Part shown: one piece after another, positions 1-48,264 of the stretch
Numbering within the stretch: position 1 is the stretch's first letter
Layout of the letters: each line of letters begins with the position of its first letter
From: Planctomycetota bacterium
Lineage (GTDB): Bacteria; Planctomycetota; UBA11346
Reading direction: 5' to 3'
DNA: 48,264 bases
NCBI GenBank assembly: GCA_038231435.1
Contig: JBBRLJ010000038.1
Coordinates: 1-48,264 of the forward strand
The notes under the pieces: generated by a model
Told to the model about the DNA's origin: nothing
The model's database searches: none
What the model saw: only the letters and a program-made list of their open reading frames with translations
Translations under genes and position numbers: made by a program

Positions 1-180
1 ATACGCCATGCAGGCGATGACAGCCGCCTGGTCGAGTAGCGCAACGGAGGTGAATCGCCCTTCCCAGAAATGGCCGGTGACTTCGTCGTCGCGATTCGCA
101 CGTCGCGCGATCCGCTCCTTCATCACCTTCATGAACCAGGATAGGCTCGATAGGAGAACTGTGGGAAGCAGATGTCGCCA
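1..180 (-). pseudogene. 5'-truncated REP-associated (RAYT/Y1, IS200-superfamily) tyrosine transposase fragment, running off the window edge
   Basis: Not in the ORF track. Minus-strand translation of 150->1 gives SSLSWFMKVMKERIARRANRDDEVTGHFWEGRFTSVALLDQAAVIACMAY, matching the characteristic 'LSWFM..L.E.IAR.AN.ED...G.FWEGRF.S..LLD..A...CMAY(VDLNP)' block. An in-frame TAA lies just after the tRNA 3' end, so the N-terminal HUH half is missing. Confidence 0.8.
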
Positions 181-190
181 CCAACAACAC

Positions 191-222
191 GTCCTTGTGC
201 GCAACCACTGCAGCACAAGGAC
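191..222. repeat. 10-bp perfect inverted repeat (GTCCTTGTGC-N12-GCACAAGGAC) just downstream of the tRNA 3' end
   Basis: Arms at 191-200 and 213-222, 5 nt from the tRNA CCA; no poly-U tract. Confidence 0.8.
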
Positions 223-227
223 TTATC

Positions 228-304
228 TGGTACCCACTGAGGGACTCGAACCCCCGACCCCTACCATGTCAAGGTAATGCTCTAACCAACTGAGCTAAGC
301 GGGC
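228..304 (-). tRNA. trnV: tRNA-Val (anticodon GAC)
   Basis: Reverse complement GCCCGCTTAGCTCAGTTGGTTAGAGCATTACCTTGACATGGTAGGGGTCGGGGGTTCGAGTCCCTCAGTGGGTACCA: D-arm, anticodon loop TT-GAC-AT, T-loop TTCGAGT, encoded CCA. Confidence 0.97.
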
Positions 305-316
305 GTGACGCGCGGA

Positions 317-344
317 AGTGTGCGGCTTAGGAATGGTCGGTCAA
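317..344 (-). promoter_or_regulatory. Putative sigma70-type promoter of tRNA-Val
   Basis: Minus strand TTGACC-N16-CACACT, followed by a GC-rich discriminator-like TCCGCGCG shortly before the tRNA 5' end. Confidence 0.55.
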
Positions 345-747
345 CCATGCAGAGCCGGCCAGAACCCGAGCACCGACGACGTCCGTATGGACATCCATCA
401 CCGTGAACGGGGCGACGCCGGCCATCGTTGCTCCAGACCCACCGATGACAGCAACGGCGTAACGTTGGACTGGGTAGGCGCGGTGTCGCCGAGCACCGTG
501 GGGCCAATCCGCCCGGTGCTGCCGCGCCGCTCGCCGGGCAGCGGCGGATGTCCGCCGTGCGCATCCACCGTCGCCAGGCGGACCGTGGCGGATCACTGCT
601 CGACGAGTCGGAAGCCACGGGTGAAAGGGATGCTTCGTACGCTGCGGCCCACCGATGGATCCTCGTCTCGGCTTTCGGATTCACTCCCGTGCAGCACCTT
701 CATGCCTGAAGCCCTTGCCGCGTCCGATGCGAGCCCACGATCCTTCC

Positions 748-1527
748 ATGAAAGACCGTGTCGTCGTCATCACCGGGGCGTCGTCAGGCATCGGCGCGGC
801 TCTCGCCGCCGAGGTCGCGACGCGTGGCGGCAGACCCGTCCTTGCCGCTCGCCGCGAGCGCGAGCTCGAGGAGGCGCGCGGCCGCTGCGGGGCCAAGGCC
901 ATCGCCATCGTAGCGGACGTGACGAAGCGGAGCGATGTACAACGCGTGCTCGACGAAGCCGTGCGGCGCTTCGGTCATGTCGATGCATGGGTGAACAACG
1001 CCGGGCGAGGGATCACGCGGCCAGTGTCGCAGCTGACCGACGAGGACTTCGATGACATGATGCGCGTCAACGTGCTGAGCGTCGTGTACGGCATGCAGGT
1101 TGCTCTCCGTCACTTCCAGGAGCGCGGGGCCGGCCACATCGTCAACATCTCCTCGCTGCTCGGACGCATCCCCTTCATCGCTCCGCATCGCTCGGCGTAC
1201 AGCGCGTCCAAGCACGCCGTCGACGCCCTGACCACGTCGCTGCGCGCCGAGCTGCGCCAGAGCCATCCTGGCATCCACCTCTCGCTGGTCCTGCCGGGCG
1301 TGGTGGCGACCGAATTCGGCAACCATGCCAAGCATGGCGGCGCCGACTCGCGCGCATTCCCCGGTGCGCAGCCAGTCGGGGAGGTGGCGCGCGTCATCGC
1401 CGATGTCCTCGAGTCGCCGCGAGCCGAGGTCTACACGCGACCCCAGTACCAGGAAATGGTCGCTGGATACTACGCCGCCGAGGACGCGGCGGCCTTCGAG
1501 GTGGCGCATGCGCGCCCGCCGAGATGA
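748..1527 (+). CDS. SDR family NAD(P)-dependent oxidoreductase
   Basis: TGASSGIG, NNAG and YSASK motifs; start set at MKDRVVVITG (727 also possible). Confidence 0.93.
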   Translation: MKDRVVVITGASSGIGAALAAEVATRGGRPVLAARRERELEEARGRCGAKAIAIVADVTKRSDVQRVLDEAVRRFGHVDAWVNNAGRGITRPVSQLTDEDFDDMMRVNVLSVVYGMQVALRHFQERGAGHIVNISSLLGRIPFIAPHRSAYSASKHAVDALTTSLRAELRQSHPGIHLSLVLPGVVATEFGNHAKHGGADSRAFPGAQPVGEVARVIADVLESPRAEVYTRPQYQEMVAGYYAAEDAAAFEVAHARPPR

Positions 1528-1710
1528 CACCGGCGCGAGGATCGACATCGTTTCCCCGGCCAAGTCCTGGCGTTGCACGCCCGGCTGGCCGGGCGACTGG
1601 GCGGTCGCCAGCGCGTGGCACCGTGACCTCCGTCACCTCAGACACAGACGCTGATCGTCCACACCTGTGCGCATCCCATGGGATGCCTGCACCCCATGAC
1701 AAGAGGCGCC

Positions 1711-2412
1711 ATGACTGAATCCATAGTGCTGGTGACCGGAGGCAATCGCGGCATCGGGCTCGAATGCTGCCGCCAACTCGCGGCTCGCGGCGCGAAGGTG
1801 ATGATGGGGGCCCGCGATGTCGAACGAGGCGAGCGTGCCCGCCGATCGCTCGGAGACCTCGCCGCCAGCGTACGGGTCGAGCAACTCGCCACCGACGATC
1901 CCGCGAGCATCGCCGCCTGCTCCCAGCGATTGACCAGGGATCCGGCGCGGCTGGACGTGCTCATCAACAACGCCGCCATCTACGACAGCGCGGATGCGCC
2001 AGCGACGAGCCTGCCCCTGCCAGTCCTGATCCGCACCTTCGCCACCAACGTGCATGGGCCGCTGCTGCTGACGCAGGCCCTGCTGCCGCTGCTGCGCGCC
2101 TCCTCGCGGGGCCGCATCATCAACCTCTCGAGCGGCATGGGCCAGCTCAGCGGCATGGGTACCGGAAGCGCCGCGTACCGATTATCCAAGACCACCCTCA
2201 ATGGCTTCACCGCCACGCTCGCAGCGGAGCTCGCCCCAGACCACATCGCGGTGAATTCCGTCTGTCCGGGATGGGTCAAGACCGATATGGGCGGTGCCGG
2301 AGCCTCGCGCGAGGTCGCACAGGGCGCCGACACTCCGGTGTGGCTCGCGATCGAAGCCGCTCAGGAGCTCACCGGAAGATTCTGGCGGGATCGCGCCGAG
2401 ATCCCGTGGTAG
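1711..2412 (+). CDS. SDR family oxidoreductase (carbonyl reductase-like)
   Basis: [36 protein letters not shown] upstream of ATG 1711. Confidence 0.93.
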
Positions 2413-2532
2413 CCTTGCCGAGCGCCATCCACTCGGATGCGTCGTAGCCGGGGACCCTTCGATAAACGTCACCTCACTTGTCGTGGTCACGGCATGCCGA
2501 GATGGGAGCGCGGGATGCCGCTTCCGGTTCAC

Positions 2533-2660
2533 GGGAAGGAGCTGGAAGCCGGAGAACGTCGCGGTGCAGAGCATGCCGTCGTGGCGGCTGCTGACCGCGA
2601 GCCCGATCGCCAGGCGCACCGGCGGCAGGGGCCAGCGGATGATCCACGCGGCTGTGGACC
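2533..2660 (-). pseudogene. Remnant of the C-terminus of a DUF1349-like/ConA-like beta-sandwich module
   Basis: Minus-strand reading [25 protein letters not shown] aligns with [25 protein letters not shown] at the end of the 4128-7526 protein. Confidence 0.45.
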
Positions 2661-2713
2661 CTGCGCCGCAATGCCGCAGACATGCCATCGTCGTCCGTCA
2701 CGCTCGGCGCAGC

Positions 2714-3718
2714 ATGGCCGATTCTCCTGTGGTCCCGTTGTCGGTCCTCGATCTGGCGCCCATCGTCGAGGGAGGTGACGCCGCGCAGGCGCTGCGCAAT
2801 TCCCTCGATCTCGCCCAGCACGCCGAGGTGTGGGGCTACCACCGCTTCTGGCTCGCCGAGCATCACAACATGCCTGGCATCGCCAGCGCGGCGACCGCGG
2901 TGGTGATCGCCCACGTGGCAGGTGGTACCTCCACCATCCGCGTCGGGTCCGGCGGCGTCATGCTGCCCAACCACTCGCCGCTGGTGATCGCCGAACAATT
3001 CGGAACCCTCGAATCCCTGTTCCCAGGTCGCATCGATCTCGGCATCGGCCGCGCGCCAGGCGCCGATCAGCTCACCGCCCGGGCGTTGCGGCGGGGTCAG
3101 TCGCCCGAGGACGATTTCCCCGACGAGCTCGCCGAGCTGCGCGCATACTTCGGCGAGGCGGGCCGCAGCCGCGGCATCAGGGCCATCCCCGGCGCGGGAT
3201 TGGAGGTGCCGATCTGGCTGCTCGGCTCGAGCCTGTTCAGCGCCCAGTTGGCGGCATCGCTGGGCCTGCCCTATGCCTTCGCCGCGCACTTCGCACCCGA
3301 CCATCTGATGAACGCGCTCGAGCTCTATCGCGGCGGCTTCACGCCGTCTGAACAGCTGCAACGCCCACGCGTGATGATCGGCCTCAACGTGTTCGCGGCC
3401 GCCACCGACGACGAGGCCAAGCGTCTATCGACTTCGTTGAAGCTGCAGTTCCTCAACCTGCGGCGAGGCCATCCCGGCCGGCTGCAGCCGCCGGTGGATA
3501 CGATGGAAGGATCGTGGACTCCGGCGGAGCGCGCGCAGGTGGAGCATGCGCTCGCGTACGCGATCATCGGCTCGCCCGACACGGTGCGCAGCGGACTCGC
3601 GGCGATCACGAAGCGGTGCGCGCCAGACGAGATCATCGTCACGGCGCAGATCTTCGACCATCAGGCGCGACTGCGGTCGTTTGAGCTGGTGGCGGAGATC
3701 GGGATGGGAAAGAGCTGA
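2714..3718 (+). CDS. LLM-class flavin-dependent oxidoreductase (luciferase-like, YhbW/group 1)
   Basis: [56 protein letters not shown]. Confidence 0.95.
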
Positions 3719-4127
3719 GGTCTTGCCGCTCAGCGCAGCGGAGAGCGGGGCAAGACTCTAGCCGCTCGCGCTGGGCGGAGATATTTTTGGGCTATTATCC
3801 CATCGTTTTGTGCTATCTGGATTTTGCACGACGCGACGCGAGAGAACCCTTCCGAAACGTTGACGCCAGGATGCCGAGGTTAGGCACGCGCAGATCCACA
3901 CGCTCGTCGCATGCGAAACGTCGCTGATTTTAGCGTGATTTTTTCTGATATACCGAGCCTGGATCAGCCGCTTCCCAGGCCACGTATATCACGGTGATCA
4001 GCGTGCATGAGTCATGCGATCGCGAGTGCATGAATGTGCCCAGGGATTTTCGATGCATGGGAATATGCTAGTGGCGACTACCCCGCCGGCACGCGCCGGC
4101 CTCCAACATCCTGTCCAGGAGTCACCC

Positions 4128-7100
4128 ATGAACCTGCGCCGTTGCCTCTGTCTGCTGCCGATCCTCATCGCGGTCTTCGCGTGCGGGCCGCTGTGGGCCG
4201 CCCAGCAACTTCCCGGCATCATCTTCGACTCGGACATGTCGAGCGATCATGACGATGCAGCCGACATCGCCGTCTTGCATGCCTTGGCCGATCTCGGCGA
4301 GTGCCAGATCCTCGCGTGCATGGCCAGTTCCCAGAATGGGGGAACGGCGTTGGCCTTCAACTCGATCAATGCCTACTACGGCAGGCCCGACATCCCCTGC
4401 GGCAGGCGGCCTGATTGCGGCGGACCGGGGGCATACCCAGGCACGATCATCTCCGAATTTCCCCATCCGCTCTACGCGACGTTCACGGATCCGCCCCTGG
4501 CCGTGAATCTCTACCGTCAGGTCCTGGCGGCCCAGCCCGACCACAGCGTATCCATCGTCACCACCGGCTACCTGAACAACCTGCAGGCCCTGATGCAGTC
4601 AGGCGCGGATGGGTACAGCGCCCTGAACGGCATGGATCTGATCCGCCAGAAAGTGAAGCTCCTCGCCTGCGCGGGCGGATGCTATCCCGCCGGTAACGAG
4701 TTTAACCTCAGGGTCGAGCCCGCGGCGGCGGCCTTCGTGCTGAACAACTGGCCGACAGCCGCGTTCTTCGACGGCTACGATGTCGGGCAGGACATCTATT
4801 CAGGTGGCGACCTGCAGCAGACCGGGACATTCAACCCCATACGCCGCTGCTTCGAGCTGACCTTCTTCGGACCTTATCCCACGTGGGGTCAGATCATGGT
4901 CTATTACGCAGTCCGCTCGGCGGAGAGCCAGAGCCTGTGGACCTTCAATACCACCGGCCACAACAACGTCGATGCGACCGGTCACAATTGGTGGAGCACC
5001 GAATCCGATCCGTCGGGCGCTCAAGAGCAGGGCTACATGGTGGAGATCCAGCGGTACCCGATCCAGCAGGCGATCAGCACGCTGGTGATGAACTCCGGCG
5101 CACCGAAGAGCCGGGGAACGGTGAGCCCGCCCAACCAGCCGAGCAACCTCAGGGCAACGGTCGTGGGCGGCAATCGCATCGATCTGCAATGGACCGACAA
5201 TTCCTGGAACGAGACCGGGTTCGTCGTCGAGCGCAAGATCAACGGCGTCTTCTCGCAGATCGCCAGCGTGAGCGCCGGCGTCACCGCCTATTCGGACACG
5301 GGCCTGTCCACGACGGCCAATGTGGCCTACCGGGTGAAGGCCAACAACGCTCTCGGCGGCTCGGGCTATGCCACACTCACGGTCTACAGCGGCGGCTGGA
5401 CCGAAGCCAATCTGTCGAATCCCAACGACCACACGCCAATCTACCAGTGCTACCAGTACGACAACTTGAATTGGATGCGGGGTCCCGGGGTGTGCGAGCA
5501 TGTGATCGTGAACAACGATTCGACTCACGGCCAGGACGTGACGATCAACGTCATGGTGGGTGCCCAGGGCGGATACGGCAGATTCTATGTCTACTTCCTC
5601 TATCAGGACCAGAAGAACTGGTACCGGCTGAACACCGGCACCTCAGGCGAGGGAGCGGCGAATTACACGAGCAAGTTCGAGAAATCGATCAATGGGACCA
5701 TCACCCAGATCGGAGCCGCCTCGGCAGAGGGCGTGAACATCGGCAATGGTTCGATGATGCAGACCTGGCAGGTCGCCGTGTCCCATACGGGGAGCCTGCA
5801 GTTCTCGTCGAACAACAACGCGAGCGGCAATCCCAGTCCCACGATGCATCAGGTCCTGAATGTGACCGACACCCTCGGTTTCAGTACTGGCCGGATCGCC
5901 CTGGGAACCAACTACGGCCAGCCGGTCTGGGACAATTTCAGTTTTGATTCCGCCAGTGTCGGCGCCACCACCGCCGCCACTGGCTTGACCCTGGCGCCCG
6001 CGGCCATCGTGGTGAACCCCAACGCCGCGGTCGCCCTGACCGCGACCGTCATCCCGACGAACGCCACCAGTCCGACCTACGCGTGGTACCGGAGCGCCAG
6101 CAACGTCACCAACGGCGGTACGCTGATCGCCGGCCAGAACGCGAACACCTACGCACCCCCGACCGCGACGGTCGGCACGCTCTACTACTACGCCACCGTC
6201 ACCGCCGGCGGGGCCACCGTCACCAGTTCGAGCACCTCCGCGGTGACCGTGAGCTCGACGACGGCGGCACCGGCGATCACCAGCCAGCCGGCGAGCGTGA
6301 CGGTGAATGTCGGCCAGACCGCGACCTTTTCCGTGACCGCCAGCGGCAACCCGGCGCCCGCTTATCAGTGGCAAAAGAACGGCGTGGCCATCGCCGGCGC
6401 GACTGCCGCCAGCTACACCACCCCGGCGACCGTGAGCGGCGACAACGGCGCGACCTTCCGCTGCGTGGCGACCAGCAGCGCCGGCAGCGCCACCTCCACC
6501 GTAGCGACGTTGACGGTGGCCGCCGTCGGGGGCGCGCTCGATCCGCTCATTCCCGCAGCCGCGCGGATCAACGACGGCGGCGGCGGATGGGCTGGATCCG
6601 GCAGCACCGCCGACAAGGCCTTCGACGGCAACGTCGCCACCGCTTATGACGCGGCGAATGGCGACAGCGCCTATACCGGCATCGACGTCGGTGCCGGCAG
6701 CGCCGCCACTGTGACCGCGATCCGCTTTCAAGCCCGTGCAGGTTGGCCGTCGCGCATGATCGGCGGGGTGTTCGAAGGCTCGAACACGCCGACCAGCGGC
6801 TATGCCACCCTGGCTACCGTCAGCAGCGCCTCGGATTCGGCGTGGACGACGCTGATGGTCACCGGTGCGGCGCCCTATCGCTACCTGCGCTACCGCGGGC
6901 CCGCTGGCGGCTGGTGCAACGTCGCAGAGATCGAGTTCCACGGGACCGTGGGAACTGCGGCAGGCGGCACTACCGCGTGGGCGAACCAGGACGTGGGCGG
7001 CACGGGCTTGGCCGGATCGATGAGCACGGCCAACGGCACGATCACCGTCACGGGCGCGGGCGCGGACATCTGGGGCACCGGCGACGCCTTCCAGCTCGCG

Positions 7101-7526
7101 TCGCAGCCGCTCACCGGCGATGGCAGCATTGTCGCGCGGGTGGCGTCGCTGCAGAACACCGATCCCTGGGCCAAGGCCGGAGTGATGATCCGCGAGGGCA
7201 CAGCCGCGGGAGCCACGCATGCCTTCTGCTGCGTGACGGCCGGCAACGGCGTCGCCTTACAGCGCCGCACGTCGACCAACTCGGCGACGTCGCACACCGC
7301 GGGCTCGCTGAGCGCCGCGCCACGCTGGGTGAAGCTGGTGCGGCTGTCGACCACCATCACCGGCTACGAATCCGCTGATGGCGTCACCTGGACTACGGTG
7401 GGATCGACGACCATCAGCCAGGCCAATCCCGTGCGGATCGGCTTGGCGGTAACCAGTCACAGCAACGGCGTGCCGTGCACTGCGGTGTTCGACCACGTGG
7501 TGGTGACGCCCGGGGGCAACGGCTGA
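4128..7526 (+). CDS. Secreted multidomain protein: nucleoside-hydrolase-fold domain + FN3 + beta-jelly-roll + Ig-like x2 + discoidin/F5-8-like + DUF1349-like module
   Basis: RBS AGGAG; signal peptide; [13 protein letters not shown] (DxDxxxDxDD); FN3 [17 protein letters not shown]; Ig [57 protein letters not shown]. Confidence 0.85.
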
Positions 7527-7568
7527 AGCGTCGCGGCCAATCCCATACCTCTACGCCCGGAGCCGATC

Positions 7569-8042
7569 ATGCGCGCCATACCTATCTTCCCCCGCAACTT
7601 CTCGCTCCCTCTGTTCATCGGCCTCATCGCTCTCGCTTCGTGCGGCGTCGTGACGCACGGGAGCGGCGCGGGCGCCGATGGTGGTGGGGGATCGTCCTCG
7701 GCGCTGCTCGGCGAGCGCGCGGTGCCGGGGTATGCGCTATCGGTCACCCGCCTGTCCGAGATCCACCCTGGCCAGTCCTGCACGGTGCGCGTGACCGTCA
7801 CCCCCGATTCCGGACAACCGGCGCCAGCGCGCCTCGAGGTGTGGCTGGGGACGACCACGTACGATTCGACGGCGACGACCTCTGCCGCCATGCCGATCAC
7901 GAGCGCGGCCAACGCCTACGACGTGACGGTGGCCCTGCCCGCCAGCCTGCCCACAGATGCCGTGGTGTGGATCCGCCTCACCACCGTAGACGGTGCGGTC
8001 ATCGAGGCCGGGCGCGAGGCGTTTCCGCTCGCGGTGAAGTGA
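7569..8042 (+). CDS. Hypothetical lipoprotein
   Basis: RBS GGAG; hydrophobic leader ending in lipobox LASC; 42 nt downstream of the previous gene. Confidence 0.7.
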   Translation: MRAIPIFPRNFSLPLFIGLIALASCGVVTHGSGAGADGGGGSSSALLGERAVPGYALSVTRLSEIHPGQSCTVRVTVTPDSGQPAPARLEVWLGTTTYDSTATTSAAMPITSAANAYDVTVALPASLPTDAVVWIRLTTVDGAVIEAGREAFPLAVK

Positions 8043-8072
8043 CTCTCCGCCGAGTCGCCCATCCAACGAATT

Positions 8073-8108
8073 GCCGGAGCACGGACTCCGCCCGTGCTCC
8101 GGCTTTCC
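8073..8108. terminator. Probable (bidirectional) intrinsic terminator between convergent genes
   Basis: 12-bp perfect stem GCCGGAGCACGG / CCGTGCTCCGGC with a 7-nt loop, flanked by AATT and TTT. Confidence 0.6.
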
Positions 8109-8131
8109 ACCTGTCGGCTACTTGCGACGAG

Positions 8132-8758
8132 CTATTTCCGTGCGGCGCTCTGTGCCTGACTCGCCCGTCCCGACTTCGTGGAACGCGTCGCCGCTGATGC
8201 ACTCGATGTGCGCGCGGCCTTGCCCGCGCTCCCTACCTTTTCCTTCGACCCCTTCGACGGCGCCGGCCGGCTCGAGGCCGGACCTTCGAGCAGCGTCTGC
8301 CGGCGCTTGGCCATGCGCGCGCCGAGCTGGGCGAGCTGCGCCGCGTCCAACACCCGCCTGGCCTGGGGGAACATCTTCTTTTCTTCTTCCTTGATGTGGT
8401 GCTCGAGGCTTTCACCAAGCACGTGAGCCTTCGGTCCCCAATCCTCGCTGTCGATCGCCATGCGAGTGATCTCGGCGGTGAGGAGGTCGGCGACATGATG
8501 CTCCTGGTAGCCCTCGAGGACGATGTCCTTGGACTTCGCGTGCCGCTCCAGCACAGGGTAGAAAATGGTCTCCTCGATACGCTCATGGGCGGACAGCAGA
8601 CGCTTGAGCTGCCCGAACAGCCGCGCGCGGGTCACGCGCGAACGCGTGGTGGTCTCGTTGATGCGGTCGATGAGTTCCTGGAACGTATCATGGTCGCGCT
8701 TGAGCAGGGCGATCGGATCGGTCGGGGATGCGGTGGTGAACCAGGATGTCAGGGACAT
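8132..8758 (-). CDS. Hemerythrin (HHE) domain protein with a basic C-terminal tail
   Basis: DPIALLKRDH, HERIEETIFYP, EHHVAD, HHIKEEEKKMFP; GAGG RBS before ATG 8758. Confidence 0.9.
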   Translation of the reverse strand: MSLTSWFTTASPTDPIALLKRDHDTFQELIDRINETTTRSRVTRARLFGQLKRLLSAHERIEETIFYPVLERHAKSKDIVLEGYQEHHVADLLTAEITRMAIDSEDWGPKAHVLGESLEHHIKEEEKKMFPQARRVLDAAQLAQLGARMAKRRQTLLEGPASSRPAPSKGSKEKVGSAGKAARTSSASAATRSTKSGRASQAQSAARK

Positions 8759-10083
8759 GTGGGCCTCGTGTGCGTGCGTGGTGTGGCTCGAGTCGGGGAA
8801 GCGGAAGTAGGGAGGAGCGGCCGCGACGGCGGCTGGCTGGTGCGCGATGGCCACGTGCGCGCTCCGTGCCCGACTGCCAGGCCGATGGCGCGCAGCTGGG
8901 CGGGGCGGGTATCGTGAGCTGGGTCGTATCCACCATGCGGCTGCTGGTAGGCAAACCACGGCGACGGCGTCCAGCTCCAGCTGTTGAGCAGCGAGGCGGT
9001 CGCCGCGCGCGGGCGCGGCATCGGCGCGGCGCGGCGCGGCGGCGGGATCGGCGTCTCGGCGGCCGCAACGACGGGCACGGGCACCGGCGCCGACGCCGGT
9101 CCAGTGACGCACAGGCGCCGGTAGTAGGTGAGGAAGATCTCGAAGATGCCGTAGGTGACCAAGCCGACCGACACCGGTGCGAGCAGGTATGGGACGTAGG
9201 TCTGCTCATCGAGCCAGCGCAGCGTGCCGCCGAGGCCTCGCGCAGTCGTCGGATCGGCATGCCAGCCCGCGGACATCATCAGGGCGCCCATCCCCAGCGC
9301 GACGATGCCGCGTGCCAGGTATCCGGTGCGAGCAAGACAGGTGATCGCATGGAACAGCGACGGACGCATGACCTCGAGACGCAGGCGACGACGCACGTAG
9401 GCGGTGTGGATCATGTAGAACTGCAGCAGCGCCACCGTCATCAGGATGGCCCCGGCCGTAAGCACCAGCCACTCGCCGTGGGTGTGCTGCATCAGGCTCG
9501 CGATGACTGCGCGCGCGAGCGCGTCTCCGCTGCCATCTCCGCGATCGCCGCCGAGCATGATGCCCAGGCCGAGCGTCCCCAGCCCGGCATAGATGGCCGC
9601 GCGCAGCAGCATGCTCACGCGCTTGATCAGCCCGATCGGCCTCCACCCCTTGCCGTCGGTATCGCAGATCGCGCCGGTGGTCTTGAAGAGCGCGTAGCCG
9701 AAGAACCCGAGAGTGATCAGCGCCAGTACGGCTTGGCCCACGCCGCCATCGGCGAGCCGGATGAAGACACCGTACGCATTGAGGCAATCGCCCTGGAGAC
9801 CGATCGCGACGAAGCCCGAGAAGCAGCCCATGGCGATGAACATCAGGCCCTTCACCAGCAGCCCGAGGCGGGCGAGCGCCTGGTAGAGCAGCAAGGACGA
9901 GATCGAACGCCCCACGCCCTCGATGGCGGGGACGATGCCCGCGCCAGACTTTCCGTTCAGCGAGCCGTTCGGCGAACCGTTTGCCGCGTCAACCGCAGAG
10001 GATCGAGCGCCAGACCGTGCATTGTGCAGGCCCGATACGGGTCGATCGTGAAATTTAGCGAAAAAATGCGCTGCAAGCGGCAT
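8749..10083 (-). CDS. DUF1206-domain membrane protein (start uncertain)
   Basis: Repeated ARLGLLVKG / ARTGYLARGIV blocks, A.GL.GTL motif and about 6 TM segments; the true start may lie downstream of 10083. Confidence 0.75.
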   Translation of the reverse strand: MPLAAHFFAKFHDRPVSGLHNARSGARSSAVDAANGSPNGSLNGKSGAGIVPAIEGVGRSISSLLLYQALARLGLLVKGLMFIAMGCFSGFVAIGLQGDCLNAYGVFIRLADGGVGQAVLALITLGFFGYALFKTTGAICDTDGKGWRPIGLIKRVSMLLRAAIYAGLGTLGLGIMLGGDRGDGSGDALARAVIASLMQHTHGEWLVLTAGAILMTVALLQFYMIHTAYVRRRLRLEVMRPSLFHAITCLARTGYLARGIVALGMGALMMSAGWHADPTTARGLGGTLRWLDEQTYVPYLLAPVSVGLVTYGIFEIFLTYYRRLCVTGPASAPVPVPVVAAAETPIPPPRRAAPMPRPRAATASLLNSWSWTPSPWFAYQQPHGGYDPAHDTRPAQLRAIGLAVGHGARTWPSRTSQPPSRPLLPTSASPTRATPRTHTRPTCP

Positions 10084-10163
10084 GGAACCCTCGGGTTATG
10101 CTGTAGAGCACATGGGGTGCCGAATGCCGCCGCGTGCCCGGCCGCTGGCCACGGCACGTGAAT

Positions 10164-12416
10164 TCAGCGCGGAGTCTGGTTCTTGGTGTCCTTGATCACG
10201 CCCAACCGGCGCGACAAGGCGACCAAGCGCTGCGAGCCGTAGGTTGCGATCTGCGCGCCGATGCGCCGCGCCGTCGGACGGCGGAGCCCCAGTGCCATGG
10301 CGATGCCCGCCAGCGCCAAGCCGCCACCCAGGCCGCAGCCTCCACCCGAGGCGGCGCCGCTGCTGGTCGCGACCGTGCCCGTGACGCCACCTGATGCCGT
10401 CGAGCCCGTGGTCGTACCCGCGGTCGCTCCGCTCGTGGTACCCGAGCCGGTCGATGGTGGCTGGGGCGCGAAGCTCGCGGTGCAGGTGATGCTGACGGCC
10501 GACACCACGATGTCGTGCGAGACCGCGCCGCCATCGGACCACGAGGTGAACGCGTAATCGGTCCCCGCGAGGATCTGCGGATCCATGGCCGACAGCAGCA
10601 GGCGCTGGCCGACGACTGCTGAGACGGTGTACGGCGTGGTCCGCTGCGAGAAGCCGCTGAGCACCACGCCCATGCCGGCCGGATTGGTGGCGACGGTGAT
10701 GCTCGAGGTGCGCGGATGGATCTCGACGACCGCGCTGCTGGTCAGGCTCGCCGAGTCGGTCACTAGGAGGGTGATGCGGTAGAGGCAATCGGTGCGGGGA
10801 TCGCCCTGGGTCGGCACCACGAAGCTGCCCGAGACCATGCCGCTGGTCGCGGCCATGACGACGATGGGGTCGTCGGGGGTGATGAAGTCCACGCTCCAGG
10901 TGTAGGCGCTCGGCGGCAGCGAGCCGTCCTCGGTGTCGCTGGCGGTGCCGCTGAACGTGACGGTGTCTCCGGCGTCGTAGGTGGCGCCGGTCGCTGGCTG
11001 CAGGATCGAACAGGCCGGCGGATGATTGCTGGTGACAGTGAGGGTGAGCGGCGCTCCGGTGGCGGTGCCGTACGCATTGGTGACAACCGCCGAGAAGGCC
11101 ACGCCATCGTCCGTGCTCGCGGCGTTCGCGATGGTGTAGCTGGCGCTGGTCGCGCCGGGAATCGGCGAGCCGGCGCGTTGCCATTGGTAGCTCAGCGGCT
11201 GGGTGCCGGTCGCCTGGACGGTGAAGGTCGCGGGCGAGCCGATGCTCACCGGCGAATCGACGGTCTGCGACCCGATCGTGGGGGAGACCGTGGTGAAGGA
11301 CACTCGGTGCAGCGACGACACCGGATCGTTGTAGTTGTAGCCCGCGTAATAGAGGCTCCCGTCGGCGCCGAGCGTGAGGCCGACCGGCCCGGTCAGTCCG
11401 GTGGCGAAGTTCGCCACCGCATTGCCGTTGTCGGCGTCGAGCGTACCGATCCAGCCCTTCGAATAATCGAGAAAGAAGTATTTGCCGACGTACGCGACCG
11501 GAAACGTCGCGGTGGACGGGTTGTAGAAGAAGCCGCCGGCGATGCAGGCGCCCTGCGGCCAGGCGTTGCCATGGTGGTAGGCGTAGAGCGGATCGGCGTA
11601 CGTGGGATTCGCGACCGCTCCCTCGACGTTCGGCCATCCGTAGTTGGCGCCCGCGGCGCCAGCGTTGATCTCCTCCCAGGTATTCTGGCCGACGTCGTCG
11701 ATGAACATGCGCCCGGTGCCGGATTGGAAGGCGAAGCTGAACGGATCGCGCAGCCCCAGCGCCCAGATCGAGCGGTATTTCCCGGTCGTCGTGGCGTAGA
11801 ACGGATTGTCGGTCGGGATGCTGCCGTCGCTGTTGATGCGCAGGATCTTGCCGTTGAGCGAGGTCATGCGCTGCGCGCCGGCCCCCTCCTCGCCATCGCC
11901 CATGCCGACGTAGAGCTTGCCGTCGGGCCCGAAGTGCAGCGGACCGCCGTTGTGGAAGACGGTATAGACGAGATCGCCATGGATCAGGGTGACCTCGCTG
12001 CCGGGAACGGCCACGTCGCCATTGGCGGTGAAGCGGATCACGCGGTTGCGTACGTAGTCGTTCGCGGTCGACGCGGGCTTCTCGGTATAGTAGAGGTAGA
12101 CGTATTGGTTGGTTGCGAAGTCCGGGTCCACGGTGATGCCGAGCAGGCCGCGATCACCGGTGCCGTCCGCTGGCACCGCGATCATCTCTTGCGGCAGCAG
12201 CGTCCCGTTCTTGAACACCCGCACCTTGCCCCATTGCTGGCAGATGAAGATCCGGCCATCGGGGACCGCAGTCATCGCGGTGGGATACAGCAGGCCGGTG
12301 GAGACCACGGTGTCGTCGAATCCCAGAGGCAAGACCTCGACCGCCGCGGCAGGTATCGTGGACGAAGCCCACGCCAGAGCGACGATCACGAGCAGGATGC
12401 ATGGGTTCAACCGCAT
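10164..12416 (-). CDS. PQQ-dependent sugar dehydrogenase (GSDH/Asd-like) + Ig/PKD-like modules + C-terminal sorting signal
   Basis: Signal peptide; GDRGLLGITVDPDF, HNGGPLHFGPDGKLY, GKILRIN.DG.IP.DNPF, GLRDPF, GANYGWP; ends with a S/T/G linker, GGGCGLG, a TM segment and RR. Confidence 0.9.
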   Translation of the reverse strand: MRLNPCILLVIVALAWASSTIPAAAVEVLPLGFDDTVVSTGLLYPTAMTAVPDGRIFICQQWGKVRVFKNGTLLPQEMIAVPADGTGDRGLLGITVDPDFATNQYVYLYYTEKPASTANDYVRNRVIRFTANGDVAVPGSEVTLIHGDLVYTVFHNGGPLHFGPDGKLYVGMGDGEEGAGAQRMTSLNGKILRINSDGSIPTDNPFYATTTGKYRSIWALGLRDPFSFAFQSGTGRMFIDDVGQNTWEEINAGAAGANYGWPNVEGAVANPTYADPLYAYHHGNAWPQGACIAGGFFYNPSTATFPVAYVGKYFFLDYSKGWIGTLDADNGNAVANFATGLTGPVGLTLGADGSLYYAGYNYNDPVSSLHRVSFTTVSPTIGSQTVDSPVSIGSPATFTVQATGTQPLSYQWQRAGSPIPGATSASYTIANAASTDDGVAFSAVVTNAYGTATGAPLTLTVTSNHPPACSILQPATGATYDAGDTVTFSGTASDTEDGSLPPSAYTWSVDFITPDDPIVVMAATSGMVSGSFVVPTQGDPRTDCLYRITLLVTDSASLTSSAVVEIHPRTSSITVATNPAGMGVVLSGFSQRTTPYTVSAVVGQRLLLSAMDPQILAGTDYAFTSWSDGGAVSHDIVVSAVSITCTASFAPQPPSTGSGTTSGATAGTTTGSTASGGVTGTVATSSGAASGGGCGLGGGLALAGIAMALGLRRPTARRIGAQIATYGSQRLVALSRRLGVIKDTKNQTPR

Positions 12417-12706
12417 GGGACAACCTTCACTAGTCCATTGGGGTCAAAGCCGTTGGGCAGATGAGATCGACCGTGGACAGCGAAGCCGAACAGGAACGAG
12501 GCGACGCCCAGGCTTCGACAGCGGGGCGCTGATCGGCTCGCGGCTGCGCTTGTGACAGCATCTCCGAGGCCAAGTGCGTCTGCGCATGCTCCTGCTGTCA
12601 CACAGTCGCGTCCTCCTGTTCAGATTTGCCTGCCGCCGCTCTCGCGGCTAACCCATCGTCCTACCATCACTGCTCGCACGTCCGCACCCCTACGTTCAGA
12701 GGCTCC

Positions 12707-15700
12707 ATGCGCACCACCGGTCTCTCCGTCCTCCTCCTCTGCGGCTACATCGCTCTGAGCGGCACCTCGCTCCACGCCGGCGAAGCGGCGGGCGCCGGCC
12801 AGGTGACCAAGGTCATCGAGACGGGGGCCGACGTGGCATGGTCGCAGGGTCTGTGGGTCTCGGCGCCGGGCACGGTGCGGATCGCCGAGGACGCGCCGCC
12901 CGCCGCCGACGCCAAGCAGGACGCGAAGAAGTGCCTCGAGGTCGAGGTCAACTTCCCCGGCAAGGGCTTCATGTTCTACAACGCCGAGCCCACGGTGCCG
13001 CTGATCGTGCCGGGCAAACTGAAGGCGCTATCGGTGTGGTGCAAGGGCGACGGCGGAATCGTCAACCTGGTCGATGGCTGGGGTCGAACCGAGGTCGCCG
13101 GCAAGAAGCTCGAGTGGGGCCTCGGCAAGGCCGAAGCCTGGCACCAGGTGACCTTCACCATCCCCGCTGAGTGGGTGCAGCCGATCCGCATCGGCGGCCT
13201 TTCGGCTCACAACTGGGATTTCCAGAGCACGGCGCGCACCATCAGCATCCGCCTGTCCCGGCTCGAGGCCACCTACGATCTCTCCGATACCGACATGGCC
13301 ACTGGCGCGCTGAAGAGCTGGAAACCGGATCCCGACGGCGCATCACGCAAGGATGCTCCCAAGGAATGCCCGCGCACGCCGATGCTCGATTTCGCGCTCA
13401 CCAGCGGCCGCGAATCGAACGTCTTCGCCGGCGAGGAACCGTCGATGACCGTCTCGGCGCGTTCATGGAAGGCCGAGAAGCTCTCGGGCACGCTGACCTG
13501 GTCGGTGATCGATCTGAGCAGCGGCGAGGCCGCGAAGGCGCCGCTCACGAGCGGCACCCTCGCGATCGCAGTCGATGACCGTCCAATCGCTCAACTGCTC
13601 CCCCTGCCGACGGCGAAGCAGGGCCTGTACCGCTTCGATGGCGAGATGGCGTGGAAGGACGGCGGCAAGGATACGCGCAGCCTGGTGTTCGCGTCGATCG
13701 GAGCCGAGCCGAAGGACGACATCGCGGCGCGCGACGCCTCTCCCTATGGCCTGAACACCCATGGCGGCAACACCGGGTCGAAGCCCAACGCCTGGCACAA
13801 GGCCGGGCTGCGCTGGATCCGCGATTACGCGTGGGGCTTCAACTCGATGCTGAAGGCGCGCGACGGCAACGGCGCCTTCACCGGCTGGCCGTGGTTCCCG
13901 AAGATCCTCGAGCGCTACAAGAAGGCCGAGCTGCACCTGCTGCCGTGCATGATGGACGGCATCCCCGCGGTGACGGGCGACACCAAGGTCCCAGTCGAAT
14001 GGCGTCGTAACATGAGCGCGATCTTCTCCGCCTTCCCCGATATCACCCATTGGGAACTCGCCAACGAATGGGATCTCGACTGGAAGAACGAGCGCGGCGC
14101 CAACGGCGATCACGAGAAGGGCTGGCCGTTCTACCGGGCCTACCATAAGGCCTTCGGCCAGGTGGTATCGGCGGTGGGCGCCATCCCGGTGGAGAACGGC
14201 CGCGCCGGCCTCTTCCCCGAGCAGGAGCGCGCCATGGTCAGCGGCGGCGACTTCGCCGACATCCAGGTCACCAATGGCCATTTCTATACCGGCGTGTCGG
14301 CACCCGAAACCAGTTTCGAGAACGCCAATACCGGTGGTGGCGGCAGCGGGCTCGAGCGCTCGATGTGCTACCCCGACCTGCTGCGAGAGTCGGTGCGCGC
14401 ATCCGATGCCGACGGCAAGCACCGGTCCTTCTGGCTCACCGAGTTCGGCTGGGACACCAAGGCAGGATTCATCGTCACCAAATTCCAGCAGGCGGTGTTC
14501 CTGCAGCGCGGCTTCATGGCCTCGACCGCGAACGGCGTCGACAAATCGTTCTGGTTCTTCGATTTCGACGGCCCAGTCGCGAACGCATTCTTCGATGGCT
14601 GCGGCATCATGGACGAATTCGCCCAGCCCAAGCTCAGTTATTGCGCCCTCTCCGCATTGACCCGCATCCTGCCCAACCCGAAGTACCTCGGGCCGCTCGA
14701 CGCTGGCCCGGGAACCGGCGGCTACCTCTTCGAGGACCATGGCAAGCGCATCGCCGCGCTATGGACGCTCGAGAAACCCGCAGACGGCAAGGATGGCCCC
14801 AAGGTCGACTTCGGCGGCGGCAAGCTCTATGACTTCCTCGGCAACCCCCTCGCCGGCACCAGCGCCAAGCTCGGGCTCGCGCCGGTGTTCTGCGTCGACG
14901 TTCCCACGGGCGACCGTTGGGTGAAGCAGGCCTGCTACGAGCTCTCGAGCCTGCGCCTGGTGTCGTTGACCGCCGGCGACAAGACCACCATGACGGTCGC
15001 CGTCACCAACCACCGCAAGGACGGACTCAAGGCCAAGCTCAAGCTGCGCCTGCCCGAGGGCTGGACCCCAACCGCCGACGATCAGGCGGTCGAGGCTGCC
15101 GCCGGCGCCAGCACCAAAGCCGAGCTCTCCTTCACCATCTCGCCCAAGGCCAAGCCCGGGGAGTTCGAGGCCGCCGTGACGGTCGACGAGGGTGGCGCGC
15201 TGTGCGAGCTGCGCCTGCGCGTGCTGGTCGGCACGCCGCTGACCATCTCGGCTCCGGCGCTCGGCAACAAGCCGGGCGAGACGTCGATCGAGGTCACGGT
15301 GGTGAACCACTCCCAGCGCGCGCTCGACGGCACCGTCACGCCACGCCTGCCCGCGGGATGGAAGTCGGATCCGCCCGAGCAGAAACTGACCGCGCTCGCG
15401 TCTGGCACCAAGCAGGCGCTGCCGTTCAAGATCACCTGGAACGCCACCTGGAAGCCAGGCGAGGAAGCCTGGGCCGAGATCGCCACCACCGACGGCGTCT
15501 CGACCCGCACCGCGCTCCAGCCAGGCGTGATCACCATCCCGCGGATCGCCGCCTTCAAGCCCGACGGGGATCTCGGCGAATGGCCGGCGAAATCCCTGCT
15601 GCCCGGCTGGGTGGTCGGCTGCACATCGGGCCTCGCCGACGCCGAGGTCCGCCTCGGCTGGACCGATCAGGGATTGGCCATCGCCATCACTGCCAAGGAT

Positions 15701-16138
15701 TCGCGCGTGCAGGACACCGACCCGCGCGCCTTCTGGTCGATGGATGCGACCGAGCTGTTCCTCGACAGCGCCGGTTCGTTCGCTCCGCACCAGGCCGCCG
15801 TCACCGACCATCAGCTGTGGCTGGTGCCGCTGGCCAAGGAGAAGCGCGTGTACCTGGGCCGCTGGAAGATGAACGCCGAGATCCCCGAAACCCAGTACGA
15901 CATCAAGGGCATGGCCAGCATGGCGAAGACCGCGGGAGACGGCTACCTCTACGAGGCGCTGATCCCGGCAGCGACGATCAACGGATTCGCCGCGAAGGCC
16001 GGCACCGCCATCGCCCTGGACCTGATGCTGACCATCAACGGCCATGTCGGGCAGCGCGAGGTCTACTGGCCGTGGAACAAGAAATCGAATGTCGTCGGCA
16101 AACCCGAGCTGTGGGGCCGCGTCATCCTCGGGGAGTGA
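12707..16138 (+). CDS. Secreted clan GH-A glycoside hydrolase (GH39/GH5-like) with NEW3-like and CBM9-like modules
   Basis: Signal peptide; WELANEWD (acid/base), FWLTEFGW (nucleophile), QAVFLQR; two LP.GW NEW3-like repeats; C-terminal PDGDLGEW..D.TELFLD..YEALIP. Confidence 0.8.
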   Translation: MRTTGLSVLLLCGYIALSGTSLHAGEAAGAGQVTKVIETGADVAWSQGLWVSAPGTVRIAEDAPPAADAKQDAKKCLEVEVNFPGKGFMFYNAEPTVPLIVPGKLKALSVWCKGDGGIVNLVDGWGRTEVAGKKLEWGLGKAEAWHQVTFTIPAEWVQPIRIGGLSAHNWDFQSTARTISIRLSRLEATYDLSDTDMATGALKSWKPDPDGASRKDAPKECPRTPMLDFALTSGRESNVFAGEEPSMTVSARSWKAEKLSGTLTWSVIDLSSGEAAKAPLTSGTLAIAVDDRPIAQLLPLPTAKQGLYRFDGEMAWKDGGKDTRSLVFASIGAEPKDDIAARDASPYGLNTHGGNTGSKPNAWHKAGLRWIRDYAWGFNSMLKARDGNGAFTGWPWFPKILERYKKAELHLLPCMMDGIPAVTGDTKVPVEWRRNMSAIFSAFPDITHWELANEWDLDWKNERGANGDHEKGWPFYRAYHKAFGQVVSAVGAIPVENGRAGLFPEQERAMVSGGDFADIQVTNGHFYTGVSAPETSFENANTGGGGSGLERSMCYPDLLRESVRASDADGKHRSFWLTEFGWDTKAGFIVTKFQQAVFLQRGFMASTANGVDKSFWFFDFDGPVANAFFDGCGIMDEFAQPKLSYCALSALTRILPNPKYLGPLDAGPGTGGYLFEDHGKRIAALWTLEKPADGKDGPKVDFGGGKLYDFLGNPLAGTSAKLGLAPVFCVDVPTGDRWVKQACYELSSLRLVSLTAGDKTTMTVAVTNHRKDGLKAKLKLRLPEGWTPTADDQAVEAAAGASTKAELSFTISPKAKPGEFEAAVTVDEGGALCELRLRVLVGTPLTISAPALGNKPGETSIEVTVVNHSQRALDGTVTPRLPAGWKSDPPEQKLTALASGTKQALPFKITWNATWKPGEEAWAEIATTDGVSTRTALQPGVITIPRIAAFKPDGDLGEWPAKSLLPGWVVGCTSGLADAEVRLGWTDQGLAIAITAKDSRVQDTDPRAFWSMDATELFLDSAGSFAPHQAAVTDHQLWLVPLAKEKRVYLGRWKMNAEIPETQYDIKGMASMAKTAGDGYLYEALIPAATINGFAAKAGTAIALDLMLTINGHVGQREVYWPWNKKSNVVGKPELWGRVILGE

Positions 16139-16180
16139 TGTCGGGGGCCGTAGGGCTTTCCGCCAATCCCACCGCGCCGC

Positions 16181-18370
16181 TCAGCGGGCCTTCGCGAGCG
16201 CTAGGCCGCCGCGCACCAGCAGTTCGACGCAGGCGGCGTGGCCGCTGGCATCGATCACGCGCAGCGGGTGCCGACCTGGCGCGGGAGCGAACCACACCGT
16301 CTCGGCTGCCGCGCAGCTGCCCAGCGGTGTACCTGCGTCGAACCACCAGCGCGCGCCGGCGTCGCCACCGCGACAGCGCAGGGCGAGGCGTTGGCGCTCG
16401 GGCGGCACGTCGGGATCGGCCACCACCTCGCAGGCCGCGGCTCCGTCCGCCGCTCCGACTGAAAATCCGACTGCGGATCCGACTGCGGATCCGACTGCGG
16501 ATCCGACTGCGGATGGCGAGGTGATCACCAGCGTCGCCGCGAGCGCTGGCGGCGCTGGCCGCTCGACGGCGGCGAACTCGGCCTCCGGCCAGCTCCCGCC
16601 GCCGGGATCGAGCGCGGCGATCAGCGACAACGCGAGCGGGGCGGCGACCTCCACCCCCACCAGCGCGGGCGTCCCCTTACCGGACAGGGTGCCCAGCCAC
16701 GCCACCACCGTGAGCCGCGGCGTGATCGCGGCGCACCACGCGTCGCGGTGGCCGCTCGAAGTGCCGGTCTTCCACGCAACGCCCAGGCGCGCGGCTTCGG
16801 CGCAGATCTCGGCGGTGCGTTCGTGTCCATCCAGGCAATGGATGACCTGCCAGCAGGCGCGCGCCGGCAACGCCACGGTCTCCGGCCGCTCGCCGGCGGC
16901 ATCAACCACGAGCAGCGTCGACAGATGCCCGCCGCCGCGCGCCAGGGTGGCGTACGCCTCGGCGAGCTCGCGCGCGCTGGTCTCGGCGCCGCCGATCGCG
17001 AGCGACAGTCCGGCGCGCTCGGCCGCGCGCGCCATGCCGCCCAGGCCAACGGCCTCCATGGTGCCCGCGGCGCGAGCGAGACCAACCAGCTCGAGCACGC
17101 GCATCGCCGGCAGGTTGCGACTCTCCGCCAGCGCCTCGGCGGCGGTCTGGCTGCCGCGGAAAGCCCGGTCGAAATCGGCCGGGGCGAACCCCCTCCAGCC
17201 GCCCGGGGTGTCGCTGACCACGCTCCCCGGCGCGCAGGCGTCCGCGGCGAACGCGGCGGCGTAGATGAACGGCTTGAGCGTTGACCCTGGTGAACGGCGC
17301 GCACGGGTGAGATCCTGGAAAGACGGGCCGCCGAGGCTCACCAGGGCGCGGTACTCGCCGGCGGTGTTGTCGATGACCACTACCGCAGCCACCTCGACCG
17401 TAGCGCCGGCGTATCCGTCGAGCGCGCGCCGCGCCGACGCGCATGCGGCGCGCTGCATGGCCGCATCGAGGGTGGTCACGACCCTGCCCGAGCGCGCCGC
17501 GGCGAGATCGCACAGGGCCGGGTCGAGGCCCGTCTCGGTGCGCCCGGTGTGCCCGTCGGCCCCGTCCACCTCGTCCGCCGCGATGCCTTCGAATTGCGGC
17601 AGCGGGCGCCAGGTCGCGCTCATCGGCTCGGCCTGGGCGGCGAGGCGTTGCGCTTGGTCGATGTCGCCGCTCTCCTCCATGGCCGCGAGGATGCGGTCGC
17701 GGCGCGCCGTCGCCTCGGCGGGATGGCGGTCGGGGCGCAGGCGCGTGGGGTTCTGCGGCAGGGCCGCGAGCAGCGCGCACTGCGCGAGCGACAGCGATGC
17801 GCACGGCCGACCGAACCAACGCCAGCTGGCGGCCCCCGCCCCCACCACGTTGGCTCCGAACGGCGCGCGTTCGAGGTACTCGCGCAGGATCGCCGCCTTG
17901 TCCATCGAGCGTTCGATCTGGCAGGCGCGCACCGCTTCGCGCAGCTTGGTGGCGAAGCCGCGCGCGCGCGGATCTCGCAGGCGCTGCAGTTGCATGGTGA
18001 TGGTGCTCGCGCCGCGCACGCAGCGCAGGTTGCGCGCATCCTGCCAGCACGCACTGAGCGCGGCGATCCAGTCGACGCCGTGGTGCTCGTGGAAGCGGCG
18101 GTCCTCGGCGGCGATCAGCGCGCGCTCGAGCAGCGGGTTCATGCCCAGCTCGTCCAGCGGCAGGCGCCACGCCCCGTCGGGCGAGGCCAGCGCCGTCAGC
18201 GGAACGCCGGCTCGGTCGAGCGCGAGCAGCGATGGCCGCGCCGCGCGCGCCAGCGATCCGGGATATGGCCAGCAGCGCACCGCCAACGCGAACGCCAGGA
18301 ACGGCGCCGCGCCGACCACCGCCGAGATGAGCAGCGCGCGGCGGCGCCGGCGCGCGAACGTCATCATCAT
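16181..18370 (-). CDS. pbpC: Penicillin-binding protein 1C (bifunctional transglycosylase/transpeptidase)
   Basis: N-terminal TM; EDRRF..H.GVD and RGASTITMQ (TG); SPGSTLK, SRN, KTGTS (TP); directly downstream of A2M. Confidence 0.93.
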   Translation of the reverse strand: MMMTFARRRRRALLISAVVGAAPFLAFALAVRCWPYPGSLARAARPSLLALDRAGVPLTALASPDGAWRLPLDELGMNPLLERALIAAEDRRFHEHHGVDWIAALSACWQDARNLRCVRGASTITMQLQRLRDPRARGFATKLREAVRACQIERSMDKAAILREYLERAPFGANVVGAGAASWRWFGRPCASLSLAQCALLAALPQNPTRLRPDRHPAEATARRDRILAAMEESGDIDQAQRLAAQAEPMSATWRPLPQFEGIAADEVDGADGHTGRTETGLDPALCDLAAARSGRVVTTLDAAMQRAACASARRALDGYAGATVEVAAVVVIDNTAGEYRALVSLGGPSFQDLTRARRSPGSTLKPFIYAAAFAADACAPGSVVSDTPGGWRGFAPADFDRAFRGSQTAAEALAESRNLPAMRVLELVGLARAAGTMEAVGLGGMARAAERAGLSLAIGGAETSARELAEAYATLARGGGHLSTLLVVDAAGERPETVALPARACWQVIHCLDGHERTAEICAEAARLGVAWKTGTSSGHRDAWCAAITPRLTVVAWLGTLSGKGTPALVGVEVAAPLALSLIAALDPGGGSWPEAEFAAVERPAPPALAATLVITSPSAVGSAVGSAVGSAVGFSVGAADGAAACEVVADPDVPPERQRLALRCRGGDAGARWWFDAGTPLGSCAAAETVWFAPAPGRHPLRVIDASGHAACVELLVRGGLALAKAR
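16455..16514. repeat. In-frame 12-bp tandem repeat x5 (CCGACTGCGGAT) in pbpC
   Basis: Four perfect units and one variant (CCGACTGAAAAT); encodes SAVG repeats. Confidence 0.95.
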
Positions 18371-18402
18371 CGTCGCCCACGCGCGGAGCAGGCTGGACGG
18401 CC

Positions 18403-21400
18403 TCACTGGCGGCGCTCGATCGTCACCGTGCCGCTCCCGGCGATGCCCGATACCGAGACGTCGTACAGGCACTCGGCCCGTAGCGGCGGCAGCACGAAGG
18501 TCCCCGGCGTGACGGCGCGCGCCAGGTACGAGTGCTGCAATTCGTAGAGGCCGTGACCCCAGAACGAGGTCAGGCCACCGAACACCAGCACGCGGTCGTC
18601 GCGCATGTCCACGCGCAGCCACGGCGCCGACTGGCCAGCCGCCGCGCTGCCGGCCAGACGGGGATTCTCGACCTCGAAACCGGCTGGGAGCAGATCCTCG
18701 AGCACGATATTGTCGCGCGCGATCGCCGACGATGCGCGCAGGGTCACGAGCACCAGATCGCCCGAGACCAGGCGCTTCCCCAGCGGCGTGCCATCCTCGC
18801 GCGTCCAGGTGCGGGTGACCGCGATGCCGTGGTCGGCGTCCGCTGGCGGCGTCATGGGCACGCCGGTCGCGAGCCACGACACCCACGCGCGCGCCTCCGC
18901 CGAGCCCTCGACCGTGGCTTCGAGCGCGCGACCGACGACACCATGCCACGCCAGCGAAGTCGCGACGGCGCTCCCGGATCTCTCGGCACTCTCGGCGCTT
19001 TCGGCAACGGACAGGCCATCGATGCGCAGCCGCATCGACGCGCAGGGCGGGGAAGCCGCCTGCTTGCGCAGGTACTTGCCCAAGGCCAGCACCGCGAACG
19101 CGGTGTCCTGGGTGCTGCGCCACTGGCGACGATCGCTCAGCTCGCGCGCCAGGCGCGGCAGCGCCGGATGATCGGGCATGACGTCGCACAGCGTCGAGAG
19201 CAGCACCGCGAGATCGCGGACGGGCGAGGCGAGATCGCCGTCGAGATGCCGGTCCGATCGTGGATCCGGCAAGTGGTCGGGGATCAGCGCAATCGCGAGA
19301 TCGCGCCGTCCGCAGGCGAGCCAGGCCGCGCTGAGATGGAAGCGGCAGCTCGGACCGGGGTTAGAGGACGCGAACGCCGCCGCGGCGGGCGAGCGTTCGT
19401 GCGCGCGCAGCGCCGACTCGAGGCGATGCATCGCCGCATGGTCGGGCTTCCCGGCCAGGGCCAGCACGTACGTAGCGTAGCACTGGGTCTCGATCCATGC
19501 CACGTCGTTGCGGTCGCCGATGCGCCGCACATATGCCAGCACGCGCGCCAGGAACTCTTCAGGCACCGCCGCGCCGGCGGCGCGCGCTTCGATCAGGAAG
19601 TGCGCGGCGTAGACCGTGCCCCACGGCCAGGCCTCGCGATCGTTCGGCCAGGTGGCGATGCCGCCGCCATCGGTCTGCAGGAACTGCAGCCGCTGGATGC
19701 CCACGCGCAGGTGCTCGGCGATGCCGGCCGGCGCGAACATCCCGGGCGCGATCGCCTCGCCGAGGTCGCGCAGGTAGATCAGCGGGAAGCACGCGCTGAC
19801 TGTCTGCTCGGCGCAGCCGTATGGATAGCGGTAGAGGTAGTCCAGGCCGCGCGGCAGGGACAGGCTTGGATGCGGGCCGACCGTGGCCTCGAGCGTGACC
19901 GAGCCTGGCAGCAGGTCGGGACCGAGCGCCGCCGCGACCGGTCGGCCCGGCGCCGCCTCGGCCTCGTCGCCGAAGGTCATCTCCGGACTGGCCGGACGCA
20001 CCGGCAGCTCGACCTCGTCAACCGCGCTCTCGGCGCCGATCGTCGCGGTGATCCGCGCATGCGCGACGCCGCACCGCCGCAGCGCCTCGATGGGGATGTT
20101 CACGGTGGCGTCGTGGCCGGAGATGATGCGCGCGGCGGTGGTCGGCGATTCCACCGCGAGCGGTCCGCCGACGCCATGGGCATCCACCGCATCGAGGGTG
20201 ATGGAGATCTCGGCGACGCCGTCGGCGGCGGTGCGGTTGAACACCGTCACCGGCACGGTGAAGCGATCGCCAGGGGCGGCGAAGCGCGGCCAGCTGGTCT
20301 GCAGCACCACCGGCGCGCGGACGATGACATGACGATCGACCGAGCCGGACGCGGCTCCGTGATCCGCCACCGCCATCACCCGCACGAGTCCGGAAAATCC
20401 GCTCGGAAGCGGCAGTTCGACGTGCGCGCGTCCGGCGGCATCGGCGTGGACGACGCCGCTCCACAGCGCCACCGGTCGGACCCGCGTGGCCGCGATCGGC
20501 GAGCGGTGGCGCTCCGGGCCTCCGCCATCGCCGCCGGTCGGGCTCTCGCCGGCCGGCCGCGCGACTTCCGGCATCAGCTGGTCGTAGCAGTCGAGGGCGT
20601 CCACCCGCAGTCCGCGCGGCGCGGTGAACCATGCGAAGGGATCGGGCGTCGCGAAACCGGTCAGCCGCAGCACGCCTTCATCGACCGCGGCGATGGTGGC
20701 TTGTGCTCCCGCGGCCGGGGCGCCATCCGCGCCACGCAGCGCCAACTCGATCGCCAGCAGCGTTCCCGGACGCGCCTCGGCCGGCGCCGATACGTTCACC
20801 TCGAGACGGCGATCCGCTGGATCCAGGCGCGCGCGCGCGATCCCGAAGGCGCGATGGACGCGCCATGGCAGATCCGCATTCACCGCGCGGATTACCGTGG
20901 CGCAGATGAAGGCGTCGGGTGCCCATCCGCCGGTGACCGGCAGCCGCACCGTGGTGGCGCTATCCGTCATCTCGACCAGCTTCGAGGCGATCACGCCATC
21001 GGTCTCGACCGTCACCAGCAACTGGCCCGCGAACGGACTGCGCACCGTGATCAGCGCGACATCGCCGACGCGCAGCGCCTCCGCCGACGCACCTGGCTCG
21101 GGCGGGCCCATCCGCTCCGGAGCATCGCCGGCTCCGTCCATGCGCTCGACCGCTACCTCGCAGCGGTCGGGATGCTCGCGGCTCACGCTGTCCTCCCAGC
21201 TACCTGCGCCGCGCGCGTAGATGCGCGACGACACCACCTGTCCGGTGCCGGCGTCGCGCAAGCGCAGGACGAAGGATCCGGCATCCGGAACCGTCAGCTC
21301 GCCGGCGCCGGTGCCGGCGTCGATCGCGATGAGCTTGGCCTCGCCCACCGCATCGAGCGTGCGCACCGAACGGTAATGGAAGTAGTTCCCCTCCTTCATC

Positions 21401-24156
21401 AGCACGGTGTTCCAGCCCTCGCGGTAGAGTCGCGCCGTCACGGTGGCGTTCGCCGCTTCGTTCGTGGAGCAGAGGGTGGCGTCTGGGCTGACCATGCGCA
21501 CCTCGAAGCGCTGCGACTCGCCCACCGCCGCGGCCTTGCCGATACGCAGGCCCAGGTAGGCGTCGACGGGATCGAGCGCGATGACCTGGCTCGACGCATT
21601 GACCGCGCGCCCGCCGACCTCGAGCACGCTCGCGCCCGTGGACAACCGCCACGGGCACACGATCCCGTGCGCCTGCGCCGCGATGCGCTCGGCCACGGGC
21701 AGGCTCCAGACGCTGGCGCCGTGATCATCGAGGTGCTGCGCCAGGAGCTCGATGCGCTCGCCGCTCACGGCAACCTGCTCGACCACCCCGACGCTGTCGC
21801 CCTGGTCGGCGAATATCCACTCCTCCCAACCGACGGGAGAAAACCGCGCCGGATCCAGACGTGCCGCGAGCCGCGCCTCGCGCCCGGCCGCGGGCTGGCC
21901 GAACAGGTAGTCGCCGCGCACCGTCGCCTGCGGCGGACCGGCGGCGACGCGGTAGCGGCGCTCGGACCCGGCCGCCTCGGCGGCTGCCGCCAAGCCTGGC
22001 CCGCTCCATGCCGACGACACCACCATGCGCTCGGGGATGAAGTCCTCGATCTGGAATCCGCACCTGCCGAACGAGGTCTCGTCGCCCGCGGATCGTCCCG
22101 CATCGCCGCGGCCATCGACGGATCCTGGCAAGCCGATCACCACCGTCCAATGCCCGGTCGGAAGGTCCGCCGGCAGGGCCAGATCGAGATCCGCATCGCC
22201 GCCCGCGGGCAGCAGCGCGAGTTCGTCGCGCCACACGCGCAGATCCGGGCGCAGTATCCGCCAACGGATCGGGAACGACGGCGGCGCCAGCCCCTGCTCG
22301 CCGCGCACCAAGGCGCGCAGGTGCACGGTCTCACCCGGCCGGTAGACGCCGCGATCGGCGTAGACGAACGCCTCGTGACCGCCGCGCAGGTAGGGCCGGC
22401 CGCCGGTATCCGCCAGCGGATCGCGCACGCTCTGTCCATGGGCATCGAGCCAGGTCAGTTCGTTGGTTCCGGCCAGCGCACGATCCGCGATCAGCACCGC
22501 CGCGTCCTCGCCCACCGGCAGGCCCAGGACGGGGATGCGCGCCAGCCCATCGCCGTCGCTCACCGCCTCGCCGACCAGCTGGTTCTTCGACGAGAACAGG
22601 CGCACGCGGGTGCCTGGCGCCGCTCGGCCACCACCGAGCGACATCGTCCACACCGCGTACTCGGTCGCGCCGGCCCGGGCGAGCAGGCCGAGATCCGACA
22701 GCGTCACCACCGTCTCGGCGCTCCCTCCACGGCCTTCGTCGCCGTAGGAGAAGCGATAGCCGCGATAGCGCCGAAAGCCGAACGACTCTCCGGATGCGCC
22801 TCCGTCGTCGTCGCGCGACACCGTCTCGTCCTCGGGCCGCCAGGACAGGGCCACGCGGTAGACGCCGTCCTCGAGCGCGGGACGGAATTCGTCGATGGCG
22901 ATGGCTTGGTCATGGGTGCGGTTCTTGGCCCCCGGCAGCTCGATCGCGCGCTCAGCGACCGGAGCACCGAGGCTCGAGACGTTCCAACGCCCATCGGTGC
23001 GCCAGTGCACGAGATTGTTGTCGTAGACGCGCCAGGCGGTGACCGTCACCTTTCTGAGATTGACGACATGGGCGAGCAGCCGGCGATGGCCCCGCGCGCC
23101 GAGGTACCCCGAGCCCTGGTCGAACCATGCGGCGGCATCGCGATCTGGGAACACCGCGCTGAAGCGATCTGCAATGGGATATTCCGCAGGCGGCGCGTTG
23201 GCCGGCGGCGCGCCCACCATCACCGCGTAGCGCGCGCCGATGGTGAACGGCCCGTGCAGGCGCCACAATGCGCCACCGCCTGAGACGGTGAACTCCACGG
23301 GCGGATCGACCGACAGCACGCGCCGCAGCGCATCGCCCGTGCACGCGTGGTTGAGGCGCACCTCGATCGATCCCTCCTTCTCATCGAGTGGCTCGGCGGA
23401 TACGCCCTCGACGCGCAGCGCGCCGTCCAGGAGGAGCTGGCGCGTGACGTCCGCCTCGAGTCCGAGTGGGCCGCCTGCGCCCACCAGCCCCGCGGAAACG
23501 GTCAGCTCGGCGTGGACCCCCTTCGCGGAGTCGGCGCGCGCCGCCAATGGCTCGGTGATCACCGTGAGCTCGTGGTCGCCGCCTTCCCCGAAGCGGTCCA
23601 GGGCGATCGCATGCCCAGCGGAATCGCGCAGGGTCAGGCGCGCGAAGGCCTCGGATGGCAGCACACGATCGCTGAAGCCGATGGTGATGACGAAACGCCC
23701 GCCGGATTCGCAGGCGGTGCTGTCGCAGCGCACCACGCGCAGGGCCGGCGTGCGCACGTCCACGCGCCATGCCGCCGGCATGCGCAGGCCGTCGCGCGAG
23801 CGTAGGCGTTCGGCCGAGAGCTCGCAGTGGATCGGCGTCGCGCGCGGCAGCCGATCGGGGGTGAACGACAGGGTACGGACATCGAGCCACCGCCAGGCTC
23901 CCGCCAAGCGCGGCGCGAAGCTGCCGGGCGCGTCGCGCTCGATCCCAGCCTGGTCCATCGGCACGTTGAATGTCCAGGTGAAGGCGTCGTCGCGCTCGAT
24001 GGTTGACCCCTCGCGCAGGCTGCTCTCGAGCACCTGGACCAGATCGGTGCGCGGGGCGAGCCAGCAGCGATAGCCGAATAACGCGAGCAGATTCACCAGC
24101 GCGAGCACCGCGCAGCCCGCGGCGTTCGGCCAGCGCGGACGTAGCTCGATGGTCAT
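18403..24156 (-). CDS. yfhM: Bacterial alpha-2-macroglobulin, thioester-containing
   Basis: DRGVYRPGETVHL, IEDFIPERM, AAVDEGVL, PRFAAPGD, intact thioester YPYGCAEQ, STQD, EDLLPAGFEVEN, YLARAVTPGTFVLPP; ATG overlaps the creD stop (ATGA). Confidence 0.95.
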   Translation of the reverse strand: MTIELRPRWPNAAGCAVLALVNLLALFGYRCWLAPRTDLVQVLESSLREGSTIERDDAFTWTFNVPMDQAGIERDAPGSFAPRLAGAWRWLDVRTLSFTPDRLPRATPIHCELSAERLRSRDGLRMPAAWRVDVRTPALRVVRCDSTACESGGRFVITIGFSDRVLPSEAFARLTLRDSAGHAIALDRFGEGGDHELTVITEPLAARADSAKGVHAELTVSAGLVGAGGPLGLEADVTRQLLLDGALRVEGVSAEPLDEKEGSIEVRLNHACTGDALRRVLSVDPPVEFTVSGGGALWRLHGPFTIGARYAVMVGAPPANAPPAEYPIADRFSAVFPDRDAAAWFDQGSGYLGARGHRRLLAHVVNLRKVTVTAWRVYDNNLVHWRTDGRWNVSSLGAPVAERAIELPGAKNRTHDQAIAIDEFRPALEDGVYRVALSWRPEDETVSRDDDGGASGESFGFRRYRGYRFSYGDEGRGGSAETVVTLSDLGLLARAGATEYAVWTMSLGGGRAAPGTRVRLFSSKNQLVGEAVSDGDGLARIPVLGLPVGEDAAVLIADRALAGTNELTWLDAHGQSVRDPLADTGGRPYLRGGHEAFVYADRGVYRPGETVHLRALVRGEQGLAPPSFPIRWRILRPDLRVWRDELALLPAGGDADLDLALPADLPTGHWTVVIGLPGSVDGRGDAGRSAGDETSFGRCGFQIEDFIPERMVVSSAWSGPGLAAAAEAAGSERRYRVAAGPPQATVRGDYLFGQPAAGREARLAARLDPARFSPVGWEEWIFADQGDSVGVVEQVAVSGERIELLAQHLDDHGASVWSLPVAERIAAQAHGIVCPWRLSTGASVLEVGGRAVNASSQVIALDPVDAYLGLRIGKAAAVGESQRFEVRMVSPDATLCSTNEAANATVTARLYREGWNTVLMKEGNYFHYRSVRTLDAVGEAKLIAIDAGTGAGELTVPDAGSFVLRLRDAGTGQVVSSRIYARGAGSWEDSVSREHPDRCEVAVERMDGAGDAPERMGPPEPGASAEALRVGDVALITVRSPFAGQLLVTVETDGVIASKLVEMTDSATTVRLPVTGGWAPDAFICATVIRAVNADLPWRVHRAFGIARARLDPADRRLEVNVSAPAEARPGTLLAIELALRGADGAPAAGAQATIAAVDEGVLRLTGFATPDPFAWFTAPRGLRVDALDCYDQLMPEVARPAGESPTGGDGGGPERHRSPIAATRVRPVALWSGVVHADAAGRAHVELPLPSGFSGLVRVMAVADHGAASGSVDRHVIVRAPVVLQTSWPRFAAPGDRFTVPVTVFNRTAADGVAEISITLDAVDAHGVGGPLAVESPTTAARIISGHDATVNIPIEALRRCGVAHARITATIGAESAVDEVELPVRPASPEMTFGDEAEAAPGRPVAAALGPDLLPGSVTLEATVGPHPSLSLPRGLDYLYRYPYGCAEQTVSACFPLIYLRDLGEAIAPGMFAPAGIAEHLRVGIQRLQFLQTDGGGIATWPNDREAWPWGTVYAAHFLIEARAAGAAVPEEFLARVLAYVRRIGDRNDVAWIETQCYATYVLALAGKPDHAAMHRLESALRAHERSPAAAAFASSNPGPSCRFHLSAAWLACGRRDLAIALIPDHLPDPRSDRHLDGDLASPVRDLAVLLSTLCDVMPDHPALPRLARELSDRRQWRSTQDTAFAVLALGKYLRKQAASPPCASMRLRIDGLSVAESAESAERSGSAVATSLAWHGVVGRALEATVEGSAEARAWVSWLATGVPMTPPADADHGIAVTRTWTREDGTPLGKRLVSGDLVLVTLRASSAIARDNIVLEDLLPAGFEVENPRLAGSAAAGQSAPWLRVDMRDDRVLVFGGLTSFWGHGLYELQHSYLARAVTPGTFVLPPLRAECLYDVSVSGIAGSGTVTIERRQ

Positions 24157-25454
24157 GCTGGATCCGGCAGGCGATCGGTCGGCACCGCGACCGCATCGCG
24201 GATGGAGGCGCGGCCCGAGCCTCGCCCGCCGGCGAGCTTCCTGATCACGAAGACCTCGTTCCAGTCGAGCTTGGCGGTGAGCGCCATCAGCACCGCCAGG
24301 GTCAGCACCGAACCGATCGCCACCGTCAGCCCGGTGGTCCCCTTCAGGAAGAAGCTGTACGAGAACAGCACCAGGAAGAACAGCTGCCCGCCGATCGCCG
24401 CGTCGACCGGGAAGCGCCGGCCGAGCGCCGCCGACAGATAGCAGGTGACCAGCGAGACCGTCGACACCGTGGCGATCAGGAAGGCGATGTGGATGTCGAC
24501 GACGTCCACCAGGTAGGCGAGCAGCAGGTGGAAGGCGAAGAAGCCCGCGGCGACGAACAGGTAGTGCATGGGATGGATGTCGATGCGCTTCACCACCGTG
24601 ATCGCCGCCACCAGCACGAAGAAGAACAGCAGGCATACCGGCGCGAAATAGGTGATGCGGGCCGCCACCGGCCCCGGATTCAGCTTCTCGGGGATGATCA
24701 CGCCGATGTCCTGGGTGGTGATCAGGTCTGAGGTCGACCACGACAGCACCTGTCCCGAGCCACTCGCATGGCTGGCCATCGGCGACAGCGCGCCATCGGG
24801 ATAGTCCACATCCTTGAAGTCCGTGGTCACCACCAGATCGAGATTGTGCACGCGCCCGCCGTGGGTGCCCGGCTGGTAGCGCCATTGCCCGATGCCGCGG
24901 GTGCGGTACCCGACCTTCAGGATACGGCTCTGGCCCGGGGCGAGCTCGGCGTCGGCATCGATGCCCGCCGCGGTGTCGATCGGAACCATCGGCGAGGCGT
25001 CGTCGATCGCGAAGGTGAAGTCGTCGTAGGTCGAGCCCTTCGACGGGAAGTCGACGTGCATGCGCACGCGCTCGGGCGTGGATCGCTCATTGGTCACCAC
25101 ATAGGTGCCGGCGAAGGCGCAGACGTAGGTCGGATACCAGATCAGGCCCTTGCGCCGGTAGTCGAGCGTGAGCTGGACGCGCACCACACTGCTCGCCGGC
25201 AGCACCGCCTCGGGAAGATCATCGCCGAGCGCGCCCGCTGCCGGGTCGCCAGCGGTCTTCGCGCCTGCTGATTTGCTGGCGAGAAATGACGGTGCCTGCT
25301 GCACCAGCTGCGATCCCCACAGGGTCTCGACGTGGCCGCAGAGACGCTCGCTGAGCGATTCGGAGCGCAGGCTGGTGGCGGTGCCGAGCACCATCCAGCC
25401 GGCGCAGGCGACCGCGAAGATGGCGACGATGGCGACGATCCGGAGAATGGTCAT
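24153..25454 (-). CDS. creD: Inner membrane CreD-family protein
   Basis: N-terminal TM, periplasmic domain (YRRKGLIWYPTY), six C-terminal TMs with IHPMHYLFV; downstream of creC; RBS GGGAGG. Confidence 0.85.
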   Translation of the reverse strand: MTILRIVAIVAIFAVACAGWMVLGTATSLRSESLSERLCGHVETLWGSQLVQQAPSFLASKSAGAKTAGDPAAGALGDDLPEAVLPASSVVRVQLTLDYRRKGLIWYPTYVCAFAGTYVVTNERSTPERVRMHVDFPSKGSTYDDFTFAIDDASPMVPIDTAAGIDADAELAPGQSRILKVGYRTRGIGQWRYQPGTHGGRVHNLDLVVTTDFKDVDYPDGALSPMASHASGSGQVLSWSTSDLITTQDIGVIIPEKLNPGPVAARITYFAPVCLLFFFVLVAAITVVKRIDIHPMHYLFVAAGFFAFHLLLAYLVDVVDIHIAFLIATVSTVSLVTCYLSAALGRRFPVDAAIGGQLFFLVLFSYSFFLKGTTGLTVAIGSVLTLAVLMALTAKLDWNEVFVIRKLAGGRGSGRASIRDAVAVPTDRLPDPA

Positions 25455-25484
25455 GGGCGGCCTCCCGCGGCCGACCCTAGACCC

Positions 25485-26996
25485 TCATTGTGGCGGGCGT
25501 GTGGGCGCCGCGTGTGCGGAGCGTGTCGACGAGGCGAAGGTCGGCGGACGCTCGGGCAGCACCAGGGTGGCAACCGCTCCGCCCTCGGGCCGGTTGGCCA
25601 GCGTCGCTTCGCCGCCGTGCAGCGCGGTCACCTCGCGCACGAAGGTCAGGCCCAGGCCGGTGCCCTTCATGCCGGACTTCGGGCGCGCCAAGGAATAGAA
25701 GCGCTCGAAGACCTTCGCGAGGGCGAAATCCGGCACGCCGGGGCCGCGATCGGCCACTTCGACCATCGCACCGGTCGGCGTCGCGTGCACCGCGAGATCG
25801 ATCGCCGAGCCTTCGGAGGAGAAGTCGATGGCGTTCTGCAGGATGTTCGCCAGCGCCTGCCTGACCAGGAAGCGCTCGCCGCGCACGGCGACTTCGGCGT
25901 CGAGCCGGCGCTCGACGCGCAGGCGCTTCTCGCGCAGCTGGGGCTCGAAGTCGTCGATCACCGATCCCGCCAGCGCCGCCAGGTCGATCGGCGAGACCTC
26001 GCGCAGGGCCTTCTGGTTCTCGAGCGCGGACAGCTGCAGCAGCCGATCGACCAGCGAGCGCAGGCGCTCGGACTCGACGCGGATATTGCGCAGGAAGCGC
26101 GCCCGCGCGTCGGGCGCCATGCCCTGGGCGAGATCCTCGGACAGGAGTTCGGCCGAGGCGCGGATCGCCGACAGCGGGCTCTTCATCTCGTGGGTGAGGT
26201 TCTGCACGTACTGCTCGACGTAGCGCCGCCCCTCGAGCGCCTCGCGCATGTCCTCGAAGGCGAGCCCGAGTCCACGCAGTTCGCCCGGCCCGAGCTCGGG
26301 CGCCGGCGTGCGGTAGCCGTCCTTGAGGTCGCGCGCGTAGCGCGTAAGTCGCTCGATAGGCCGGGTGATCCAGAACGAGATCGCCGCGCCCAGCAGCGCC
26401 ACCAGCGCGGTGGCGAGGATGCCACCGATGATGGTCTTGCGCTTGGCGACGTCGATGAACAGGGTGACGCTGTCGGCGGGCTTGCACACCGTCAGGCAGC
26501 CGCGGATGACGCCCCCGCTGACGATCGGCGCGGCCACGTACAACACCGCCGAACGCACATCGTCGGGCACCAGATGCGTGGTGCGCGCGCCGTATTCACC
26601 GGCGAGGGTCAGCCGCACGTCGCGCCAGCCGGCATAGCTCTTGCCGACGTCACCGGGCTCGTCCGAATCGTAGACGACCGTGCCGGCAGCGTCGGTGACG
26701 TAGATGCGCAGCCCCAGGCTCGACTTGTCCATCTCGTAGATCTTCGCGGACAGGTGCCGCGCGCGCGCGTCGCGCATGGTGGCTGCCAGCGCCGAGGTAT
26801 CGAGCGCGCCGCCAGGCGACTGGGCCGCGTCGCGCGACAGATCAGCGGCCATGATCGCCGCGGTGTCGACCATCGATTCCTCCATCGCCTCGAGGTAGCG
26901 CGGGCGCAGATCCTCGAGCAGCGAACGGGTCAGGGAAAAGATGCCGAGTCCGGCCGCGATCATGAACGCCAGGACCAGCCTGAAGCGGATGCTCAC
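25485..26996 (-). CDS. creC: Sensor histidine kinase CreC
   Basis: GTG start after GAGG; MEESMVDTA, LRIYVTD..G.VVYDS, DVRLTL.GEYGARTT, LEGRRYVEQYVQNLTHEMKSPL, NAIDFS, ERFYSL.RP, GTGLGL. Confidence 0.95.
   Translation of the reverse strand: MSIRFRLVLAFMIAAGLGIFSLTRSLLEDLRPRYLEAMEESMVDTAAIMAADLSRDAAQSPGGALDTSALAATMRDARARHLSAKIYEMDKSSLGLRIYVTDAAGTVVYDSDEPGDVGKSYAGWRDVRLTLAGEYGARTTHLVPDDVRSAVLYVAAPIVSGGVIRGCLTVCKPADSVTLFIDVAKRKTIIGGILATALVALLGAAISFWITRPIERLTRYARDLKDGYRTPAPELGPGELRGLGLAFEDMREALEGRRYVEQYVQNLTHEMKSPLSAIRASAELLSEDLAQGMAPDARARFLRNIRVESERLRSLVDRLLQLSALENQKALREVSPIDLAALAGSVIDDFEPQLREKRLRVERRLDAEVAVRGERFLVRQALANILQNAIDFSSEGSAIDLAVHATPTGAMVEVADRGPGVPDFALAKVFERFYSLARPKSGMKGTGLGLTFVREVTALHGGEATLANRPEGGAVATLVLPERPPTFASSTRSAHAAPTRPPQ
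25488..25527 (-). promoter_or_regulatory. Candidate CreB-binding (cre-tag-like) direct repeats upstream of creD
   Basis: GACAC / CACAC / CACAC / CACAA spaced 11, 13 and 11 bp at the creC 3' end; the canonical cre-tag is TTCAC-N6-TTCAC (11-bp period). Confidence 0.4.
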
Positions 26997-27042
26997 GCCT
27001 GTGCCTCGGACGAGGCCGCGCGCGAGTCTTTGGGAAGAAAGC

Positions 27043-27741
27043 TCACCAGTCCTCCCGCACCGAATAGCCTTCGCCACGATGGGTGAGGATGGGGTCGACA
27101 TCCGGGCGGATGACGCGCAGCTTGGCGCGGATCTGCTTGATGTGGGTATCGACGGCTCGGTCGAAACTGGATTCGGGGGCGTCCCACGCGTGGTCCATCA
27201 GCTGGCTGCGCGAGAACACCCAGCCGGGCCGGTCGAGCAGCACCTTGAGGATGCGGAATTGGTACTTCGAGAGCTCGAGCGGCTGGCCGAAGAACGTCAC
27301 CGAGAGCTTGCGCTCATCGACGGCGAACGGCTTCACCGGCTCGAGCGATGCCGTGGTCGCGCGCGCGCTCGGTCGATCCTTCACGCGGCGCAGCACCGCC
27401 TTCACCCGCGCCGACAGCTCGCGCGGGCTGAACGGCTTGGCCATGTAGTCGTCGGCGCCCATCTCGAGCCCGACGATGCGGTCGACCTCGATCGCGCGCG
27501 CGGTGACGAAGATGATGGGCAGGTCCGAGGTCTTGCGGATCTCGCGGCAGAGGTCGAAGCCGTTGTCGTCGGGCAGCCCGACATCGAGCACCACCAGATC
27601 GATGGGGTGCGACGCCAGCGCCTGGCGCGCCTCGCGCGCGGTCTGGCTCACCACCACCCTCATGCCCTCGGTGGTCAGCGCGTAGGTCACCGCCTCGGCG
27701 ATGCTCGGCTCGTCGTCGACCACGAGGATGGTGTACGGCAT
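27043..27741 (-). CDS. creB: OmpR-family response regulator CreB
   Basis: VDDEPSIAE, LDVGLPD.NGF, GADDY.AKPFSPRE, DRAVDTHIK.IRAKL, THRG.GYS; adjacent to creC. Confidence 0.95.
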   Translation of the reverse strand: MPYTILVVDDEPSIAEAVTYALTTEGMRVVVSQTAREARQALASHPIDLVVLDVGLPDDNGFDLCREIRKTSDLPIIFVTARAIEVDRIVGLEMGADDYMAKPFSPRELSARVKAVLRRVKDRPSARATTASLEPVKPFAVDERKLSVTFFGQPLELSKYQFRILKVLLDRPGWVFSRSQLMDHAWDAPESSFDRAVDTHIKQIRAKLRVIRPDVDPILTHRGEGYSVREDW

Positions 27742-27839
27742 GGGCTGCGCAGGACCCTAGCGGGTGTCCAGGGGCGGAGAAGGCGCGTGCCGTTCTCGCA
27801 CCCTACGGCGCGGAGAGCGATCGGCTTGGATGACTGGGC

Positions 27840-30800
27840 CTATTTTACGAACGTCACCACGCCGAAGTCGGCGGGCTTCCACTCTGGCTGCAGTCCACCG
27901 CCCCAGGTCATGGTCGCGGCGCGGCCCTTGCCGTCGTTGTCGTGGATCTGCATCGAGAACGCGAGCTTGCGCCCGAGCCCTGGCTGGAAACCGCCGAGAT
28001 CGCTGAACGGGATGCGCAATTCATAGATCCAACCTCCGGCGGATGCGTCGCCCTTGTCGTCCGTCTTGGCCTCCACCTTGGAGATGGCGAGCTCGTAGAT
28101 CGACGAGTCCCTCGCCAGCTGTCCGCTGCGCAAGCCGCCGGCGTGGGCCTCGGGGCGGAAGATGGTGGTGAGCCCGCTGCCGCCGCCCGGTTTCTGCGCC
28201 GACAGGAACAGCTCAAACGCCTTCTTGTCACCGTCGGGCGAGCGGTTGGTCGAGTCGAAGGCCAGCACCACGCTGTCGCCGTCGACCACGCTGGCATCGG
28301 CGCCATCCGCATGCGCCACATCGTCGCGCACCTGCACGGCAACATAGAGGTTGGCGTCATCCCACATCACGTAGCCGACGCCGCTGAGGTTCCGCGGCGT
28401 CCAGGTGTACGAGGGATCGCCCCCCTTGTTGCTCTCCTTGGTGCTCTCCTTGGTGAGAGTGAGCTGATTCGCGCCGATCAGCGGAATAGGGCAGGCGCGG
28501 TTCCACTCCTGGAGGTCGAGCTTGCCGTCGATCTTCGGCGCGGCCGAGGCGCGGTGGCATTCGGCCACGTAATCGGTGCCTTCGTACGCGGTGACGCGCA
28601 GATTATCGTAGTACACTGTCCCAGCGCCCTTGACCACCGGCGTGAACGACCCGGTGGCGATGGTATCGGGTACGGTGAGGTGGCTGGTGAACATCTGCCA
28701 GGAGGCGTTGTTCTCTCCGGCGGTGAACACCTGCACGTCGTAGAGGTTCTTGTTGGTGCCATCGGTCATGGTCAGCCCGATGTTCGAACCCGCGTGGATG
28801 CCCTGGTTCCACAACCACGCGGAATAGAGGTACGTGCCCCCCGGCGACAGCGGGATGGTCTGGTTGGTGGTGGACCATTCGGGGCAGTTGCTGAATTTCA
28901 TCACCTTGTCGCCCAGGCCGACGCCCAAGCCCACTGACGAGATCCACTCGCCCTTGCCGCTCCACGAGGCCGGGGCGCCCGGGTTCTTTGGATCGGCGTC
29001 CTCGAGCCCGCCGTTCTTCAACAGGTTGCCGAGCATGTCCGGCGAGATCACCGAGATCATCACCGGCTTGGTGATGGCGGGCAGCTTGTCCCAGGCGAAC
29101 GACACCTGCATCTGCACCGCATGTTCGCCGACCTTCGCATCCTTGGGCAGCGCCACCGGAATGATCGCGACCGTATCTTCTCCGGGAGCCAGCTCGAAGG
29201 GAACCGGAGCGATCGCCGGCCAGTCCTTGGGCCCGGCCAGGGTGAGTTTGCCAGCGATCTTGCGCTCATACGGATTTTTCAGGCTGACGTACAGCTCGGA
29301 CGATTCTCCGACCATCATGGTGGTGCGGAAATCCGCGGGGCGCCGGCCGCCGCGCGGGACCTTGCCCTTGGCCGACTGCAGCGCCGCCACCACGTAGGCC
29401 TTGAGCACGTCGAGATCACCGTTCTCGACGAAGGATCCGGTCGATGACAGGGCGAGCTCGGCATTGCCGCCCTTCGCGGCGATGGGGGACTCGTTGCCCT
29501 GGTAATCGGTCGCCACCAGTGATTCCGAACCGACGCGCAGCGCTGGCTTCTCCCCATCGCTTCCCGGCAGGAGCACCAGAACCGCCTTGCCGCCGCGATC
29601 GAAGAGCTCGAAGGTGCCCTTGCCTTCGGTGAAGGCGCCGAGCGGCTTGGCCTGGTGCAGCTTGGACACCAGCACCGCCAGGGTCGCCGCCGCAGGACGC
29701 GGGGTCATGTCGTCGAGCAGGTAGCTCCAGCCCCCGCACGGATCGGGCCAGCCGCCGAACCAGATGATGCGCTCCGCGCCGGCGGTGAGCTCGTCCACCC
29801 ACTGGCTCATCAGCCACTGGCTCTGGGTGGTGTTGGCGACCTCCTCGATCGCCGGCACGTTCCAGGCGTTCACGCCGCGCGCGCTCTCGTCGTCCCACAC
29901 CGCCGCTTTCGCGCAGCCTGCCGCGTCGAGATCCTGGCGCGCCTCGACGATGCCGTCTCCGGCCGAGTAATGGACGGGCAAGACGTCGACGTAGGCGCCG
30001 GTGCCGGATTTCAGCACCTGGTTGCGGAAGCTGCGCGGGAACAGGCCGCCAGCGAGCAGGAATTTCACTTTCGGATCCACCGCGCGCGCGGCCTCGGTGC
30101 CGGCCTTGCACAGCGCGAGGTAATTGCCGACCGGATCCTTGCCCTCACCGGGAACGATCTCGTTCAGCCACTCCCACGCCGACATGCGGCCCTTGTAGTG
30201 CGTGGTCGCCGCGGTCACGAACTCGCGCCACGCGTCGAGATCGCAATCGAAGGCCTGGAAGGCGACATTGCGTGCTGGGCCTTTCAGGGCCCACACCGGC
30301 GGATCCTGGATGCACAGCTCGGGCTCGATGCCGTGGGCGCGCATGATGTCCATCTGCTTGTCCAGGGTCTCGAAATGGAACACGCCGCGCGAGGGCTCGA
30401 GGCTGGCCCACGAGATGAAATTGCGGCACACCGTCAGCCCGAGGCGCTGGGCGACCGCGCTCGCCTGTTCCGCCTCGGCCAGATTCGTCAGCGTGAGCAG
30501 ATTGTGCATGCCGAAGGCCGTCGGCTTGCCCTTGGTTACTGCCTGCACGTCGGGGATGCGACAGATGGTAGTCGCGCGCTTCTCCCAACCTTCGACCTCG
30601 GCCTCGATGAGGATGATGCCGCGCGCCTCGGTCTTCAACGTGATCGGCACGTCCTGACCGTCCTTCTCGGAGGTGAAGGCGACCTGCTGGGTGTCGATCA
30701 CGTTCTTGCGCGCGTCGTACGCCTTCACCGCAAGCGTGTGCTTCGCGCCGGCGTCCTTGACGTTGCGCAGCTTCGCCACCACCACCACCGGCTCCTGGTA

Positions 30801-31319
30801 GGTGAAGCAGTTCCCGGGCTTCACGGTCGAGAGCTCGAAGAATCCCGAAGCGCGGGTGAACCACGGGCCCCCGGCGCGCACCTGCCACGGGAAAGCCTTG
30901 CCCGCGGCATCTGCGAATTGGCAGATCAGCAGCAGACCGTTGCGCGGCAGCGCCTTCGGCAGGGTGAAGGTGAAGGTATGGCTGCCGGGCCCGGCGGTGA
31001 CCGGGCAGGTGTCGCGCAGCTTGCCGCCGAAGTAATTGACGTGGTGGCGTTCCTTCTCGTAGGTGCCGTCCGGACAATCGACCCACGGGCCGACCGCCAT
31101 CAGTGCCAGGGTGGTGCCGCCATGGTCGTCGGCGGCGGCCAGGTCGTACGCCACCGTCACGCTCCAGGGCTCGCCCTCGACATAGGTCTTGTCGGCGATC
31201 GTCGGCGTGATGTCGATCCAGCTCTTGCTCGCCTGGCCCTGGCCGGGGGCATCCTCTGCCGCAGGCGATGAGGCGAACGCGAACGACCCGAGCAGGACGA
31301 AGAGGACGAGACGCGGCAT
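27840..31319 (-). CDS. Secreted clan GH-A glycoside hydrolase with NEW3-like, CBM4/9-like and CBM9-like modules
   Basis: RBS AGGAG; signal peptide; W..LEP.RG.F.F..LD, WEWLNE, VHY, VWDDES; NLLKNGGLE (CBM4-like); PKIDGKLD..WDDANLYVAVQVRDD..YELRIP (CBM9-like). Confidence 0.82.
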   Translation of the reverse strand: MPRLVLFVLLGSFAFASSPAAEDAPGQGQASKSWIDITPTIADKTYVEGEPWSVTVAYDLAAADDHGGTTLALMAVGPWVDCPDGTYEKERHHVNYFGGKLRDTCPVTAGPGSHTFTFTLPKALPRNGLLLICQFADAAGKAFPWQVRAGGPWFTRASGFFELSTVKPGNCFTYQEPVVVVAKLRNVKDAGAKHTLAVKAYDARKNVIDTQQVAFTSEKDGQDVPITLKTEARGIILIEAEVEGWEKRATTICRIPDVQAVTKGKPTAFGMHNLLTLTNLAEAEQASAVAQRLGLTVCRNFISWASLEPSRGVFHFETLDKQMDIMRAHGIEPELCIQDPPVWALKGPARNVAFQAFDCDLDAWREFVTAATTHYKGRMSAWEWLNEIVPGEGKDPVGNYLALCKAGTEAARAVDPKVKFLLAGGLFPRSFRNQVLKSGTGAYVDVLPVHYSAGDGIVEARQDLDAAGCAKAAVWDDESARGVNAWNVPAIEEVANTTQSQWLMSQWVDELTAGAERIIWFGGWPDPCGGWSYLLDDMTPRPAAATLAVLVSKLHQAKPLGAFTEGKGTFELFDRGGKAVLVLLPGSDGEKPALRVGSESLVATDYQGNESPIAAKGGNAELALSSTGSFVENGDLDVLKAYVVAALQSAKGKVPRGGRRPADFRTTMMVGESSELYVSLKNPYERKIAGKLTLAGPKDWPAIAPVPFELAPGEDTVAIIPVALPKDAKVGEHAVQMQVSFAWDKLPAITKPVMISVISPDMLGNLLKNGGLEDADPKNPGAPASWSGKGEWISSVGLGVGLGDKVMKFSNCPEWSTTNQTIPLSPGGTYLYSAWLWNQGIHAGSNIGLTMTDGTNKNLYDVQVFTAGENNASWQMFTSHLTVPDTIATGSFTPVVKGAGTVYYDNLRVTAYEGTDYVAECHRASAAPKIDGKLDLQEWNRACPIPLIGANQLTLTKESTKESNKGGDPSYTWTPRNLSGVGYVMWDDANLYVAVQVRDDVAHADGADASVVDGDSVVLAFDSTNRSPDGDKKAFELFLSAQKPGGGSGLTTIFRPEAHAGGLRSGQLARDSSIYELAISKVEAKTDDKGDASAGGWIYELRIPFSDLGGFQPGLGRKLAFSMQIHDNDGKGRAATMTWGGGLQPEWKPADFGVVTFVK

Positions 31320-31508
31320 GGGGGGCTCCTGGAAGGCTTGGTTATGCGTATAACGTGCGGTGATCCACTGGTGACCGAGGCATTTCGGCGAGGCGGGTGA
31401 GACGACCCCGCAACCGGTGACCGCTCTCGGCCTGGGGACTATGGGCAGATTTTTAGCCAAGACACTGCGAAGCCTGACGTTACACGACCCTGAAGGCGCC
31501 CGGCCTTA

Positions 31509-31536
31509 TTGACATAATCAATTAAAGAAGTATTTT
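31509..31536 (+). promoter_or_regulatory. Sigma70-type promoter of the tolC-adaptor-macB operon, with an embedded TAAT-CA-ATTA palindrome
   Basis: TTGACA-N16-TATTTT inside a conspicuous AT-rich island, about 105 nt upstream of the TolC-like gene. Confidence 0.65.
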
Positions 31537-31640
31537 CAACGCCGCTGGCCAGCCGGTCACCGTCGATGCGAGCCACCGTTCCGCAGCACCGGCTTCAACA
31601 CCGCGGGCCGCAGCCGGTAGAATGCCGTCCAGCCCACGCC

Positions 31641-33401
31641 ATGATGTCAGACCCCCAGGGGAAGACTTTGCCGCGCATCAGCTTGCGTTCCTTCGCCCAC
31701 CGCTTGGGCCGTCGATCGGCGGTACTCGCATTGTTGGCCTTGGCCGGTTGCGGAGAGCACCGTTCCGAGCCCCCGCCCACGTCCCCGACCATCAGCACGC
31801 CGCTAGCCCCGAAGACCCCCACCGCCGACCAGGATCACGTCCCGCCGCGCGCGCCGGCCCAGGATCTGAGCAGGATCTCGCGCGCCGAGTGCCTGCGCCT
31901 CGCGCTCTCGGCCAACCGCTCGTTCCGCATCAGGCACAGCGCCCTCGAGCGGGCCCGCCTCGGCCAAGCCATCGCCCAGTCCCAGGTCTACGCGCCCCGT
32001 CTGGACGCCAGCTACACCATGAGCAATGGCCTGGATTCCGGTTCAGGCAAGGTCTCGGCCACCGCGCCGCTCATCGGCTTCGACGTGCAGCCGTTCCTCT
32101 CGACCGGGTGGAACCAGGACGGCGATCTCCTCACCACGCGCGACGCCTACACCACCGCCTACGGCATCACCGTGTCGCGACGGCTGTTTTCGATCGCCGA
32201 GAACCTGCGCCAGCGCATGCCCATTTCCATCGCCGACAAGGAGTTCTACGTCGCGGCGAATGTGCTGGTGCTCGAGGGAAAGCAGCTCGAACTCGACACC
32301 ACCCGCGACTTCTTCAACATCCAGCGTACCGAGGCGCGCGAGCGCGTGCGCAGCCGACGCGTCCAAGATGCGCGCGATTTCCTCGCCAACGTTCAAGACA
32401 ACGTCGCCCACGGCTTCAAGGCGCCGGTCGAGGAACTCTACGCCACCATCGACCTGAACCAGGCCGAGGCGGATCTGCTCGACGAGCGCGCCAATGTGCA
32501 GAACGCCAAGGAGCAGCTGCTCAACCGTCTGGCCCAGCCGATCACCGCGGCCATGGACATCACTCCCGAGGACCTATCTGCGCCCTCTCCTGCCCCGCCA
32601 GACATCGACCACGACGTGGAGCGGGTCAAGGCGCACCACGAGGATCTCGGCAACCGCATCGCCGAGCTGCACCTCGAGGCCGACCAGCTGCGCGTGCAGC
32701 GCGATCTGCTGTGGCCGCAGGTGACCGCGGCGTTCACGGCCGAGAATCTACAGACCGGCAACCGCGCCTTCGACGACAATCTCGGGGACCAGAACGTCTA
32801 TGCGCTGACCCTCACCTACGCGCTGCCTCTCGATCTCAACCGCGGCGACCGCGCGCGCTACCAGCAGATGCGCGACGAGATCGAGGAGAAGACCCTCCAG
32901 CTTCGCCAGGCGGAATCGGATCTCGAGACCCGCCTGCGCTCCACGCACCGCCGCATCCTGCAGCTCGCCTCGACCGTCGATCTCGCGGCGAAACGCATGG
33001 CTGCCGAGGAGGCGAGGATGCGCGTCACCCTCACCCGCTACAAGGCCGGCGCTATCGACAACCTCGAGGTGACGCGCGCCAAGCAGGATCTCGACAACGC
33101 CGAGATCTCGCTGCTGAACGCGCGCATCGATCAGGCGATCAGCGCCGTCGACTACCGTTCGACCCTGCCCGCGCAGATGGAGGGCCCGCCAGAGCAAGAC
33201 CGTCCAGCGGTGCTCGACGCGCGCCACGCCACCGAAGGCGCTGCCGCCCCGGACGCGCGGCCCACGCCGCGCGAGGCTCCGCTACCACCAGTTCCGTCGC
33301 CTCCCGGACCAGCTGATCTCGCACCGGCGCCGGCGGATCCGGCTCAGGCCCCTGCTCCGGCCCCGCCGCTGCCGCCAGCCGACGAGGGCGCGGGGAAGTG
33401 A
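31641..33401 (+). CDS. TolC-family outer membrane factor (lipoprotein) with Pro-rich termini
   Basis: Lipobox LAGC; ALSANRS, two OEP-like repeats (..LWPQVTA..LTYALPL.., RYKAGAIDNLEV..AKQDL..AE); start uncertain (31566-31644). Confidence 0.85.
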   Translation: MMSDPQGKTLPRISLRSFAHRLGRRSAVLALLALAGCGEHRSEPPPTSPTISTPLAPKTPTADQDHVPPRAPAQDLSRISRAECLRLALSANRSFRIRHSALERARLGQAIAQSQVYAPRLDASYTMSNGLDSGSGKVSATAPLIGFDVQPFLSTGWNQDGDLLTTRDAYTTAYGITVSRRLFSIAENLRQRMPISIADKEFYVAANVLVLEGKQLELDTTRDFFNIQRTEARERVRSRRVQDARDFLANVQDNVAHGFKAPVEELYATIDLNQAEADLLDERANVQNAKEQLLNRLAQPITAAMDITPEDLSAPSPAPPDIDHDVERVKAHHEDLGNRIAELHLEADQLRVQRDLLWPQVTAAFTAENLQTGNRAFDDNLGDQNVYALTLTYALPLDLNRGDRARYQQMRDEIEEKTLQLRQAESDLETRLRSTHRRILQLASTVDLAAKRMAAEEARMRVTLTRYKAGAIDNLEVTRAKQDLDNAEISLLNARIDQAISAVDYRSTLPAQMEGPPEQDRPAVLDARHATEGAAAPDARPTPREAPLPPVPSPPGPADLAPAPADPAQAPAPAPPLPPADEGAGK

Positions 33402-35959
33402 ACCGTTCGCTGCGCATGCTCGCGCTGGCCGCAGCCGCGCTGCTGCCCGGCGGCTGCGGCGACCAGGCCGCTGCTGGCGCCGCGCGCCTGGACCTCTCGG
33501 CCCATGCCGAACCGGTCGAGATGGTCCCGATCGCGCTCGAGGGCAAGGTCGACAACCGCCAGCCGATCGGACACGCGGTGAAGGTGGCGTGGATCCCGTT
33601 GAAGTCGCTGTTTCCGGAAGGCCAGGCGATCGCCGAGGGCGACGAACTCGCCCAGCTCGATTCGCATCTCGCCGAGCTGTGGCGCGAGACCGCCGCGCGC
33701 GACATCCGCCAGCGCCGCGAGGAGCAGTCGCGCGACCACCTGCGCGCCGAATCGCAGGTCTCCGAGCTCGGCGCCGCCAAGCGCGAGCTCGAGGCGCAGC
33801 GCGACGCCTACGCCGCCGAGATCGCCGCGACCAAGGCGAGCGACGCGAACAGCCTGTCGATCGTGCGCCTCGAATTGGCCGAGGCCGAACGCAGGTTCCA
33901 TCTCGCCGACGCGACGTTCGACCGCGTCAACGCCCTCGCCGGCGCCGGCCGTGCCAGCGACCTGTCGTTGCGCCAGGCGCGCGACAAGCGCGCGCTCGCC
34001 GAAGCTGCGGTGGTGGTGCCGCGGCTGCGTCTGGAGCTGGTGGAGAAGTACACCGGCTATGTCACCCGGCGCCGGCTCGAACTAGCGCTCGCCGGCGTCA
34101 ACGAGGACATCGGCGACGTCGAGACCGGCCACGGCGTGGCCGGGGAGATCGCCGCGCTCGAGGAGGCGCAGCGGCACAACGAGCTGATCGCCGCGGGCGA
34201 CCTGCGCGCGCTCGAGCGCGACAATGCCCTGCGCCAAGACATCATCGATCATCCCACGATCCCTGCCACCGCCACCGGCCTGGTCCGTTACAGCGACGCG
34301 AGCGTGCGCCCGGGCGCGAAGCTGCCCGCGTCGTTCTTCGCGTACGTGCTCGACTCCAAGGAGCTGGTGGTGGCATTCAAGCTGCCCGAACGCTTCCGCG
34401 GCCTTGTCCAACCCTGGTCCGAGACCCATCCCCGGCTGGGGCTGGTGCGGCTCCATGTCGATGCCTTGCCGAACCAGCCAGGCGACGGCGCGATCACCGG
34501 ACGCATCCTCTCTATCGCCGCCGTTCCCGAATCGGACAAGGGCTCGAACGGCCGTTCGTTCTCGTGCGCGATCCGCCTCGACAGCGCCGCGCCCGAGCTG
34601 CGCCCAGGCATGCGCGCGCGCTGCGAGCTGCTGGTGCCGGCGCCTCCCGCCGCGGTGGCGGTACCGACCTGGTGCGTGGCCGATGCGCGCAAGCCCGAGG
34701 TGGTGCTCCCTGATGGCAGCCGGCGCGCGATCACCGGCTATCCGGTAGGGCACGACTTCCTGGTCACCGCCGGCCTGGCCGCGGGCGAGCGCGTGCTCGC
34801 GTCCTCTGCCGGCGCCGCCACCGGCGTGCTGCGGGTGAGCGGGGTGGTGGAGCCGACGCGCTTCCAGCCGGTGAAGCTATCGAGCTGGAACTGGCAGCTG
34901 AAGGAGGTGGTCCCCGACGGCACGCTGGTCGAGAAGGACGCCATCATCGCCCGCCTGAGCAAATCCGTGCGCTGGCAGGACGCCGGGCTCTCCGGCTTCG
35001 CCTACGAGTACGGACTGGCCAGCGCGCGGGCGCGCTTCGCCGCCGCGCGCATCACCGCCGGCAAGGATCTCGCCAAGGAGCTCCTGACCTGGCACAAAGC
35101 GGCGATCGCGGTGGAGCGCGCGCGGCTCGAACGCCTGGTGACGCGCTTCTCGGGCAACGACGAGCAGGAAGCGAACGCCCAGGTGGACCTGACGCGCGCC
35201 GGGATCGCGGCGGAACAGGCCGAGCACGCGGCCGCGGAGCTCGCCGATCCGGCGATGCTCGAATCGCTGTCGTTGAACGAACGCCACCAGCGCGAGGTGA
35301 GCGTGGCCCAGGCCCGGCTCGCGCGCCAGCGCGCCGACGTGCAGCGCGTCGCCACCCTGCGCGCGCGCGATTGGCTGGCGGTGACGGTGGCCGAGGAAGC
35401 GGAGCGCTCGAGCGAGGAGGCGGCCACCGACGCGCGCGAGAGCTACAGCGCGGCCCGCGCCGCGTACGAGGCGGCCCTGGCGCGGGCGACCCTGCGCTTC
35501 AATGACGATCTCGAGGATGGCAAGCTGCGCGGCGACCGCGCCGCGTCGATCGACCAGGAGGTGCTGGCTCCCACCGCCGGGCGCGTCTACCGGACCCGCC
35601 AGTGGAACGGCAAGCCCACCGAGATCGGCGACGAGATCGGTACCATGGAACCATTCCGCATCCCGCTCGGATCGGTGCGGCATTTCGTGATCGAGGTGCC
35701 GGCGCGGCTCGACGGCCACTTCAAGCTCGGGCAGGACATCCCCTTCACCAGTCCCACGCTCGGCGCGCGGCCGCGCGCCGGTACGGTCACGAGGATCTCG
35801 CCGTTCGTGGCCGATGCCACCGGGGGCAACGACGAACTGGCCACGCGCGGCACCATCGGGGTGCCGTCGAAGGTGTTCCTGATGACCATCTCCTTCGATC
35901 TCGCCGAGGATGAACAGGTGCAGGCGCCACCTGGGACGACGGCCTATGTCGACCTGTAG
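33398..35959 (+). CDS. Tandem double periplasmic adaptor (MFP-MFP) protein, lipoprotein-like N-terminus
   Basis: GTGA overlap with the tolC stop. Module 1: PEGQAIAEGDELAQLD, ~200-aa coil, IPATATGLV, LRPGMRARC, GLAAGERVL. Module 2: VPDGTLVEKDAIIARL, coil, VLAPTAGRVY, PPGTTAYV. Confidence 0.8.
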   Translation: MNRSLRMLALAAAALLPGGCGDQAAAGAARLDLSAHAEPVEMVPIALEGKVDNRQPIGHAVKVAWIPLKSLFPEGQAIAEGDELAQLDSHLAELWRETAARDIRQRREEQSRDHLRAESQVSELGAAKRELEAQRDAYAAEIAATKASDANSLSIVRLELAEAERRFHLADATFDRVNALAGAGRASDLSLRQARDKRALAEAAVVVPRLRLELVEKYTGYVTRRRLELALAGVNEDIGDVETGHGVAGEIAALEEAQRHNELIAAGDLRALERDNALRQDIIDHPTIPATATGLVRYSDASVRPGAKLPASFFAYVLDSKELVVAFKLPERFRGLVQPWSETHPRLGLVRLHVDALPNQPGDGAITGRILSIAAVPESDKGSNGRSFSCAIRLDSAAPELRPGMRARCELLVPAPPAAVAVPTWCVADARKPEVVLPDGSRRAITGYPVGHDFLVTAGLAAGERVLASSAGAATGVLRVSGVVEPTRFQPVKLSSWNWQLKEVVPDGTLVEKDAIIARLSKSVRWQDAGLSGFAYEYGLASARARFAAARITAGKDLAKELLTWHKAAIAVERARLERLVTRFSGNDEQEANAQVDLTRAGIAAEQAEHAAAELADPAMLESLSLNERHQREVSVAQARLARQRADVQRVATLRARDWLAVTVAEEAERSSEEAATDARESYSAARAAYEAALARATLRFNDDLEDGKLRGDRAASIDQEVLAPTAGRVYRTRQWNGKPTEIGDEIGTMEPFRIPLGSVRHFVIEVPARLDGHFKLGQDIPFTSPTLGARPRAGTVTRISPFVADATGGNDELATRGTIGVPSKVFLMTISFDLAEDEQVQAPPGTTAYVDL

Positions 35960-36062
35960 TGCACGCCACCCACACGCGGGCCCTGCCCGCGAGGGCGGCC
36001 ATGGGGGGCTACGGCCCCGCATGAACGCGCGCCGCGCTGCCCCCTTGGAAGCAGGGAGAAGG

Positions 36063-39000
36063 ATGGACTGGGAGGCGCGCGCCGATGGCGCGACGCGCTC
36101 GATCCCATGGCTGATTCGTCTCGTTGGTCACGCCGTTGGTCCCGTAGTCGCAGCTCTGCTCGCGATCGGAAGCGTGGCGAGAGCCGAGGATGCGGTGTAT
36201 GTGGTACCCGAAGGGGAGCAGACGGCGACGTTCAGCTTCTGGGGGGATGTGCAGTCGGATCGGGCTCGCTCGGTCGCGATCCAGAGCGATGCGAAGGATC
36301 TGGTCATCGATCGGGTGTGTCCGGCAGGAGCGCAGCTCCTGGCCGGGGATCCGATCATCGTCCTCGACGCCAAGATGGTCGAACAGCGCCTGCCCCAACT
36401 GCGCTCGGAGCTGGTGGCCGCCGAGCGTACGCTGGAGCTGCATTCGTTGCGGCTCGAGCAGGACATGGAGCAGCTGCTCGATGAACGGCTGCGCCTGCGC
36501 GGCGATCTCGATTCCTGCCGCGCGGCGCTCGCCACCGCGACGGTGATCGACACGCGCAAGGTCGCCGCGCTCAAGGGCGCGCTCGATCTCGCCGAGCAGA
36601 ACGCGGCCAGCGCGGCGCGCGCCGCCGAGGCGGCGCGGATCCAGCACGAGGCAGGACAGCTGTCGGACGCCGATTTCGACGCGGCACTCGACGCCGCCGC
36701 ACTCGCGCGCATCGACACGCTCTCGCCAAAGGCGGAGTGGATGATCGCCTCGGGTGGCGTCGAGTCGCTGCCGATCGCCAAGCTGCGCCTGCGCGAGGCC
36801 CAGCTGGTCACGCAGCTCGGCCTCGGCGCGAACGGCGTGCCCGATCCGACGCTCGCCATCAACAGCCGCATCGCCGCTGTCGCCAGCCAGCAGCACCGCC
36901 AGCGTGAGGCCGACACGCTCGAGCGCGACGCAGCCGCCACGCGGCTGCACGAATCGCTGCGCGACGCGCGCGACCATACTCCCGTCTCTTCGCTCGAGAT
37001 CTCGCCCCGGCCGGGCGCGCCGGCGGCGGCGGTGATGCTCAAGATCGCCTTTGCGCCCGCGGGCACTCCGGTTGCGGAAGGATTCGCGCTCGACGACGGC
37101 GCGGTATTCTCGGGAGCGCGCGGCTACGGCTGGGCCGAGGATGCCACCGGCCTGATGGTCGTGCGCGTGGGTACCGACACCAAGTCAGACGCCAAACCGG
37201 ATCCGATGCAGGATCCGAAGCAGAACGGCAAGGCCGCGGGCAAGCCGCCGCGCACGCTCGCGCTCGTCGAGGGGCTCGCTACCTGGCGCGTCGCCCTCGC
37301 CGACGGACCCTACCATCTCAAGGCCACCTTCGGGGATACTGTGGATTGGAGCGGGGCCCTCGCGCACGTTTCCGGAAGGATGACGTCCAATGGCGTCGGC
37401 ACCGCGGCGAAGGTCGGAGGCAGGCCCGATGCCGATGGCAGTGCTGACTCCAAGGCAGACTCCAAGGCAGACTCCAAGGCAGATAGGAAGGCCGGCACGG
37501 ATGGCGACGCATTTGGTGGAAGCGCCAGGCAAGGAGCGTTCTTCGTCTCCAAGCGTGTCGATGCCGGAGCCGCGGTGGTGGTCGAGATCGATGTCGACGT
37601 GGTCGGCGGCCGTCTCGAGGTCGCTTTCGGCGATCGCATCGGCAAGGCCTATCGCGCCCCGCTCGCCGGCGTGGTGACGCTGCGCGATTGGGTCCATCCC
37701 GGCGGCCGGCCATGGAACGTCGGCGCGAAGCTCGGCTTCTTCATCGATCCGACCCAGTTGACCGTGCACGCCCGGGTGCACCAGGACGACGCCCCGCTGC
37801 TGAAGGCCGCCGGCGCGGCCGCCCCTCCCGAGATGCCGACCGCGGAAGCCGGCGCCACCGCGCTGGTTGCCGCGGCCCAGGCCCGGCTCGCCACCGCCGA
37901 GGTCTCGTTGCAGGTGGCCACCGGCGCGACTGCGCGCGGAACGGTATCGGCCATCAGCAACCAGCCAGCGGCGCTGTCGCGCGCGCCGATGGGCTGGTCC
38001 GAATCGGTGAATGATCTCGATCGCATGGCCAACGAACTCGACATCGCCGTCGACCGGGCCGAGGTCGGCAGGCTGCGTTATGGCGCCGACGTGCTCTGCA
38101 GCTGCGCCTTGAAGCTTCCCGCCGGTCTGCGCGCGGTGCCGTCGCAGCTGGTGGTCTCGACCGGCAACCAGCGCTGCGTCACCGTCGAGGGCCGCAAGGA
38201 ACCGCTCGAAGTGGTCGGCTTCCGCGTCGGCGAGCAGTTCATCGCCTGCCGCGGCATTGCCGCCGGCATGCGCCTGCTCACACCGCATGCCACCGCGGCG
38301 CCAAAACCCGAGCTGATGTATGGCGGCACTGTGGCGGCAGCCCTGCGCACTCCGGTGGCGCTTGGCGGATTCTGGGGCCGCATCAAGGAGATGGTGCCCG
38401 ACGGCTCGATGGTCACCAGCGGCCAGGTCATCGTCTCGCTCTACAATCCGATGATCGACGAGCAGAAGGTGGCGATCGAGCGTGATCGCCGCAAGGCCAA
38501 CCAGGCGTATCTGCTCGCCGCCGAGAGCCGCCGCGTCAAGGGCGTGCAGGCCGCGATCGAGCAGAGCGGTCGCGCGGCCACCGCGCGCGCCGCGCGCCTG
38601 GCCCTCGAGGAGGCGCTGGCGATCCCCGCGCTCGCACGCGCGCAGGCCGACGCCGAATCCGACAAGTCGCGCATCACCGCGCGCTCGAAGGAGCGCCTGC
38701 TCGCCGGATCCGAGGCCCTCGCCTCGCGTGATCCGGCGCGCTACGCCGCCGCCAAGGCCGATTCCGGCCAGGCGGGCGTCTCGGCGCGGCAGCACGAACT
38801 GCAGCGTGTCGCGGCGCTGCGCGCCACCGACTGGTTGAAGGTCTGCGCGGCTGAATACGCGTGGATCGACGCCATCGCCGAGCTCGGCGCGCGCGAGGAC
38901 GACGATCAGCTCCTGCGCGTGGAAGAGCGGGTGTCGGGCATGACCGCGAAGCTCGATCTCGAACGCGCCCTGACCGGCAGCCACCAGCAGGCGGAGTTTG

Positions 39001-39431
39001 ACCGCGTGAAGGACCTGCACGCGCCAGCGTCGGGCCGCCTCTTCTACCTGATGGGCTTCAACGACCAGACGCGCTCGCGGGCCAAGTTCCAGAAAGATTT
39101 CCCGGTGTGGAGCGGTTTCCCGATCGCCGAGATCCTCGACCTCTCGAAGCTGTCGCTGCGCGCCGAGCTCCCAGAGCCCTTGTACCGGCGCATGGCGGTG
39201 GGCGGCCACGCCGCGATCGTGTTCCCCCAGTTCAACAACCGTCGCATCGAAGCCGCGATCTCCTCCATCGGCCGGCTGATCGCGCCGCCCAAGGACCACC
39301 GCGACCAGGGCGCGAGCGACCACGCGGTCGCGCGCGACGGCGTGTTCACCATCACCGTCGACTTCGTGCCGCCACCGGACCTCGCCCAGATCCTGGTTCC
39401 CGGCACCAAAGGCAACCTGGTCCTGCAATGA
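36063..39431 (+). CDS. Tandem double periplasmic adaptor with an inserted galactose-binding-like beta-sandwich domain
   Basis: Signal-like ..ALLAIGSVARA|ED. Module 1: PAGAQLLAGDPIIVLD, coil, [insert], YRAPLAGVV, GIAAGMRLL. Module 2: VPDGSMVTSGQVIVSL, coil, LHAPASGRLFY, PIAEILDLSKL, LVPGTKG. Start could be 36021. Confidence 0.78.
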   Translation: MDWEARADGATRSIPWLIRLVGHAVGPVVAALLAIGSVARAEDAVYVVPEGEQTATFSFWGDVQSDRARSVAIQSDAKDLVIDRVCPAGAQLLAGDPIIVLDAKMVEQRLPQLRSELVAAERTLELHSLRLEQDMEQLLDERLRLRGDLDSCRAALATATVIDTRKVAALKGALDLAEQNAASAARAAEAARIQHEAGQLSDADFDAALDAAALARIDTLSPKAEWMIASGGVESLPIAKLRLREAQLVTQLGLGANGVPDPTLAINSRIAAVASQQHRQREADTLERDAAATRLHESLRDARDHTPVSSLEISPRPGAPAAAVMLKIAFAPAGTPVAEGFALDDGAVFSGARGYGWAEDATGLMVVRVGTDTKSDAKPDPMQDPKQNGKAAGKPPRTLALVEGLATWRVALADGPYHLKATFGDTVDWSGALAHVSGRMTSNGVGTAAKVGGRPDADGSADSKADSKADSKADRKAGTDGDAFGGSARQGAFFVSKRVDAGAAVVVEIDVDVVGGRLEVAFGDRIGKAYRAPLAGVVTLRDWVHPGGRPWNVGAKLGFFIDPTQLTVHARVHQDDAPLLKAAGAAAPPEMPTAEAGATALVAAAQARLATAEVSLQVATGATARGTVSAISNQPAALSRAPMGWSESVNDLDRMANELDIAVDRAEVGRLRYGADVLCSCALKLPAGLRAVPSQLVVSTGNQRCVTVEGRKEPLEVVGFRVGEQFIACRGIAAGMRLLTPHATAAPKPELMYGGTVAAALRTPVALGGFWGRIKEMVPDGSMVTSGQVIVSLYNPMIDEQKVAIERDRRKANQAYLLAAESRRVKGVQAAIEQSGRAATARAARLALEEALAIPALARAQADAESDKSRITARSKERLLAGSEALASRDPARYAAAKADSGQAGVSARQHELQRVAALRATDWLKVCAAEYAWIDAIAELGAREDDDQLLRVEERVSGMTAKLDLERALTGSHQQAEFDRVKDLHAPASGRLFYLMGFNDQTRSRAKFQKDFPVWSGFPIAEILDLSKLSLRAELPEPLYRRMAVGGHAAIVFPQFNNRRIEAAISSIGRLIAPPKDHRDQGASDHAVARDGVFTITVDFVPPPDLAQILVPGTKGNLVLQ
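37446..37493. repeat. In-frame 12-bp tandem repeat (GACTCCAAGGCA x3 + 1 variant)
   Basis: Encodes DSKA-DSKA-DSKA-DRKA inside the inserted domain. Confidence 0.95.
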
Positions 39432-41506
39432 CACCGCTCCGCTCTGCGCATCGACGCCGCTTCCTGATCCTCGCCTGCGCGGCCGGCGCGGCGGTCATCC
39501 TGCTGATCACGCTGCGCCGGCGCGATCCCCCTTCCGAATATTTCCTGCGCGAGACCGTGCACCGCGGCGAGATCCACCGCGTGCTACGCGAGGCCGGAAC
39601 CCTGGTGCCTCGCGAAGCCGTGCTGGTGAAATGCCCGTTCAACGCGGCGCTGCAATTCATCGTCGACGACGGCACCTGGATCGACAAGGGCGGCAAACTG
39701 TTCACGCTCACCGACGACGAGGAGCTCAAGCGCGTCGCCGACGACCGCAGCCGGCTGCTCGGCCTGCGTCAAGAGCTGCGCCTGGCGCGCATGCGCCGCG
39801 CCAACGCCGGCCAGACCGAGGACCGCAAGCTGGCGGCCGCCAAACGCGCGCGCGAGCTCGAAGGCGTGCGCTACCGCATCATCACCGCCACCCCGGCCGG
39901 AGGCGGCGAGCTGATCCGGCTGCACGAGAAGCTGCTGCCACACGAGGCCGAGACCGCAAAGGTGCGCCTGCGCTATGAGGACGCGCAGGACTCCTACCAG
40001 ACCGCTTTCGATGCGCATCTGGACGCACTCGACGCGCTGCAAGCCAGCCGCGATTCGGCGTTGCGCGCGCAAGCGCGCGTAGACGAGCTGTCGGCGGCGG
40101 CGGCAACCGCGCCCGAGAACCTCAAGGCCGAGGAGCGCGAGCAGCGCGAACAGGCGCTCAAGGGCCTGGCGACCGCCCGCGCCGAACTCGATGCCCTGCA
40201 GACGGCGATACCCGAGCTGGCGAAGAAGCTCATCGCCGCGCGCGAGTCGCGCGACCGGGCAAAGGAGCCGCGCGACCAGGCCGCGCAGGAGCTCGCGGCG
40301 CGCGAGGCCGACGAGCGCGAGGATCTCATCCGCATCGAGATCGAGAAGCGCGGCGTGCAGGCCGAACTGCTGCGACTCGATGAGGAGTCGAAACGGATCG
40401 GCCTGGCCGAATCCGAGCGTAAGCGCGACCAGGGCAGGCTCGGCTTCGCCGATGGCGCCCTGAGCCGCTCGGCGCTCGACGACCTCGAGGCCCAGGCCGA
40501 GTCCGCGAAGAGCCAGCTCGGCATCGTCACTGAGAAGCTGGCGATCGCCGAGCGCCCGGCCGCCCCCGAAGCGCTCGCCGAGGCGAAGATGAAGCTCGAC
40601 ATCGCGGACGCTCGCGCCGAGCGCGCCCAGCTCGCCCACGACCGCGCGCTCGCCATCCTCGACAAGGAGGTCGACGTGCTGGTGGCGCGCGTCGACGGCC
40701 TGGGCGGCGCGATCGATCAGCGCAGCTCGCGCTTCCCGGCGCTGATCGAATCCAACATCGATTTTGCGCGCAAGGAGCTCGCCGCGCTCGAGGAGGATGC
40801 CCGTGAAGGGGGCACCGCCGAAGATGCGAAGCGCCGCGCCGAGGTCGAAGCCGAGATCGCGCGCATGGTTGAGCAGCTCGCGACCGCCAAGGAGGATCCG
40901 CCGAACAGCGCCAAGGCGCCGGTCAGCGGCATCGTCAAGGTGAAGTGGGATGACGAGGGCGGGCGACCGAAGCAGGGCGGCGACAAGGTCTATGAAGAGG
41001 ACGTGCTGATCGAGATCTTCCCCCCTGAGAACCTCGAGGTGGTCGCCAAGGTCAACGAGGCGAACATCTCGCTGCTCGCCGTGGGCATGCCCGCCGAGGT
41101 CGAATTCCCGTCGCTCGGCAACGGCCGCTGCTCAGGCGAGATATACCGCGTCTCCGGCGTCGGCCGCGACAAGTTCGCCGACTACAATGACGGCTGGAAC
41201 AAGGCTTCGTTCGCCGACGTCACGCAGTACGAAGTGCGCTGCCGCCTCGGCGAGACCCGCGCGGATTTCCGCCAGGGCATGACCGCCATGGTCAGCGTGC
41301 GCCTCGATGCGCGCAAGGACGCGCTGTGGCTGCCCCTCGGGGCGGTCACCCGCGCCGGCGACGCCTGGACGGCGCTGGTCGGCGACGACCGTTCGCAGAG
41401 CGTCAGGACCATCACCGGCGAGCCCTATGGCGACGATGCGTTCATCGTCGCCGGCGGCCTGGCCGAGGGCGACACCGTGCTGTGCCGCCGGACGAGGAAC
41501 CGATGA
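39428..41506 (+). CDS. MacA-like periplasmic adaptor with an extra-long (~400 aa) coiled coil
   Basis: ATGA overlap; N-terminal TM; V.RGEI...LREAGTL.P, VDDGTWIDKGGKLF; coil; AKAPVSGIV, AKVNEANI..LAVGM, FRQGMTA.V, ALWLPLGAV, GLAEGDTV. Confidence 0.87.
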   Translation: MTPLRSAHRRRFLILACAAGAAVILLITLRRRDPPSEYFLRETVHRGEIHRVLREAGTLVPREAVLVKCPFNAALQFIVDDGTWIDKGGKLFTLTDDEELKRVADDRSRLLGLRQELRLARMRRANAGQTEDRKLAAAKRARELEGVRYRIITATPAGGGELIRLHEKLLPHEAETAKVRLRYEDAQDSYQTAFDAHLDALDALQASRDSALRAQARVDELSAAAATAPENLKAEEREQREQALKGLATARAELDALQTAIPELAKKLIAARESRDRAKEPRDQAAQELAAREADEREDLIRIEIEKRGVQAELLRLDEESKRIGLAESERKRDQGRLGFADGALSRSALDDLEAQAESAKSQLGIVTEKLAIAERPAAPEALAEAKMKLDIADARAERAQLAHDRALAILDKEVDVLVARVDGLGGAIDQRSSRFPALIESNIDFARKELAALEEDAREGGTAEDAKRRAEVEAEIARMVEQLATAKEDPPNSAKAPVSGIVKVKWDDEGGRPKQGGDKVYEEDVLIEIFPPENLEVVAKVNEANISLLAVGMPAEVEFPSLGNGRCSGEIYRVSGVGRDKFADYNDGWNKASFADVTQYEVRCRLGETRADFRQGMTAMVSVRLDARKDALWLPLGAVTRAGDAWTALVGDDRSQSVRTITGEPYGDDAFIVAGGLAEGDTVLCRRTRNR

Positions 41507-43506
41507 CTGCGCTGATCGAGATCAAGGGCCTCGAGCGCGCCTACGTCATGGGCGATACCGTGGTGCACGCGCTGCGCGGCGTCGACCTGACCATCGACGA
41601 GGGCGAGTTCGTGGCCATCGTCGGCCCCTCGGGCAGCGGCAAGACCACGCTGATGTACGTGCTCGGTTGCCTCGACCAGCCCACCGGCGGCAGCTACCGG
41701 CTCGCCGGCCACGAGATCTCGACACTCGGGGACCGCGAGCTGTCGCGTATCCGCAATCGTGAGATCGGCTACGTGTTCCAGCAGTACAACCTGCTGCCCT
41801 CGTTGTCGGTGGTGGACAACATCAGTCTCGGCCAGGTCTATGCCGGCGAGTCGCGCCAGCGCCGGCACGACTCCGGCGTCGCGCTCGCTACCCAGCTCGG
41901 GCTCGCCAGCCGCACCGCGCACACGCCACGCGAGCTCTCGGGCGGGCAGATGCAACGCGTCGCGATCGCGCGCGGACTCGCCTGCCGGCCACATCTGATC
42001 CTCGCCGACGAGCCGACCGGAAACCTCGACACCAGGACCGGCGCCGAGATCATGCAGGTCTTCAAGGACCTCAACGCCCAGGGCCACACCGTGGTGCTGG
42101 TCACGCACGACCAGGGCGTCGCGGCCCAAGCCAAGCGCGTGGTGCGCATCGTCGACGGCTCGATCGTCAGCGACGAGAGGGTTGCATCCGATGCGGCGGG
42201 TGCGGTGGCCGCGCCCGCCGTGGGCCGGGTCGATGTACCCGAGCGCGATGCCGGATCGCGCGGGCGCGTGCTCGGCGCCGATGTCCTGCGCATCGCCCTG
42301 CACGAAGGCCTGCTCGCGCACAAGCTGCGCAGCTTCCTGACCATGCTCGGCATCATCTTCGGCATCGCGGCGGTGATCGCGATGACCGCGATCACCGAGG
42401 GCGGCAAGCGCCGCCAGCTCGAGCAGCTGCGCCAGATCGGCATGAATAACATCCAGGTCCGCGGCCTCGAACTCGCGGGCACCCGCCTGATGCGCGTGCG
42501 CCGCGCCAACCCGTTCGGCGTCACCGTCGGCGATCTCGAGGCCATCCGCCGCTACGTGCCCGGCATCGAAGAAGCCACGGCATGGAAGGGCATCAAGGCC
42601 GAGGTACGCCTGGGCGACAAGGCGATCGACGACGCCAATACCCTTGGCGTCACCGGCGCCTTCGAGTCGGTGGTCAACTTCCACGTCGGACGCGGGCGCT
42701 TCCTCGATGCGCGCGACGAGACCGCGCGCGCACGCGTATGCGCTATCGGCGAAGACGTGGCGAAGGGACTCGGGCTGGGCGAGGACGCCTGCGGCAAGAC
42801 CGTGGTGATCGGCGACGAGCCGTTCACCGTCGTCGGGGTGATGGGCAAGAAGGCCTTCACCGAGAGCGACATCGCCGATCTCGCCATCACCAACCGCAAC
42901 CACGACGTCTACCTGCCGTACGCCAGCCTACGCGCCTATTTCCGCAAGGACGAACGCGACAGCCAGCTCGACGCGATCTCGCTGCGCATGTCCTCGGACG
43001 AACGCCTGCTCGAGCAGTCGCTGGCGATCAAGCGCATCGTCGGCGACCTGCACAACGACGCGGGAGACTTCGCGGTGGCGGTGCCGCTGGAAAGCATGCG
43101 CCAGGCGCAGCGCACCAAGGAGATCTTCAACGTCATCATCATCGTCATCGCCGCCATCTCGCTGATCGTCGGCGGCATCGGCATCATGAACATCATGCTC
43201 GCGAATGTCACCGAGCGCACCCGCGAGATCGGCATCCGCCGCGCCGTGGGCGCGAGCCGCAACGACGTGCTGCGCCAGTTCCTGGCCGAGGCGCTGCTGA
43301 TCTCGCTGTTCGGCGGCCTGCTCGGCGTGGCGCTGGGCCTTGGAGCGGGGTTCCTGATTGAGGCGGTGTTCGGATTCGCGGTGGCCTTCAACCTGTGGAT
43401 CATGCTGCTGGCGACGGTGACGTCGGTGGCGATCGGGGTGGGGTTCGGGATCTATCCGGCTTGGCTCGCGGCGGAGATGAATCCGGTCGAGGCATTGAGG
43501 AACTGA
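41503..43506 (+). CDS. macB: MacB-type ABC transporter (fused ATPase + FtsX/MacB permease)
   Basis: GPSGSGKT, LSGGQMQRVAIAR, ILADEPTGNLD, VTHD; HKLRSFLTMLGIIFG, ISLIVGGIGIMNIML..VTERTREIGIRRAVGA, FGIYPA..AA.MNPVEALR. Confidence 0.95.
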   Translation: MTALIEIKGLERAYVMGDTVVHALRGVDLTIDEGEFVAIVGPSGSGKTTLMYVLGCLDQPTGGSYRLAGHEISTLGDRELSRIRNREIGYVFQQYNLLPSLSVVDNISLGQVYAGESRQRRHDSGVALATQLGLASRTAHTPRELSGGQMQRVAIARGLACRPHLILADEPTGNLDTRTGAEIMQVFKDLNAQGHTVVLVTHDQGVAAQAKRVVRIVDGSIVSDERVASDAAGAVAAPAVGRVDVPERDAGSRGRVLGADVLRIALHEGLLAHKLRSFLTMLGIIFGIAAVIAMTAITEGGKRRQLEQLRQIGMNNIQVRGLELAGTRLMRVRRANPFGVTVGDLEAIRRYVPGIEEATAWKGIKAEVRLGDKAIDDANTLGVTGAFESVVNFHVGRGRFLDARDETARARVCAIGEDVAKGLGLGEDACGKTVVIGDEPFTVVGVMGKKAFTESDIADLAITNRNHDVYLPYASLRAYFRKDERDSQLDAISLRMSSDERLLEQSLAIKRIVGDLHNDAGDFAVAVPLESMRQAQRTKEIFNVIIIVIAAISLIVGGIGIMNIMLANVTERTREIGIRRAVGASRNDVLRQFLAEALLISLFGGLLGVALGLGAGFLIEAVFGFAVAFNLWIMLLATVTSVAIGVGFGIYPAWLAAEMNPVEALRN

Positions 43507-43569
43507 ACCACCCCACCAAGCACGTGCAACCATCCCCCTGGTGATGTAGACTCCCCCACAGGAGCACAC

Positions 43570-43956
43570 ATGGCCAATCTGAAGGTGGAGGGCATCAAAG
43601 GTCTCGAATTCAAGGAGATCGAATCCGAGATCGATCGGGGCGCCAAGTTCGTCATCTACACCTCGGTGATCTCGATCCTGGTGATGACGTTCAAGAATCC
43701 CTCGCCGATCATCTTCGTACGCGGGACCGAGAGCCGGATGGGGCGCGGCATCAGCTACACCCTGACCTCGATGCTGCTCGGCTGGTGGGGCTTCCCTTGG
43801 GGCTTCGTCTACACGCCGATCGCGATCATCAACAACCTCGCTGGCGGCAAGGACGTGACTCCTGAGGTCATGGCCGAGTTCGAGGCGGCCGAGGAGCGGC
43901 GCGAGAACCGCAAGCGCCTCGCCGAGCAGCAGCCTCCCCAGCCCGCGCCGAACTGA
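43570..43956 (+). CDS. Conserved small membrane protein
   Basis: RBS AGGAG; G.KFVIY..VISILVMTFK.PS and LLGWWGFPWG..YT..AI..NL.GGKDVT motif. Confidence 0.8.
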   Translation: MANLKVEGIKGLEFKEIESEIDRGAKFVIYTSVISILVMTFKNPSPIIFVRGTESRMGRGISYTLTSMLLGWWGFPWGFVYTPIAIINNLAGGKDVTPEVMAEFEAAEERRENRKRLAEQQPPQPAPN

Positions 43957-43957
43957 C

Positions 43958-44467
43958 ATGGGACGCTGGCAAGAGCAGGCGCGCAAGCGCCAGGTGTCTG
44001 GCGGCGGTGCTCGCGCGGGCACCAATCGCCTCGCGTGCATCGGCCTCGCCATCCTTGCCGGTCTCCTGATCTACGCCTTCTCGTTCACGTGGCGCGAGAG
44101 CTACGACTTCTACAGCCACGCCGTCCCAGCCCAGGCCACGCTCGACAACGATTACGTCGAGAACACCCGCCGGCACAAAGGCGTCACCACCACGTCGTAT
44201 ACGGTGAAGTATTCCTACTCCACTCCAGCCGGCACCTTCACCGGGTCCGATACCATCTCCGATCCCCCGGCCCCGACCATGACCGTCTACTATCACTCGC
44301 AGCGACCGGGAGCGAGCAAGCTCGAGTACCTGGGCCATTTCCACATCGTTTGCGGGATCATGGCGGTGATGATCCTCGGCTTCGCGGTGTCGCTGCTGAT
44401 GGCCCGAGTCTACCATCGCCGGGTGCAGCTGGCCAAGCAGGCCGGGGCGCTCGAGCAGGCTGCCTGA
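43958..44467 (+). CDS. DUF3592-like two-TM membrane protein
   Basis: TM, beta-rich loop (SYTVKYSY..P.G.FTG; TVYY...PG.S), TM; 1 nt after the previous stop. Confidence 0.7.
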   Translation: MGRWQEQARKRQVSGGGARAGTNRLACIGLAILAGLLIYAFSFTWRESYDFYSHAVPAQATLDNDYVENTRRHKGVTTTSYTVKYSYSTPAGTFTGSDTISDPPAPTMTVYYHSQRPGASKLEYLGHFHIVCGIMAVMILGFAVSLLMARVYHRRVQLAKQAGALEQAA

Positions 44468-44472
44468 GCGGA

Positions 44473-44580
44473 GAAGTCAGGGAGAAGCCGGAAGTCAGAA
44501 GAGGAGGATGGCATCGGAAGCTGCGAACTTCCCACTTCGCTCTTCGCTCTTTCAGCTTCTCACATCGGCCTTCTACCTCC
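44473..44580. repeat. Two oppositely oriented degenerate heptamer (GAAGNNN) arrays between convergent genes
   Basis: Plus strand GAAGTCA..GAAGCCG GAAGTCA GAAGAGG; minus strand eight phased units GGAGGTA GAAGGCC GATGTGA GAAGCTG AAAGAGC GAAGAGC GAAGTGG GAAGTTC. Confidence 0.75.
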
Positions 44581-45463
44581 CGATAGCCATCCCGACCGCT
44601 CCCGCCACCGCGACCATGCCGCCGAGCACGCTGCGCCAGCTCGGGCGATCGCCTTCGATCCACCAGGCCAGCGGGATGACGATGATCGGGACCAACGCGA
44701 CCACCGCCTGCACCGGTCCGGCTCCGGCCTGCGACAGCGCTACCACGTAGGCGAGCGCGCCTCCACCAGGGCCGACCACGGCGGAGAACACCAGCCACGG
44801 CCAACCGCGCCGCCAGCTGCGCTCGGCGGGGATGGCCGTCGAGCGGCTGACCAGCGCGGCCAGCGGCCACAGCAGCCAGACCGTCGCGGTGCCGCCGAGA
44901 CCGCGCACCATCGAGACGTCGATCATCGTGCTCATGGTCACGTGCTCGTGGCCCTCGAAGCCCTTGCGGCTGACCACCGCCGAGAGCGCCAGGCCGCACG
45001 CCGACATCACCCCGAAACCGACGCCGCTCCAGAAGCGCGCGCGCGGGATGCCGGTCGGCCCGCCGGGGGCGAGCGCGACCGCGACGCCGATCAGGATGGC
45101 TCCACCACCGAGTGCTTCGGCGCGGGTGAGGCCGTGGCCGAGCCACAGCCATTCGATCATCGCTCCGAGCGGCGCAGCCAGGCAATGCGTCAGCAGCGAT
45201 GGCAGCCGCGAACCGAGGCGCTCGAAGGACAGGAACAGCGAGAGATCTCCGAGCGCGAGGCCGATCGCGCCGCTGAGCAGGAACCAGCCGACGCCTGGCA
45301 ATGCGTCCAGCGGGCCGGCCAAGAGCGCGCAAAGCGCCAACAGCGCGGTAGCGAGGGTCAGGCGCAGCCGATTGGCGGTGACGGCGCCGATGAAGCGCGC
45401 CGCGCGCGCGGAAGCCACCGATGACATCGACCACAGCAGCGCGGTGAGGAAGGCGGCGTGCAT
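44573..45463 (-). CDS. DMT/EamA-family transporter
   Basis: About 10 TMs in two repeats; LSGAIGLALGD..LF.SF..LG.RL; start 45463 (45520 possible). Confidence 0.9.
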   Translation of the reverse strand: MHAAFLTALLWSMSSVASARAARFIGAVTANRLRLTLATALLALCALLAGPLDALPGVGWFLLSGAIGLALGDLSLFLSFERLGSRLPSLLTHCLAAPLGAMIEWLWLGHGLTRAEALGGGAILIGVAVALAPGGPTGIPRARFWSGVGFGVMSACGLALSAVVSRKGFEGHEHVTMSTMIDVSMVRGLGGTATVWLLWPLAALVSRSTAIPAERSWRRGWPWLVFSAVVGPGGGALAYVVALSQAGAGPVQAVVALVPIIVIPLAWWIEGDRPSWRSVLGGMVAVAGAVGMAIGR

Positions 45464-45560
45464 GCGAGGTCTCGACGCTAGCAGGTTGCGGGAAAACAAC
45501 AGCCTGCTGGCGGTCGCCATCGAGCGATCCCGTCACCGCCGCTCGCTCACGGGACTGCAG

Positions 45561-46556
45561 TCAAGGGACTGCGGGTAGCTCGCCACCTGCGCCTCCCGCG
45601 TCCGTGCCCGAGCGGGGCGTGGCCGGAGGCGACCCGATCGTCGGCGCGGGCGTCTCGGCGACTGGCGCGGCTGGCGGCACCCCCGCTCGCTCGGGCGCTG
45701 GCAGGATGGCCTCGGGCAAGCGTTCAGGCCATTCGCCGATGACCGCGCCGAGCACCGCCGGCGGGTTGGCGAAGGCGGGATCGCCGAGCAGGTGCGCGCG
45801 CTCGAGCGCTGGGCGCCGTGGATGGGCGAGCGCGCCCGCTAGGCACGCTGCGGCCGCGGGCGCGTCGCCGTTCGCGGCGTGCAACCGCGCGGCGAGGTAG
45901 CGCACCCACGGATCGGAAGCGCCGGCCAAGGCGGCCGGGGCGCAGTCGAGCGCGGAACAGGCGCGCGCGCACAGCGACGCGGCCTCGTCGGCGTGGCCGG
46001 CGAGCGCCATCCAAGTGGCGACCAGCAGGAGCATCGCGGCGTCGTCGGGCGAGCGCTCGAGGATGCGCCGCGCCCATTCATCATCATCGGAATGCCGCAC
46101 GGTGGCGCGGAAAAGCGCGTAGGCGCGCTCGGCCTCGTGGTCCTCGCCCGCGACCGCCTGGTTCAGCGCGGTCTCCGCCTCGCGCCAGCGCGCGTGCCGC
46201 CACGCGATCATGCCGAGCCGCCGCCACGCTGGCGCGGTCTTGGCGCGATTCTCGGATGCGCCGCAGGCGCCCTGGTATGCGGCTTCGGCGCCGGCGTCGT
46301 CGCCCTTGCTGGCGAGATGATCCCCGTAGGCCAACCAGCCACGCACATCCTCGGGGAAGGTGACGGTGGTCGCGCGATATGCTTCATCCGCGCCGGGACT
46401 GCCACGGTGCGCGAGCTCCGCGGCCTTCTCGAGACGGTCCTCGACGCTCCCTGGCAGTGCTGGCGGACCGGCCGAGATCCACATCGCCACCTGCGTGCTG
46501 GCGATGATCGCGATCGCGACCACCAGCATGCGCTTGATCGGCGGGTCGATCTCCAT
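45561..46556 (-). CDS. Membrane-anchored TPR-like protein
   Basis: N-terminal TM, then helical repeats (FPEDVRGWLAYGDHL..GDDAGAEAAY; AWRRLG..AETALNQA; PWVRYLAA..A..GD..AA..L) and a Pro-rich tail. Confidence 0.7.
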   Translation of the reverse strand: MEIDPPIKRMLVVAIAIIASTQVAMWISAGPPALPGSVEDRLEKAAELAHRGSPGADEAYRATTVTFPEDVRGWLAYGDHLASKGDDAGAEAAYQGACGASENRAKTAPAWRRLGMIAWRHARWREAETALNQAVAGEDHEAERAYALFRATVRHSDDDEWARRILERSPDDAAMLLLVATWMALAGHADEAASLCARACSALDCAPAALAGASDPWVRYLAARLHAANGDAPAAAACLAGALAHPRRPALERAHLLGDPAFANPPAVLGAVIGEWPERLPEAILPAPERAGVPPAAPVAETPAPTIGSPPATPRSGTDAGGAGGELPAVP

Positions 46557-46683
46557 GGAGGGGATCATCGGCGCCGCCGCTGAAGCGTCCACCATCGCGG
46601 ATGGCACGGCTCCAGCGCCAACGATCGACCCGGCTGAGCTTGAGTCCCCCTCCTGGGGGATAGAGTCGGACCAGGAGACGGAT

Positions 46684-48099
46684 CTGAAAGGCAAGCGCGG
46701 CACATCCAAGGGCTCCGGCTCCGTTCCCATTCCGGTCCCCGCCGTGACGCCGTTCCCCGGGAAGAACGCCGGCAACGCCAGCGGTAAGCCCAAGGGTAAG
46801 GACAAGAGCAAGGCGACCCAGCAGGCGACCATGCCGGTGGTCCTGGTCCTGACCTCGGCGCCCGAGGAACGCGAACTCGAGGACGAGCGCGAAGCCGAGA
46901 TGCGCAGCCTGCTCGACACCGCCGGGCGTTCCGCCGTCGCCACCTGTTCGCAACACTTGCAGAAGCCAACGCCGGGAACCTACATCGGATCTGGCAAGGT
47001 CGGCGAGCTCAAGGTCCTGATCGCCGACCACCAGGCCCAGCAAGTGGTGTTCGATACCCAGCTCAGCCCGCGCCAGCAGCGCAATCTCGAGGAGGAGCTC
47101 GGCACCACCGTGCTCGACTACGACGAGCTCATCCTCGACATCTTCGCGCGCAACGCGCGCACCCACCAGGCCATCCTCGCGGTCGAGCTGGCGCAGCTCG
47201 AGTACACCAAGTCGCGGCTCAAGCGCATGTGGACCCATCTCGATCGCCAGACCACCGGCGGCTCGAGCGGCATGGGCTCGGGCGGCCTGACCGGTACCGG
47301 CGAGAAGCAGATCGAGATGGACCGCCGTCAGGTGCGCAAGCGCATCCAGGATCTCAAGGGCCGCCTCGAGGACATCGAGGCGCGCAAGGACCGCGCGGTG
47401 CAGAAGCGCGAGGAGGCGTTCAACATCGCCCTGGTCGGCTACACCAACGCCGGCAAGAGCACGCTGATGAACGCGCTGACCTCCGCGGGGGTGCTCGCCG
47501 AGGACCGGCTTTTCGCCACCCTCGACACCCGCACCGCGCGCCTGCCCCTCGACCGCTTCACCAACGTGGTGCTCAGCGACACCGTCGGCTTCATCCGCAA
47601 CCTGCCGCACACGCTGATCGCCAGCTTCCACGCCACGCTCGCCGAGGTGCGCGAGGCGGATCTGCTGCTGCACGTGGTCGACTCCTCGAGCTCGATCATG
47701 GAGGAGCAGATCGACGCCGTCGAAGGCGTGCTCAAGACCATCGCGGCCGACCAGGTGCCGGTGATCATGGTCTTCAACAAGGTCGACCAGGTCTACAGCA
47801 AGACCATCCTGCTCGCCTTCCGGCGCCGCTACAAACAGGCGGTGACGGTCAGCGCGCTCAAAGGCGACGGCCTCGACCAATTGCGCGAGATGATCAAGAC
47901 CGCGGTCGCTCGCCGGGTCAAACAGGTGACCGTGCGCTTCCCGGTCGGCGACGGCGCGCTGGATTCGTTCGTGCGATCGCGCGTCACCGTCACCGCCGAG
48001 TCCTACGGCGAGGAGCTGACCGAGCTGACCGTCGAGGCCGACGAGCGCATCGTCGCCGAACTGCAGGCAAAGTCCGGCATCCAGGTCACGGGCCTTTAA
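46684..48099 (+). CDS. hflX: Ribosome-splitting GTPase HflX (start uncertain: CTG 46684 or ATG 46831)
   Basis: YIGSGK, LSPRQQRNLE, LILDIFA..A.T, VELAQL.Y, GEKQIE.DRR, GYTNAGKSTL, LFATLD, DTVGFI, NKVD, SAL. Confidence 0.96.
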   Translation: MKGKRGTSKGSGSVPIPVPAVTPFPGKNAGNASGKPKGKDKSKATQQATMPVVLVLTSAPEERELEDEREAEMRSLLDTAGRSAVATCSQHLQKPTPGTYIGSGKVGELKVLIADHQAQQVVFDTQLSPRQQRNLEEELGTTVLDYDELILDIFARNARTHQAILAVELAQLEYTKSRLKRMWTHLDRQTTGGSSGMGSGGLTGTGEKQIEMDRRQVRKRIQDLKGRLEDIEARKDRAVQKREEAFNIALVGYTNAGKSTLMNALTSAGVLAEDRLFATLDTRTARLPLDRFTNVVLSDTVGFIRNLPHTLIASFHATLAEVREADLLLHVVDSSSSIMEEQIDAVEGVLKTIAADQVPVIMVFNKVDQVYSKTILLAFRRRYKQAVTVSALKGDGLDQLREMIKTAVARRVKQVTVRFPVGDGALDSFVRSRVTVTAESYGEELTELTVEADERIVAELQAKSGIQVTGL

Positions 48100-48102
48100 G
48101 TC

Positions 48103-48254
48103 AGGGGCTCCGCCCCTACGGCCTAGCGGCCTACCCCACGGGCTTTGTCGTGGCTCGATTTCTTCGCTACGCTGCGAAATCGTGGGCGGATCGGCTACGC
48201 CGATTGTATCCGCCCACCGCCCCTCGGCGCCCGCCCCATCGCGGAGCGATGGGG
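48103..48254. repeat. Cluster of about six REP-like GC-rich hairpins downstream of hflX
   Basis: AGGGGC-TCC-GCCCCT; GGCC-TAGC-GGCC; CCACG..CGTGG; CGATTTC..GAAATCG; GTGGGCGGAT..ATCCGCCCAC; CCCCATCGC-GGA-GCGATGGGG. Confidence 0.75.
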
Positions 48255-48264
48255 CCCCCGTCCA

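Follow-up and report, generated by a model that had tools for sequence, protein, structure and literature searches.

How would a MacAB-TolC-type pump accommodate five different adaptor modules encoded by three genes? In MacAB-TolC, six identical adaptors serve in three roles per motor half and meet a three-fold channel, and these roles are hard to dissect. We analyzed a window of 48,264 nucleotides (the whole stretch of DNA under study, contig JBBRLJ010000038.1) in which one MacB and one outer-membrane factor (OMF) are accompanied by three adaptor genes. The Planctomycetota origin that the original prediction had brought up agreed with the NCBI labels of P0008 and P0158.

Operon layout and the MacB core

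Five ORFs, all open and on the + strand, were found within 31641..43506 in the order OMF–A–B–C–MacB, downstream of a promoter match:

31509..31536, + strand: sigma-70-like promoter match, TTGACA-16-TATTTT (consensus match only)
31641..33401, + strand: OMF of the TolC/OEP family, 586 aa, with a lipoprotein-type signal (Cys37) and a Pro-rich C-terminal tail (Pfam OEP, E 6e-24 in 2 stretches; sequence)
33398..35959, + strand: adaptor A, 853 aa, tandem MFP with a lipobox-like Cys20 (sequence, profile comparison, AF2 model)
36063..39431, + strand: adaptor B, 1122 aa, tandem MFP with a cleavable-type signal (hhalign, tree, start analysis)
39428..41506, + strand: adaptor C (Z position), 692 aa, with an N-terminal TM helix at residues 11-29 and one MFP module with an MP domain (hydropathy; MacA as best PDB match, E 1e-15; AF2 pLDDT 89.5)
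41503..43506, + strand: MacB-type (type VII) ABC transporter, 667 aa, with fused NBD, 4 TM, MacB_PCD and FtsX (Pfam/NCBIfam, motifs, hydropathy)

The shared orientation, the upstream TTGACA promoter match and the 4-nt GTGA/ATGA overlaps at 33398, 39428 and 41503, all described before, were seen again in the sequence; two promoter-like sites were found, versus 0.1 in shuffles. For B, an alternative in-frame ATG at 35946, which overlaps the end of A and matches the start in relatives, gives a protein of 1161 aa.

MacB matched ABC_tran (E 5e-31), MacB_PCD (E 1.6e-34) and FtsX (E 6e-22), and its Walker A, LSGGQ, Walker B and H-loop motifs were intact (at 41, 145, 166 and 200, respectively). Hydropathy showed four peaks, TM1 and TM2 being separated by a large periplasmic core domain. 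Its gene is co-encoded with a TolC-family OMF and MFP adaptors. The claim of a MacAB-TolC-like machine held, the OEP-family OMF, the MFP adaptors and the MacB domains and motifs all being present, and judged by sequence the five genes are a MacAB-TolC-type pump (type VII ABC). MacAB-TolC sensu stricto is excluded: the operon has three adaptor genes with five modules, and MacB matched PRK10535 (E 5e-143) at 477.7 bits, below the equivalog cut-off of 966. The operon is a variant of MacAB-TolC with an adaptor layer of five different units on three genes.

Module anatomy of the adaptors

Pfam and NCBIfam scans gave weak MFP matches, mostly single per adaptor gene. In profile-profile comparison the five modules all proved homologous to one another (E 1e-10 to 1e-36). 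Together with the two lipoyl/hairpin/beta-barrel modules in the AF2 model of A (pLDDT 85.9, pTM 0.63), this bears out the predicted distribution of 2+2+1 MFP modules on three genes. The nested beta-barrel/lipoyl/alpha-hairpin fold was seen in the AF2 models of A and C, which had structural matches to BesA, MacA and EmrA (Z 11-15); in B it was assigned from profile homology only. Within the adaptors, the following features were delimited:

33479..34813, + strand: module A1 (sister of B1), with MP, beta-barrel, lipoyl, a 94/97-residue hairpin and an RLS-type tip, R176/L180/S187 (AF2 model; tip conservation; tree)
34814..35956, + strand: module A2 (sister of B2), with beta-barrel, lipoyl and a 93/94-residue hairpin, without MP domain (profile comparison, AF2 model)
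36984..37634, + strand: insert of B1, following the descending helix and preceding the second lipoyl half, a YxiM/AGA-type galactose-binding-like beta-sandwich with low-complexity loops (profile match, alignment, atlas lead 0.80)
38298..39428, + strand: module B2, without MP domain and with a degenerate tip (profile comparison, tip conservation)
39893..40348, + strand: side hairpin of C, residues 156-307, which interrupts the ascending arm behind a conserved PxGG turn (extra in comparison with Z orthologues; helices 159-225/234-307)
40736..40894, + strand: short basal hairpin of C, residues 437-489, topologically equivalent in position to the B insert (orthologue comparison, AF2 model)

A and B each have the two MFP modules claimed for them, with the qualification that the second ones, A2 and B2, are without the MP domain that is present in A1, B1 and C. 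In hhalign comparisons A1 paired with B1 (E 1e-33) and A2 with B2 (E 1e-36); the adaptor module tree contained the same pairs (99 each) and placed C as sister to Z (97). According to these sequence comparisons, A and B are paralogues over the whole gene length. The A1–A2 linker has ~11 residues. In structural alignments both hairpins of A were covered jointly by compact single helical bundles (8r5s, 107..703, rmsd 7.1; F-BAR domains, 218..717), an indirect sign that the two pack side by side, as they appear to do in the model. The A profile matched PDB 6VEJ, a 695-aa two-MFP chain that we take to be an engineered TriA-TriB fusion; 6VEJ was not found among the 50 structural matches listed for the A model.

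Hairpin geometry was derived from DSSP and structural matches. By this route all five tips are estimated to stand higher than the lipoyl ring by ~90 residues (~140 Å), and median hairpin spans were 200 (A1), 199 (A2), 192 (B2) and 210 (B1 without its insert). The span was 194-198 in all one- and three-module systems and 196 in 12 of 12 ordinary single-adaptor Planctomycetota MacA homologues. A hairpin of ~195 residues is thus the normal length in such homologues, and the proposed rationale of an unusually wide periplasm finds no support. RLS-type denotes here a tip with R, L and S, a definition that is in part general background. The A1 tip has R in 28, L in 37 and S in 21 of 46 sequences, and the B1 tip has them in 19, 23 and 24 of 47; the A2 tip retains S (42/46), C retains G and S only (24/30 and 21/30), and the B2 tip is degenerate. 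The RLS motif is named in a legend of PMC8277102.

The coil of ~400 aa described for C corresponds to a lipoyl-to-lipoyl span of about that length (386-436 aa in 26 orthologues) but not to one long hairpin: its side hairpin, which matched simple hairpins such as the dynein stalk and the Smc coil, is predicted to fold back. The tip of C was placed at 87-98 residues by calculation from helix lengths. A hairpin of doubled length was considered and rejected: the tip motif is at 343, off the mid-span position of 296, and with an apex at 226 the hairpin does not close (net 55 residues).

The B insert was newly noticed here, having been overlooked in the original prediction. It is ~140-220 aa long and is shared by 49 of 50 aligned B rows; the remaining row is truncated. 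Its profile matched PDB 2O14 (E 1.3e-4), and PF21254 matched the insert weakly in two of 16 members, with E 0.004 at best. With the YxiM N-terminal galactose-binding-like domain (2O14; PF21254) it shares aligned RGxGW, LPDG-Y-V-LGD and terminal GxL strands; the YxiM domain is attached to an esterase or agarase, whereas its counterpart in B is set inside an efflux adaptor. These matches weakly suggest a putative sugar-binding-like domain, which would mean that adaptors can bear accessory domains of this kind.

Conservation and one- and three-module relatives

Of 48 genomes of this uncultured Planctomycetota family, about 20 had B and about 20 had C; A and B were adjacent in 13 other genomes, and all five genes lay on a single contig in six others. 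The predicted five-gene synteny is conserved, and because gene order is conserved the arrangement is no artefact. An assembly or frameshift artefact was also ruled out by 46 near-full-length A-type sequences (50% clustering) and nine further genomes on the first search. Besides, contigs of a second sample (X3 records 18 and 21), from the same study as the possible source, run across the junctions between modules in both A and B. When the phylum was searched with the A profile and two candidates were scored per genome, full-length matches occurred only in family f1 (nine genomes, including its own), and any match in 18 of 401. One C homologue was labelled Kiritimatiellae. The related-locus search yielded none with A in genomes and none with C in metagenomes.

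Among 29 distinct loci, which are top profile matches and no random sample, 13 had three modules, 16 had one, and none had two or four. The three modules, X, Y and Z, are encoded as three genes (6 loci), as fused X-Y plus Z (5 loci) or as X plus fused Y-Z (2 loci). For two single X-like genes (L076, L077) no partners were detected. X, Y and Z each formed one tree group (92/95, 65/93 and 91/95, respectively). In the large tree A2+B2, on a long branch, did not group with Y. In AU tests T1 plus the first Y-Z module was rejected (p 0.02), and therefore the X-Y and Y-Z fusions are different events; a T2+g2b clade was not rejected (p 0.29). Linkers in both fusions were short, polar and TM-free. In the MacB permease tree the sister group of the five-module type was the X-Y-fused one (99/98), and multi-adaptor MacBs all stood apart from single-adaptor ones (100/99). 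A series of one, three and five modules would represent position-specific adaptors, in which natural fusions fix the order of neighbours and each position is mutable alone.

The scan of 59 of 113 candidate flanking ORFs found unrelated families, with no conserved cargo gene and no conserved glycan cluster. A divergent upstream GH/CBM9 gene had no counterpart among the scanned flanking ORFs.

Adaptor assembly and comparison with known systems

Each MacB monomer is touched by three adaptors at non-equivalent sites, and the number of orthologous adaptors (X, Y and Z) matches that of these positions. Our main reading, with a probability of about 0.45, is that the five modules form one mixed, side-by-side, six-membered tube, A1-A2-C-B1-B2-C (A:B:C = 1:1:2), between the MacB dimer and the TolC-like trimer. 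It is favored because only a ring sets all module bases adjacent, given the short TM-free linkers in both fusions. The paralogy of A and B, the equal hairpin spans and the three orthologous adaptors in relatives support the hetero-oligomeric adaptor put forward originally. An ancestral MacA may have been triplicated into X, Y and Z, one per position on the MacB monomer, yielding a 2x(XYZ) hexamer; X-Y fusion would have followed, and then duplication of the fused gene into A and B. The ring halves would differ, with C filling both Z positions. C (by its TM helix) and lipidated A may anchor the ring in the inner membrane, and A1 and B1, with their RLS-type tips, may carry the main contacts to the OMF. 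MacB handles periplasmic substrates through mechanotransmission, and ATP-driven closure of its periplasmic domains would push substrate up the ~14-nm helical tube, on whose exterior the sugar-binding-like domain of B could be a glycan contact and the extra hairpins of C could be struts.

Such a ring would have two of six positions without an MP domain, unlike E. coli, where all six MacA MP domains contact MacB. Canonical RLS tips are missing from A2, B2 and C, unequal translation would be needed for a single operon to yield 1:1:2, and the bootstrap of the Y group is weak (65).

A and B could instead be alternatives in the same ring logic, forming 2x(A+C) pumps beside 2x(B+C) ones, or else a statistical mixture, all having C, MacB and the OMF in common and owing a glycan-related specificity to B where it is present. 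This is possible though on the unlikely side: A and B are whole-gene paralogues, a symmetric MacB homodimer presents identical sites to both, and the sister system runs on one tandem gene plus Z, yet A and B are kept together in every sufficiently long locus despite a local identity of about 28%. The one split homologue, in which B alone is cut at the module boundary and the second piece has no signal peptide (G010), would fit alternatives as well; however, the break is probably a one-base frameshift in this MAG, and another MAG (L033) has a split MacB.

An end-to-end relay from outer to inner membrane, as originally envisaged, would stack A3, B3 and C6 rings across a very wide periplasm. A tandem-adaptor trimer is a pseudo-hexamer that fits a trimeric OMF, and A1 has the best RLS tip, but B1 also holds an RLS-like one. 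The anchors differ as described (lipobox-like in A, cleavable signal in B, TM in C) but do not mark an outer-membrane tier: their types are shuffled among X, Y and Z in relatives, and the lipobox of A lies ~12 residues from the MP domain, at the inner-membrane end as in AcrA/MexA, and is absent in several orthologues. The relay is improbable because no linear stack is compatible with both X-Y and Y-Z short-linker fusions; the hairpins of A moreover appear packed together, and we know of no base-to-base or tip-to-base MFP contact. Equally doubtful are three separate homo-rings (A3, B3 or C6), each pairing with the same MacB and OMF in the manner of engineered tandem AcrA or TriA-TriB fusions. 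The match of the A profile to 6VEJ accords with them, as do the functional tandem-fusion AcrA and the 3+3 ring of TriA/TriB (PMC13328181). Nevertheless, homo-rings leave the recurring three orthologous modules and the Y-Z fusions unexplained, six copies of the C side hairpins would presumably crowd one ring, and A3 or B3 would offer just three MP domains, with three-fold symmetry, to a two-fold MacB.

The mixed ring, if true, is a natural model for a two-part motor joined to a three-part exit channel. Its cargo may, tentatively, be an envelope glycoconjugate or glycolipid; for the large cargo envisaged originally, the sole hint is the sugar-binding-like insert of B. More speculatively, the MacB lineage could have solved the two-fold/three-fold mismatch genetically, with an own gene per adaptor position, and the fully asymmetric A1-A2-C-B1-B2-C ring, one position of which carries a carbohydrate-binding domain, could be glycan-recognising or -gated and export Planctomycetota envelope glycoconjugates. 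The three-adaptor relatives G216 and G079, with closed single-contig or near-closed genomes, are a practical entry point.

A literature search outside subscription journals turned up no description of MacB adaptors in tandem, triple or five-module form, in line with the earlier statement that no characterised system has this architecture. E. coli MacAB-TolC (MacA6:MacB2:TolC3; PDB 5NIK, 9QGY) shares a MacB with fused NBD, 4 TM and PCD, an OEP-family OMF and the MP/barrel/lipoyl/hairpin adaptor anatomy, MacA being the best PDB sequence match of C. However, it has one MacA, whereas the present operon has five distinct modules on three genes with naturally fused tandems, ~90-residue hairpin arms, two MP-less modules, the B insert and the extra C hairpins. 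The hairpin arms of MacA are about half as long. The three-adaptor Planctomycetota MacB operons (G007, G019, G031, G091, G419; G142, G216; G079, G092, G231, G247, G316, G383) belong to the same 196-residue hairpin subfamily, and their Z is orthologous to C but without its extra hairpins; they have three modules instead of five, no duplicated tandem gene, and an OMF gene that either comes last or is not a direct neighbour. EmrA (Aquifex, PDB 4TKO), which has no MP domain (PMC4338810), and other MP-less long-hairpin adaptors resemble A2 and B2, but EmrA is a single-gene homohexamer with an MFS motor, unlike the five-module ABC operon. TriABC-OpmH of Pseudomonas aeruginosa also has non-equivalent adaptors; its non-identical MFPs are both required, and a trimer of dimers or a hetero-hexamer has been proposed (PMC4338810, PMC13328181). 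TriABC-OpmH combines an RND motor, three-fold symmetry and two MFP types, in contrast to the two-fold ABC dimer, three position types and natural fusions here, and a TriABC-like class is excluded, the motor being ABC/MacB and not RND. Hetero-oligomeric adaptor rings have probably evolved separately in ABC pumps, beside the RND pump TriABC.

The operon and its conservation

Re-derivation of the coordinates returned the five ORFs of the original prediction, with its 4-nt overlaps of stop and start codons (33398, 39428 and 41503) and a promoter-like TTGACA site upstream:

31509: TTGACA promoter-like site (consensus match)
31641-33401, + strand: OMF (TolC-like) ORF, scoring as Pfam OEP
33398-35959, + strand: adaptor A ORF
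36063-39431 (or start 35946), + strand: adaptor B ORF
39428-41506, + strand: adaptor C ORF
41503-43506, + strand: fused MacB ORF with NBD, MacB_PCD and FtsX domains

For B, an in-frame ATG at 35946, overlapping the last codons of A (35946-35959), corresponds to the start in several relatives, and the downstream ATG at 36063 is preceded by a strong purine-rich site. Since Pfam/NCBIfam-type library models scored the adaptors only weakly, family alignments were built. Among 48 genomes of the window's family, its own included and many being fragmented MAGs, A was found in 17, B in 20 and C in 21. In the fetched loci, OMF and A were adjacent in 16 other genomes (G017 from separate searches), A and B in 13, B and C in 17, and C and MacB in 17. 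No order violations were observed among these loci, and the whole set lay on one contig in six genomes (G002, G010, G020, G052, G059 and G062; B was broken in G010 and MacB cut by the contig end in G062), so the five-gene synteny is conserved. Both module junctions were bridged by contigs of a second sample; the five-module operon is real. Searching 1.84 billion cluster representatives with a profile yielded 144 proteins at E<=1e-30, among them full-length A-type proteins, B-type proteins of ~1000-1095 aa and a third tandem class of ~850-875 aa. All named homologues were from Planctomycetota, except for one C from Kiritimatiellae.

At position 35751, inside the second module of A, the window has G and all three sequence runs aligned to it have T. 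The B gene of G010 is broken exactly at the boundary between its modules (L013:12790-12841), with a GTGA overlap and a second piece lacking a signal peptide; a one-base frameshift is the probable cause and a true split a conceivable alternative. Flanking genes were not conserved among relatives (59 of 113 candidates scanned). These scanned genes held no counterparts of two ~1200-aa secreted-type proteins of the window, each ending in a CBM9-like domain (27840-31460, -; 12626-16138, +), the first of which is divergent from the operon and has weak GH10/GH42 matches. MlaE/ABC(/MlaD) genes adjoin the operon in two genomes (L019:9860-11382 and L023:15496-18924), on different sides and probably by chance. 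Elsewhere in the window, an HflX GTPase ORF (46360-48099, +) has a ~170-aa open N-terminal extension before its Pfam domains, and a PBP1c-like transglycosylase/transpeptidase gene (16181-19189, -) adjoins a 2160-aa ORF (18403-24885, -). An alpha-2-macroglobulin-like neighbour is typical of PBP1c-like genes.

Adaptor modules and hairpin geometry

Profile-profile comparison found all five adaptor modules mutually homologous and, with an AF2 model of A (pLDDT 85.9, pTM 0.63; two modules, linker of ~11 residues), bore out two membrane fusion protein modules in A (A1, A2), two in B (B1, B2) and one in C. Not all of them are full modules: in the model, A2 ends at the beta-barrel, without a membrane-proximal (MP) domain. 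A1 pairs most closely with B1 (E 1e-33) and A2 with B2 (E 1e-36): A and B are duplicates of one tandem gene. RLS-type tips are kept in A1 and less well in B1, the other tips being degenerate. A strict lipobox pattern, which misses the window's own A, occurred in 32 of 46 A sequences, and a lipobox is clearly absent from several. As its Cys sits at the MP end, it may be read as an inner-membrane anchor, like the lipobox Cys that anchors AcrA/MexA. B1 has a conserved insert at the hairpin base (49 of 50 aligned rows) that resembles a YxiM galactose-binding-like domain (profile E 1.3e-4); PF21254 matched 2 of 16 members, and an atlas comparison gave a lead of 0.80. This putative domain is the only hint at cargo. 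In one genus (L034, L040, L015), the insert contains tandem low-complexity pentapeptide repeats and the B1-B2 linker Gln-Ala repeats.

The lipoyl-to-lipoyl span was 194-198 residues throughout the measured adaptors of one- and three-module systems; here its medians were 200 (A1), 199 (A2), 192 (B2) and 210 (B1, without the insert). Because these spans match, a long hairpin, with arms of ~93 residues (~140 Å), is a trait of the subfamily as a whole and was not gained in this operon. The ~400-aa coil ascribed to C stood as a span of 386-436 residues (its 195 in the comparison is partly set by the chosen cut point), but probably not as added height: compared with orthologues at the third position (Z) of three-module operons, the ascending arm holds ~150 extra residues and the base another ~50, and both closing arrangements would put the tip 87-98 residues high. 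We infer that this tip would be level with A. The AF2 model of C (pLDDT 89.5) has helices at 97-153, 159-225, 234-307 and 310-341, then 347-374, 380-433, 437-459 and 464-489; in it, residues 155-346 match free-standing hairpins and 234-344 run straight (Smc coil, rmsd 7.4). Structural matches to the model of A align compact helical bundles across both hairpins at once, which suggests that the two pack side by side. These geometric readings draw on summaries of the predicted models.

Loci with one, three and five modules

Using the third-class alignment, 401 Planctomycetota genomes were searched and 29 distinct loci, chosen as top hits, were read: 16 had a single adaptor module, a MacB-like neighbour being detected in 11 of these, 13 had three, and none had two or four. 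The three adaptors, X, Y and Z by position, were separate genes in six loci, an X-Y fusion plus Z in five, and X plus a Y-Z fusion in two, one of these in a single-contig genome; Y-Z linkers are short and polar. In a tree of 31 modules, those sharing a position clustered together (X 92/95, Y 65/93, Z 91/95). A constraint that joined the leading modules of the two fusion types was rejected (p 0.02); one that joined their second modules was not (p 0.29). In a 112-row tree omitting the B1 and C inserts, C was sister to Z (97) within the Z-position group (96), and A1 joined B1 (99), as did A2 and B2 (99), the latter pair on a long branch that does not join Y. In the MacB permease tree, to which L078 gave no row, the five-module type stood beside the type with X and Y fused (99/98), and the MacBs of multi-adaptor loci all separated from those with a single adaptor (100/99). 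The simplest history is adaptor triplication, X-Y fusion and then duplication of the fused gene. Two same-family genomes without the five-module operon (G007 and G019; loci L058 and L069) have a simpler tandem, single adaptor, MacB and OMF operon, with the OMF gene last. For X-like genes at L076:392-2038 and L077:4363-5907, the fetched contig showed neither a further adaptor nor a MacB.

Adaptor arrangement and known pumps

According to PMC5985334, each MacB monomer of MacAB-TolC is contacted by three MacA, of which two place their MP domains on the Sabre subdomain and the third on the Porter subdomain, and MacB drives out periplasmic substrates by mechanotransmission. Given these three contacts, three orthologous adaptors would fit a 2x(XYZ) ring, and the five modules could form A1-A2-C-B1-B2-C. 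We consider a side-by-side hetero-ring probable (about 0.7), a figure that combines this single asymmetric ring, which we tentatively favour, with alternative pumps of 2x(A+C) and 2x(B+C), which we regard as rather unlikely. Against the asymmetric ring, its A2 and B2 positions would lack MP domains, C would be needed in two-fold excess over A and B, and A2/B2 do not group with Y in the larger tree.

The original prediction offered a hetero-oligomeric or an end-to-end adaptor conduit and took the anchors as consistent with a relay from outer to inner membrane. A single ring allows both X-Y and Y-Z fusions, whereas a head-to-tail stack allows neither and a base-to-base/tip-to-tip stack only one; both types occur in relatives, and the hairpin length is the subfamily standard. 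We therefore hold such a relay to be improbable, and give separate homo-rings similarly little weight.

By sequence criteria the operon encodes a type VII (MacB) tripartite pump, not an E. coli-type MacAB. PMC13328181, PMC4338810 and PMC8277102 give TriABC-OpmH, an RND pump, as precedent for unlike adaptors, and describe tandem adaptors as engineered constructs. Among the papers that literature searches listed, none dealt with MacB adaptors occurring naturally as tandems, as triples or as sets of five modules, and PMC12134334 contributed nothing on the subject. New in the present analysis are the series of loci with one, three and five modules, in which two types of fusion occur, the interpretation of C as folding back, and the insert that resembles a sugar-binding domain.
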